From Macrostomum lignano (Eukaryota): DNA of 64,000 nucleotides. The position numbers were made by a program, and so were the translations under genes. The notes beneath the pieces are model-generated. The model was given only the letters and a program-made list of their open reading frames with translations. It made no database searches and was not told where the DNA came from. Positions 1 to 64,000 of this stretch are shown piece by piece; positions within the stretch are counted from its first letter, which is position 1, and every line of letters starts with the position of its first letter. Where the stretch lies: the NCBI GenBank assembly GCA_002269645.1, contig NIVC01001903.1:12546-76545 (forward strand), read 5' to 3'.

Positions 1-2525
1 GGCTGCTCTGGCAGTGGCCTCGGGTGTCGGGTCCAAATCCGGTTCCAGGTCGTGGTCGTCACCGGGTCGGGCGGTAGAACCAGGTTGCTCTAGCAGTCGG
101 CCATGCTCGAAGAAGATCGGCGGGCCCTCCGGTCTTCTTGACAGGGCATCAGCGTTGGCGTGGTCCTTGCCTTTGCGGTGGTTGAGCTGGAAGCGGAACT
201 CGCTTAGGCGCTCGATCCAGCGGCCTAAAATACCTGTGGCCTGAGTTTGGTTCAGTAACCACAGTAAGGCCCGATGATCGGATCGAACTTCAAACTTCTT
301 GCCGATTAAGTAATGACGGAAATGTCGCATAGCGTCCACAATTGCAAGCAGCTCTTTCTTCGTGACCGTGTAGCGCTTCTCAGGATCGCGAAGTTTACGG
401 CTAAAGAATGCAATTGGACGTTCGACGCCGTCGGATTGCAGTTGTCCAAGACAAGCGCCTATTCGAATATCAGAGGCATCCGTGTCGAGGACAAACTTCA
501 CAGCAGGATCAGAATTAAATTCAGGCAGAGCGAGAACTTCAGTAGAACACAATTTCTTCTTCAAAGTGTCGAACGCTACCTGATGCTCGGGAGTCCAATG
601 CTGCCGTAGGCTGCCAATGTCCTTTCGCGTCAGGGCATGCAGCGGCGCAGCCACTCCAGCGTAGCCGTCGACAAACTTGTGGTAGTAATTGGCGAGGCCT
701 AGGAATTGTCTCAGTTGAGTAACGGACTGTGGCACGGGCCAATCACGGATCTGCGCAATCTTGTCCTCACAGGTCTTCAGGCCGTCGGGAGTCACGACGT
801 GACCTAAATAATGCAGCTCTTTGAGGAACAAATGACACTTCTTCGGTTTCACTTTGAGGTTGGCTGCGATGATGCGCTGAAGTACAGTTCGCAAGTTATC
901 CAGCTGTTCCTCGAAAGTCACTGAGTGCACCACGATGTCGTCCATGTAGCCAAGCGCAGTCTTTGGCGTCAGCCGTCCAGGAGCTTATTGATGCAACGCT
1001 GAAAGCTGCCAGGACTGTCGTGGAGACCCATCGGTAGAACGTTGAAACAGAATTGGCCGCGGTCGATTACTGAGAATGCCGTCAAGTGCTGGTCGCAGTC
1101 GCGCAGCGGGATCTGCCAGAATCCTTGAGCAAGGTCCAAGCTAGAATACCACTGAGCACCACGAAGCTTCGCGAAGGTTTCCTGGATGTGCGGGAGCGGA
1201 TACGGGTGATACACACACCTGTCGTTGAGAGCTCTGAAGTCGTGGACTAGTCGGATGTTGCCGTCCTTCTTGGGCACGATGAGCATTGGCGAATTGTAGC
1301 TCGAGTAGGCAGGGCGAATGATGTGCTTCGCCAGCATCTCGTCTAGCAGGGCGTCGAGTTTGTCCTTCAGATGAGGCGGGATTCGGCGCGGTGGTAGCGC
1401 GACTGGTGTCCGGTCCTTCAAGATGATCTCGTGGGTCACCAGGTGAGTCAGGCCGGCGTCTAGCGAGTGCTTGGAGAAGGCCGCTTGACATTCGACTAGT
1501 AGATCTCGCACTCTTTGATGTTGTTCTTTGGACAATTCGCTGTTGATCTCGACTTCATCTAGCCATGCTGTGCTGGACTCTTCAGAGTTCTTCGGGAGGT
1601 GCCGCACTTCAGGTTCGGGCGTCTCGCTCAAGTACATCAGGTCGGCAGTTCGGAGTGGCGTCGCAACACCAACACGGATACCGGCTTGCAGGAACACCTC
1701 GCTGTCGGCGGTGTTGACGACCTCAATGTAGCCGCGACCTTCAGGCATCGTCATCAGAGCAGGCGCTGCTTCCAGAGCGTTGCAGCTGGGATGCAGCCTC
1801 GACTTAACCAGCTCGACAATTGATGGCGATCCTCGATTCTCAGGGTGGCCGTCATCCAGTCTGACGGCAAGCAGCGCTGAACTTCTAGGCGGCAGGGTGC
1901 ACTTCTCAGAGGTGTACACTCGGCAGTTCTGAAGCTCACGCCGCGAATAACGAACAGGGATGCACGTGCCATTGTTGAACGTTAGCATTCCTTGAGCGAA
2001 GTCCAAGTTCTGGCAGTGCTCTCGCATAAACGATACGCCAAGCAAATTTTCACAATCGGAGACCGTAACGAGGAATTCGGTGTCCGCGACGACATCACCG
2101 AACTCCACCGGTATGGTCACCTTACAAGCAAGCGGGAGCTGCGTCCCGTCATACATAGTTACGCAATCGGGAATAGCATGCGATATAATACAACGAGGCA
2201 TCCGGCGTCTAATAGCGGCCCAGGTTGACGAACCGAGGAAGTTTTTCCGGCTGCCGCTGTCTAGCAAGAAAGGGACCTCTCGACTCGCCACTCGACCTGT
2301 GACGTACGGATCGGCCTCACGCGCATGGATTTTTTGATTCGGGGAGGTGTCCACGAAACCTCCGCACTCAGCGTCGCTTACTGACGAGCGACTGTCGGAC
2401 TGGGCATTGGCGCCTGCGCAGCCGACATCCTCTTCTTCTCGCGACCGTTCTGAATCTGCCAAGTAGCCTGGGCTTGGACCTCGCGGAGGGCGGTGCCGTT
2501 GTCGCTCTCCGCCTGGCCGTTTCCC
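1..2525 (-). CDS. pol: Pol (protease, reverse transcriptase, RNase H; 3'-partial) in the -1 frame relative to gag, with an apparent 1-bp deletion at about 970
   Basis: ORF 969-2546 stops at LLDG*; adding one C (GGC CTG ACG) continues into LTPKTALGYMDDIVV, KCHLF, FLGLANYYHKFV, FVLDTDAS and NADALSR, open to the window edge. Confidence 0.9.
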
Positions 2526-3553
2526 TGGTTTTGGCGCATCGGGCACTGGGTGTTGCGATGACCGGGCTGTCCGCAGCTATAGCAGATTATAGCTCTCTTT
2601 GGCGGGCTGGCTACCTGCTGTTGGTCACGCTGCACCAGGTGATCCAGCATTCGCTGCTGCTTCTCGATCAAGTCGGTTAGAGTCAGCAAGGCTTGGGCGG
2701 TGACGTCGGGTTTCGGGTCGCCGTCCTCCTCCCCGTCCAACATCCTAACCGGGGGTTGAGCAGATCGGTGCGCCAATTCTTTGGCGCCTTCTAGTCGTCG
2801 TAGCTCTCGAATCGCAGCAAGAAGATTGTTCGGGCGAACCCAGTACAGCCGTTCGCGCAGATCTGGAGTCGTCCGGATACCAGCAAGAAATTGATCAGTA
2901 ATCTCCTTCTCGCGGTCTTCAGGATGCATTCGAGGATATGCACGTTCACCCAGAGTTCTCAGGGCGTCAGCAAACTCTTCTGCTGACTCATTCTTGCCTT
3001 GTTGACGACGTCGCAACAGTTCTCGATACTCATCAGCACCACCATGACGGGCAAATCGCTCAATCAGACGTTGCTTGACCTCCTCGTAGCTGGCGAAACG
3101 CGGAAGATTCATACCAAGCAAGGCTGGATACGCAGTAGCCAAATCGAGACTCGCGATGAGGTGTTGCTTCATCTCGAACGGGTCGACGATGCGCTCCATC
3201 TCGCAACGCTGCTCGAACGCGGCAAGCCAGACATGAATGTCCTGATTTGGAGTAAACTTCACAATTTTAACTTGTTTACTCACGGGCCGCTCCATCTGCT
3301 GCTGCAGAGCTGCCATCATGGTCCTGACGTCTTGGTGCGTGATGTTCCGGCCAATGTTGTCCAGGCCTTGCAGAAGCTCGTCTGGCGGGTCGTCGGACAC
3401 GTCGCTTCTCGCACCTTGCCTCGGCGTTGGCTGCTGACCAAAGTCGTTGACCGCTGCCGCGGCTGCGGCGGCTTCTGCGGCCGCAGGCCTCGAACTGCTG
3501 ATGTGCTGATCCAGCCGGCTGCTGCACCGGCTCTCGTCTCGCTCGTTGAACAT
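2378..3553 (-). CDS. gag: Gag polyprotein of Gypsy element (391 aa)
   Basis: ORF track; capsid-like KFTPNQDIHVWLAAFEQRC region and zinc knuckle CYSCGQPGHRNTQC. Confidence 0.9.
   Translation of the reverse strand: MFNERDESRCSSRLDQHISSSRPAAAEAAAAAAAVNDFGQQPTPRQGARSDVSDDPPDELLQGLDNIGRNITHQDVRTMMAALQQQMERPVSKQVKIVKFTPNQDIHVWLAAFEQRCEMERIVDPFEMKQHLIASLDLATAYPALLGMNLPRFASYEEVKQRLIERFARHGGADEYRELLRRRQQGKNESAEEFADALRTLGERAYPRMHPEDREKEITDQFLAGIRTTPDLRERLYWVRPNNLLAAIRELRRLEGAKELAHRSAQPPVRMLDGEEDGDPKPDVTAQALLTLTDLIEKQQRMLDHLVQRDQQQVASPPKRAIICYSCGQPGHRNTQCPMRQNQGNGQAESDNGTALREVQAQATWQIQNGREKKRMSAAQAPMPSPTVARQ
2483..2525 (-). promoter_or_regulatory. -1 ribosomal frameshift signal: slippery heptamer G GGA AAC, 6-nt spacer, stem-loop
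   Basis: Heptamer 2525-2519 is in gag phase (CAG GGA AAC); GCGGAGAGCG pairs with CGCCCTCCGC (9 of 10 bp) around a 10-nt loop; pol is in the -1 frame. Confidence 0.75.
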
Positions 3554-3623
3554 GTTGACTTGTCGTAGTCGCTGGCCGATGTCGTTCTCGAAAGAGCGGT
3601 TGCCTTGGGTGTGTCGTAGTCGG

Positions 3624-3643
3624 ATCTCACCGCTGCGTCACCA
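3624..3643 (-). promoter_or_regulatory. Primer-binding site, tRNA-Leu-like
   Basis: TGGTG(AC)GCAGCGGTGAGAT 1 nt after the LTR-terminal CA; resembles the complement of a Leu(AAG) 3' end (TGGTGGCAGCGGTGGGAT, recalled) with an insertion and one mismatch. Confidence 0.65.
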
Positions 3644-3644
3644 G

Positions 3645-4636
3645 TGAAGTACACGCTGTTTGCTTCCCGTATTAGGCCCTTGCGGATTACCTTAAACCTC
3701 GAGCCTCTTCAGTGGGAAGTCCTTTCAGCGCGCAGTAGCGTAGGTAGTGCTGCCACCAGTTCCTTCAGGTCTCGGCCTTCGATGAGGTGAGCTTCCCGTC
3801 GGAACGAAATAAACAAGTCAACGAACTCAGCACAGCGTGCAGATTTGCAGATTAATGAACAAGGCGTCCTGATCAGCAGATCCCCGCCGGGCTCAGGGGT
3901 GACTGGGAAGGCAGTGTTAGCCTCCCTTAGGCTTGGGCTTTAGTGGGGTCTCAGTCAGACCAGTACAAACGGATTCAGTACGCAAAGGGCACTTAGTTAG
4001 ACACTGACGCACACGGGTTCTTAGTGAATTCTCCGCAGATAAGAAGCCTTTCCTTGACGGAAACAAGGGGAGAGGGGTCCTATTTATAGCCGGGAAACAC
4101 CCACGCACAAGACCTCGTGACTTGTTCTATTTTTAGAACTGACGTCACTTGAGGTCTCGGGGCAGGGTCTCAGTGCGCGCAAGACCTCGTGACTCGTTCT
4201 ATTTTTAGAACTGACGTCACTTAAGGTCTCCGGCCAGAGTACACGCGGCTGTGACTCAGTTGCTATTTTTAGCAACATGAGTCACTCCTCTCCTTAGAGA
4301 AGGGAGGGGTCCGAAAGCACGTGATTCTCCCGGTAAACAGGGCCAACGAGTGCAGTAAACATGTTTACTGCACTTTAGGACTCGAAGAACGCAGAGTCTG
4401 TCATGTGACTTGCTCACATGACAGAGGAAAACGGGACGGGAACGAAACAGAGACAGCCCACAGCAGAGAAGCTGAGGGCTGAGAACAGAGACGCAGAAGG
4501 GCAGAACAGGCCAAGGGCAGCAACAGACGGGCCAAGGGGGCGGGAAGCTGACCAGCGGCAGACAGCAACCCAGGGCGAGGGCGAGGGAGACTGCTGACAA
4601 AGTGGGACGCCTAACACCAACTAGCGGATCACTACA
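3645..4636 (-). repeat. 5' LTR (992 bp) of the Gypsy element
   Basis: TG...CA ends with imperfect inverted repeat (TGTAGT/ACTTCA on the minus strand); TATA-like CTATAAATAG at 4080-4089; internal 72-bp duplication; homologous to 34452-35085. Confidence 0.85.
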
Positions 4637-5063
4637 AATATAAAAGCTTTTATACTATAGTTTAGATGGTACAGCATGGTATACTAGAAAAAAGACTCTT
4701 TTGTAATAATATGGTAAAAAATTAATAAAACAATAAAGGACCTTTTTGCAATTGTGACAATAAAAAACCATATTTGTAGCTATGAAATTTGAAATAAAAT
4801 GCTATTGACTTTGCTAAAAACTTTCCTATAAAATTTGGAAAAAGCCAAAATTTGTAACAATTGTACATAAAAATAAAGTTTTTTTTTCAAATTTCATAGT
4901 GCATGTAATTTAAAAGAATAAAATTATTGCAACATGTAATTTTGTATTTATAAAAGTTTTGAAGTTTTGATGGGTATAAGTTTGTGTGCCAAAAATTTAC
5001 TTGAGTTGAAAGTGGTATGCCAAAGTGGTTTATGCAAAAACAGTTAAACTATTCACTAGTATG

Positions 5064-6065
5064 TGTAACAGTTGCCTATTATTTTGCCTATTTGCCTAAT
5101 TTTGTCTATTTTGTCTATTGATTTCACATATAAATATGACTATTTTTCTAAAACTACAAGAAATTATCTGTGCGTACATAAATAAATATTTTATATCATT
5201 AGTAGTAATTATTAGTTTCGATTAGTGGCCTACCGTATAATCTAGTGCTTTATTAGTTTAAATGCATCCGCCATTTTGTTAGCAAATCCTATATAAGCAA
5301 GAAAATATATCGAGAAAGAAAATAACTTCCTGCTTCGTTTGCTGAGACCTCCGCTAGTCTAGTTATTCAGCGGTTGTAACTGAACATTGTTCTAAAAATA
5401 GCTCCGTCTTAGTCATTTAAAGGCGTTCCGCCTTTCTTCTCCTGCGAAGCTTGTACAGTTAGAAGTGTTTAAAACTTCTCTCCCCTTCCCCGGGACGTTC
5501 GGTCCTACCCCTGAGTTTTGGCTCTTCCCTTTCTCCCAGCGGAACTGGCGCCCGCCGCTCCTGCCCCTCCCCACTTCTAGTGGACAGTCTGTCTGCTCAG
5601 GTGTACAGCCTTATTCCCTCAGACATACAGTCTCCCCCGGCATCCCCGCCCCCAACCCTTCCTTGTAGAAATTTCCCACATTCATTAGGCAGATTGCCTT
5701 CTTATCTAATGCTGTATTAAATGGTCAGTCTACTCATGTCAGCATTCCCTATTAGTGTTTAGAAATTCCCCATTAGTGCGATTTTCCCAGGCAACTCTGA
5801 TCCATCGCGAAGCCCTTAATTCCCTCTCCCATCTATATTCCCCAGACTGAGAATAGGAAATTGTGTCTTGCCGCTCGGACACACCACGCCACCAGGAGCA
5901 ACCTACGGCTTACTCCTGTTAGTAGTATAAATTGCGCAGTTCGCCCCAAATCCTGAGAAACTCCCTAAAATCCCCGGTAAACCCTGTAACAATTTGGTGT
6001 CAGCAAAAGGATAAACTCCCCTCCCCCACAACCTCTACGACAACTTGGTAGCTAAGCAGTGGGAT
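5064..6065 (+). mobile_element. LTR (about 5064-5991) plus PBS-like sequence; remnant of an LTR element with no internal coding region
   Basis: Ends TGTAACAG...CTGTAACA are inverted-repeat-like; TGGTGTCAG (5995-6003) follows the CA; TATA-like CCTATATAAG near 5288; MEF2-like CTAAAAATAG at 5392-5401. Left boundary inferred. Confidence 0.55.
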
Positions 6066-6167
6066 TATTAACCAGAGAAGAAAGAGCCCTACAACATATG
6101 CCAGAAATTTCCTGTGTACCAGTAACAGTGGGTAACCTTTAAAGTGTGGCTTTTATATTATCACTTT

Positions 6168-6464
6168 CATACATGCGCAACCTCCAAATTTTGGTCGGCC
6201 ATGCGACTTAGTTTTAACAAAAATGCGACGTAGTTTTTGGCCAAAAATGCGACTTACATGTAAAAAAACCCGAAAGCAAAATTAACGCAACTTTGGGTAA
6301 ACGGCAGGAGTAACTATGACTATCTTATAAAGCCAAAATGCCTCGTCAGCTACATAGTACTACTACTCTGTGTTTTTTCGGGTTGGCATTTTTGCGACTG
6401 CCTTGGTTGGCCGCCAAATCGGTCGGCCGGATCGGCCGACTCGGCCGACTGTTGCGCATGTATG
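6168..6464. mobile_element. hAT-type MITE (297 bp)
   Basis: Perfect 14-bp TIR CATACATGCGCAAC; perfect 8-bp TSD ATCACTTT (6160-6167 and 6465-6472). Confidence 0.85.
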
Positions 6465-6483
6465 ATCACTTTTTATTTAAAGT

Positions 6484-7756
6484 CAGTGTTGGGCACTTCC
6501 GTTACCGAGTAACTTGCAAATGGTAACGCAAGTTACTTTTCCGTAAAGCGTTCCTTACGCAAGTTACTTTCCTATTTTGGTAACGGAGTAACGGTAAGTT
6601 ACTCAAATTTCGGAAGTCCGTTACAGTTACTTTGCAACAATCGCAATATTTAAATTTAAAACTGATATGCTTAGCTATTACTCCAGTTGTCACATTTTTA
6701 GCATTTTTCATTCCTAAATTCAAAACTAAGTGAATAATATCATACGGTATTACGCTGTAATTAATAAAGAAATACTTGAAACATGTTTTTACTTTGTTAT
6801 TTTCGGTAAAATATTTTTGCTTTTCGTTTTAAGTTAATAAAAATATTTTGTTTAGTTCTTAGAAACAAACAACCAAAGAAAGAAATTCATCTGTAGTCTC
6901 CACAAATCCACTCAGTGATCGACGTAGCCAGGAATTTTAATTTGGGGGGGGCGGGTTGGCCTGGCTGGCCATGCCTCATGCCATTGCCAATTTTAGCGCC
7001 GCAGGCACTCATTTTAGCGCCGCAAGCACTCATTTAAGCGCCGCAAGCACTCATTTAAGCGCCGCAGGCACTCATTTAAGCGCCGCAGGCACTCAATCGC
7101 CTCATGGTTTTTGGTACCCGCCACGCCCAACCCCACCCCCCCCCAGGTGGGGTGTCTTGCAGGTGGGGTGAAGTTGCCGCCCCAACGATTGTTAAGGCGG
7201 CCTCCCTAGCTACACCACTAAAGTCCACTGGCACTGCACTGCACTGCACAATTTAATATTAATGATAATAATTGAAAATAAATAAAAAGACTAGTAAAGC
7301 AGACTATAGAGTGGAGTAAAGCCAGGTACTTATTACGAGCGATGTATTATCAAGGACAACTGAAGTTACGTTAAGTTGTCCTTGTGTATTATAACTTATA
7401 ATGTTATTAAAAATTAAATTGCGTTTTGCCTTTAACGTTTCTGACCTTCAGCTTCTTTTCTTTTTACGGAAAGGGCCTAAAGTGATTAAAATTTAATACA
7501 GTTACTGAAATTAATGTTGTTGTATTCTTCCTCCTGGCTTTCGCGATCATTTGTGCTGTTCCAGCGCATTTGCAATGTTAAAAAAGCAGAAAATTTTGTT
7601 AATAACATAGGTAACGGAAGTAAGTAACGGAAGTAACTTAAAAGTTACCGGGTTTTTGTATAAAGTTACTAGGCTAACGTAAGTTACTTTTTATAAAGTG
7701 GTAACTTAAGTTACAGTAACGCAAGTTACTTTTTTTGAGTAACTTGCCCAACACTG
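6484..7756. mobile_element. Non-autonomous hAT element (1273 bp)
   Basis: 12-bp TIR CAGTGTTGGGCA; perfect 8-bp TSD TTTAAAGT (6476-6483 and 7757-7764); many subterminal GTAAC/GTTAC motifs. Confidence 0.9.
6913..7220. mobile_element. MITE nested in the 6484-7756 hAT element, containing 21-bp tandem repeats
   Basis: Degenerate TIR CAGTG..CGTAGC / GCTACACCACTA; near-TSD AATCCACT/AGTCCACT; repeats of TTTTAGCGCCGCAGGCACTCA, also seen near 34100-34160. Confidence 0.55.
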
Positions 7757-8166
7757 TTTAAAGTTGATATTATCAAAACTAAAAGCATAAAAAATTATAA
7801 GAAGAAAATTTAAACTAAGTTTCAAAAAACCTAGGCCTATTTTCTTAAAGGTTTTTAGAAAAAAACATTATAAACTTTTTTTGTTACTAATTATACTTTT
7901 ATTAATAAACATATTTATAAATTAATGAATTAATATACTTATTAATAATAATATTAATAATATTTAATTCCCTGTCTAGGGTAAAAAAGCACAAAATAAA
8001 ATTAGAGAAGAGCAAAGAAAGCAAGTGAAAGCTTTTGTTTTTATCCTAAACCACAAAACTACTGTTTTAAATAGAAATATTAGGTAAAAAAATTATTTTC
8101 ATCCATAATTCATGGAAGCAATTTAAAGATATCATAACGACATAAGAAAATTGATATCAGAATTAC

Positions 8167-8442
8167 CTCAGAAGGTTCGATGTTATAACACTCTGCAATC
8201 TTTGCATAAAGTTCTTTGACGTTTGTAAAGCAACTAATTATTCCTGTGGGGCTTCCATGAGCCAGTTGACAATGAAAATTATATTGTGGCCTTTGCGACT
8301 CTGGGCTTTCATCTGCACTTCCTGGTACTGCACCAGCTTGTTTGTGGGTTGCATTTGAAGTTTGTGTTGCATCGCGGGAAGGCTGAGCGTGCGTAGGGCT
8401 TTCTTTATTGCCATCTTTCTTTTTCTTACCGAAAAGAGGCAT
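8167..8442 (-). CDS. GIPC1: First coding exon of a GIPC-family PDZ adaptor; later exons not found in the window (presumably left of it)
   Basis: MPLFGKKKK start and FHCQLAHGSPTGIISCFTNVKELYAKIAE match the GIPC N-terminal GH1 motif; phase-0 donor GAG|GTAATT at 8166. Confidence 0.9.
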
Positions 8443-10119
8443 TTTGATTCTATACGCAGAAAAATTCGTAAAATATGCTTGCTTGCTTGCTTCAATAGTA
8501 AAAAACAACCCAGAGAAAACAAGTTAAACTTCAGTCAATCGGCGTGCCTAAAAGGCGTGGTCATTGACGTATTTGTGGCTATTTTGTAAATTTAGCGGTT
8601 TGTTATTTAACTTTCTATTTTTCTTGTACTTTTTATAATAGATTTAAAAGATAATAAATAGCATTGTATTTAAACTTTGTTATACATATGTTATACACCG
8701 GATCTGTATACCAAATCTGTATGCATAGCAAACAGGGGGTATTCAGTTCGCATATAAGATGTACCGGTATATATATATTATATTATATTTATACATATTA
8801 AAAATTTATAAAACTATAGTATATCAATCGGTAAATAAGATTTCGGACAGTTTACGAAGCTCAAGGACCTTTGAAGTATAGTTACATGTATATACATGTA
8901 CATTTCTCGACTCTCAATATACTACAAATCTAGCGAGATGTTTGTCTGTTTGCATTGTTTGTTGCGTATCTCCTCCCAGACTTCTAGCTATAAAAATTAA
9001 AACTCTGTGTGTCTGTCATTGAGGAAAGAATATAGAAATGGAGTGCTAATCTGAGCCCAGTTATTTTTGTTTCGCTCGATCTTCACTTTAAGAATCCCTC
9101 CCCCCGTTCCTTCCCCTACTAGACGTAATAGTACGGGACCATTAAATTGACAATATTACAGATTGGTACCGTATGTTAAAACGGCCCTTGACGGGCTACT
9201 AAAATTGACAACGTCACAGGAGGTATAAAGTTCTGCGGTTTTCTAAATTTCTAAATTAATGCCTAAACTTCAAATATTTAAGACTATCTGTATGCGAGTA
9301 CGAGAGCTATAGGTGTAGGCACTGTAGGGTTTTCACAAGAGTACATAGAAATGCTTTGCGGCGTGACTGTCTCCAGGGATTTGTAAAATGTTAGTTAGTG
9401 TTTTAGCACCTCAACTGAAAAGTCCTACATCGTCTATTGGTTCTTACGGCGGCTGTAGTGAGACTTCTTTCTTCTTTACCGAGTGCATTTGCCTTTGTCA
9501 ACTGAGGAGCGTCTATACTTTCGTACCGAGAGCTGGACAGTCCAAGCGAGAGCACTTCAACCGCTAAGTAACTGGGCTTAAACAAGCAAATCGCGATTGC
9601 AGCCGGACCTGTTGAATCGATTATATGGACCCAACACTCTATCGATATTAGTCTTAATTGTTTGCCTAAAGCAAATTTTCCTGCCAACATGCACATCGAT
9701 AAATGCAGCATTTCTAGCCAAGGGGAAGCTGTGTAGATAGGCTCAATGCTTTTAAATGTTTGCAGTGTAAGCTTGAACTGTGAAATAACGAATCGGTTAA
9801 AATCAAAGAGTATTGAGGTCGCCTAGTATAGAGTGCCAGTAAGGATGAAAATCTGAAGCCGATTTCTAGAATCCACCCACCCCCTCCAGTCACCAAGCTT
9901 TTTAGTCTATGGCACAAGTTGTGGCTAGAATGGTGTACAAAGCCGATGCTCGGTACATAATCACCATAATTCATCATCATAAATTATCAGTACATAATCA
10001 CAGCTCGTTCACGATAACATGAAAGCAGACAAATTTGCGATAACACGACTTGTGCAAGGATTTTTGTAGCTTTCATTCAGCAGTTCCTTGATCTGATGCT
10101 CTATTTTATGTCCATCAAT

Positions 10120-10441
10120 CTACAGTAAAAACAAGCCGATGATGGCAGCAGTAGCAACCACTCCGAACAGCGAAATAATCCGCTCAATTGCGCGTGCCGC
10201 GACGACTCATGTCCGAATCGTGGTGACGTTGGTGACGTGGTGACGTTACGGTACTGACGCAGAGCAGTCGGCCCACCAGGCATCGAACAAAGACAGCCCG
10301 AGTACATCCCGGCATGCGGCTGCCCTCCAGCCTGAAGTGGAACAGCATGACCAGCGATGTCAGCAGCAGCGACACGGTGGACAGCACCATGGCGGCCGTG
10401 ATGAACAGGGCGATGGCAGGCAACTTTTGCCACTTTTGCGA
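10120..10441 (-). pseudogene. 5'-truncated, frameshifted copy of the nAChR-like genes (M3 to M4 only)
   Basis: PAIALFITAAMVLSTVSLLLTSLVMLFHF nearly identical to the 12576 gene; frameshift before VVAARAIERIISLFGVVATAAII; no upstream homology. Confidence 0.8.
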
Positions 10442-11339
10442 CTCTCTCTCGTCCCTCTGCCCCGTGCGCATCCACCTCCCCCCGATCTGGTTTTAAGGTC
10501 TTCTCGCGTTGTGTTGGCTCGCCTTGTCTGTTTGCGCAGAGCCAATTTTTTATCTTCTGTGGTTTCTTTTATCTTTATTCATAATGGCGATCGCTTTTCC
10601 CTTAAAATTCGTTTTTATTGTCCCAAGTCTACAGGGTTTTATGGGGCTTGCGTGCCTCGTTCCCCCACATTGGTGTTTGCATCAGGCCGCTTTCGTGCTC
10701 CGACCGTGGAATTAAACAGTCGATAAGGAAACGTCATTGTGTGGAAAAGGTGGTATTAAGACCAACATGTATGAGCCCAATAATTGCCATCGATTCTTAG
10801 AAAAGAGCTATAGGGAACAAGGCGACATGGTATATGCATGTATTGATGGCTGACCGATGTAAATGTACCCCTACATGTATATAGAAATGAAAACCTCTCC
10901 CACAACAAAAGCATGAATTTAATATGCAGTCACTACCGGAACGTTTTTAGTGGGTGAATCTCTCTTTAGTAAGACTCACAAAGAATTGGGGGCCAACGCG
11001 ATTCAGACAAAATCTGGCACACGGCTAAATGCACTGCACGAAAATCTCATGGACTTCGGACTTTGTAGCTCTAAAATGTATTTTTACGAATTTTTTGTAG
11101 CTATTCATGTTTTTTCTGGAAAAAATTGATGTAATTATAATTCGCCTGTCTAATATTTACATGTTACACATACAATTTGGATCTGTAATTCCTGCTTCTC
11201 TGCCCTCAAAAAAACTTTTTTAAGGGATAATTTTTTTAACAGTACGAGTTTAAATGGAAGCTTGAATTCTGATTTGATTTCGAATTCTGGCCGATTTCTT
11301 TTGCCAGTTCGGAAGGCTCTAAAGTCCCGAAGATTTCGG

Positions 11340-11560
11340 TAGACTCTCGCTCCACGTGACTGGTTCGATTCCGTACGCGGCCCGCATGCATATCGGGCCT
11401 GTGCACGAAAGTTGGCCCAAGGGGTTGTCCTGCGATTCTCGCCCACATGAGGGCCTAACCCCAAGGCGCAGAGAGTGTGCATCCCCTGACGATTAGAAAG
11501 TCAAAAAGGGGCCCTGTGTGAGCGTGTGCACGAGTGCGTGCCTGCTTACAGTATTGGCGC
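11340..11560 (+). mobile_element. tRNA-derived SINE-like repeat copy
   Basis: B-box GGTTCGATTCC (11362-11372); shares the core CCAAGGCGCAGAGAGTGT..GACGATTAGAAAGTCAAA with 22795-23060; a related copy lies near 11730-11830. Confidence 0.6.
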
Positions 11561-12575
11561 GCTTGTGTGTGCTTGGTTGAGTGGGCCGTAGCCCAGCGGT
11601 CTAGCGCAGGCTCTGGTGTGCCAGCGACCCAGGCTCGATTCCAAGTGCAGTCGCATTAATTTGAGGCTGAATTGGAATCTCGGCTTGGCTCTGCTCGTGC
11701 AATTAACGGCCTTGAGAGCCAACCCCCCAAGGCGCAGTGAAGTGTACATGCCTAACGATAATATAAAGTTAGGGCCGCTGTACACTCCTGTGTGAGTGTG
11801 TGCCTGCGTACGTATCCGCGCGCTTGTGTGCCTGCTCAGGGGAGTCGGCGGAATGGGCAGTAATGCCTCTCGCCGGTTGTGTGCCAATGTCGCTTAAAGT
11901 GCGCCAGGGTGCACACAACCCCCCTGCTTCTAATAAAAAAAAATTATGTGCTTAGGAGTCGGCGGAATGGGCAGAATTGCCTTAGAATTGCAGAAGAGCA
12001 GTTATAGGGAGAGCACTTAAGCTTTCCTCTCCTAGCTACCGTTAATTAACTAGCTAGGAAGAATTGGATCCAGCTAAGTTAATTACACATTTGATTTCTG
12101 CTCTCGCTGAAATACAGACTGTTTACTCTGCAACTGAAGCAGGTTTAGCACCCACCCATGGCAACTGGACGAACGGGCCGCATGGCTCGCTATTCAAATA
12201 TTTGCCCAAACGTTAATTGCATTAGCAAAACGCCGAGCCTATTTCCAGTGCCTGCATTTAGCGCTTGACTAGTGCGTATCCAATGGCAACGGTGACTAGT
12301 TACTTTGGTTTATTCAAGCCCTTCCGCAGTTGGCATTAGCCTGTGTATGAAAAAAAAGATCGCGCATCTTTCACTACAGATCTATCTAGTCACCTCACTG
12401 CCCAAGTAAGCCCGGGGATCAATGCCTGCTTCCTAAATTTCAGAGCCAAAAAATTCCCAGAAATCCAATTCAGAAAATAAAACAAAAACCACTGTAAACA
12501 GTATCAATGAATAGGGTAGTCAATAGAATGTCAATGCCTTTCATAAGCTTTCAAATCTCAGTTAGTCAAGTTTCA

Positions 12576-13868
12576 TTAAGAAAACTGAAGATACGGCCCC
12601 ATCAGAAAGACTACAATTATGACGGCGGTAGCAACCACTCCGAACAGCGACAAGAATCTCTCGATCGCGCGGGCGGCCACCACCCAGTCTGAACCGACCG
12701 ATTTCTGTTCCGCCGCAGGCGGTTTCTGAACTCCGTCGCCGTCGCCCTCAGCCTCAGCCGGATTCTGCTGGCCCACCTGTGACGCTGTGGCGCCGCTGAC
12801 GCAGAGAAGGCGGCCCAGGCATCGAACAAAGACCGTCCGAGCGCATTTCGGCATGCGGCTGCCCTCCGGTCTGAAGTGGAACAGCATGACCAGCGATGTC
12901 AGCAGCAGCGACACGGTAGACAGCATCATGGCGGCCGTGATGAACAGGGCGATGGCGGGCATCTTGTGCGACTTCGGCAGGATTCCGTCCAGAAGCAGCA
13001 AGAACACGGTGTAGCTGAGCATGATTGTGATGCCGAATCCCAGCTTCTCACCGGACTCCAGGGGCAGAAAGTACACCAGCACTTGAAGCAAAGTTAGGAG
13101 CAACAAAGGCGTGATGATGTTGATGAAATAGTACGTTGACACTCGCTTCAAGTGCAATCGCAGAACAAAGGTCGAAAGTTCGGTCTCGTTGTGTCCTTCG
13201 ATTATAAAATATTTTTTGGTTTCCAAATCTGCTGTAGCATTTTTCAATATCCACTCGTTGCTAGGCTTGTAGATTCCTGTCACCCGCATGGGCATTGCGC
13301 TGCGAACAGGCCGCACTGCATCAGGATTGGCGTCAGTTGCAAGGAAGAACAGCAGCTCGCAAGTGTGCTGGTCGTACGGAAAGTCGGACATGTTGAATTG
13401 GCAAAAAAATTCGAACTCCCGGCGCCAGGATGAAGTAACCGTCGTCACGCTTGAACTCTTAGACATCAGTGTAAGTCGGATTCGAGGAATCAGAATCTGT
13501 TCATCGCCGTTACCGTTGTATGTCATGATGATTGGGTACCAAATTTTTGCAGGGTCCCAGCTAGTAGAACTGACGCCACCAAAGTCGGCAGGATTCCACA
13601 CGAGTCGCTCCTCTTCCCAGCTGACTTGAACGTAGGCAGCGATTTTGATGTTCTGCTTGGCAGTGTCCACTGAGACTAAATGGCTGACCATGATGTCTAA
13701 CGACACGTTGACTTTGTTTGTCTTGTTTAGTATTGGCAAAATAAATTGGCTGTAGTTTGCAACTTTGTTGTTCAGGTGCTGCATTAGCAGGACATCGTAA
13801 TCAGTAGCTAGTGTCGAGGCTAAGACCGAAACCAGCAGGATGAACGAGAATAACATTTTTTGTCTCAT
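12576..13868 (-). CDS. Intronless non-alpha nAChR-like Cys-loop ligand-gated ion channel subunit 1 (about 430 aa)
   Basis: Signal peptide; Cys-loop CQFNMSDFPYDQHTC; four TM segments; M2 GEKLGFGITIMLSYTVFLLLL; no vicinal Cys in loop C. Start ATG chosen at 13868 (upstream ATGs exist). Confidence 0.92.
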   Translation of the reverse strand: MRQKMLFSFILLVSVLASTLATDYDVLLMQHLNNKVANYSQFILPILNKTNKVNVSLDIMVSHLVSVDTAKQNIKIAAYVQVSWEEERLVWNPADFGGVSSTSWDPAKIWYPIIMTYNGNGDEQILIPRIRLTLMSKSSSVTTVTSSWRREFEFFCQFNMSDFPYDQHTCELLFFLATDANPDAVRPVRSAMPMRVTGIYKPSNEWILKNATADLETKKYFIIEGHNETELSTFVLRLHLKRVSTYYFINIITPLLLLTLLQVLVYFLPLESGEKLGFGITIMLSYTVFLLLLDGILPKSHKMPAIALFITAAMMLSTVSLLLTSLVMLFHFRPEGSRMPKCARTVFVRCLGRLLCVSGATASQVGQQNPAEAEGDGDGVQKPPAAEQKSVGSDWVVAARAIERFLSLFGVVATAVIIVVFLMGPYLQFS

Positions 13869-14239
13869 TCTGCAGTGCATTGCTGATCGCATAGACAACT
13901 GGTATGTCTGCTAAAATAGTCCTAATGCCGTTTCAGCCCGACCAGTTACAGGTTAGGCTCAAAGATCGCCTGAGAATCCGTTCGCTGCTTTTATTTTATT
14001 GGACAGATAGAGACGGCTTTTATCGCTATTGACACAAGAACGTAATGCAGCGCCAGTGTCATTAAATTACTACCGAGATATTTGATGAGTCTCTGATAAA
14101 TTATTTAGTTTGATTAATAATATTCCTTTCTCAGCAAAGCTATGGAATATAGCTCGTGCAAGCTTAATGGATAAATCTGTGTTAGATGTTGAAGAAAAAA
14201 GAGCAGAAATGGTTTAGAAATAACAATTATACCGATCGT

Positions 14240-14640
14240 TACCGACCGGGCGGAATGCGTGGTGGTCGCCTAGGTCGGTGCACTTGGCCGATTTGCGGGC
14301 CTCGACCGAGGTGGCAGCTGCGCTGTGGGCGGACGGTAGAGGCATGCAGGTGACTTGGGAAGCAGGTGTGCGTGATATAGTCGCGTCCCAAGCAACGGCT
14401 GCCCGCGCTCGAAAGCTGCCACCGTGGCGTCATCGAAGCGGCAAGAGATGGACAGCTCAATGTCCGAGAGGCGCGTGACCTCGCGGCTGCTTGGCAGACA
14501 GGTAAAAAAGGCGGCAGACTCTGGGATTGAGGCAGAGTGCAGCCTGGCCATGTCCCTTGGCTCCGAGAGGCTGGCAGTCAGCGCCAGATGGTGGGCAAGG
14601 AAAGCTGCTCTTGCCAGGAGCGGGTGTGAAGAAATGGAGC
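14240..14640 (-). mobile_element. Decayed, internally deleted 3' fragment of a restriction-like-endonuclease non-LTR retrotransposon (CRE/R2-like)
   Basis: Across frames: ARLHSASIPESAAFFTCLPSS..RLSDIEL, D.ATVAAFERGQPL.WDAT..HT, AAATSVEARKSAK..L...F.PV, resembling recalled RLE-clade C-terminal motifs. Confidence 0.5.
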
Positions 14641-14935
14641 ACGTATTTCTGTTAAATAAATATCTAAAGAAGTAATGGAGCACATTAGACGATAAACATA
14701 AAGAACTGAGTCACTGTACTTTATCATACAGAACAAATGAATCCTGAGGCATAGCAGACATATAAATGAAGCTTAATATAAAGTATTAATATAACGGTTG
14801 ACATTATTTACATTCAAATATTTTATTAGGCTATATCCAATATTTTCCCTTAATATCGCTAGGTCTATTCGAGAGAGCTATTTATTTGTCCCTAGACAAC
14901 TACGGTAAAATAATTCAGGAATGGTATGTACTCGT

Positions 14936-15229
14936 CCCGGGAAAAAACATGCCAAACTTCCCAAGTCAGCAATCATGTACATGTGCTTGGTTGACATTTT
15001 TGACTTACCAAGTTTGGGAAGTATCATTATCATGAACTGTCTACATCCAAGTACTTGGAAAGTACTTAAGAAGTGACTTAAGAAAACATTGCATACTCGT
15101 ACTTATAAAGTACCTATCGAATATAAACTTGGAAAACTTGAAAAGTACTTAGGCGATACTTGCCACGAGGTTGCATTGTTGACTTACCAAGTACTTGGCA
15201 AGTTTGGTTTGTTTGTTTTTCTCGGGGTA
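14936..15229. mobile_element. Probable MITE with imperfect TIRs and CCAAGT/ACTTGG subterminal repeats
   Basis: CCCGGGAAAAAACATGCCAAACTTCCCAAGT versus the reverse complement of the right end CCCGAGAAAAACAAACAAACCAAACTTGCCAAGT. Confidence 0.4.
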
Positions 15230-15768
15230 TTCCCCACTGGATACGAGAAGTCAAAACAACAACAACAGCAAATGTCCGAGTCCTTAGATGGCAGCGTAAC
15301 AGGGTTGCAAGAAGCGTCACCAGAATGTAGCTTTTGTCTTATTTCTAAAATAGCGAACGTACTAATTCAAAGATTTAAATTGCTGTGATATGACTAGTTT
15401 ATTTTTAATTTTTTAACAGTTTAGCTACGTCTCGTTTTTTGGGTGAGGCGTTGCGACAACATTTATATCTAGCTAACGAAAATATAATGTTCAAGAGGGT
15501 TTATCTGGATAAAGCATAATTGCGTGCAGCTGAGATCATAAGCATTTCTTGGGTGGACAAGGAGTACAGCGAGAGTGCAAGTTGAAATCTAGTAAACTTT
15601 ATTTATCGACCGAATCTACTGAAAATGTTTCGAAAAAGATCAAAACAATATTTAAAAAATAGGCTCATTCTTGAGTTAGCAATGGGTTAAATTTCAAACA
15701 AGATTATTTAAGCAGACAGTCCTAAATCCATTGCGCAGTTTTAGATTCTTCTTACGCTCGTATACAGC

Positions 15769-17073
15769 TTAGTCTTGATTTTGAATCATGGGTTTCAAAA
15801 CAAACACTCCGATGATTGCAGCTGTGGCGAAAACTCCCAGACCCACCATCAGCCTCTCAATCGCGTAGGAAGCCACAATCCATTCCGACTTCACCACGGG
15901 AGCTGAGTCGTCCATCTTGCGCACACTGGACTCGCTTGCCGCTGCGTCAGCAGTCGGAGTCTCACCGACCTGCGCACTGGACGAGCCGTTCACGCAGAAC
16001 ACGCGTCCAAGGAATCGGACAAAGAAGCCTCGGGCGCATGCGGGCATCTTGGTGCCCTCCGGAGCGTAGTGAAATCGCATGATTAGCGAAGTTAACAGCA
16101 GTGACACCGTTGACAGGATCATGGCAGACGTGATGAACGATGCAATAGCTGGTGTTGACTGCGACTTCGGCAGGATGCCGTCCAGAAGCAGCAGAAACAC
16201 GGTATAACTGAGCATGATTGTGATGCCGAATCCCAGTTTCTCGCCGGATTCGAGTGGTACAAAGTACACCAGCACTTGAAGCAGAGTCAACAGCAACAGC
16301 GGAGTGATTACGCTTATCAAATAGTACGTTGAAACTCTTTTAAACTGCACCTTGATGATATAAGATGGGAGCATTTGCTTCGCAGCTACTCCGCGAATCA
16401 AATTGTAAGCCCTATATTCAGCTTTTGAGGATGCATTCACTAATGTCCACTCGCTGCTCTCTGTGTATAGCGCCTTTATATTGAATGGGTAATTGGTCTT
16501 CGCTATTGGAATAACCATCGAATTTCCGTGCCCCTGGTCGCTGAAGAAGAACTCCAACTCGCAGTCGTGCTGATCCCAAGGGAATTTTGACACGTCAAAT
16601 TGGCAGGCGAATTCGAACTCGCGACGCCACATTGCAGTAACTTGCGTACTGTTCACTGTTGTCGACAAAAGATCTACCGGCATCTGCGGCTCAAGGAGCT
16701 GCCCATCTCCGATTCCATTATAAACTATTATGACGGGAAACCAGATCTCTGACGCGTCCCGGTTAATCACTTTCACGCCGCCAAACTTCTTCGGATCCCA
16801 AACCAGTCGATCCTCCTCCCACACAGCCTGAATGATTGCTGATATTTTTATGCTCTGCTTTGCCGTGTCCACAGACACAATCTGACACAGAAGCGAGTCC
16901 ATTACGATTTGAATGACCTTGTCCTTGTTAATTCTTGGCAACAGATTCGGACTGAAATAGCTGATGTTGTTCTTTAAATACGTGTCAAGTTCACCCTCGA
17001 AGTCCTGCTGTCCCTGGACACCAGCCGCTGTCAGCAATAGTGTGACGAAAATAGCAAACAGAGTTGGTTTCAT
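15769..17073 (-). CDS. Intronless non-alpha nAChR-like Cys-loop channel subunit 2 (434 aa)
   Basis: Signal peptide; Cys-loop CQFDVSKFPWDQHDC; M2 identical in protein to subunit 1; short M3-M4 loop. Confidence 0.93.
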   Translation of the reverse strand: MKPTLFAIFVTLLLTAAGVQGQQDFEGELDTYLKNNISYFSPNLLPRINKDKVIQIVMDSLLCQIVSVDTAKQSIKISAIIQAVWEEDRLVWDPKKFGGVKVINRDASEIWFPVIIVYNGIGDGQLLEPQMPVDLLSTTVNSTQVTAMWRREFEFACQFDVSKFPWDQHDCELEFFFSDQGHGNSMVIPIAKTNYPFNIKALYTESSEWTLVNASSKAEYRAYNLIRGVAAKQMLPSYIIKVQFKRVSTYYLISVITPLLLLTLLQVLVYFVPLESGEKLGFGITIMLSYTVFLLLLDGILPKSQSTPAIASFITSAMILSTVSLLLTSLIMRFHYAPEGTKMPACARGFFVRFLGRVFCVNGSSSAQVGETPTADAAASESSVRKMDDSAPVVKSEWIVASYAIERLMVGLGVFATAAIIGVFVLKPMIQNQD

Positions 17074-17880
17074 GTTTGACTGTCAGCTAGTTCTGCTTTG
17101 GTATGCCTCGGTTCTCAAGAGAAATTCAGCCTACTTTTGTTATAAATATGGAGTCTGTCCAAACAAAGGGTTTGTATGAAATTGATTGGCTAGCTGTGTG
17201 GCTTCTCACGGGAGTCACGCACATACAGCATGCACATTTGAGTGGTGCTTCTAACACAATGCCTACCTGAGAGGTAACAACTATACAAAGTGATTGATTG
17301 ATTTGAATAGGGAAATCAAGCAAACGGTCGCGCACAATCATATACATGTAGACGAGCTGATTAATAATCAATTCAGATGAAAAAATGGAAGCCATGATTG
17401 ATGCCCAAACCTATTTCAGTGGCCGTTCTAGTGCCTTTCAATTAACCATCATTAATTGTTTCGCTGTCGCAGCAATGAGCAGGTAAGAATGATGAGGGTT
17501 TGTCGGACGGAAAGCCAAGCCCACTAACCGATCTCATCGCAGATTAACAACGGCCCTTTTCTTTATTGACTCAATTACGTTACTTGCTTTATCAAACATT
17601 CTAAACTACTCATTGTAGCAAAAAATTTTTTTTGCTAACTTGTCTTTTTGGTGACATTATCGTTATATTGAAGATTATTCAGACAGAAGAAGTACTGGTG
17701 TGCAGAAAATGTAGCAGATAGCAGTAGTGCCTTATTAGGCAAAAATATAAATAGATTTCTAATAAATTGTTTCTTTTAGAATAATGATGCGTGATGCGCA
17801 TTTTCTCGCGCTGGATCCTCAAAAACAGAGAAAGATGTGACCTTCAGTGCAACTGTTAGCTGCAAAAGTGCAAATCCAAG

Positions 17881-19184
17881 TCAGCATTTGTGCGGCGAAC
17901 CCCAGTAGGGCTTGATGATGAGGCCACCCAGCAGGGCGGCTGTGGCTGCAACACCCAGAGCTACCATCAGCCGCTCGACAGACTTTGTTGCCACCGTCCA
18001 ATCCGATTGAATCCGGCTGGCGTCTTCATCCACTTTTCTAACGTTGGTCCGGCTATTGTCGCTATTTTCCGTCCGAACCGTCGCGTCGCTACCTTTCACG
18101 CACAGCAGACGGCCTAGAAACCGGACGAGAACGACTCTAAGGCAGGTTGGCATTCCATCATCTCCAGGCGTGAGGTGAAGTCGCATTGTCAAAGAAGTCA
18201 GTAGGAGAGATCCTGTGGACAGAATCATCGCAGACGTGATGAAATATGCTACAAATGGCAGCTTTTGTGACTTTGGTAGAATGCCGTCCAGGAGCAGCAG
18301 GAACACAGTGTAGCTGAGCATGATTGTGATGCCGAATCCCAGCTTCTCACCGGACTCCAGTGGCACAAAGTACACCAGCACTTGAAGAACAGACAACAAA
18401 ATGAGCGGTGCAATGATGTTCACGAAGTAATAATTTGATACTCGACAGATCTGAAGCCTTAATTCGTACGTTGGAAGCAGCGCCTTTCTCGAACCTTGAA
18501 CCAGAGCGTACTCCTTGAACTCTGCAGACGTGGAGAAGTTCAGAAGTGTCCATTCGCTGCTATTTTGGTATAGAACTAGCGGGTTATACGGAAACAGTTT
18601 GTTGACCTCAGGTTGTACCACAGAATTGTTCCGTTCAGGATCGATGAAGCAGAATGATATAGAGCAGTCGTGCATGTCCACGGGAAACTGGCTTACGTCA
18701 AACTTGCACGTGAATTCGAACTCGCGACGCCATAGAGCCGTGACTTGGGTTAAGTTGGGTGATCGCGACGTTAGGAAAACTGGCGTTTTTGATTGCAGCA
18801 CCTGATCCTGTCCTACACCGTTGTACATCAAAATCAAAGGGCTCCAGATTTCATCAGCTTTCCAATTAATAACGGAACATTACCGAATTTGCTCGAATTC
18901 CAAACCAGCCGCTCCTCTTCCCATTTTCCTTGAAGCAATGCGCTTACACGTATCGTCTGCTTCGCCGTGTCGACCGCAGTAATGTGGGTTAGCAGAGTGT
19001 CCATCCTGACAGCAATTTTAGCTTTCGGCTCCACCTTGGGCAGGAGCAGGGGACTGTAATTGGTGATGTTGTTCTTCAAGTACTGTATCACGTTAGCCTG
19101 GTGGTCCACCCAACCATAGCTGTTGCAGAAGAAACAGACAGCAAGAACAGTAAGAACGGCTGAGAGATTTCGTAGCAGAGCCAT
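17881..19184 (-). CDS. Intronless non-alpha nAChR-like Cys-loop channel subunit 3 (about 434 aa), with an apparent 1-bp deletion at about 18876
   Basis: ORFs 18834-19205 and 17881-18837 join as KFGNVSVINWKADEIWSPLILMYNG if one T is added; Cys-loop CKFDVSQFPVDMHDC; same M2. Confidence 0.88.
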
Positions 19185-20668
19185 GGCGCTAAGCTTTCTC
19201 TGCACTGATCAAAACGGTTCAGAGCTCTGGACACGCTCATCAACAGTTATATCCTAAATGAAATTATATCTTCGCTTATTTCCAGTGTTTGCGATCGATA
19301 GACTGCATACACGGTGGCTAATAAAATGTTTGCCCATCAGCGGTCTCCATCAACTGCATCTGAGCCTTCCGACTCACAGTTAGAAAGCGCGATTGTCGTG
19401 TCAGTCTGTTTAAACTGCAATTTATTTGTCCGGCATTATCCTGAGCAAACAATTGGCCATTAGCGTTGCCAAGCTGACGATTATCAGGTTCGCGACTTGG
19501 TTAAGGCAAACAGACGAACATGCAGGCGAGAACTCAGAATAAATTGAATAAATTGATAACAGCTACGTGGGTAGAATTGCTTTACTACAGTTTCACGTGC
19601 ATGTAACACTTCATTGCATTTGAGTTAACTACAACTGCGAGTAAACATGTTCGAAATTTCATGTGAATATTTGTGTCACCACAAATTTGCGGTGGAATCA
19701 GAATTGAATTGTTTCCAGATTACGTTTGCACAACTGCTCTATTTCAAGCCCTGCAGGTGCGCAGCGAAGATGCGTTTTGCCTTTAACTCTTCCTTTTCCA
19801 TTACACCGCTCCCAAAAGGTTTAGCTGCCTTTCTCTGTACTAGTTAGACACTTCAGTAGCTGGCCTAAGTAGGTGAGAGCCGCTCCTGTTATGCCTGTCA
19901 ATTGGCTTCAATTGTCTTCGAGACATTTTTTACACAGTTACACAATTATTGTATCACAAAACACCCCCCTCTGGTAGCCTAGTATTCCCGCGGTAGCTTC
20001 TTCAATTCAAGAACTGATGCTGTTATATGCTTTGGTATAATGTAACTTGGGCTGCTCTGATGGCGAGCTAAGGAGCTTAAAACAATATATTTAATCGCCC
20101 TGCCTCTTAGCACGTAGACGGTGGAGGTCAGGGCCATAGACATGGATATACTTAGTAAGAGTCCATCCACATCAGATGCTTTAGTTGACTTTGAATCGAT
20201 GGATGGAATCGATTCTATTAGCATTTAAAAGAAGACAGTTTGTGACATCTTGCTGGGTAAAATAGAAAAAAAGCAATTCCTTCCATCCTTAAGATTTAGC
20301 CAGGTTCTTAACAAGATGCCGATTAGTATAAAACGTGACGCTTATTAGGGCCCTAACCAACGCGCAAAATCCTAAATTAAATTACAATTATTCTGAAGAC
20401 TGAAGACATCAATGCTGAAACTCCTTATTAGAATAATCATCACCTCCTGCAGCGCTGCAGGGGCAACAGTCTGGGCCGCAGATGATGAAGTGCAGATCAA
20501 TAAGAGCCGTGGGCAACAACTTTAGTTGGTCATACTTCTATTCATAGATAGATAAGATAGATAAGATTTATAGATAAGAAACTTAGCGCAAATCAATCTC
20601 TTCCTCTCGATCGTTTGCTCCGCTGATTGCGTAACAATGTCCTCAAAATTCTTTCCCTGCATCGGCAG

Positions 20669-20985
20669 GTGTCGCCCAGCTCGACCAGCTCAGCCGGTCG
20701 TTGATGGGCCTCGGCCGCTATTTCCCCGTCTCCTGGGTCGTCCTCGCAGCAGCGACACTGATCAGGGCCTGATGTCGCTCAGCTCAGGGTGCCCACCCGA
20801 ACGGCAACAAATGAGTCCGGATCTACTTTCCTTTGAACTTCACGGTCACTGGCTTCCTAGTGTTTGGCAACAGCACCAGGGCGGAGAACCCGGGCCGGGT
20901 GACTCATTTCTACGCTGGCCACTCGCCCAGGAAATCGCTGATGACCCCCTCGATCGTGTACTCGTCTGACACCTTCAACAACAGG
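20669..20985 (+). pseudogene. Possible degenerate exon with F5/8 type C (discoidin)-like motifs
   Basis: RA*CRSA..NK*VRIYFPLNFTVTGFLVFG..RVTHFY; AG acceptor and AGG|GTGAGC donor; two in-frame TGA codons. Weak remote similarity only. Confidence 0.25.
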
Positions 20986-21480
20986 GTGAGCCAGGCAGGT
21001 TTTTCAAACCCTAAAAGCCCAGCCTAAGTGTTTAGACATAACATTCACGTGTTTCGACTGGAGTTCTAATGGTTTAATGTATTAATCAGAAAACTTTCTG
21101 TGGTTGCCATGCAGTCTCAGTGCTTTGAATTTTGACCATTGTTGGTTTGTAAGTGTTTTGCGAATAGTGTTAGCTCGTCTCGTTGGTTCTAGAATGTCTT
21201 GGTGGTCAACCCGACTGGACTGATTTGATATGTACCATGCCTATCCACCCAAACTTGTGTGCCCAGTTTTGTAATTAACTTTTAATCCTTTGTCAATGTT
21301 ACAACTTCTCGAATCAAATATAAGAACAACTTCTTACTTCGTTTAATAAATTTTGTGAGCCCCTAACGATGTCCATTGTGGAAGAAATGCATCGGCATTG
21401 ATAAAACCGAATGCTCGCAGAGTTCATGTTGATTATTACTTTCATTTACTTACTTTTCGTCAAGCAAGCTAAATTACCTG

Positions 21481-22650
21481 TATTCTATTCTATTCTATTC
21501 TATTCTATTCTATTCTATTCTATTCTATTCTATTCTATTCTATTCTATTCTATTCTATTCTATTCTATTCTATTCTATTCTATTTGTAGAGAACTGTAAA
21601 TCATATCAGAACGCACTACTTAAAGTAATATTCTAACAAAATCAATTTAAACTCGCAATCTATTTTTAGAATGAGTCATGATGAGTCATATCTATTTTTA
21701 GAAATTCTATTTTTAGAATGAGTCACATGCAAACAGAAGTGACTCAGAGCCCTACGTAGGACCGACGTTTATTTGATCAAGAAACCGGTTCTCGGGAATT
21801 TTATTTGCTTAATTCCATATATGGTAATGATCAAACATTCATGACCTCCTAATCAAACATACGTGACCTAAGTAAATAACCGATTTTGAACCAGTTTTTC
21901 ACCAACATTTTACTATAAATATAAGCAAAAATCTGAGTCAAAAACTCAGACTCGGAGCGGTCTCAAGGAAGACTTTGGAATACGTTAACCGAAGAAGACT
22001 CATCTCTGAGAGAAGAAATCCGGATAGATTGGTAAGCGTTTACCCGATTTAGTTAATTGTTAATAGCGCTAATAAGTTGATTAATTGAGTTTACGAGAGC
22101 CACTTATTGTCGACACATTTGAGAAAGGCCTCCTTGTTTCCTAGGATACATTCCTAGAGGATTTATTGAATTGAATTGAGTTATCCGTTACGTTTCGGAC
22201 GTAACGAAGAAGACGCCCTTCAGGAGGACCTATTACAGAAAGTTATAGAGAATTCAATTGTTCATAAGGGCGCACGTGCACGTTCTATTGTTCATTCCGA
22301 GCTCGAGGACCGTCAAGAATTCTGATTCGCTCTCGTGTTGGTCGACCCACAGATAAAGTTAAGGACTCCAAGAAACAACAGTTGTTCACCGGAACCGGCC
22401 GCCGCCCAGCTCAGCCAAGCCAGACAGCGCTGCACACTACAAGAACCAGACGTCTACAAACCACTAGAGGATCCGCCGCAGTCCGACTTGTATATACCTA
22501 GGCACTTGTTCCCCAGTGTCTAGAAGTGAGAGTTTATTGAGTGACTGATCACCACTCAATATAAACTCTTCATATTCTATTCTATTCTATTCTATTCTGT
22601 TCTATTCTATTCTATTCTATTCTATTCTATTCTATTCTATTCTATTCTAT
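21481..22650. repeat. (TATTC)n microsatellite split by a solo LTR (21481-21584 and 22573-22650)
   Basis: Direct reading. Confidence 0.95.
21585..22572 (+). mobile_element. Solo LTR (988 bp)
   Basis: TGTAGAGA...ACTCTTCA ends; 4-bp TSD TATT; TATA-like CTATAAATATAAG near 21912; clustered CTATTTTTAG and TGAGTCA motifs. Confidence 0.85.
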
Positions 22651-22794
22651 TAGCCATCGCTTTGTTCCACCAAAGGCATCCCTTTCACATACAGTGCAAG
22701 TACTGCTTAAAATTCAGAATTACACAGAATACTGCATCCAAATTGCTAATTGAGCACTATGAGTAGCATGCTAAAATATAGTATTTATAAGTAT

Positions 22795-23060
22795 GGGGCA
22801 AAGCAGCTCAATGGCAAACGTGTCTGACTTTTGCGCCACGAACCCTGGTTCGATTCCGTGCCAGGCTGACATTCGTTTTGGGCTTGGGCACGAAAATTAG
22901 CCCACGGAGTTGTCGCGTGATTCGACCACTTCCCATGATGGCCAGAGCCAAGGCGCAGAGAGTGTACATGCCTTGGACGATTAGAAAGTCAAAGGGCCGC
23001 GCTGTACACTCTGTGTGAGCGTGTGTACGAGTGCTGTGCCTGCGTGCAGTATTGGCGCAG
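22795..23060 (+). mobile_element. tRNA-derived SINE-like repeat copy
   Basis: A-box-like AGCAGCTCAATGGC; B-box GGTTCGATTCC (22847-22857); core shared with 11340-11560; (GCA)n tail. Confidence 0.65.
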
Positions 23061-24329
23061 CAGCAGCAGCAGCAGCAGCTTCTGGCTGTCCTACCTGCTG
23101 GTGGCTGGTGAAGACTTTACTAATCTGATGCACGGCCTGGAATGACAGCCTTTGGATGGTGAGCTGAAATTTCTGGACTGTGGCGCAACCCACTGGGACA
23201 ACCCAGTCCTAGGAGGGACACTGGCCCCTCCTACCCAGTTCCCAGTCACCTACATGTACACAAACGAGACCTTCATTATGCCGTTCTTCCTGACGCCGCT
23301 GAGTCTAAAGTTTCACTTCGTCGACGCATCAGAAGAAACAACTGTTGACTCCGTGCTAGTCTGTCCCAAATGGTTGGATGGTGTCATTGCACAGCTGCTG
23401 GTACCTGGTGGAAATCCGAGTTACCTGGACCGCTGCCAGCCAGTTCTGCTCCGAGCACACCTGGGGCGGCGTCAGGGGCCGCCTGTTGGACGCCAAGGCT
23501 GCCGTGGAACGCAGCTTCATCACGCCACCTTGAATGCAAAATGAACCAGAGTGTGAACAAAACCCCCGAAAGCTTGGCTCAGTAACGATCCAGTTATTCT
23601 AGTCTAGTATATCAGGGATATTTTGGGAAGTTCAATAAAAAGTCTATAATCGAATTGATAGCAGATCAATAGGGATCTGAATATGAGCTATTATAAATGG
23701 ATATGATGTAATTATGCCTGGTTTCCCAATCCAGGTACTCGTGTTGGGGCTCTTGGACAAAGGAATTCTAAGAGTTATTTATTTCTTTAGAAGTGCAAAA
23801 ATCTTGTATTGAGAGAAAGTAAAAATGGCCTGCATAGGAAAAAATCGAAAGTTACTTACAAAAAATTAAGTGATTCCGTTTTTTATTCCTTTTATTTTCA
23901 ACCAATTCGTTTTATTTTGAAGCTAAAATTAGAAATCATATAAATTATGACAGCTACCCGCATAGCTATGGAGAGGAGATTTATAAAAAATCGCTGAAAT
24001 GCAATACAATCCTGCTAAATTAGTCACACCATGGAAATTTTAACATATTAAGTTTCACTGACGAGTCGTAAATGCACTTTGAAAGTTAAATCTCTCCAAA
24101 GATTTCTTTGGTTGTTAGACTGATGCAGACTGCAGTGGAGCTGGAGATACACAAATTCCTTTCAGGGCTGCAAATTGGCAAGAAAGATGACATGATCAAA
24201 GCATGAGAACAGCCATGAGAGTACTACATACCCACAAACTGCAGCTTTCGAAGCAGGGATCGGTAGACTGTTACCTCAAAGGCCAGAAAAGAATCCAGCT
24301 CATGGATGCGGGCCAGATGAGAGTGGAAA

Positions 24330-24760
24330 GGAGAGGGAATAGATGATAATAAAAGAGAGAATCGAGAGGCGAGAGAGGTGATGTGAGAAAATATAGAAGA
24401 TGAAAGGGGAGAAAAGGGGAGTGAGGAGAGAGGGGAGAGAGAAGCGAGAGGACAGGAGAAAGAGGAGACACAAAGGTAAAAATAGAAGTGAAGTGAGGAG
24501 AGAGGAGAGAAGAGGGGAGAGAGAATCGAGAGGACAGGGGAGAGAGGGGGAAGGGAGAGGGAGGAGAGAGGAGAGGACCGGGAGAGAGAAGAGAGGAGAG
24601 AAGAGAGGAGAGAGAAAAGGGGAGAGAGTAGACAGGAGAAGAGAGGAGAGAAGAGAGCGAAGAGAGATGAAAGGAGAGAAAAGGGGAGAGAAGAGAGGAA
24701 GAAAGGAAAGAGGAGAAAAAAGAGAGGTGAGAGAAAAGAGTTGAGATAAGAGGGGAGAGG
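24330..24760. repeat. Purine-rich (GA/GAGAG) low-complexity tract
   Basis: Direct reading. Confidence 0.85.
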
Positions 24761-25712
24761 AGATTGCCAGCTGATTGGGGGGGGGGATGGGCAGCAATCT
24801 CTATCACTTCACCATTTTACTTAAGAGTTACAAATTAATCCCATCTCCTTACTTAAAAATATATTCAGTTAGATTACTGTCCTGATGCTGTAAGTGTTTG
24901 CATAGTCTTAGATTCTATTTTTTCTATTCTAGTCAAAAATATACTTTTTAAAACAAATTTTCTCTCAGTTTTGTTTACATGTATCAATCCTAACTAATAG
25001 CAAGTTTTTGTTTGATTATGATTTCAGATTGAAGAATGCATCGAAAAATATTTCCAGGGAATATAGCGGGTTCAAAATCCGCGGGTTTCAACAGCCTGTA
25101 ACTATACTATAACTATTGTACGATGCCAAGTTATTGATGTATAGATACTACAGTGGTGGTCCTTGCTTTAAATTCCGTAGAGGACCTTTGGACTGCATAT
25201 ACAGAATTTTATGTACCATGACTACATGTTTTAAGGTGTTCATTACGTTTAGTTATGATAAAAACACAGTACAGCTCGATATAAAAACTTCAAGAATTAC
25301 ATGTGACGGTACATGTGTATGCATCAAATAAGAGCTTTCGAAGCGCTGCATGAGATGGATCACCTTATGTTGTACTAGTACATACACATGTACATTTAAC
25401 ATTTACATGTGGATACAGATATCTATATATTAATTTGGAAAGCACATAAATAATCAAAAAAGATTCATTTTACATATAACAGTATAATTATAAGATGTAT
25501 CGACGATATACTTGTAAAGTATTCACTAGAGCCACAACTATTTATCAATTATAACTAGCCAAGCTATGAATAGCGTTTTTATAATTAAGTCGGAATTTAC
25601 TTTCTAAAAGTGCACATGCTACAGCTGGTAAATTTAGTACTGTATATCTGAATAAAAACTAAAGCGCTGAAAATATACGCGTAAAATATAGCTTTGACTG
25701 CTCGACCAATCA

Positions 25713-28700
25713 TTACACGGGACACTTGTAAACATTGAAGCAGTGATTTCCTGTGTCAACAACCCCACCAATTGGTTGGCTTTGGTGCAGTAAGCCAGGC
25801 CTTGAGGCCCATACAGCTGGTCTCCGGCTGTGTTCACTGAGGCCAAGAAGCTGCCTTCGCTGTTGAACACCTGCGGGTCAGTGAAAAGTCGCATTTATTT
25901 TATTTATTTTTAAATTGCCATTAAGCTACAGTACTAGTGGCAAGGCTATTGAAATCTGCTCAGATGTCAGTGGTTCATATGAGGAAGTTCTCCAGACTGC
26001 TAGGTTTGAGGGGCCTAATTTCTTAGATGCCAAAGCTTCATGATAAACTGCTCAGATGAAATGCCAAAGCTTCATGGTAAACTGCTCAGATGAAATGCCA
26101 AAGCTTCATGGTAAACTGCTCAGATGAGATGCCAAAGCTTCATGATAAACTGCTCAGATGAAATGCCAAAGCTTCATGGTAAACTGCTCAGATGAGATGC
26201 CAAAGCTTAATGGTAAACTGCTCAGATGAGATGCCAAAGCTTCATGGTAAACTGCTCAGATGAGATGCCAAAGCTTCATGGTAAACTGCTCAGATGAGAT
26301 GCCAAAGCTTCATGGTAAAGTGCTCAGATGAGATGCCAAAGCTTCATGGTAAACTGCTCAGATGAGATGCCAAAGCTTCATGGTAAACTGCTCAGATGAG
26401 ATGCCAAAGCTTAATGGTAAACTGCTCAGATGAGATGCCAAAGCTTCATGGTAAAGTGCTCAGATATTCTACAATACTTGATGCTGAACTGCTCAGATGC
26501 TAAGAATTGATGTTAAAGCAAGGCACGTGTAGGAGGTTCTCCTACGAGCAATAAAAACGTAATACGACTTTTTGGTAGTGAAAGTCTTACTGCAATGCTT
26601 GAACTTCATGCTCCCCAAAGGAGCTATAGTGTGCTAGGGTAAACTCATTCAACCTCTATAGCCTCTATTACAGCAAATTTACCTGGATAGACGAGCTGCC
26701 CCAGTCCGCCACCATGATGTTGTCCTGCAGGTCCACAGCCACCCCAGTCGGTGCGTTCAACCTGCCGGCCTCGCTGCCCGCGCAGCCGATGCAAAACTGA
26801 AATTGGCCCTGACTATCGAAAATCTTTACGCAATGATTGTGAAAATCCGACACAATCATCTGGTCCTTGGAGTTGACGGCGACGTAGTGCGGACCAGCGA
26901 ATTGGTCGTCGCCGGTGCCGCGGCTGCCGAACTTGTGCACCAGCTTGCCGGTGTGCTTGAACAGCAGCACGCTGCAGGCTTTGTTGTCGACAACGGCAAT
27001 GCGACCGTCGGACAGCACCGCGATGCCTTTTGGGCCCGCGAGCCGGTTGCCGCCAAACTTTGACAGGTATTTACCGTCCGGACTGAACACGTGGATGCAG
27101 CGACTGTCGAAGTCGCTAACCAAGTAACTGCCCGTAGCTGTCTCGGCCACGCCAATCGGCCTCTGAACCTGGCCGGGGTCGCGGCCGCGCAAGCCGAAAC
27201 GGGCAAGAAATTCCCCTCCAGAGCCGAACACCTGCACGTTGGCGTTGTTTGAATCGGCAACGACTATGCGACCCTCTCGTGTGACGCACAGGCCCTGCGG
27301 ATTGTTGAACTCTCCGTGGCCGCGACCGCGACTGCCAACCTTCTGCACCATGTCGTCTTCAACCTGGAGTTTTGAGATGAGTATTGGCTTAACTCATTCG
27401 ACAAGACAATGCCTAATGTTTTTTAATCGTCACTTGTCGAATTTACATGTAGTAAATGACAATCATCACTGACAAACATCATCATCACTGACAATGACAA
27501 ACATTAGACAATCATCACCTAGAGCACTCTCTTTAATATCAAGCAACAATCATCAGCACATTGAGCACTCTCCTCAGCATCAAGCAACAATCATCACCTT
27601 GAGCACTCTCCTCAACATCGAGCAACAATCATCACCTTGAGCACTCTCTTTAGTATCAAGCAACAATTGATGAGGACGCACTTTTTTCCAAACTTCACGC
27701 TCGCACATGGGCTCTAAACTTACTAGCCTACTAACAACAGGCTATGGGAATTTTTTCTTTTCTTTATGTAATTTTTCTAGAATTCATACTAGTTATTACT
27801 TGTCGTTATAATAACATAGGTGCGGCTTTTGGGTCATAAATCATTGCTTTCGAACTGGCCTGACAGCCACCTGCGCCTCACTCAATTGAGATTGGCGCCA
27901 GATGGTCTGAGAGGATGCGGGCAGTAGCTTTTTTCTCATCATTTTTACAGGCCATCAAGATTTATGAGGTCAGGGCCAGTTGTTCGTGTTTACTCAAGCG
28001 TGTGACAGCTTTGACAGCTATGCGTTTTACCCCTAAAAGTTCTTTGGGATTAGCGATTAGCGATTTCTCTTCATTATCTTCACTTTCTACTTAATAAGAG
28101 CTTTCTAATGTATATTTTTTCATTAATTTTTGTCATTCCTACGTGAAAGGTCATAAATCATTATGTAGCGATTTTGAGTGATTTATGACCGCACCTGTCG
28201 TATTTTTATGGCCCCGAGGGAACTGATAGGATCTTCTAGTCACGTGAGTTTGGGTGGCGACAAGCTCAGCCAATCAGAAAATTTGACGTGCGTTATAACA
28301 AATCGGCTCAGCCAATCAGCGTCGAGGTGTTCCATTATAACAAATTGCGGTCCAGTTGGCGGCTATTTAAACCGGTGTTTTTGGCCCGCTCGGACTCAAC
28401 CTACTGCTCCGCCTCCTGGGACTTTGGCCTAACTTAGACCTCCCGGAGCTCGACCGTCGTCTCTTGATCCCCGGATCGCGACTCCCCCCATCATCATCAA
28501 GGACGAATCCCCCCGGCCGTCAGCAGCGAACATCAAGATTAAGAACATCACCTGCTAGCTACCTGCGAAGGTTGTGACATCAGCATCATCCCAGGCCTAC
28601 AGCTGCGAAGCACTAAGCCGATTAGGTCCCTGTGGATTACCTGGTCTCGGGCTGTTGAGTTTCTGATTGGTTGGGTGAGAGGCTACCTAGACTTTCTTGA

Positions 28701-31700
28701 TTGGGTGATCCCTTATTTGTCTCCTATTTCAGTAGCTGGATTAGGCGCACACTTTTGCTCATTTTTTCAGCAGTGCTGTTTTTGAGGCAGAAATCATTCA
28801 ATAATACTGTTAGTAGTCCGAAACTCCATTCAATCTGAAGTGTGAAGTGATTTAAGGAGAAGGTTAAATCTGACAGTTATTTTTATCGGTTTTATTTCTT
28901 TGTTCGCCGATGGCTCAGATGAGTAGCTAAGCTAGTAGGCGCCGGTCACAGTGGACCAATGGCAAGTCAGTCCTCAGTCGATCAATCTATCAAATCAGTT
29001 AGCAAAATTGCCAATAGTGCAGAATCGGCGCCAGAGATGTACTCTGTGCACCCTAGATTCGCCAAGCGGCTCGGGTAATGAATCATGCGGTCTCTGGAGT
29101 TTGAGTTAGTCTATCATCAGCGCTACGAGAGGCTGGTTGGCCCGTTGAAGGCCAAAAGTACAATTCTTCGTATTTAGCAATGTAATAGTACATGTAGCTA
29201 CCCAATAGTCTCGCCACTGCAAGAATCGCCTGCACAAGTCCCCTCTGTACCTGCATGGCCAATGCGATCTAGTCCCAGCAGTGTCCCTTATCATCAGCTA
29301 TGACTTCGAGATCGACAGCAAAAAGACACTAGTTGGCAGGTAAGTGCAAAGCCCCTTCTAGTCGGAAGCCCGATTTCGAGAGTTCCGGTGTGGTGAGCCA
29401 GGACGTACGGGCTGGTGGCAGCGAGTTAGCTTAGTCTGCGGATTAGCTAATTTCTACCTTCAAAATTCTCCCTACTTGTCTCTCGCTGTCCCTCTCTTAG
29501 CTATAGGACCTAGACAGCTCGCCACAAGATCAAGCTACCATGGGGCTGACCATCTGACAGGAGTGGGGGGGCCAGGTCTCTAAGTGATTTGTTTCTGAGA
29601 CCTGAGGCCCGAAGGCTTCCCCACAAGGGGGCCGAAAGGTCGAAACCTATCACAATCATCATCACCTTGAGCACTCTCCTGAACATCAAGCAACAATCAT
29701 CACCTTGAGCACTCTCCTGAACATCAAGCAACAATCATCACCTTGAGCACTCTCCTCAAAATCGAGCAACAATCATCACTTTGAGCGCACTCCTCAATCT
29801 TCGTGCACATTGGTTATCTTGTAAGTACTTTAAGAAAAACCGATAGTCATTAAAAACAACTTAAGACTCGACAGGTCAGAAAGAAATAACGAAGCAATCA
29901 AGCTCTCACCTGAAGACTCTGCCGCGATGTTCGACTCAATGGTCGCCTATTGGTGCTGCTAAGTTTAGACGAAGACGCGGTGCCAGCGCCGGAACCGCCG
30001 CCGCCGGAGCCACCGCCGCCAACAGCTATCGAAGGAGGCATGAGGCGACCGGTGCCGCCACGTTCTCCTGGTCGGAGGGAGCTTCGTCTCCTGCCCGCAG
30101 CTCCGCCGCCAGAGCTTGCGTAGTGACCAGAGCCGCCGCCGCCACCGCTGGCTCCTCCGTCGGTTCGACTGACCGCCCGTACGGTGAATGGCGAGCCGCG
30201 AATGTGCTCGCCCAGCATCTTCACGCTCAGCTCAAAGTTGCCCTCCTCTTCTAGCTGGAAGCGCACCTTCACCGTGTTTCTATCCTGCATGACGGCGACA
30301 AAGTGGGATTTTTCAAACGGCGAGGCGAGGCTGGCGACGCAATTTAGCGAGCCGAGGATGCTGGGATCCACTTTGTGGTTGCGATAGTCGCGCGGCACCA
30401 CCGTCACCTGGTGCTCCTCGCGGATGGAGCACGACCGCAGATCGTGCTCGTTTTCCAACGTCGAGTTCGAGGCCTCGACGCTGCCCATGGCAACTAGGCC
30501 GGCTCGATGAATATGGCTGAACACCTGACCAGGAGGGGAGAAGAAAGACGTCAGGTCTCCGAAGCTCCGAACCCATAAGCTCCAAGTTCCACCCTTCTGC
30601 GATTACGTACATATAAGAGCTCTGAGCTAGAAATACAGATTAGTAGCACTGATATTGAAACTAGGGGCAGAGCAGCGCGTCGGTAAACGCGTCTCACTCT
30701 TGCGGCGTGACTCCTAGTTAGTTTCTGATCGCAGCCACACTTAATTCCGGGGCTTGTCGTGCGACTCAAACCGCCGATGAGGGTCAATCCACACTGTGTA
30801 CGAGTACTCTGACTATGAGAAATCACACCACGAAATATAGTGCACCACATTGTTTTTTTGTCATTCTCCGTCCGGAGGCAGGAAAAAATCGTCAGTTTTT
30901 TTAAGGGGTTTTTGCAAGATCTGGCTTCCTACATGCACACTGCAATAAACTCTAGGAGCTAGATTTTCGAGTCCCTGGGGTGCAAATTGCCAAATCTCAT
31001 TGGGGGAATCTCGTCGGAAGAATCTCGTCGGGAAAATATCTTCCCGGGAATCTCGTCGGAAGAATCTCGTCGGGAAAATATCTTCCCGGGAATCTCGTCG
31101 GAAGAATCTCGTCGGGAAAATATCTTCCCGGGAATCTCGTCGGAAGAATCTCGTCGGGAAAATATCTTCCCGGAATCTCGTCGGAAGAATCTCGTCGGGA
31201 AAATATCTTCCCGGGAATCTCATCGGAAGAATCTCGTCGGGAAAATATCTTCCCGGGAATCTCATCGGAAGAATCTCGTCGGGAAAATATCTTCCCGGGA
31301 ATCTCATCGGAAGAATCTCGTCGGGAAAATATCTTCCCGGGAATCTCATCGGAAGAATCTCGTCGGGAGAATCTCGTCGGGGAATCTCGTCAGGAAGAAT
31401 CTCACCTGGTCCAAATCGGTTGGATAGTACGAGATCGAGTCGTCCTCGCTCGGATATGCTTTCGGCTTATTCTTTGCTAGCTTGGCGTAGCCTCGAAGTT
31501 CCGCCCGGCCCGTCTTTGGATCCAACCGGCCGTTCATGCCGTCCAGACGCTTCAGCGCGGCCGTCATCTCGTCATCGAAGCCGGCAATCTGAGCTGCCTC
31601 TTTGTGCGCCGCTTCCGTTCGCGCTGTCAACAGTTCGTCCAGAGTCTCGCCTAATCGAGCTTTCCTCGTCCTCAGCACCCGTTCGATCATTTGGAAGCTG

Positions 31701-31954
31701 CGCTCGATTTGATCCAACACTTCGCGGCGTTGAACCTCGGCTGCGGCGCGGATTCTGTCGAGCGCGTCGCGACGATTCCGCAGCGCCTCTAGCGAGTCGG
31801 CCAGGGCGGCGCGCGACTCAGCGATGGCTTCAGCGTCGCCGCCAGTAGCTTCAGACGCCGTGGCATCGTCGGTGCAGGAGCCGGCGACGCTGCTGGTGGT
31901 CTCTTCGAAGCTCGGCTGACTCGTCAAGTCGTCGTGCGTCTGGTCGTGTTCCAT
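25713..31954 (-). CDS. TRIM2/TRIM3-like protein: coiled coil, filamin repeat, six NHL repeats. Exons 31954-31406, 30524-29910, 27363-26683, 25870-25713 (about 667 aa); no RING or B-box seen
   Basis: NHL motifs NAPTGVAVDLQDNIMVADWG and LYGPQGLA; filamin LSVKMLGEHIRGSPFTVRA; all introns GT-AG phase 0; the last exon needs one extra G at 25763-25766 to read VVDTGNHCFNVYK. Confidence 0.88.
26025..26470. repeat. 34-bp minisatellite in TRIM intron
   Basis: Unit AAACTGCTCAGATGAGATGCCAAAGCTTCATGGT. Confidence 0.95.
27505..29790. repeat. 38-bp minisatellite (27505-27667 and 29653-29790) split by an LTR insertion
   Basis: Unit CAACAATCATCACCTTGAGCACTCTCCTGAACATCAAG on both sides of the insertion. Confidence 0.9.
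27668..29652 (+). mobile_element. Long solo-LTR-like insertion (1985 bp)
   Basis: TGATGAGG...CCTATCA inverted ends; 4-bp TSD CAAT; two CTCAGCCAATCAG boxes (28265, 28307) and TATTTAAA (28364); no coding potential. Confidence 0.75.
31005..31400. repeat. 42-bp minisatellite built from subunits related to the foldback TIR of 35514-36427
   Basis: Unit GAATCTCGTCGGAAGAATCTCGTCGGGAAAATATCTTCCCGG; compare GGGAAAATCTCGGCGG in the foldback arms. Confidence 0.9.
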
Positions 31955-32974
31955 GTTGACCTCCGGAGACGGCTGCTTGCGAGTAGAGCTGATTGTCAGG
32001 GAGGCGAGCACAGCTGCTAGGATTGGCTGCGGTTCTGACCTACTCTATGGAACACGTATCTATAGACTGTCCGGAGATCTCAGTTGATTGTCTCTAGATT
32101 CTTATCTATACATATAGCTGTGTCTAATAAACTGTCTTTAGAGATTCAAGCTATCTGTATGCCCTGTAGGCTGTCTCTAGATACATGTATGCCTATAGAA
32201 TGCCTCTAGATATGTCAGCGGACTGACTGGCTTACGTAGTTCAGAGAAAACGGCACAGTGTTGGCTACAATAAACTCTCCCTGTCTCTCCAGGCTTGCAT
32301 AAACAGGAAGTTAAAAGCAAGAGACTAACTTTGTAACCGGCAAGTTAGCTTAACGCTAGATATTTAGTTCAACAGATTAAACACACACAAAGTTTCTAAA
32401 AGTAAAGCAAGTTTAACTGATTAGACTTACAATATGAGCAATACTGTAGAGAATAGCTGAGAAGATATTCAAAGAAACAAACTCAACCTTGATTTCTACC
32501 GGTAAGAAAGTTTTTAGTCTTACTATTATTAATGCCTTCTCACGCCTCTCGGTCAGTTTGAATCCCCGTTTCCTTATTGGTTGTCGTCAAAGTTTATTGC
32601 GAACTGAGTTGGCCGTGACTTCTTTCGGCTAAGCCGGCTTTGAGGGCTCCAGATGTTTGAGCTATGCTCAACAATATTCTGTGCATGTAGTTTGTAAGCA
32701 TGGCTTGCCTAATTGCGCTTTTCTGCTTTGGAAAAGGAAGAGAGAAATTTACTTATTTTTGGTTTCCAGTGGCACTATAAAGTAAATATACTGCATATGC
32801 CTGTGTTGCTCTCGATCCCCTCAGTTTCATTTTTGGCTATAAAAATGTTATGACACCGTCTTTTCAAACATGTAACAATCGAAAATACGCAATGAACGTG
32901 CAAAAAATTAATTAAATGTACGATAAGTACCATGTATATATATTTGCAGTTGAGATTTACAGGTTGTCTTTGAG

Positions 32975-33460
32975 ATGGATAGACTGTCCTTGAGGTGGTT
33001 AGACTGTCCTTGGGGTGGTTAGACTGTCCTTGATGTGGATAGACTGTCCTTGGAGTGCTTAGACTGTCCTTGATGTGGATAGACTGTCCTTGATGTGGAT
33101 AGACTGTCCTTGATGTGGATAGACTGTCCTTGATGTGGTTAGACTGTCCTTGATGTGGATAGACTGTCCTTGATGTGGATAGACTGTCCTTGATGTGGAT
33201 AGACTGCCCTTGATGTGGATAGACTGTCCTTGATGTGGTTAGACTGTCCTTGATGTGGATAGACTGTCCTTGATGTGGATAGACTGTCCTTGATGTGGAT
33301 AGACTGTCCTTGGGGTGGTTAGACTGTCCTTGATGTGGATAGACTGTCCTTGATGTGGATAGACTGTCCTTGGGGTGGTTAGACTGCCCTTGATGTGGAT
33401 AGACTGTCCTTGATGTGGATAGACTGTCCTTGGGGTGGTTAGACTGCCCTTGATGTGGAC
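32975..33460. repeat. 20-bp minisatellite
   Basis: Unit AGACTGTCCTTGATGTGGAT. Confidence 0.95.
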
Positions 33461-34159
33461 ATGCTTGTCTTTAAGTGCTAGACACTCTTAAGGCCTAGGT
33501 GGACACACACATTGTTTTAGAAGTTCAGGGCACAGGACACACTTTCTTAGAGCCAAGCGGACATACTTGTACATGTACTGTACTAGCATAGAAGTGGATA
33601 TTATATAGTGGATAGCCTATCTGGTGGGTACAAAGTCAACTTGCCCTTTGTCTCATCGTATCCAGAATTGCTTAGATAATAAAAAATTCCTAGGTTCCGC
33701 AAAAGGAATTATGCTAATTTGATGCTAGCGTAAAACTGCAGTCAATTCTGAATTGCTTTTCAAAGCAGACTGCAGAGTTGCCGCGCACGTGAAACTGTTT
33801 TCAATTTTGTGACGCAAATTCGTATGGATGAGTACCGCGCGCACCCGGATTTTGACAGCGCGTGACTTGCATGACAAAAATCCAATGCTATATTAATTCG
33901 TGAACTTTGAGTCGGCTTTATATATATACTTTTATATACATGTAATTTTATCGAATAAAGAATTTGTTGTGTGCATGCACAGTACACATGGGCGTCGCCA
34001 CGGATTTTATGGTGGGGGGACAAAGCAAAGAATTTATTTTGTGCATGCACATGACTATTAAAGTCATACATGTACTTATTTTATGAATCGGTTTTGTCCG
34101 CGCTCATTTTAGCGCCGCCGGCACTCATTTTGGTGTCACAGGTGCTATATTTTTAGCGC

Positions 34160-35085
34160 CTTGATACAAAATTATTGCTTTCCACAACGGGTCAAAACTA
34201 AGGTTGAGTGGGGGAAAGCAGTCATGTCCCCTGGCAAGGGTGATCTCGCTCCTCTCAACCATGCAGCCAGCTTGATGTGGATCTGGATCGAGCAAATGAC
34301 TTGTCGCCACTGTTTTGTGCTCCACCCCATTTGCCTTGCTCCCCATTTCTGTGTAATGCTGTTGAAGTTTTTGTTTGTCTCGGTGTTTTCTCGACCGGTG
34401 TCGTCTTGAGGTGGCTTGACAGGTTTTCCATAATCCAACCGCTGCCACCAATGTTGTACCTGTGGTTGTCAGGTTGTGCTACCACAGAGATCTTGGGTTG
34501 TCTCAGGCTCTCTCTCTTGCTAGGAGCCTACTTATCAGTAGCGTTGGTAGTTGCTGCCACCAGTCCCTTCGGGTCTCAGCCTTCGGTGAGGTGAGGATCC
34601 CGTCGGAACGAAATAACAAAGACGAGCGAACACTCGTCTGGGAGAACGGTGCTACGCTCTCCCATGCTCTGAATAATTCATCCATGGCGAGACCCCGATT
34701 TCGTCGACGTCAGATTGCATGACGCTATTGGTATTTTTAGCAACTGACGCTAGGGTCTTGCTTTAGAGAAAGCAAGGGTCCCGGAGCGCGTGATTTCTGC
34801 CATAAACACGGACCTATTGTGCAGTGAAGAACTCACTGCACTCTGGACTTCCGAGAAAACAGAGCTTGTCATGTGACTGGCTCACATGACAAGAGGAAAG
34901 CGGCCCACAGTGAAGCCACTACATGTAGTGACTGCTACACAGAGAGTGAACCAAGAGCAGGTCAAGTCGCCCAGCCCTGCAAAAAGGAGCATCGTCGCGG
35001 GGCGGCTCAGAGCGAGGGCGAGGGAAACTGCTGACTAGAGTGAGAGACGTAATTGCCAATGCAGTAATCCTAGTGGCTCACTACA
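34160..35085 (-). mobile_element. Truncated LTR element related to the 1-4636 Gypsy: 5' LTR 34452-35085, PBS 34433-34450, about 270 bp of internal sequence
   Basis: Shared blocks CAGTAGCGT.GGTAG.TGCTGCCACCAGT, GTCATGTGACT.GCTCACATGACA and terminal CTAG.GG.TCACTACA; PBS TGGTGGCAGCGGTTGGAT (tRNA-Leu-like). Left boundary approximate. Confidence 0.8.
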
Positions 35086-35513
35086 CTATATAATAACTTC
35101 AAGACGGACAAATAACCATTCTCTTGTGAGCCTCTAAAGTACTGTATTTATAAAGTAAGCTCGTTGCACTCGTATAGTGCATCCAAGTATACATGTAAAT
35201 AAATTACTATAATTCTATCACTTTGAATCTGGGCATCCATAGGACACGCGCGTGCATAACCCATGCCATTATGGCTGAGCTATATGCAAGTTTCCTTACC
35301 GGATAAAATGTAGATGCGTAACAACTAAAATGTATATACTCTCGAATCATCGATGAGCACACAGTTATATTTTTTTAGGCTGAGTCGCATTTTAGCGAGT
35401 GCCGACTCAGTGCAGATACTACATGTACTTAAAGGGGCATTAGACGGTCTAATCTGGGGGGGGGGGAACTTGAAGGCTTGCATATTTATCATTTTTGTGT
35501 TCTTCTATTCTAT

Positions 35514-36427
<914 letters not shown>

Positions 36428-38097
36428 CTATTCTATATTGTCAGAGAATGACATATGTTGAATATTTGAATAGAATAAATGGCTAATAGAAACTGCTATT
36501 TTGGTAGTCCAGACTCAGCAACTCTCTAATATCCTGACTTCTTTCTGATGCAAAGAACTTCAGCAGAGACAACAAAAACATCTATAGTTTTTTCCTGAAC
36601 AAAAGTAGCGGCCTGTCTTATTATTTGCCTCGCAATGTATTGACATTATACAAGCCGGAATTAAGAATAACAAAGAATGTTAGTTCTTATAAGTAACATT
36701 AAACTGCTTTTGACAGCAGATAAATACAGTCTAAGAAAAAAGCCACAAAAGGCATTTGATCAATACAATGTTTCTTGTAAATGTTTGGTTAGTTTGTCTC
36801 TAAAAAATTTAACATCGCTACCATGGTTGCAAATATGTTATCGTGTATTATACCGGTCTCCCGAAAAGCATTCACACCTTTTATCTGTGACTGTATTATC
36901 TATATATCTATATATCTATATAAATTAAGATACAATATACATACAGGCGATTGTATTTGTCGGCAAACCCATTTTTAAGTCAGATCAGATGCCATCTGAC
37001 GTATGCTATGGCATATGATCATGTATGATCGACGTATGTATACATTAATACATACATACACATGTGTGGCAGACAGGCGTCCTATACAAGATAACTAGCG
37101 TTTATCTCTTTTCGTAGTGTTCTGACAATGTATGTGTGTTTTTTAGAAAATATTTTTTTTATTTTTAGTATAACTGATGTCATCTATTCATACAATACAA
37201 AGGCAACAGCACTACACTACACTGAATATTAGCCAAAAGACATATTAAATATTTTATTTAGATATCAAAATATCATATTTTCTGCTGATAATTAATGCAT
37301 TTGTTCATGGTAAAGTTAAATAGGCAACAGACAGCAGAACTTTTTTTAGATATTTAGTGCAATAATTTGTGATTTGTGATGCTTATAGCCTACTACCCTT
37401 TAATCATAAGCTTATTGACACTTAGTTGAATTTTATCTTGCAAAACTAATTAAATAATTTTCAAGTTATTAACTTTATAACAAAGATTCAAAATTAATCG
37501 AAATTAATGGTAACATTAAATTACCAGCACATGTCATTCATAGGATATTTTGCTAATGATTGTTACATAGAATTCAGCAATAAAATACATATTGTAACAT
37601 TGCTAGAACAGTATTTATGTTGTTTAGATTGTCAAATGTCTGTGCTAATCAAATGATAAGTAAATATATGAATAAATTCAAATAATGATTTCATTTTTTG
37701 CTTTTAGAATAAAAAACTTGAAATTGGGGCTATACAAAGTATAAGTTCTTGACATAGTACTATCCTATAAGTATATTTATAAAAAAGTAATAAATCAATT
37801 TAATATTAATATTCTTTTTTTCATACCAATTTAGTCTACCTTGAAATATTTTTGCTTTCTTTCTTGTTTTTCTTTCCTATACATATAATCATCATGCTGT
37901 AGATAGTATCACCTTTGTTGTATAAATAAATATTGGCTAAATTATTAGTTTATAGTACTATTCTAGTACTACTGTTGTATATAATAAATCGATTTCATAT
38001 ATATTTGCTTCTAAGTGCTATGTGACTAATAGCATCTGATATTCAGACTGAAAACAATAATATTAAAGGAAAATCCAAACTAAAATTACAGATAAAT

Positions 38098-40296
38098 ATG
38101 CATCTAACAGTACTAGTGCAGTTATCTGACACTCAGCAGCCACCACCAACCTGGTCAGTCGATGCACAGCCCAGATGGAATGTTCTTTTCCTAAAGCAAC
38201 TGGCTTGTCAGCATTTTGGTCTGGCACCAGTTGATGTAGAAATTGCGCTGCTGACTGATACAGTATCTGGGTATGTTTTTTAAGTCGCAGCATATTCTTT
38301 CATCAAATTCAAGATCATAAATTTTTGATAAGAAAATTCGATTCCTACCTGGAACATATTCCAGTTCTCCCCTTGACGACAACGCCTCCCTAACTGACTG
38401 CGGTATTGTTGAGAATTCTCGACTTGAACTTCGCAGCCGGCGTTTTAATAGCGATAGTTGTCATAGCAACGAGTCTGCCGCTGCCGCTCGACGCCTTGTG
38501 CCTACGCTGTGGCTGTTCTGCTACGATTGCGAGACTGCCAGATCGGCGATGGTTTGCGCCGTCTGCGTCAACTGCGGTAGAAGCGTCAGCTTGTCAGACA
38601 GTGGCGGCGATGTTGTTGGCGCTAACGAGCCCAAGAACTGGGCGGATCTGCTGGACGACCCTCGAGCTGACAGTGGCGACTGCCCATACTGCGGGCATCA
38701 GCGATGCGTTCGATTTGAGGCCGCTTGCTCGGCTGAGGGTCCGCATGCGACCAGGAGGTGTGTGCCGATTAGAGAGCTCAGCACTAGTCTGGATGATGGT
38801 GAGGCCGCGTGATTGTGTTGCACCCAACACCTCATTTTCCTTGTCCTTTCCCTATGCCACGTGACTCTGTCGCATCCACCACTCATTCCCGTCTCTAGGC
38901 CACGTGACTCAGTGTCGCACCCACCACCCATTCCCCTCTCTAGGCCACGTGACTCAGTGTCGCACCCACCACCCATTCCCCTCTCTAGGCCACGTGACTC
39001 AGTGTTGTACCCACCACCCATTCCCCTCTCAAAGCCATGTGACTTAGTATCGCACCTTTCCACCCCATTCTCTTTCCCTAGACCATGTGACTCAGTATCG
39101 CAACCACCACCCCATTCTCTTTCCCTAGGTCACGTGACTCAGTTTTGCACCCACCACTCCATCCTTCCTCCCCCAGGCCAATCCGCCTGTTGCGTGTGCG
39201 CAGAGCCGCAGCCAATCGGACGACCGCTTCTGTTCTTTCCTTGCGGCCACGCGGTCTGCCTGGACTGCTTCAAAACGGATGCCTCAGCCAGACTGTCCGA
39301 CGGTCGACTGGTATTTCTAGCCGACCGCGGCCTGACCATGGACTGTCCGGCGCACAACTGTCGCAGTACAAATCGTTACCTAGGCGACGCGCACGCTTTT
39401 CGTCTGTTAGGCGCGGAGTCCTACGAACGGGTGAAGCTGCTTGGCGCTCAGCGCGCCCTGCTTACAGCCGAGGCCGGTCACGTGATGTGCCCGCTGTGCT
39501 CGGCTCAGTACGAGCTGCCGGCCTCATCGGAAGTTCAACAAGTTGGTTAGAGCGTGTGTGTATGTCGCGACTTTCCTATTCATTTCTTAGTTCACTTTCA
39601 CTTGTCTCTGTTTACTCTGTTTTCTCTCTCTCTGTCTAGCTTAATCTTGTTATTCTTATCTCTCTTTCCCTTGCTGCCTTCTGATTGGCTCTCCATTCTC
39701 ACTTCTCTCCTTTAGTCGCGCACTCCACCCCTCTCTTCATTATCTTCAATTCAAACCCCTCTGCAATTTAATGTCATATAAATATACTGGTTTGGGCCCT
39801 GCGCCCACTTACTGGCTCCTTATCTTACTTATTCAATTTAACATCTAATTTAGTTCCAATGTTTTCAGTCTTATTTTCTCGACAGTGTATGAGTGCGTAC
39901 AGCGGATTGGGCAGCATTACCTCGGCGCTGGAATTGTTGGATGATGTGGCGTTTTGCCAGGATGTGTCAATTTCTCAACCTCACTCGTTCCAGGTGACCT
40001 GCGAGTGCGGCCTAGGCGGTTGCGGTGCCCAGATCTGCCTGTCCTGTCGAGCTTTGGCCCACGCCGGCTCCTGCGTTGAAACCAACGTCGAAAGCGTCGT
40101 AGAAGATTCGAACCCGGAACGTCAGTCGATGAGTACAATTCGACGAACTTCGAAGCCCTGTCCGCGCTGTCGAGCGCCAACTGAACGAAACGGTGGCTGC
40201 ATGCACATGACCTGCCGGCTGTGCTGCCTGTCCTGGTGCTGGATCTGCCAGCTGGAGTGGTCTGAGCAGTGTCAGACCAATCACTGGTTCGGTTGA
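38098..40296 (+). CDS. PRKN: Parkin RBR E3 ubiquitin ligase. Exons 38098-38270, 38365-38798, 39177-39541, 39994-40296 (424 aa)
   Basis: Ubl (DCGIVENSRLEL), RING0, RING1 (HAVCLDCF..HAFRLLG.E.YER), IBR, RING2 KPCPRC..TERNGGCMHMTC..WCWIC..W...C..NHWF; splice phases 2,1,0 are consistent. Confidence 0.92.
38850..39150. repeat. 45-bp minisatellite in parkin intron 2
   Basis: Unit CACGTGACTCAGTGTCGCACCCACCACCCATTCCCCTCTCTAGGC. Confidence 0.9.
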
Positions 40297-40354
40297 ACTT
40301 ATTGCGATAAAACTCGGTGCTTTTAACAGTTCAAAATGATTCAACAGTATTCTT

Positions 40355-41046
40355 TAGTGCCATTTATGACCCTATGTAACTTGGTGCCCTCTATGACCCT
40401 ATGTATCTTGGTGCCCTTTATGACCCTATGTATCTTGGTGCCCTTTATGACCCTATGTATCTTGGTGCCCTTTATGACCCTATGTATCTTGGTGCCCTTT
40501 ATGACCCTATGTAACTTGGTGCCCTTTATGACCCTATGTAACTTGGTGCCCTTTATGACCCTATGTATCTTGGTGCCCTTTATGATCCTATGTAACTTGG
40601 TGCCCTTTCTGACCCTATGTATCTTGGTGCCCTTTATGACCCTATGTAACTTGGTGCCCTTTATGACCCTATGTATCTTGGTGCCCTTTATGACCCTATG
40701 TAACTTGGTGCCCTTTATGACCCTATGTATCTTGGTGCCCTTTATGACCGTATGTATCTTGGTGCCCTTTATGACCGTATGTATCTTGGTGCCTTTTATG
40801 ACCCTATGTATCTTGGTGCCCTTAATGACCCTATGTATCTTGGTGCCCTTTATGACCCTATGTATCTTGGTGCCCTTTAAGACTCTATGTAGCTTGGCGC
40901 CTTTTATGACCCTATGTAGCTTCGCGCCCTTTATGACCCTATGTAGCTTCGCGCCCTTTATGACCCTATGTATCTTGGTGCCCTTTAAGACTCTATGTAG
41001 CTTGGCGCCTTTTATGACCCTATGTAGCTTCGCGCCCTTTATGACC
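40355..41046. repeat. 27-bp minisatellite
   Basis: Unit ATGACCCTATGTATCTTGGTGCCCTTT. Confidence 0.95.
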
Positions 41047-41464
41047 CTTGTGAAGATTGTATATACATACCCTCATTGGTACACATGGTACACAATAGGC
41101 TTATAGTCTTATTTTCTCGAGTGCTAATAAGTGCCATGCATTAAACATTATTTCGCTGAGTTGTTATTTTTTGTCTAAAAATTTATCATCGCGTGCTCTT
41201 AAGTAACTAGTCGTCATTATTTATTGATTGTCCAAGTTGTTAATTAATTGATAATGGAAACAGTTGAAATCAGCATTTTTTATGAATTTGTTAGTCTGCA
41301 TACTGTGCCGCCGAAACCCTGACCGATTGGCGATTGGCGGCGATTTTCTGTGTTACTTATTATTTGTTTTCTCTTAGCAGCTACTTATAATAGTAGAAAT
41401 AATGTGTTTTGATGCTCAATTACATATAACGTATAAAGACTATTTTAATTGCAGAACAATCGAC

Positions 41465-44400
41465 ATGACGGCGGGAAAAGTGCATGCGCCTGTAATTATC
41501 CCGCTGAGACCGCCTGTGCCCGGCCAGCCAAAGTCTATCATTGATAATTTGACCAAAATAGAACTGTCAACTGAGACTAGTGGAGCGAACATTTTCTTTA
41601 CTATCGATGGCAGCAAGCCGCAGCCGTTCTCGCCTATGGGCAAGCGGGCAACCTTCAAGTACAGGCAGCCGTTCCCACTGCCGCCCGGGAAGCGGACTAT
41701 CAAAGCTGTTGCCTATTCAAAGTGAGTTCGTAGTTTTTATTTTAAAGCCGATATGTATCGTAAGTATATTATTAGAGGGGAAAATATTCAGAGAACTTGC
41801 ATCTGCGAGCGGTAATGAGCACGAATTTCGCGTCAAAGGTCTTGGGTTCGAAGCCGTGAGAGACCCGATGACAAGCTCCCGGCCCATTACTCATGAACAA
41901 TTGCCCCACGTCGATGCGACCGCAGGCGGAATCGAACCCAGGGTACTTTGAGTTGAGAGTCGGACGCTTTGCTCGGCTGTGCACTAACCACAACCAACTC
42001 TTCTTAACTTTCCTATGCTGGCAAATAGGTTGCACTTTAATCTTATTAACAGGGACGGCAGAACCGAATCGACCATTGTCACGAAGACATTCGACGTCGA
42101 GTCTGTCGAAGGTCCCCAACCGCCGGGCTCCTTAGACGTGCCTTCGTCGGCGCCAAATTTCAATGGCAATGCCGGCGGCGGCGGAGTCAGTGAGGACGCG
42201 TTCGCTTTTCTCGAGGATCTGCGACCGTCGCAGCCGCCGCGTCAGCAGAGACTGGCCGCTGGTGCTGCTGAACAGTCCGAGTTCGACGCTCCCAGATCAC
42301 CGGAGAGCGTATCGGACCGGGCGTTGGCATTCAAGACGAGGCTGCTTGGCGTCTCGGCGGCCTCGGCGGCGGCGGTCTGGAGGATCAGGATCCCGACTTG
42401 CCATTGGAATTGGAGAGGCGGCCCGTCGATTGGTCGATGCAGCCACCAGGAGTTGGCAACGGCGCAGCTGCTGGGTGAGGATCTCTGCTGGGATCGGTAA
42501 TGGGATGCTCTGAGTCTTAAAATGCTGCGTAACACGTCATAGCGTTATGTGCGTAGTACTTCCGGTGTCATTTTAGCATTCTATCACTCCATAGTATCAC
42601 TCCAGTTTCACTCCATAGTATCACTCCAGTTTCACTCCATAGTATCACTCCAGTTTCACTCCATAGTATCACTCCAGTTTCACTCCATAGTATCACTCCA
42701 GTTTCACTCCATAGTATCACTCCAGTTTCACTCCGTAGTATCACTCCAGTTTCACTCCATAGTATTAATCCAGTTTCACTCCATAGTATCACTCCAGTTT
42801 CACTCCATAGTATTAATCCAGTTTCACTCCATAGTATCACTCCAGTTTCACTTCATAGTATCACTCCAGTTTCACTCCATAGTATTAATCCAGTTTCACT
42901 CCATAGTATTAATCCAGTTTCACTCCATAGTATCACTCCAGTTTCACTTCATAGTATCACTCCAGTTTCACTCCGTAGTATCACTCCAGTTTCACTACAG
43001 TATCACTCCAGTTTCACTCCGTAGTATCACTCCAGTTTCACTCCATAGTGTCACTCAAATTGCACTCAACAATGTCGCATTTTACTTCTTTCAGTCACTC
43101 CTATTCAACTTAAGTGGGTGTTATTCCATTGTCACTTAATTGCCACTCTAACCTAAACTCCTAAGTCCACGTTCTCACAATGAAAATTTCTCAGCTCGGC
43201 TGGCATGTCTCTGCCGCAGCCGCACGGCCCGTGCCCGCACTGCGCCAAGCAGGTGCCTCTCGGCCTGGCCAAGTGCGTCGTCTGCGACCTGCCGTTCGCC
43301 GCCCCGCCGCCACCGCCGCCGCCGCCGCCGCCGCCTCCCCTGGCGCTCCCGGCCCCGGGCTTCTGCGGCCACTGCCGGCGTCTGGCCACCGGCCGGCCGG
43401 ACGCTTTCTACTGCGACTGCTGTGGCCGCCCGTTGGCTGCTGGCGGGCCCGCCTCGGACGCCTCCACCGGGTTCACCCTGTCTTTGGCAAGGCAGGCCGC
43501 TGCGGCGGCAGCCCGCCCGCCGCCTGTGCCGACTCTTGACGCCGGCACGCAGACAGTCGGCCTGCTGTACCCGTCCGCATTGGAGCTGAGGAAATTAGAG
43601 GCAGAACTGCAGGTGTGTCTGTCTGTCTGTGTCTGTCTGTGTGTCTGTGTGTCTGTGTGTCTGTCAGTGTGTGTGTCTGTCTGTGTGTCTGTCTGTGTGT
43701 CTGTCTGTGTGTCTGTCTGTGTTTCTGTCTGTGTGTCTGTCTGTGTGTCTGTCTGTGTGTCTGTTTGTGTGTCTGTCTGTGTATCTGTGTGTGTTTGTCT
43801 GTCTGTCTGTCTTGTGTATCTGTCAGTGTGTGTGTCTGTCTGTGTGTCTGTCTGTGTGTCTGTCTGTCTGTGTATCTGTCAGTGTGTGTGTCTGTCTGTG
43901 TGTCTGTCTGTGTGTCTGTCTGTCTGTGTATCTGTCAGTGTGTGTGTCTGTCTGTGTGTCTGTCTGTGTGTCTGTCTGTCTGTGTATCTGTCAGTGTGTG
44001 TGTCTGTCTGTGTGTCTGTCTGTCTGTCTGTCTGTCTTGTGTATCTGTCAGTGTGTGTGTCTGTCTGTGTGTCTGTCTGTGTGTCTGTCTGTCTGTGTAT
44101 CTGTCAGTGTGTGTGTCTGTCTGTGTGTCTGTCTGTCTGTCTGTCTGTCTTGTGTATCTGTCAGTGTGTGTGTCTGTCTGTGTGTCTGTCTGTGTGTCTG
44201 TCTGTCTGTGTATCTGTCAGTGTGTGTGTCTGTCTGTGTGTCTGTCTGTCTGTCTGTCTGTCTTGTGTATCTGTCAGTGTGTGTGTCTGTCTGTGTGTCT
44301 GTCTGTCTGTCTGTCTGTCTTGTGTATCTGTCAGTGTGTGTGTCTGTTTGTGTGTCTGTCTGTGTGTCTGTCTGTGTGTCTGTTTGTGTGTCTGTCTGTG

Positions 44401-47400
44401 TGTCTGTCTGTGTGTCTGTCTGTGTTTCTGTCTGTGTGTCTGTCTGTCTGTCTGTCTGTCTGTCGTACCTACGTACGACTACGTACGACCTACGAACATG
44501 AAATAAAAAAAATAGTCGTGAATCATGAAATCTGTCAGGAATTGCGAAATCAATCAGCTGGTCCACCGTCGGTGCCGTCGCAGCAGCAGCAGCGACGACA
44601 AATTGCTGGAGGTCAGACTGAAGCTCAGCCGACGCAGTCGACATTCCTGACTACTGTCAGTCCGGGGCGCGGCTATTGGCGCCGTCAGCTGGAACACGTT
44701 GTGGCGCATCTCAAGGTTGGCTTCCAACAATTCCTTATCCTCCACCATAAGGAATTTATAATATTCACTGACACATTTCTAATCCTTACCAACACATTGC
44801 TAACCCTCACTGACACATTGCTAACCCTCACCGACACATTGCTAACCCTCACCGACACATTGCTAACCCTCACCGACACATTTATAATATTCACTGACAC
44901 ATTGCTAACCCTCACTGACAAATTGCTCACCCTCATCGACAAACTCCTCATCTTCATCGAAACATTCCTAACCCTCATTGACACACTCTTAACCCTCATC
45001 GACACATTCCTAACCCTCACCGGCACATTCCTAACCCTCATCGACACATTGCTAACCCTCATCAACACATTTCTTATCCTCACCGACACATTGCTAACCC
45101 TCACCGACACATTGCTAATCCTCACCGACACTCTAACTTGCAGCTGCACGCCGACTCGAACCCGGAGTTCCGAGCCTCCATCGGCACGCCGCGCATGGAA
45201 CGCCTGGTTCGCAGCCGCGTGTCGGAAACTGCCGGCGACCGCCTGCTGATCAGCCTGGAATTCGCGCTTCGCGACGAACGCCAGTTAACCAGGGCGCCGA
45301 CGGCGCCACCTTCTCGACAGCCGCCGGCGACTTCGTTACGCTTCGGCGACGGTCGGCGTGGCAACAGAAACGGCTACGGCTACGACTACGGCGACGAATA
45401 CGATGATGAAGACTATGTCGCCTATGGAGACGAAATGTACAGAAGCGACGAATACGATTCTGGTTGGTCTCTTTTGGTGTATCACCGGTTGACGCTTTTA
45501 GTCTGGCATGCCTTGTTCTTGACTTTCACTAGCCTGTAATTTGCCTGTTGTTGTGTGTGTAACTAGCCTGTTGCTGTGTGTGTAACTAGCCTGTTGCTGT
45601 GTGTGTAACTAGCCTGTTGCTGTGTGTGTAACTAGCCTGTTGCTGTGTGTGTAACTAGCCTGTTGCTGTGTGTGTAACTAGCCTGTTGTGTCTGTAACTA
45701 GCCTGTTGTGTCTGTAACTAGCCTGTTGTGTCTGTAACTAGCCTGTTGCTGTGTCTGTAACTAGCCTGTTGCTGTGTGTGTAACTAGCCTGTTGTGTCTG
45801 TAAGTAGCCTGTTGTGTCTGTAACTAGCCTATTGTGTCTGTAACTAGCCTGTTGTGTCTGTAACTAGCCTGTTGTGTCTGTAACTAGCCTGTTGTGTCTG
45901 TAACTAGCCTGTTGTGTCTGTAACTAGCCTGTTGTGTCTGTAACTAGCCTGCTGTGTCTGTAACTAGCCTGTTGTGTCTGTAACTAGCCTGTTGTGTGTG
46001 TAACTAGCCTGTTGTGTCTGTAACTAGCCTGATGTGTCTGTAACTAGCCTGTTGCTGTGTCTGTAACTAGCCTGCTGCTGTGTCTGTAACTAGCCTGCTG
46101 CTGTGTCTGTAACCCTGTAACTAGCCTGTTGTGTTTGTAACTAGCCTGTTGTGTCTGTAACTAGCCTGTTGTGTCTGTAACTAGCCTGCTGCTGTGTGTA
46201 ACTAGCCTGCTGTGTCTGTAACTAGCCTGCTGCTGTGTCTGTAACTAGCCTGTTGTGTCTGTAACTAGCCTGTTGTGTCTGTAACTAGCCTGCTGCTGTG
46301 TCTGTAACTAGCCTGTTGTGTCTGTAACTAGCCTGTTGTGTCTGTAACTAGCCTGCTGCTGTGTCTGTAACTAGCCTGCTGCTGTGTCTGTAACTAGCCT
46401 GTTGTGTCTGTAACTAGCCTGTTGTGTCTGTAACTAGCCTGCTGCTGTGTCTGTAACTAGCCTGTTGTGTCTGTAACTAGCCTGTTGTGTCTGTAACTAG
46501 CCTGCTGCTGTGTGTAACTAGCCTGCTGTGTCTGTAACTAGCCTGCTGCTGTGTCTGTAACTAGCCTGTTGTGTCTGTAACTAGCCTGTTGTGTCTGTAT
46601 CTAGCTGTGTGGTACCTGTAACTAGCCTGCTGCTGTGTCTGTAAGTAGCATGTTGATGTGTCTGTAAGTAGCCTGCTGTATCTGTATCTAGCTGTGTGGT
46701 ACCTGTAACTAGCCTGTTGCTGTGTCTGTAAGTAGCATGTTGATGTGTCTGTAAGTAGCCTGCTGTATCTGTATCTAGCTGTGTGGTACCTGTAACTAGC
46801 CTGCTGCTGTGTCTGTAAGTAGCATGTTGATGTGTCTGTAAGTAGCCTGCTGTGTCTGTATCTAGCTGTGTGGTACCTGTAACTGGCCTAATCTGTCAGA
46901 GCAATAAATAATTAAACCGAATTCAGGCACTGAACGGGAAACTCGGCGATCGGGGAGGCGAGCACCGGCCAAAAGGTCGTCGGCAGGGCCGAAAAAGAGC
47001 GGCAGAAAGTCCGACGTAGAAGAGATGAAGGTGAGACAAATTTTAGTTCTGATAAAACAGACATGGAGCTAATGTATATCGACTGATTTTTTTCATTTTT
47101 AATTTAGCCGGCTGACAAAGCTTTGTTTCGCGAATGCGGAGCTAAAGGTGAAGGCAGGCCCGAGGAGATTCACGCCTTGGTGACTGAACAGGTGAGTGAG
47201 CAGTTTTAACTTTCAAAATAAAGCCAGAAGGTAGCAGCTATTGGTCTTTTTTTGTCTGAGAGAAAGAATGAGGTGGGAGTCAAAATAGCCACAGTGGGTA
47301 AGAGGTCTCTGCTTTCTCATTGGCTGAGGGGTGTAGTGAGGTGGGTGTCAACAAAGCCACGGGGTAAGAAGTCTCTGCTCTCTCATTGGCTGAGGGGTGT

Positions 47401-50400
47401 AGTGAGGTGGGTGTCAACAAAGCCACGGGGTAAGAAGTCTCTGCTCTCTCATTGGCTGAGGGGTGTAGTGAGGTGGGTGTCAACAAAGCCACGGGGTAAG
47501 AAGTCTCTGCTCTCTCATTGGCTGAGGGGTGTAGTGAGGTGGGTGTCAACAAAGCCACGGGGTAAGAAGTATTTGCTCTCTCATTGGCTGCGTGTTGGAG
47601 TTAGACCTAATTCGAAATAGCCACAGGGAGTAAGAAGTCGCGGCTCTCATTTGGCTGAGCGACGTTTAAAACATTTTAGGCACTAGACATACAGACAGAT
47701 ATTCTGACATTCAAAAGTCCCAAAACTCACCACTTCTATCGATTCTAGTCGGCAGATCCCAAGGCTTTCAACGCTAACGGAGTTCCAGTACTAAGCGTTG
47801 CCGTCCGGAGTCTTCACTTTGACGCTGTCAAAGAACTACTGCAGCTGGGCGCCGATGTGAACACTGCTGGAAAAGAGTGAGCTACTACGGCTGCAGTTAG
47901 CATGCACTAGTCACGACTCGCCCATTGCCCATCTCTGTCATACACCCTGTCAACTGTCCCCGTGCCTGTCTACCTCATTTCCTCCCTGTCTACCTCATCT
48001 CCCTCCCTGTCTACCTCATCTCCCTCCCTGTCTACCTGTTACGTCTTTGCACAAATCACGTAGTCACTAAGTAAAGCAACTTAGAAGTTTAGTCAGCTCA
48101 AGGCTCTGGCTTTTACGCCGTGTGTATTTCTCGCACGTTAGCGTCTAACTTAGCGAACTGTCTCTCTTTTAATTCAGCTCAACTTCAGCTCGCAGGCTTG
48201 CCCATAGACATAGTTCGTACTAAAAGGCATACATATCATTCCTCCTTTTCTTTAAAAAAAATTGTTCAGTCAAAACAGTTCAGTTCAGTTAATTCGCAAC
48301 AAAAAAATCCGGTTTCTTCAGTTTTGACCGGTCACGCAAAACACGTTGGTTCGGATGCTGTTTCACATCTTGGCCGTCCTTTGGCTTGATATCGAAGCTT
48401 GATGACGCGGCTAACTTTCGAGTTTTGTCTATGGCCCGCGAAGACTTGCCAGTCTGACCATGATGCTCTAGATTTGGTCCCGTCGATTCAGCTTCCTCTT
48501 TTGCATCCTTTTTCAACTTGTAGCTATTCTTGGCATTGTGTGCTTGCGTTAGTTCTGTGTCGAAATCACACTGTGGCTGGGGCACAACTTCGGTTTCAGA
48601 TTTGATCAGATGATCCACGTGTCGTTTCCAGATTTGTCCGTTGACTTCCACGTGGTAGGACAGCGGCCCAGTCTGTTTCAACACTTTGGCTTGAGCCCAC
48701 TTGTTTTCTTTTTCCCTCCTGAAATCAAGAGCTAGCACTATATCTCCAGCCTGAAACTCTCGGTGAGGAATATGTTCCCGGCGCATCATCTGCTTACTTT
48801 GCGAATCCAGGACTCTCCCGTATGTGTCTGGCTTCAGGAAGTCCAGCCTTGTCCGTCTTGCATACGCAAGCATCATCTCGGCAGGTGACTTGCCCGTTGT
48901 GCTATGAGGCGTGCTTCTATAGCGGAATAGGAAATTGTGCAGGCTCAGCATGGCATCACCGTGGCTCTTCATGCCTGCTCTGATCGCATTCTTGGCTGTT
49001 TGAACCATTCGCTCACTGAGCCCGTTGGTTCTTGGATGTCCTACAGCACTGAAGATGTGATGGATGTTATTTCGCTTGGTGAATTCAGCAAACTCCTGTG
49101 ATGCAAACTGGCTTCCATTGTCGGTCAGTATCTGTCGAGGTATTCCAAACCGAGCAAATGTCTCTCGAAAGCGTTGAATGGTGTTCGCGGCACTGGCAAC
49201 TTTCATTGGAAAAACCTCTACCCATTTTGATGTGGCATCCACGATTACCAACCAATTGAATCCGAAACACGGTCCGAAAAAATCTGCCTGAAGTCTCGTC
49301 CATGGCTTTTCTGGCCAACTCAACGGGTGAACAGCAGATTCTGGTGGTTTGCTTCGCTGCAGTTCGCATCCCTTGCATTGTTTCACAGCTCTTTCAATCT
49401 GTTGGTCGATTCCCGGAAACCAAACATGCAGGCGAGCGATCAATTTCATCGATACAATCCCAGGGTGTCCTTCGTGCAGCAGGTCCAAAACTTGGTGTTG
49501 GAGGCTAGATGGAATGATGGCGCGTATACCCCAGAAGATGACTCCCTGCTCAAGACAGAGTTCGTTTCCTTTCTGACGGTATATCTCAAACTCAAATTCA
49601 CATTTCTCCGGCCAACCGTTCTGGCAGAACCTGATTACCTTGCTCAGGATAGGATCCCTGGCTGTCTCTCGACGAATCTCGACAGCGGTGATAGACAGTT
49701 CTTGAAGTCGACGTTCCATGACTTTGTCCACTCGGGACGTCGAACTTGGCAATGGCAACCTGGATAACGCATCAGCGTTGCCGTGGTCCTCTGTCTTTCG
49801 AAATCTTATCTCGTACTGATGAGCAGAGAGCAAGACTGCCCAACGTTGCAATCTGCTAGCTGCGATGCTCGGGATGTCCTTCTTTTCTCCGAAAATAGTA
49901 ATTAGAGGCTTATGGTCTGTTACCAAAATAAACTTGTTCCCGAATAGATACTGATGGAACTTCTTGATCCCGAATATGATTGATAGCGCTTCTTTTTCCA
50001 GCTGAGAATAATTCTGCTCCGCTGGTGACAGTGTCCTTGATGCGTAACTGATAGGCAGCTCGGCACCACCTGGCATTGTGTGGGACAGAACACATCCGAG
50101 CCCATACTTCGAAGCATCAGTGTGTAGGATGATCGGCTTCTTTGGGTCGAAATGCACCAGCAGCCGGTCCGATGTCAGAATTGACTTCACAGAGTCCAAA
50201 GCAGCTTGGCACTGACTGCTCCAGCTGAATGTCACATCGTTTCTCAGGAGTCTGTTGAGTGGCGCCAGAACAGTTGATGAGTTGGGTATGAATTTCCCAT
50301 AGTAGTTAATAAGTCCAACCAAGGATCGAACCTCGGACACACTGGTAGGATTCGGTGCGTTTCTCACAGCAATTACCTTGTCAGGAGATGGGTGCAGTCC

Positions 50401-53288
50401 GTCATTATTGATAATATGACCCATGAATTCTACTTTTTGCAGCCGAAACTTGCACTTGTCCTTGTTGAGTCTGACACCCCTGTATTGCAGTGTCTTCAAC
50501 ACTTTATGCAGTTTCTGATCGTGTTCCTCGAGTGACCTTCCCGATATTAGAATATCATCGATGTAAGCAACAACTTCCAGTCCACAGAGAATTTTCTCAA
50601 TCGCTTCTTGGAACTGAGCAGGAGCAGAAGCCAAGCCCATTGTTAGTCGATTGTACTGATACAATCCCAAGTGTGTATTGATGGTCGTAAATTTTCTGCT
50701 GCTTTCTTCCAACTCCAGCTGCAGAAAAGCTTGAGAAATGTCCAGCTTGGAAAAGTACTTCCCACCATTCAAAGTAGCAAACATTTCCTCCTGTCGAGGC
50801 AGTGGATACTTGTCCACTTCCAGCTGTGGATTAATAGTCCTCTTGAAGTCCGCGCAGATCCTGATTGATTTCCCATCTTTCTTCAGCACTGGCACAATGG
50901 GAGAAGCACAATCTGATGAACTCAGCTTTGATATGATCCCTTCGTTGACAAGGTTATTGAGTTCGTCCTCAATAAGCTTCTTCATTGCAAACGGTACAGG
51001 TCTGCTCTTGTGAAACTTCGGACAGTAATCCTCACGAACAATGATCCTTGCTTTCGCGTTGTTGATGAGTCCGAGTCCAGACGAAAACACCTCCGGGTAA
51101 GCCTCAAAGATGGATTTTGGTGAAAAGGTGCTTCCAATTTCAGCCACGTGGACAACCTTCTGCCAATCCAGCTTAAGGATATTCAGCCAGTCCCTTCCTA
51201 GCAAATTCGATCCGTTGCCCTTAACCACCAAAACTTTCAGCTTATGCTGCAGTCCTCCATGAGTGACTTCGACTAGAGCTTCACCGAGCGTCGGAATTGC
51301 ATGGTTCGAGTAACTAAACAGTCGCGTTGACGTCTTGCTCAGCTCCAACCCAATATCCTTGTAGCAATGCTCGTTGATTAGCGTTCTGTCGGCTCCTGTA
51401 TCGATGTTGAACTCAACATTTGTACCTTGCAGCTTGATAACACACCTGTATGGAGAGCTGACAGTTGAAATGTCGCAGTCGCACCAACGAACAGTTTGTA
51501 TTTCGCCACTTGATCCTTCACTATCAGATTCAGAGTCTTCAGCCATTACTGCTCTTGTCTTCTTGCAGAATCCAGGTTTATTTCGTATATGCCTATGTCT
51601 GCTGGCACTTCCGTTTGAGGTCTTCGTTCGGCATGCGCGTTCGTGATGTCCCTGCTTGGAACACTTTGAGCAAACCTTTTCTCGAAATGGACAACTCTTG
51701 GCCCAATGGTCAGTTCCATGGCAACGATAGCATCCACTCTTGGCACTGCGTCCGGCTTTGTCAAACTTTGTACTTCGACTAAGCTTAGGTCGGCTACCTT
51801 TGGACAAGTTGATGGTATGTACAGACGACCCAGCTATAGCAGCGACCCCTCGATCAGCAGTCTCCATAGCTGTTGCTAGAGTCAGAGCTGTATCCAGTGT
51901 GAGCTTGTCCTCTTGGAGCAGCCGCTGTTGAATTAGTTTGTTTCGAATGCCGCAGACGAGTCGATCTCTCAATGCATCATCTAGGAACTTATCGAATTCG
52001 CAGGTTGATGCCAGCTTCCTCAGACCCACTAAGTAATCGCTTACAGTCTCACCTTCATTCTGGTTGCGATGGTAGAAGTTGTATCTCTCCACAATGAGTT
52101 TCTTCTTTGGAGCAAAGTAATCCCGCAGCGCTTTCTGAAGAGTTGCGTACGTTTCGTCCTTGGGCTTCTTAGGAGACACCAGATCTCGAAGCAGCGCGTA
52201 GCAGTCATCACCGATTGCTGTGATCAGTGTAGCCCGCTTTTTGGCCTCGTCTTCAATCTTCTCCAGGATGAACAACTGCTCCAGTCGCTCCTCGTAGGCT
52301 TCCCATTTGTCTGGCTGGTCTGTGGAGAATTCGCTGATTTTCATCCTCGTCGCCATTGTTACGTCTTTGCACAAATCACGTAGTCACTAAGTAAAGCAAC
52401 TTAGAAGTTTAGTCAGCTCAAGGCTCTGGCTTTTACGCCGTGTGTATTTCTCGCACGTTAGCGTCTAACTTAGCGAACTGTCTCTCTTTTAATCCAGCTC
52501 AACTTCAGCTCGCAGGCTTGCCCATAGACATAGTTCGTACTAAAAGGCATACATATCACTACCTTATCCCCCTCCCTGTCTACCTTATCTCCCTCTCTGT
52601 CTACCTTATCCCCCTCCCTGTCTACCTTATCTCCCTCTCTGTCTACCTTATCTCCCTCCCTGTCTACCGTATCTCCCTCTCTGTCTACCTTATCTCCCTC
52701 CCTGTCTACCTTATCTTTCTTCCCATCTACCTCATCCTCTTCCCTGTCTACCTTTCACCCAATCCCTGTCTTCCTTACCTCCTTCCATGTCTACCTTATC
52801 CTCCTTCCTATATCCCTCGTCCACTTTCTGTCTACTTCATCTCCCTGTTTGTCTAACTCGCCCCCTGTCTATCTCATCCATCTATTGTCTTCGCCATTTC
52901 CACCCTGTCTCCCCGCTGAAAACATGTTACTAAAAAGTCGAATTCGTTCACACAATATACAGGAAAGGCAACACACCGCTGCATGAAGCCGTTATGAAGG
53001 GCTACGATGGACAGGCAATTGTAGATCTATTGTTAAAGTGAGTATGAAACTTATTTTCTTTCTTTTTAAACGTTCTTTTTTACAAAAATACTAGCTATCG
53101 TAAAAATGCTTTTAAATTGCAGGCACGGCGCCGATATTAACAAACGGAACGGCAGAAATCAATCGCCGTTGGATTTGGCTAAAAAAGCCAATCTAAACGA
53201 GGCCGTCTCTTCGATGACGTCATCGATTGGGCAGTCCCGGCTTAATCGCATGCTGAAACCGCGAGTCAGCGCCGATAATGATCTATGA
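41465..53288 (+). CDS. DZANK1: Double zinc ribbon and ankyrin repeat protein. Exons 41465-41721, 42053-42474, 43195-43612, 44539-44715, 45144-45462, 46927-47030, 47108-47191, 47749-47876, 52963-53037, 53123-53288
   Basis: [15 protein letters not shown] start; [10 protein letters not shown]; zinc ribbons; [11 protein letters not shown]; [14 protein letters not shown]; NPEFRA..PRM; ankyrin GNTPLHEA; all GT-AG phases fit if exon 2 gains 1 nt near 42351. Confidence 0.92.
41830..41995 (-). mobile_element. tRNA-derived SINE-like fragment in DZANK1 intron 1
   Basis: Minus strand GGTTAGTGCACAGCCG...CTGGGTTCGATTCCGCC (A/B-box spacing). Confidence 0.45.
42590..43030. repeat. 24-bp minisatellite
   Basis: Unit TATCACTCCAGTTTCACTCCATAG. 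Confidence 0.95.
43613..44462. repeat. Compound (GTCT)/(GT) microsatellite beginning at the splice donor
   Basis: Direct reading. Confidence 0.95.
44760..45135. repeat. 21-bp minisatellite filling a DZANK1 intron
   Basis: Unit CACATTGCTAACCCTCACCGA. Confidence 0.9.
45540..46890. repeat. 20/23-bp minisatellite filling a DZANK1 intron
   Basis: Unit GTAACTAGCCTGTT(GCT)GTGTCT. Confidence 0.95.
47290..47640. repeat. 66-bp tandem repeat with ATTGGCT (CCAAT) core; diverged relatives at 53420-53650
   Basis: GTGGGTGTCA recurs every 66 bp; 22-aa repeats in the ORF track. Confidence 0.85.
48289..52356 (-). CDS. Gag-Pol polyprotein (1355 aa from the ATG)
   Basis: Two CCHC knuckles ([28 protein letters not shown]); protease IDTGA; RT YIDD; RNase H TDAS; integrase HHCC and D,D-35-E; C-terminal GPY/F-like region. 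Confidence 0.97.
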   Translation of the reverse strand: MATRMKISEFSTDQPDKWEAYEERLEQLFILEKIEDEAKKRATLITAIGDDCYALLRDLVSPKKPKDETYATLQKALRDYFAPKKKLIVERYNFYHRNQNEGETVSDYLVGLRKLASTCEFDKFLDDALRDRLVCGIRNKLIQQRLLQEDKLTLDTALTLATAMETADRGVAAIAGSSVHTINLSKGSRPKLSRSTKFDKAGRSAKSGCYRCHGTDHWAKSCPFREKVCSKCSKQGHHERACRTKTSNGSASRHRHIRNKPGFCKKTRAVMAEDSESDSEGSSGEIQTVRWCDCDISTVSSPYRCVIKLQGTNVEFNIDTGADRTLINEHCYKDIGLELSKTSTRLFSYSNHAIPTLGEALVEVTHGGLQHKLKVLVVKGNGSNLLGRDWLNILKLDWQKVVHVAEIGSTFSPKSIFEAYPEVFSSGLGLINNAKARIIVREDYCPKFHKSRPVPFAMKKLIEDELNNLVNEGIISKLSSSDCASPIVPVLKKDGKSIRICADFKRTINPQLEVDKYPLPRQEEMFATLNGGKYFSKLDISQAFLQLELEESSRKFTTINTHLGLYQYNRLTMGLASAPAQFQEAIEKILCGLEVVAYIDDILISGRSLEEHDQKLHKVLKTLQYRGVRLNKDKCKFRLQKVEFMGHIINNDGLHPSPDKVIAVRNAPNPTSVSEVRSLVGLINYYGKFIPNSSTVLAPLNRLLRNDVTFSWSSQCQAALDSVKSILTSDRLLVHFDPKKPIILHTDASKYGLGCVLSHTMPGGAELPISYASRTLSPAEQNYSQLEKEALSIIFGIKKFHQYLFGNKFILVTDHKPLITIFGEKKDIPSIAASRLQRWAVLLSAHQYEIRFRKTEDHGNADALSRLPLPSSTSRVDKVMERRLQELSITAVEIRRETARDPILSKVIRFCQNGWPEKCEFEFEIYRQKGNELCLEQGVIFWGIRAIIPSSLQHQVLDLLHEGHPGIVSMKLIARLHVWFPGIDQQIERAVKQCKGCELQRSKPPESAVHPLSWPEKPWTRLQADFFGPCFGFNWLVIVDATSKWVEVFPMKVASAANTIQRFRETFARFGIPRQILTDNGSQFASQEFAEFTKRNNIHHIFSAVGHPRTNGLSERMVQTAKNAIRAGMKSHGDAMLSLHNFLFRYRSTPHSTTGKSPAEMMLAYARRTRLDFLKPDTYGRVLDSQSKQMMRREHIPHREFQAGDIVLALDFRREKENKWAQAKVLKQTGPLSYHVEVNGQIWKRHVDHLIKSETEVVPQPQCDFDTELTQAHNAKNSYKLKKDAKEEAESTGPNLEHHGQTGKSSRAIDKTRKLAASSSFDIKPKDGQDVKQHPNQRVLRDRSKLKKPDFFVAN
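52342..52355 (-). promoter_or_regulatory. Primer-binding site, tRNA-Ser(GCT)-like
   Basis: TGGCGACGAGGATG, 1 nt after the LTR CA; complementary to the recalled Ser(GCT) 3' end CATCCTCGTCGCCA. Confidence 0.8.
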
Positions 53289-55214
53289 TTTAATTGCTGT
53301 ATTTCCAGCTCAGTCCGTCCATTTTTGGGCTAATTTTTATAAAAATTTCAACGCGTTGCTTACGGTTGATTTTAGCGGTTGTTACATTGATATGACGTCA
53401 CTCGAAGCTCTTCTATATTTGCTGACCTCGGAGTGAGGTGGATGTCAAGAATAGTCACAGAGGGGTAAGAAGTCACGATTCTCCTATTGGCTGAGCGATG
53501 GAGGTGGGTGTCAAGAATAGTCACAGAAGGGGTAAGAAGTCACGACTCTATCGTTGGCTGGGGGATGGAGTGGGGTGGGTGTCAAGAATATTTATAAAGG
53601 GGTAGGACGTTACGACTCTCCCATTGGCTGTGGATGGATTGAGGTGGGTGTTAATTTTTTGTATAATATCAGTTAAGTTTGCATCTTAAAGAGAAATTAT
53701 TTGGATGAGAACCATCTCAATTATTGTCATTGTCCTACTGCCACTGCACACTATATATTATAATTTGTCTTCTGTGTGTCTGTGCGTCCTTGTCTTAGTT
53801 TATTTAAACTTGTTTCTCTCGTACTTATTGGCTGTGCTGAAATAAATGTTTATATGTTATTATCTCATATTGCGCATGACCTCCGTGCATTGTAGTTCAC
53901 TATCCAGTGTACTTCTTTATACCACAAAAGAATGTCAGGCGAGGCAACATCAAAAGCGAAGTCTTCGTTGCCAAACTTCAACTAAACGCCCGTCCGCGCA
54001 CTTTAACTTTCTAGCGTAGGTTTTGTTAAAGTGATTTGTTGTTATTCGAATTTTTTTCACACTTTAGTAAATCATTGTTTTACCTGATTTCTTGCTTGCT
54101 TAATTGGCAAAATTCATCACTTTTATTGAACTTCTTTTGGTAGTTCTCTTGAATTTATTTTGATATTCTTTGTTTTACTGTGTTTAAAGAATACTCGTAT
54201 AGTGTTTGATGTTTGAATAAAACAGTTAATCATACGTAAAGAGACGGCATGCATCTGCAGTTTTCAATGCTAAATTATATTAAAATGAGAATCTTACGAA
54301 GCGTTTATTGTTTATATTTTTTCCTTTTACGATTGAATTACCTTTTAACTGGCACTTTTGCTTCAAAAGGTAGAAACAACTGCAGAGTAATAATAATTAA
54401 ATATAATTAAATATAAAAAGCATTTGACCATAAATTTGGGGGTTGTGCTTTTGACTGGGCGCCAAACGGGTCATATAAGTTAGATTAGATAGCCAAATCA
54501 AGATGTGACAAACTACACTGTAACTGTAATCAAGCTTTTGGAATTATCCATTCGATCTTCAAGTTCAATTAGCTATAAGTGTATAGCATTCTAATTTTAA
54601 CAATGTCTACAGTTCGAATACTCTTGTTTGGTAGTGTACTAGCGAAGTTTTCTTTATTGAGAGTGGGACTTAATAAGCTTTTGTTTATAATATAAATATA
54701 TAGATAACACGACTCGTTTAATTAACAAAGCAGTGAATGTTTAGTCAGTGTGTCATTTACATACATGTATATATGTTTACTGCTAATCATCAAAGAATAG
54801 GATGTGAATCCCATCCGGAGCTACAGATATTGAAAAAAGCAGTTAATTGATGGGCCACTCGCCTATATTTGATGTTAAGCTACTTTTGATTGAGCTTTTG
54901 CATGGGTTTATTATTGGTCGGAATTTGTATCGTTTTATACTGTATACAATTACGTAGACTTAACTGTGGCTGGGCTATGTAAGACCCAAGGGGGGGGGGT
55001 GGAAAATTCGTTTCAAGGTCCCCTTTTGATTTTTTCTGCTCTCCACCTAAAAGGGGGGAGGCGACCAAACTCAAAAGTATGCCTTTATTTTTTTCCAAAA
55101 AATCTGCTATTCAGCTTTCTGAGCAAAAAACTATTATAAGTTAGATTGCCAAAAATTATGACAAAGTTCACTTTACAAAAATGTAGCGAGCGGCCCCATT
55201 CAGTGTCTAATAAT

Positions 55215-55262
55215 GGGAGCCCGAGAATTTCACGGGAGAGAATTTTCCGTCGAGATTCATTG
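55215..55262 (+). mobile_element. Short remnant of the foldback-element terminus
   Basis: GGGAGCCCGAGAATTTC matches the 36427 terminus (GGGAGCACGAGAATTTC on the minus strand). Confidence 0.5.
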
Positions 55263-55456
55263 CCTGAATATCTTCTAAACATGCAAACCTAGCCATTCAC
55301 TCACTGACTAATAGCTCTAATTGCAGCCAGATCCAAGCTGCAGTCATAGGGGGAGCTTACTGTCGGCGTCTCTGCTGGTAGCGCCCCAACTATAGCTGGC
55401 GCCCCTGGAATTCCCGCTGGAATTCCCATGAAATTCCCATGAACCCCATTCTAACA

Positions 55457-56082
55457 TCAGAACGGATTAATCCTCGCCCCGGTCATGCTAGGCGAGAAGG
55501 CGTTCACCTTCGCCCACATCGTCGCGTCGTTGTAACCAATAGCGCTCCGTCCGTCCTCCAGATGAAAGGCCGGGCCGCGGATTCGTCGATCGTCGAAGAA
55601 GCAAACTTCGCAGTCCGAATGGTACGGCAGTGCCGAGCCAGCAGCGACGTCCTCGCCAAACTCCTGGCCGATGACGCCGCCGCTGCCATCTCCGCCGATT
55701 CGGTGCACCAGGGCCGTCCAGATCGATCGAATCTCCTCTGGCAGACGTCGAGCATCTGGCGAACCTCCTACGGCTGTTGAAGCCGCGGGGCCGGTCGCCT
55801 GCTGCAAGCCTCTGGTCACGAGCTTCCAGGCGTGCAGCTCCTTGTCAAGTTGGCCACCCGTGAGCTGCCGGCCGAATGCCTGCTGCATGGCCGGCCTGTG
55901 CCGCTCGTAGTGCAGGCGAGCCAGCCGGAACAGCGGCGCCACTACGGGGCTGTAGCCGCTACGGATGGCTTTGAGAGCACCAAGGTAGGTGGTCAGGAAT
56001 AGTAGCTGGTTCTTCTCTTCCACTGCGGAAGCTTGCTGAAGCTTGCCTGGGGTTGGTGGGAATGGACACTCAGTTGTGTATA

Positions 56083-56138
<56 letters not shown>

Positions 56139-56161
56139 ATAGTTAGTTAGTTAGTTAGTTG

Positions 56162-56192
<31 letters not shown>

Positions 56193-56193
56193 G

Positions 56194-56273
<80 letters not shown>

Positions 56274-56297
56274 GTTTGTTTGTTTGTTTGTTTGTTT

Positions 56298-56340
<43 letters not shown>

Positions 56341-59300
56341 GGTTAGTTAGTTAGTTAGTTGGTTAGTTAGTTAGTTAGTTAGTTACATCCAAAATAACCA
56401 AAACTCACCGGTCCTGATGTTGCTCATCAGAGCTACTAGACCTTCAACAGACTTCAGCGTCCATGGCGAATCCCTATTGGCGATGATCTTGCGCACCGCG
56501 GCCAGACCGAACTCTAGCCCGGCTAGAGGATTCGACGACATCAAATAGTAGCCCACGGCTTCTAGCAGTCGTTTTGGACGCTCCTTCGCCACAGCGGTAA
56601 TTGAAGCCTCCTTCAGCTCCGAGGCTAGTCGATCCGCCGACACCTGACAGGCGTCACGGTCTGGCAAGCCAAGCCGACGGTGCAGCGCGTCGATGTCGCT
56701 AGCTGACGCCGAGAATCGACAGGCAAACCGGACCAGAAGGTCGTTCTGACCGCCGCCGCCGCCGTTGTGCAGTTGCGCCAAGTTTGCTGCCAGCTCTGCC
56801 CGCCTGCGCAGGTCCAGGCCAGTCATGCGGTCCAACCGCAGGAGGCACAGCTCCGCAGTCAGGTCAGTCAACTTTCGATAATCTTCGTCTTTTTCTTTCT
56901 TATCTACGTCGCCTCCTTTTTGTCGGCGACGTCGCTCCTCCTGTACGGCGAGCCACAGAGCCAAGTCCAGCTCGTTGGCTCGCACCAGCTTGGCCAAGGC
57001 GGCCGTCGCCTGCCCGCAGGCCAAGTGGCAGCAGGCGGAGTCCACTGGCTGTCCGCGCCGGTACAGTGACTCAGCCAGTGTTGTCCAAGCCTCATTGTCC
57101 GGCTTGCCGGAGTTCATGGGCCAGTCCCGGCGATGGTTTGAGTCGTCATTCGTCGGAGCTCCGCCGCTGAATAGGCCTTCGCAGTCGGCTTGGGCCACCA
57201 GTAACGCCTCGGGGAATTTGCCGTGACTGTTCAACAGCCGGACCGCACGGTCGGCGTCTCCCGTGGCTACGGCAAAAGCCACCAGATCGTCCAGTTCAAG
57301 CGTTGAGGCGTTGACGCCGCCACCAGAGGCAGCCGCCGCATACTGCCGGCTCATCTGGCGCCAGAAATCGGCGCCAACTCCCGGCGCCAGCGCCAGAGCG
57401 CGCTCCCAGCGACCCAACTCGGCCTGCAGCTGGCAGTAGCGGCGCAGATTGCCGCAGCGAAGATGCGCGGCGGCCGCCTCGGCCAGCTGACGTCGCCGGC
57501 TCGACGACATCGAGACAGACGCCGACGCCGAGGCTGACGCCGACGACGCTGAAGCCTCCAGTCGCTGCGCCCGACCGGTTGCGAATTTCAACAGGTCGCG
57601 AGCAGCCACGTGACCACCTGGCCGTCCGTAGGAGTCGCCGAGAGCAGCCGACGGTTCGCCTCTCATCGCTACCCGGTACAGGTCGCGCAGGTCGACAGCC
57701 GCCGGGCTGGCATGCAGGAACAACGGCAGCTGGTTGTCGCCGACGTCTCCTCCGCGCTGCAGCCGGCGCGACTCGGCGCCAGACAGCGCCACCAGGCCGG
57801 GCTGCTTGAGAACGGCTTCGGCCGGGGCGAAGCAGGCGTCGGCGAGGCCGCGGAACAGCAGGCAGGCGGGCAGCGGGCCGGCGAGCTCAGTCAGGGACCA
57901 GAGACGCAGGGTTGAGTCCCGCGAGCACGAGGCCAGCAGCATCGGCCGGTGAGGGTGCAGCGCGAGGCCGTAGACGTCGGCTCGATGGTCGGCAACGGCG
58001 GCCAGACAGGAGCCGTCGCGGATGTCCCAGCAGTGAATTTGGCAGTCCCAGCTACCTGACAGCAGCAGGTGCGCCAGCTCCGTGTGCCAGGCGAGTCCCC
58101 GCACCGGCCCGGTGTGGCCCTTTAGATGGGCGACGCTCTTCTCGCCGGTGCAGTCCCAGACTCGAATTGTGCCGTCGTCCGAGCCGCTGCACAGGTAGCT
58201 GTCACGGAGCGGCGACCAGCGAACGCCGAACACTTTGCTGGAGTGTCCGGTGAACAGGCGGCTCGGTCGGTCGCCGCCCGCCCCGGCCAGATAGTAGACC
58301 CGGACAGCTTTGTCCTCGCAGGCCGTGGCCAGGATGTCCCGCGTCTGCTGATGCCAGGCAACGCCGAACACCGGCGCCGGATGGTCGAGACGCCTCGGCG
58401 GCAGCTGGCCGTCCTTGTCGTCGAGGCAGCGGACGACGCAGCTGCAGTCGGCCGAGGCGGAGGCCAGCTGGTGCGGCGATCGGCTGTTCCAGCTGACGCA
58501 GTAGACGGCCTCAGCTCCGTGCTCGTCGCATCGGCGTGGCTCCATGACCCCGGCGACGGTGTCGTAGACAAAAATGCCGTTCTTCGCCGTAGCGCCCGCG
58601 ATTCGTCTGCCATCAGCGCTCCAGGCGATGCTGTAGACGATGCCTTCGTTACCTGGCGAGCTCTGCACCGGAGCAAAGCCGCTGAGGCAGCAGCCGCCAC
58701 CGGCGCCCGGCCCGGAGCCGAGGCGCCAGAGCTTCACGGTGCCATCGAAGCTGCCCGTAGCCAGCAGGTTCTCGTCGCGTGGGCTGAACTGGCAGTCGAA
58801 AACGGTCTCCACGTGGCCCATCTCGCGCAGGAAGTGCCAGTCCCGACGGCGGAGGTCAAATAAGCCGACGCCGCCGTCGAGAAAAGTGCACAGCAGCAGA
58901 CAGTCAGGCAGGGGATGCCCGCCAGAGGTCGCTGGTGGTGCAGCTTCGGCTGGCGGCGCATCCTCGGCCGCTGTTGGCGGTGGCGCTTTCACAACTCGAA
59001 GATTTCGAAATCCGGCCCGTTTTAAACGGAACGTCTCCAACGCGGACGCCTTGGAAACGGTGTAGACTCGGAGCACCCCAGCCGAGGAGTCTCCGGCCGC
59101 GAACATACCGGGGGCGTCGGGCAGCCAGGCGAGGCTCGAGGAGGCCGCTGGATTGGCCAACTGCTGGAAGGCGGCCACGGTGGTCTGGGCGTCGACGTCG
59201 ACTAGTCGAAGTCCGACGCAGCGTGAATCCAGCAACAGGTAGCTCTGCGACAGGCCGTCCCACTCCATGCCCAGCACCGCGTCGTCCGCCTCCTCGTCGT

Positions 59301-60024
59301 AGTCGTCTTCGCACTCCAGAAAGGTGACCCGACGCAGGCTCTTCCTGCCAGGCCGGAGCACGCTCAGAGTGCCGTCCTCGTGGCCCAGCGCTACCAGACC
59401 CGCCGTGGCCGCGCAGCAACTCGGATGCCATCGATAGACGGTCACCTGGACTGCCAGAGCCTGCGTCTCCTTGTGCACCGTCGGGGCCGGAGTCGTCGTC
59501 GTAGCTGTCATCGTCGTTGAAAACGACGTCGTCCCGCCGACAGTTGATCCGGCCGAAGCGGCGGCGGCGGCGGCGGCCGACGGGCACTCGCCGGCGTAAT
59601 TCCACAGCAGCAGGGGGCCGCAGCCGTCCAAGAAGCTGACGGTGCCGTGACTGTACGGCAGAAAGGCCAGGCAGCGCGGCTGCATCTGCGGCGGCAGCTC
59701 CGGCTTGGAGATCTGCGCCACCGCCGTTTGTCGACGGACGTTCCACACTAGCAGCATGGGATCGGCGCTCGCCGAAGCGAACAGATCGGAGTCGGTGGGG
59801 TGCCAAGCCAGCGAGGTGATGGTTTTCCGGTGCCTCGACATCACCGCCACGAGTTGGTGCGGCCCGTCGGTTGAACAAGCGCCGCCGGACTTCTCGTAGA
59901 CGTAGACGGCGAGGGTGGCGGCAAAGGCGAACCGGCTGGCGTCCGGAGAGCAGGCCAGAGTGTCCGAGTTCCAGGGCTGGCAGCCGGCCTCGAGCAGGGC
60001 GAGCTGGCGCACCTGGCAGGGCAT
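55457..60024 (-). CDS. WDR17: WD repeat-containing protein 17. Two exons, 60024-56409 and 56046-55457 (about 1401 aa)
   Basis: QVRQLALLEAGCQPWN start; HRKTITSLAWHP; GHVETVFDCQF; C-terminus LEDGRSAIGYNDATMWAKVNAFSP..GARINPF*; phase-1 GT-AG intron. In-frame upstream ATG at 60048 is an alternative start. Confidence 0.93.
56083..56384. repeat. (TTAG)n/(TTTG)n microsatellite filling the WDR17 intron
   Basis: Direct reading. Confidence 0.95.
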
Positions 60025-60845
60025 GGCATAGGGGAACACGCTGTGCATCCTAGTGACCTGGTGCAACGAGCGGCGACTGAGCGAGAGCTGAGAGAGACTG
60101 AATAAATCCAGCTCGCCTTTTTAGTTCGGGGCCTTGCTCTAGCTTCCCCCCCGCCAAGGGAGGGAGGCGGTAGGTGGACGAAAGCTCATCTTTCTCAAAT
60201 CCTGTCCAAGGCCAATCAAAGCCTCGAAAATTCGAGGCTGGCGGGGAGGGAAAGAGCGAGAGTTGGAAGGCCGGGACAGGGACTTATCGAACAGATTAAT
60301 CAAGAAGAGACAGACGGACAGGCGAGGGATATGCGGGCGGACAGGGCGGGATGGGAGGATTGGCCGTTGCTAGGGGCAACGCAGGCTTTTAGAGATAGGA
60401 ATACCCGAGAACTGTGGAGCTAAGACCCGAGAGTAAGTTTTGGAGGAAGGGTTGGTTCGAATTGAGCAAACTCAATTAGTCCTCTCGAATGACCGAATGT
60501 TTATCTGATTTTTAACTCCGGCCGGGTTGCAACCGCACGCTTGTTGCTTGTCGCCATAGCGACGGCATTTTCTACCCAAACCTGTCGCTCTCAACATGCA
60601 GGTTCCTGTTTGTAGCACTTGTATCCGGGACTAGTTCTATCGATTTTCATTCTGCCGTGGAATAAGTGTGCTTCAAATCCTGTTCAGATCCCGCACTGCC
60701 ACGCTCTCAGTCCTCTCATCCTGTTGCTCAATTTGCGCGCGAATCGCATCGAGGCTCAAGGCTTAAGCCGCTGAATTTGCTGCCTCAATGGAGCTTTGAA
60801 ATTTCTAATCCGTATATGAACACGAATGCATGTATTTCTCATTTC

Positions 60846-63800
60846 TTCTCTCCTCTCCTCTCCTCTCCTCTCCTCTCCTCTCCTCTCCTCTCCTCTCCTC
60901 TCCTCTCCTCTCCTCTCCTCTCCTCTCCTCTCCTCTCCTCTCCTCTCCTCTCTCTCTCCTCCTCCTCTCCTCTCCTCTCCTCTCCTCTCCTCTCGTCTCG
61001 ACTCATCTCCTCTCCTCTCCTCTCCTCTCCTCTCCTCTCCTCTCCTCTCCTCTCCTCTCCACTCCACTCCTCTCCTCTCCTCTCCTCTCCTCTCGTCTCG
61101 ACTCATCTCCTCTCCTCTCCTCTCCTCTCCTCTCCTCTCCTCTCCTCTCCTCTCCACTCCACTCCTCTCCTCTCCTCTCCTCTCCTCTCCTCTCCTCTCG
61201 ACTCATCTCCTCTCCTCTCCTCTCCTCTCCTCTCCTCTCCTCTCCTCTCCTCTCCTCTCCTCTCCTCTCCTCTCCTCTCTTCTCCTCTCCTCTCCTCTCC
61301 TCTCCTCTCCTCTCCTCTCTCTCCTCTCCTCTCCTCTCCTCTCCTCTCCTCTCCTCTCCTCTCCTCTCTTCTCCTCTCCTCTACTCTCCTCTCCTCTCCT
61401 CTCCTCTCCTCTCCTCTCCTCTCCTCTCCTCTCCTCTCCTCTCCTCTCCTCTCGACTCATCTCCTCTCCTCTCCTCTCCTCTCCTCTCCTCTCCTCTCCT
61501 CTCCTCTCCTCTCCTCTCCTCTCCTCTCCTCTCCTCTCTCTCTCCTCTCTCTCCTCTCTCCCTCCTCTCCTCTCCTCTCCTCTCCTCTCCTCTCCTCTCC
61601 TCTCCTCTCCTCTCCTCTCCTCTCCTCTCCTCTCCTCTCCTCTCCTCTCCTCTCCTCTCCTCTCCTCTCCTCTCCTCTCCACTCAACTCCTCTCCTCTCC
61701 TCTCCTCTCCTCTCCTCTCCTCGACTCATCTCCTCTCCTCTCCTCTCCTCTCTCTCCTCTCCTCTCCTCTCCTCTCCTCTCCTCTCCTCTCCTCTCTCCT
61801 CTCCTCTCCTCTACTCTCCTCTCTCTCCTCTCCTCTCCTCTCTCTCCTCTACTCTCCTCTCTCTCCTCTCCTCCTCTCTCTACCTCCTCTCCACTCTCCT
61901 CTCCTCTCTCTCCTCTCCTCTCCTCTCCTCTCCTCTCCTCTCCTCTCTCTCCTCTCTCTCTCCCTCTCTCTCCTCTCCCTCCTCTCCTCTCCTCTCCTCT
62001 CCTCTCCTCTCCTCTCTCTCTCTCCTCTCCTCTCCTCTCCTCTCCTCTCCTCTCCTCTCCTCTCCTCTCCTCTCCTCTCCACTCAACTCCTCTCCTCTCC
62101 TCTCCTCTCCTCCTCTCCTCTCGACTCATCTCCTCTCCTCTCCTCTCCTCTCTCTCTCCTCTCCTCTCCTCTCCTCTCCTCTCCTCTCCTCTCCTCTCCT
62201 CTCCTCTCTCCCTCTCCTCTACTCTCCTCTCCTCTCCTCTCACTCTCCTCTCCTCTCCTCTCTCTCCTCTCCTCTACTCTCCTCTCCTCTCCTCTCCTCT
62301 CCTCTCCTCTACTCCTCTCTCTCCTCTCTCTCCTCTTCTCTCCTCTCCTCTCCTCCTCTCCTCTCCTCTCCTCCTCTCTCCTCTCTCTTTCTTCTCCTCT
62401 CCTCTCCACTCCTCTCCTCTCCCTCCTCTTCTCTCCTCTCCTCTCCTCTCCTCTCCTCTCCTCTCCTCTCCTCTCCTCCCTCCTCCTCCTCTCCTCTCCT
62501 CTCCTCTCCTCCCTCCTCCTCCTCTCCTCCCTCCTCTCCTCTCCACTCCTCTCCTCTCCTCCTCCCCTCTCCTCTCCTCTCTCTCCTCCTCCTCTCCTCT
62601 CCTCCCTCCTCTCCTCTCCTCTCCTCCCTCTCCTCTCCTCTCTCTCCTCTCCTCTCCTCTCCTCTCCTCTCCTCCTCTCCTCTCCTCTCCTCTCCTCTCC
62701 TCTCCCTCCTCTCCTCTCCTGCTCCTCTCCTCTCCTCTCCTCTCCTCACTCTCTCTCTCCTCTCCTCTCCTCTCCCTCCTCTCCTCCTCTCTCCTCCCCT
62801 CTCCTCTCCTTTCTTCTCCTCTCCTCTCCACTCCTCTCCTCTCCTCTCCTCTCCTCTCCTCTCCTCTCCTCTCCTCTCCTCTCTCTCTCCTCCTCTCCAC
62901 TCCTCTCCTCTCCTCCTCTCTCCTCTCCTTTCTTCTCCTCTCCTCTCCTCTCCCTCCTCTCCTCTCCTCTCCTCTCCTCTCCTCCTCTCTCCTCCCGCCT
63001 CTCCTCTCCTTTCTTCTCCTCTCCTCTCCACTCCTCTCCTCTCCTCTCCTCTCCTCTCCTCTCCTCTCCTCTCCTCTCCTCTCCGCTCCACTCCTCTCCT
63101 CTCCTCCTCTCTCCTCTCCTTTCTTCTCCTCTCCTCTCCTCTCCTCTCTCTCCTCTCCTCTCCTCTCCTCTCCTCTCCTCCTCTCTCCTCCCCTCTCCTC
63201 TCCTCCTCTCTCCTCTCCTTTCTTCTCCTCTCCTCTCCTCTCCTCTCTCTCCTCTCCTCTCCTCTCCTCTCCTCTCCTCTCTCTCCCTCCTCCCCTCTCC
63301 TCCTCTCTCCTCTCTCTCCTCCCACTCCTCCTCTCTCCTCTCTCCCTCTCCTCCTCTCTCCTCCTCCTCCCTCTCCTCTCCTCTCCTCTCCTCTCCTCTC
63401 CTCTCCTCTCCTCTCCTCTCTCTCCTCTCCTCTCCTCTCTCTCTCCTCTCCTCTCCTCTCCCTCCTCTCCACTCCTCTCCTCTCCTCTCCTCTCCTCTCC
63501 TCTCCTCTCCTCTCCTCTCCTCTCCTCTCCTCTCCTCTCCTCTCCTCCTCCCTCCTCTCCTCTCCTCTCCTCTCCTCTCCTCTCCTCTCCTCTCCTCTCC
63601 TCTCCTCTCCTCTCCTCTCTCTCCTCTCCTCTCCTCTCCTCTCCTCTCTCCTCCTCTCCTCTCCTCCTCTCTCCTCTCCTCTCCTCTCCCTCTCCTCCTC
63701 TCTCTCCCCTCCTCTCCTCCTCCTCTCTCCTCTCCTTTCTTCTCCTCTCCTCTCCTCTCCTCTCCTCTCCTCTCCACTCCTCCTCTCTCCTCTCTCCCCT

Positions 63801-64000
63801 CCTCCTCCTCTCCTCTCTCTCCTCTCCTCTCTCTCCTCTCCTCTCCTCTCCTCTCCTCCCTCTCTCTCCTCTCCTTTCTTCTCCTCTCCTCTCCTCTCCT
63901 CTCCTCTCCTCTCCATCTCCTCTCCTCTCCTCTCCCTCTCCTCCTCCCTCCTCTCTCCTCCTCTCTCTCTCTCCTCTCCTCTCCTCTCCTCTCCTCTCCT
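60846..64000. repeat. Degenerate (CTCCT)n polypyrimidine/polypurine satellite over 3.1 kb, running off the window
   Basis: Direct reading. Confidence 0.97.

What the first reader, a model, noticed from the sequence alone, without database searches (positions are those of the whole stretch)
12576..19184. Tandem array of intronless nAChR-like channels lacking the acetylcholine-binding site: candidate chemosensory receptor family
Seen: three head-to-tail single-exon Cys-loop genes with signal peptides, an identical M2 preceded by GEK, and short (about 60-70 aa) M3-M4 loops. Their extracellular domains are strongly diverged: no loop-C vicinal cysteines, no loop-B Trp (FFLATD / FFFSDQ / FCFIDP where nAChRs have FGSW), and a variable loop-D position (Y/I/L). 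Established: the -1' Glu marks cation-selective Cys-loop pores, and octopus chemotactile receptors are tandem, intronless, atypical nAChR derivatives lacking the canonical ACh site. Inference: this is an independent expansion with a conserved pore and diversified ligand pockets, possibly sensing environmental chemicals.
Basis: partly seen in the sequence, partly recalled or inferred. Interest (0 to 1): 0.82.

Follow-up and report, generated by a model that had tools for sequence, protein, structure and literature searches.

The report
Orphan nicotinic-like channel genes, flatworm
Three neighbouring intron-free genes in the flatworm Macrostomum lignano encode very divergent relatives of nicotinic acetylcholine receptor subunits; they keep a cation-channel pore but have lost the acetylcholine-binding residues, a pattern already known from molluscs and annelids, and nothing yet shows what they sense.

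Summary
On the minus strand lie three head-to-tail single-exon Cys-loop genes: g3 17881-19184, g2 15769-17073 and g1 12576-13892. All have Neur_chan_LBD and Neur_chan_memb domains, hydrophobic N-termini, an identical M2 after GEK, and M3-M4 loops of about 57-65 aa.

Two corrections. In this window g3 carries a 1-nt deletion at 18873/18874 that splits its ORF. A 5'-truncated, frameshifted fourth copy lies at about 10123-10435.

The organism is Macrostomum lignano. A second copy of the whole array, 94-96% identical, has all three genes intact. Comparing the two copies gives dN/dS of 0.08-0.37, so the genes are under purifying selection.

The four known paralogues are 45-55% identical to each other and form an isolated long-branch clade. 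The next-best protein among 1.84 billion representatives scores 191 bits against about 730-770 for members. The closest solved relative is alpha7 nAChR.

Loop-B Trp, loop-A Asp, loop-D Trp, loop-C Tyr195 and the vicinal Cys pair are lost. Glu -1', Leu 9' and the gating elements are kept.

A lineage-specific orphan clade with a conserved pore and variable pocket loops is supported. "Expansion" is modest, and a chemosensory role has no evidence either way. This is a new member of a known kind.

The parts
17881..19184 (-). g3: single-exon nAChR-like Cys-loop subunit gene, 434 codons once one base is restored. In this window a 1-nt deletion disrupts the frame.
   Evidence: Split ORFs 18834-19205 and 17881-18837. 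Frames rejoin as ...KFGNV[P]VINWKADEIW..., matching g2. The copy in L001 at 7884-9185 is an intact 434-aa ORF, 95% identical. Pfam LBD and TMD.
18873..18874 (-). Site of the 1-nt deletion in g3. It is either a real frameshift in this copy or an assembly indel.
   Evidence: Window AATGTT-CCGTT against L001 AATGTCACCGTA. The N-terminal part is 311 nt, i.e. 103 codons plus 2 nt. Another assembly's protein for g1 (P0011) carries a frameshift that this window lacks, so indel errors occur at this locus.
15769..17073 (-). g2: intact single-exon gene for a 434-aa subunit. It is 99% identical (3 differences) to PAA92206.1, BOX15_Mlig033226g1, 'hypothetical protein' of Macrostomum lignano.
   Evidence: ORF. 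Pfam LBD 1.1e-24, TMD 5.1e-21. Cluster member PAA92206.1. Best PDB match alpha7 nAChR, 3.5e-40. AF2 model has the pLGIC topology, and Foldseek top hits are nAChRs. dN/dS against the L001 copy is 0.08.
12576..13892 (-). g1: intact single-exon gene for a 438-aa subunit, counted from the first ATG. The signal-peptide-like core starts at the fourth in-frame Met, MLFSF...
   Evidence: ORF. Pfam LBD 4.1e-28, TMD 2.1e-22. The L001 copy at 12789-14102 is intact and 95% identical; dN/dS 0.37.
10123..10435 (-). Pseudogene relic of a fourth copy. Only M3 to M4 remain, with a frameshift and a deletion in the loop. It is closest to g1.
   Evidence: tblastn hits at 60% identity. Translation gives KLPAIALFITAAMVLSTVSLLLTSLVMLFHF... 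in one frame and VVAARAIERIISLFGVVATAAIIGLFL in another. The relic is also present in L001 at 16369-16671.
16162..16257 (-). g2 segment encoding the pore region, M1-M2 linker plus M2 (PLESGEK...LPKS). The equivalent segments are g1 12969-13064 and g3 18268-18363.
   Evidence: 32 codons are identical at the protein level in g1, g2 and g3, with pS 0.35-0.50 between them. Glu -1', Leu 9', and no Pro-Ala-Arg anion motif.
16534..16605 (-). g2 Cys-loop (CQFDVSKFPWDQHDC) followed by loop B (ELEFFFSDQ), which lacks the canonical Trp. The equivalent in g1 is 13332-13403; the g3 Cys-loop is at 18664-18708.

Best explanation
This is a small tandem cluster in the free-living flatworm Macrostomum lignano: three genes and one decayed relic. 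The whole cluster is present a second time in the genome as a roughly 95%-identical copy.

The genes encode a lineage-restricted, fast-evolved clade of nicotinic-receptor-derived Cys-loop subunits.

Shown:
- They have the complete architecture of a pentameric ligand-gated channel.
- They carry the cation-selective pore signature (Glu -1', Leu 9').
- They retain the elements that couple the extracellular domain to the pore: the beta1-beta2 loop, the Cys-loop FPxD motif, the pre-M1 Arg and the M2-M3 Pro.
- They are under purifying selection.
- They have lost the residues that make the acetylcholine site: loop-B Trp, the loop-A Asp that positions it, loop-D Trp, loop-C Tyr195 and the Cys-Cys pair.

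Inferred:
- They arose from a retroposed, intron-free nAChR-like gene that then duplicated stepwise in tandem, as in molluscs.
- They assemble as homo- or heteropentamers with each other, given the identical pore lining.
- They open a cation pore in response to something other than acetylcholine, bound at a remodelled and largely aliphatic pocket whose walls (loops B, C, D, F) differ between paralogues.

The ligand and the cells that express these genes are unknown. A chemosensory role is possible but has no support yet.
For: Identity and organism:
- Pfam LBD and TMD domains.
- g2 clusters with PAA92206.1 of M. lignano.
- The second array copy lies on GCA_002269645.1 contig NIVC01000059.1.

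nAChR affinity:
- Best PDB sequence hits are alpha7 (3.5e-40) and other nAChR subunits; 5-HT3A reaches only 6.5e-24.
- The AF2 model has mean pLDDT 76.9, and Foldseek top hits are alpha4beta2, alpha7 and muscle nAChR with TM-scores 0.68-0.74.

Isolation:
- In an exhaustive HMMER search of 1.84e9 representatives, members score about 730-770 bits and the next single-domain hit scores 191 bits.
- NJ monophyly is 100/100 with an unstable sister group.
- The nearest named proteins come from corals, amphioxus, a mite, molluscs and annelids; none is from a flatworm.

Functionality:
- dN/dS between the window and L001 copies is 0.37, 0.08 and 0.28 for g1, g2 and g3. Binomial p for the nonsynonymous deficit is 0.0027, 1.9e-5 and 5.4e-5.
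- M2 is identical at the protein level while pS is 0.35-0.50.
- W111, P113, P165, D167, R246, P258, L288 and P302 are invariant even against distant homologues.

Lost ACh site:
- The family keeps 2 of 6 canonical positions; 63 of 113 nearest homologues keep all 6.

Pocket variability:
- Loops B, C, D and F have 2 of 66 invariant positions against 50 of 157 elsewhere in the extracellular domain, p = 5e-7.

Intron-free in an intron-containing genome:
- The genome averages about 5 introns per gene (PMC5730564).

Separate transcription units are plausible:
- TATA-like motifs lie 70-100 nt upstream of each ATG, and AATAAA lies 166-314 nt after each stop.
Against: - No functional, ligand or expression data exist for any member.
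- Only the g2 copy is a called gene in the NCBI annotation of the second array, which the genome paper says derives from the transcriptome assembly (PMC5730564). Transcription of g1 and g3 is therefore unproven.
- g3 in this window is frameshifted.
- Loops C and F vary in all pLGIC families, so part of the 'pocket variability' is generic.
- g1 and g3 show only moderate constraint in the extracellular domain (omega about 0.4 for g1).
- Retroposition is inferred only from the lack of introns. No poly(A) remnant or target-site duplication survives, as expected given saturated dS.
- Loss of binding residues also fits a non-binding accessory subunit.
Confidence: 0.62

Rival explanations
1. Chemosensory receptors. 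The subunits would be expressed in peripheral sensory cells and gated by environmental or prey-derived, possibly hydrophobic, molecules. This would be convergent with the cephalopod chemotactile receptors.
For: - Shared syndrome with CRs as described in PMC11526382 and bioRxiv 2025.03.03.641191: nAChR-derived, intronless, ACh site lost, cation channel.
- Aromatic-box positions are replaced mostly by aliphatic residues.
- Pocket loops differ between paralogues.
- The clade is lineage-restricted.
Against: - There is no expression evidence of any kind.
- Only four paralogues are known, a very small repertoire for a chemoreceptor family.
- g2's extracellular domain shows strong recent purifying selection, 0 nonsynonymous against 10 synonymous changes, and no sign of diversifying selection.
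- The same sequence syndrome occurs in many orphan lophotrochozoan nAChR-like genes whose roles are unknown or have been linked to development, immunity and stress (PMC6896357) and in the orphan Alpo4 (PMC10338036).
Confidence: 0.15
2. Non-binding accessory or structural subunits. They would co-assemble with canonical alpha-type subunits into ordinary ACh-gated heteromeric receptors, contributing pore and interface but no agonist site. This is the role of the vertebrate muscle beta1 subunit, and of gamma/delta/epsilon on the principal side.
For: - The pore and gating elements are conserved and selected while agonist-site residues are dispensable.
- From my own knowledge of the sequences, not checked here: vertebrate beta1, gamma, delta and epsilon also lack the loop-B Trp and the Cys-Cys pair.
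- An identical M2 among paralogues fits interchangeable positions within a pentamer.
Against: - The loop-D Trp used by complementary subunits is also lost.
- The clade is extremely divergent, about 25% identical to any nAChR, so interfaces with canonical subunits are unlikely to be preserved.
- Structural subunits of essential receptors usually have recognisable orthologues in related taxa. None was found.
Confidence: 0.17
3. Decaying retrogene copies with no function, in other words pseudogenes in the making.
For: - g3 is frameshifted in this window.
- A truncated relic sits next to the array.
- g1 and g3 are not called genes in the NCBI annotation of the second copy.
- In bivalves, intron-poor nAChR genes more often lack expression (PMC6896357).
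Against: - The ORFs, 434-438 codons long, remain open after a divergence old enough to saturate synonymous sites.
- All three are intact in the second array copy.
- The nonsynonymous deficit is significant for each gene.
- 32 M2 codons have no amino-acid change despite 35-50% synonymous-site differences.
Confidence: 0.05

Closest known systems
Intronless, tandemly arrayed nAChR gene expansions of molluscs and annelids (Jiao et al. 2019, PMC6896357)
   Same: Lophotrochozoan. nAChR-derived. Single-exon genes in head-to-tail arrays, with occasional degenerate fragments inside the arrays. Lineage-specific clustering of paralogues, high sequence divergence and unknown ligands.
   Different: Copy number is tiny here: four paralogues and one relic, against 99-217 genes in bivalves. 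Flatworms were not mentioned in that paper. The Macrostomum clade has no detectable orthologues or stable sister group among those expansions.
Cephalopod chemotactile receptors (CRs; CRT1)
   Same: nAChR-derived cation channels, intronless, with the ACh-binding site lost and the orthosteric pocket remodelled (PMC11526382; bioRxiv 2025.03.03.641191).
   Different: The origin is independent, in a flatworm rather than a cephalopod. CRT1's pocket is still built from aromatic residues (Y58, W122, F124, F192) that are under positive selection. Here the equivalent canonical positions are mostly aliphatic and no positive selection is detectable. CR expression in sucker sensory cells and gating by hydrophobic ligands are demonstrated; nothing comparable is known here. 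No CR sequence was available for direct comparison.
Alpo4, orphan nAChR-like receptor of the annelid Alvinella pompejana (PDB 8BX5; PMC10338036)
   Same: An isolated, fast-evolving lophotrochozoan nAChR-like subunit without the loop-C Cys-Cys pair, not activated by ACh or serotonin, ligand unknown. It appears among the PDB sequence matches of g2 at E = 8.9e-26.
   Different: Alpo4 retains the aromatic cage, including the loop-B Trp (W159) and the loop-D Trp (W65). The Macrostomum proteins have lost both.
Vertebrate alpha7 nAChR, the closest solved structure
   Same: Best sequence match (E = 3.5e-40) and among the best structural matches (TM-score about 0.7). It shares the SGEK motif, Leu 9', the Cys-loop FPxD motif, loop-A Tyr93 and loop-C Tyr188.
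   Different: Only about 24% identical. W149, W55, Y195, D89 and the Cys-Cys pair are replaced. The M3-M4 loop is about 60 aa; in the alpha7 chain the same stretch (residue 336 to about 450) is about 115 aa.

Membership tests
Cys-loop / pentameric ligand-gated ion channel superfamily | Neur_chan_LBD extracellular domain followed by a Neur_chan_memb domain with four transmembrane helices | tested here: met
   Pfam hits above the gathering score for g1, g2 and both halves of g3, apart from a sub-threshold LBD hit in the C-terminal piece. The AF2 model shows a beta-sandwich plus helices at 248-269, 276-300, 309-335 and 397-431.
Cys-loop / pentameric ligand-gated ion channel superfamily | Disulfide Cys-loop C-x13-C with an FPxD motif | tested here: met
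   CQFNMSDFPYDQHTC, CQFDVSKFPWDQHDC and CKFDVSQFPVDMHDC. Both Cys are present in 112 of 113 homologues.
Cation-selective branch (nAChR / 5-HT3 / ZAC) | Glu at M2 -1', no Pro insertion or Ala-Arg at -2' to 0', and Leu 9' gate | tested here: met
   SGEKLGFGITIMLSY... in all members. E -1' is present in 107 of 113 homologues and L 9' in 100 of 113.
Acetylcholine-gated nicotinic receptors (agonist-binding subunits) | Aromatic box: loop-A Tyr93, loop-B Trp149, loop-C Tyr188 and Tyr195, loop-D Trp55 (alpha7 numbering) | tested here: not met
   Only Tyr93 and Tyr188 are kept. Trp149 becomes A/S/I/N, Tyr195 becomes L/L/L/I, and Trp55 becomes Y/I/L/F.
Acetylcholine-gated nicotinic receptors (agonist-binding subunits) | Vicinal Cys-Cys at the tip of loop C (alpha-type), and the loop-A Asp of the WxPD motif | tested here: not met
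   No CC in any member, against 65 of 113 homologues. The Asp is replaced by I/V/L/E, against D in 101 of 113.
Acetylcholine-gated nicotinic receptors | Orthology to a characterised nAChR subunit clade | tested here: not met
   The family is monophyletic on a long stem, and its sister group changes between bootstrap replicates. The best outside score is 191 bits against about 730-770 inside. The tree was neighbour-joining only, on the nearest 113 hits.
Acetylcholine-gated nicotinic receptors | Gating by acetylcholine | not testable with these tools
   Needs electrophysiology.
Cephalopod chemotactile receptors | Membership of the cephalopod CR clade | not tested
   No CR sequence could be retrieved; CRT1 was not among the 60 PDB matches listed. 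Membership is implausible because the host is a flatworm, and the unstable sister group argues for an independent origin.
Cephalopod chemotactile receptors | Intronless genes with a lost ACh site | tested here: met
   The feature definition is from PMC11526382.
Cephalopod chemotactile receptors | Diversifying selection on pocket residues | tested here: inconclusive
   dS between paralogues is saturated. Between the two recent array copies omega is 0.08-0.37. Variable positions are concentrated in loops B, C, D and F, but that does not separate relaxed constraint from positive selection.
Cephalopod chemotactile receptors | Expression in peripheral sensory cells and gating by poorly soluble environmental ligands | not testable with these tools
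   No expression or ligand data found.
Lophotrochozoan intronless tandem nAChR expansions | Single-exon coding sequence, head-to-tail tandem arrangement, and paralogues clustering by lineage | tested here: met
   Adjacent genes are the most similar pairs: g2-g3 55%, and the relic is closest to g1.
Lophotrochozoan intronless tandem nAChR expansions | Large copy number (tens to hundreds) | tested here: not met
   Only g1, g2, g3, P0002 and one relic were found in the protein collections. The M. lignano genome itself could not be searched, so unannotated copies may exist.

The most novel reading that the evidence does not exclude
A flatworm has independently turned nicotinic-receptor-derived, intron-free channel genes into peripheral chemoreceptors. 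This would be a second invention, outside cephalopods, of 'chemotactile-type' receptors, with a shared pore and paralogue-specific ligand pockets.
Probability: 0.12. Interest if true: 0.75.

Novelty: new member of a known kind. Interest (0 to 1): 0.35.

Why it matters
The array adds a flatworm example to a recurring theme. In lophotrochozoans, nicotinic-type subunits are repeatedly retroposed, duplicated in tandem and stripped of their acetylcholine site.

If the ligand were found, it would show what such orphan channels are for. Macrostomum lignano has an established transgenesis method (PMC5730564), which would make that test feasible.

As it stands, the finding is a clean annotation result. 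It names three genes and one relic, corrects the 'hypothetical protein' label of PAA92206.1, and flags two unannotated paralogues in the public assembly. It is not a new kind of system.

Tried and rejected
- Gene conversion as the cause of the identical M2: rejected, because 35-50% of synonymous sites differ within those 32 codons.
- A short intron instead of a frameshift in g3: rejected, because the reading frame continues in conserved sequence (VINWKADEIW, matching g2 VINRDASEIW) and the second genomic copy has one extra base and an open frame.
- Domain-wise dN/dS among paralogues: not informative, because dS is saturated in the extracellular domain. It was replaced by the comparison of the window with the second array copy.
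- The two word-indexed homologue searches found only nine proteins each. The exhaustive HMMER search was needed. Its long top hits of 800-1200 aa are fused tandem gene models, not closer relatives.
- Exact look-ups of the window's g2 protein and of P0002 found no contig.
- Attempts to obtain an octopus CR sequence or the CR papers failed.
- Literature searches for the gene id, for M. lignano nAChRs and for expression atlases found nothing relevant.
- 5-HT3-like identity: rejected, because nAChR subunits score far better.
- Anion-selective flatworm ACC-type channels: rejected on the GEK pore motif.

Full report
**What is in the sequence**

Three open reading frames with Cys-loop receptor features lie head-to-tail on the minus strand:
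- g3, 17881-19184
- g2, 15769-17073
- g1, 12576-13892

The spacers between them are 807 and 1876 bp. Pfam finds Neur_chan_LBD followed by Neur_chan_memb in each.

Each coding sequence starts with a hydrophobic, signal-peptide-like N-terminus. Each is bounded by an in-frame stop 4-9 codons upstream of the ATG. Each is followed by an AATAAA 166-314 nt after the stop, and TATA-like motifs lie 70-100 nt upstream of each ATG. The coding sequences are therefore complete in one exon, and the genes look like separate transcription units. That last point is inference.

First, g3 is split into two ORFs in this window by a 1-nt deletion between 18874 and 18873.

Second, a fourth copy lies 2.1 kb downstream of g1 at about 10123-10435. 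It is 5'-truncated and frameshifted, retains only M3 to M4, and is closest to g1.

**Organism and a second copy of the array**

The g2 protein clusters at 90% identity or more with PAA92206.1, 'hypothetical protein BOX15_Mlig033226g1' of Macrostomum lignano.

That protein is encoded on contig NIVC01000059.1 of assembly GCA_002269645.1 (locus L001). L001 holds the whole array again at 94-96% nucleotide identity, including the relic.

In L001 all three genes are intact, including g3 as a continuous 434-codon ORF. Only the g2 copy is an annotated gene there.

M. lignano is a recent hidden polyploid with 180 Mb of duplicated blocks at least 95% identical (PMC5730564; PMC10468722), which explains the two copies.

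A protein from another assembly (P0011) is g1 with a frameshift that this window does not have. Assembly indels therefore do occur at this locus. Whether the g3 deletion is real or an artefact cannot be decided here.

**Are the genes functional?**

Comparing the window copy with the L001 copy gives:

| Gene | dS | dN/dS |
|---|---|---|
| g1 | 0.060 | 0.37 |
| g2 | 0.037 | 0.08 |
| g3 | 0.077 | 0.28 |

In the extracellular domain, g2 has 10 synonymous and 0 nonsynonymous changes. The deficit of nonsynonymous changes is significant for each gene: p = 0.0027, 1.9e-5 and 5.4e-5.

Among the paralogues, synonymous sites are saturated in the extracellular domain (pS 0.74-0.80), so the duplications are old. 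Even so, the ORFs remain open.

The 32 residues PLESGEK...LPKS, covering M2 and its flanks, are identical in g1, g2 and g3 while 35-50% of their synonymous sites differ. The identity is therefore kept by selection and not by recent gene conversion.

**What kind of channel**

- The best solved relatives by sequence are alpha7 (3.5e-40) and other nAChR subunits. 5-HT3A is far weaker at 6.5e-24.
- An AlphaFold2 model of g2 (mean pLDDT 76.9) has the standard beta-sandwich and helices M1-M3, MX and MA/M4. Its best structural matches are alpha4beta2, alpha7 and muscle nAChRs, with TM-scores 0.68-0.74 at 20-26% identity.
- The pore has Glu -1', Lys 0', Thr 6' and Leu 9', with no anion-type motif.
- Coupling elements are invariant even against distant homologues: W111, P113, the Cys-loop P165 and D167, the pre-M1 R246, and P302.

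**The agonist site**

I compared the family with the 113 nearest single-domain nAChR-like proteins:

| Position (alpha7 numbering) | Background, of 113 | Family (g1/g2/g3/P0002) |
|---|---|---|
| Loop-B Trp149 | W in 94 | A/S/I/N |
| Loop-A Asp89 | D in 101 | I/V/L/E |
| Loop-D Trp55 | W in 81 | Y/I/L/F |
| Loop-C Tyr195 | aromatic in 96 | L/L/L/I |
| Vicinal Cys-Cys | present in 65 | absent |
| Loop-A Tyr93, loop-C Tyr188 | mostly kept | kept |

Sixty-three of the 113 keep all six canonical positions. Twelve keep two or fewer, as this family does, so such degeneration is uncommon but not rare.

Among the four paralogues, loops B, C, D and F have 2 invariant positions of 66, against 50 of 157 in the rest of the extracellular domain (p = 5e-7). 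Loops A and E are conserved.

**Relatives**

An exhaustive HMMER search of 1.84 billion representative proteins found, at family level, only:
- P0002, a fourth full-length paralogue 45-53% identical to g1-g3;
- P0011, a fragment of g1;
- P0014, a fragment of g2.

 The next-best single-domain score is 191 bits, against about 730-770 for members.

The nearest named proteins are alpha7-like or alpha10-like predictions from corals, Nematostella, amphioxus, a starfish, a mite, a chiton, bivalves, annelids and gastropods. None is from a flatworm.

In a neighbour-joining tree the family is monophyletic in 100 of 100 replicates on a long stem, and its sister group is unstable.

There is a caveat. Representatives collapse anything more than 50% identical, and other Macrostomum proteomes may be missing from the collection. 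'Restricted to M. lignano' therefore means 'no relative seen elsewhere', not proven absence.

**Interpretation**

The best-supported reading is a small, lineage-restricted clade of orphan, cation-selective, nAChR-derived subunits. They remain under selection but cannot bind acetylcholine in the canonical way.

The lack of introns stands out in a genome averaging about five introns per gene. The tandem layout, with neighbours most similar to each other and a decayed fragment at one end, repeats the pattern described for mollusc nAChR expansions: retroposition followed by stepwise tandem duplication (PMC6896357).

I infer that the subunits assemble with each other, given the identical pore lining, and that they respond to a non-ACh ligand at a remodelled, mostly aliphatic pocket.

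Three rivals remain:
This is compatible with the sequence but has no evidence, and it rests on a repertoire of only four genes and on strong recent purifying selection in g2.
- Functionless retrocopies, which the selection tests argue against.

**Comparison with known systems**

The array is the same kind of thing as the intronless tandem nAChR-like genes of molluscs and annelids. It resembles the orphan receptor Alpo4 (PMC10338036), but Alpo4 keeps the aromatic cage.

It shares a syndrome with the cephalopod chemotactile receptors: nAChR-derived, intronless, ACh site lost, cationic (PMC11526382; bioRxiv 2025.03.03.641191). It cannot be filed with them. The origin is independent, the CRT1 pocket is aromatic and positively selected, and sensory expression and ligands are unknown here. 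No CR sequence could be obtained for a direct test.

**Verdict**

The chemosensory part is untested. This is a new member of a known kind, of moderate interest.

Noticed in passing
L001 7884-9185 and 12789-14102 (GCA_002269645.1 NIVC01000059.1): The public M. lignano annotation calls only the g2 homologue. The intact g3 and g1 homologues beside it (434 and 438 codons) are unannotated.
   Followed up: partly
window 48289-52374 (-): A 1361-aa uninterrupted ORF of a Ty3/gypsy-type LTR retrotransposon, with gag-like region, aspartyl protease, RT, RNase H and integrase. It looks recently active.
   Followed up: partly
window 969-3553 (-): A second retroelement: a gag-like ORF with a CCHC zinc knuckle, overlapping a pol ORF that runs into RT and is cut short.
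   Followed up: partly
window 60844-64000: More than 3 kb of a (TCTCC)n pentanucleotide satellite running to the end of the window. It explains the extreme GC and AT skew there.
   Followed up: partly
window 26025-26465, 31004-31403, 32965-33459, 40357-41048, 42584-43067, 43616-44464, 45549-46889: A dense series of minisatellites (periods 20-45 nt) and a (TGTC)n array. Some lie inside apparent ORFs. This fits the very repeat-rich M. lignano genome.
   Followed up: no
window 56383-60066 (-): A 1227-aa uninterrupted ORF, about 67% GC, encoding a WD40 beta-propeller protein. This is another long intron-free coding region, so single-exon genes are not confined to the receptor array.
   Followed up: partly
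window 26668-32011 (-): ORF pieces with NHL repeats (26668-27351), a filamin repeat (29898-30524) and an upstream ORF with no Pfam match (31346-32011). Together they look like exons of a TRIM-NHL-type gene with introns.
   Followed up: partly
window about 4636-9114 (-), matching L001 18377-20240: The region downstream of the relic matches the part of L001 where a GIPC1-like PDZ gene is called, so the flank is conserved between the two array copies.
   Followed up: no
window 38813-39550 (+): An ORF with a RING/U-box-like zinc-binding domain, preceded by a 45-nt tandem repeat that encodes a proline-rich repeat.
   Followed up: no
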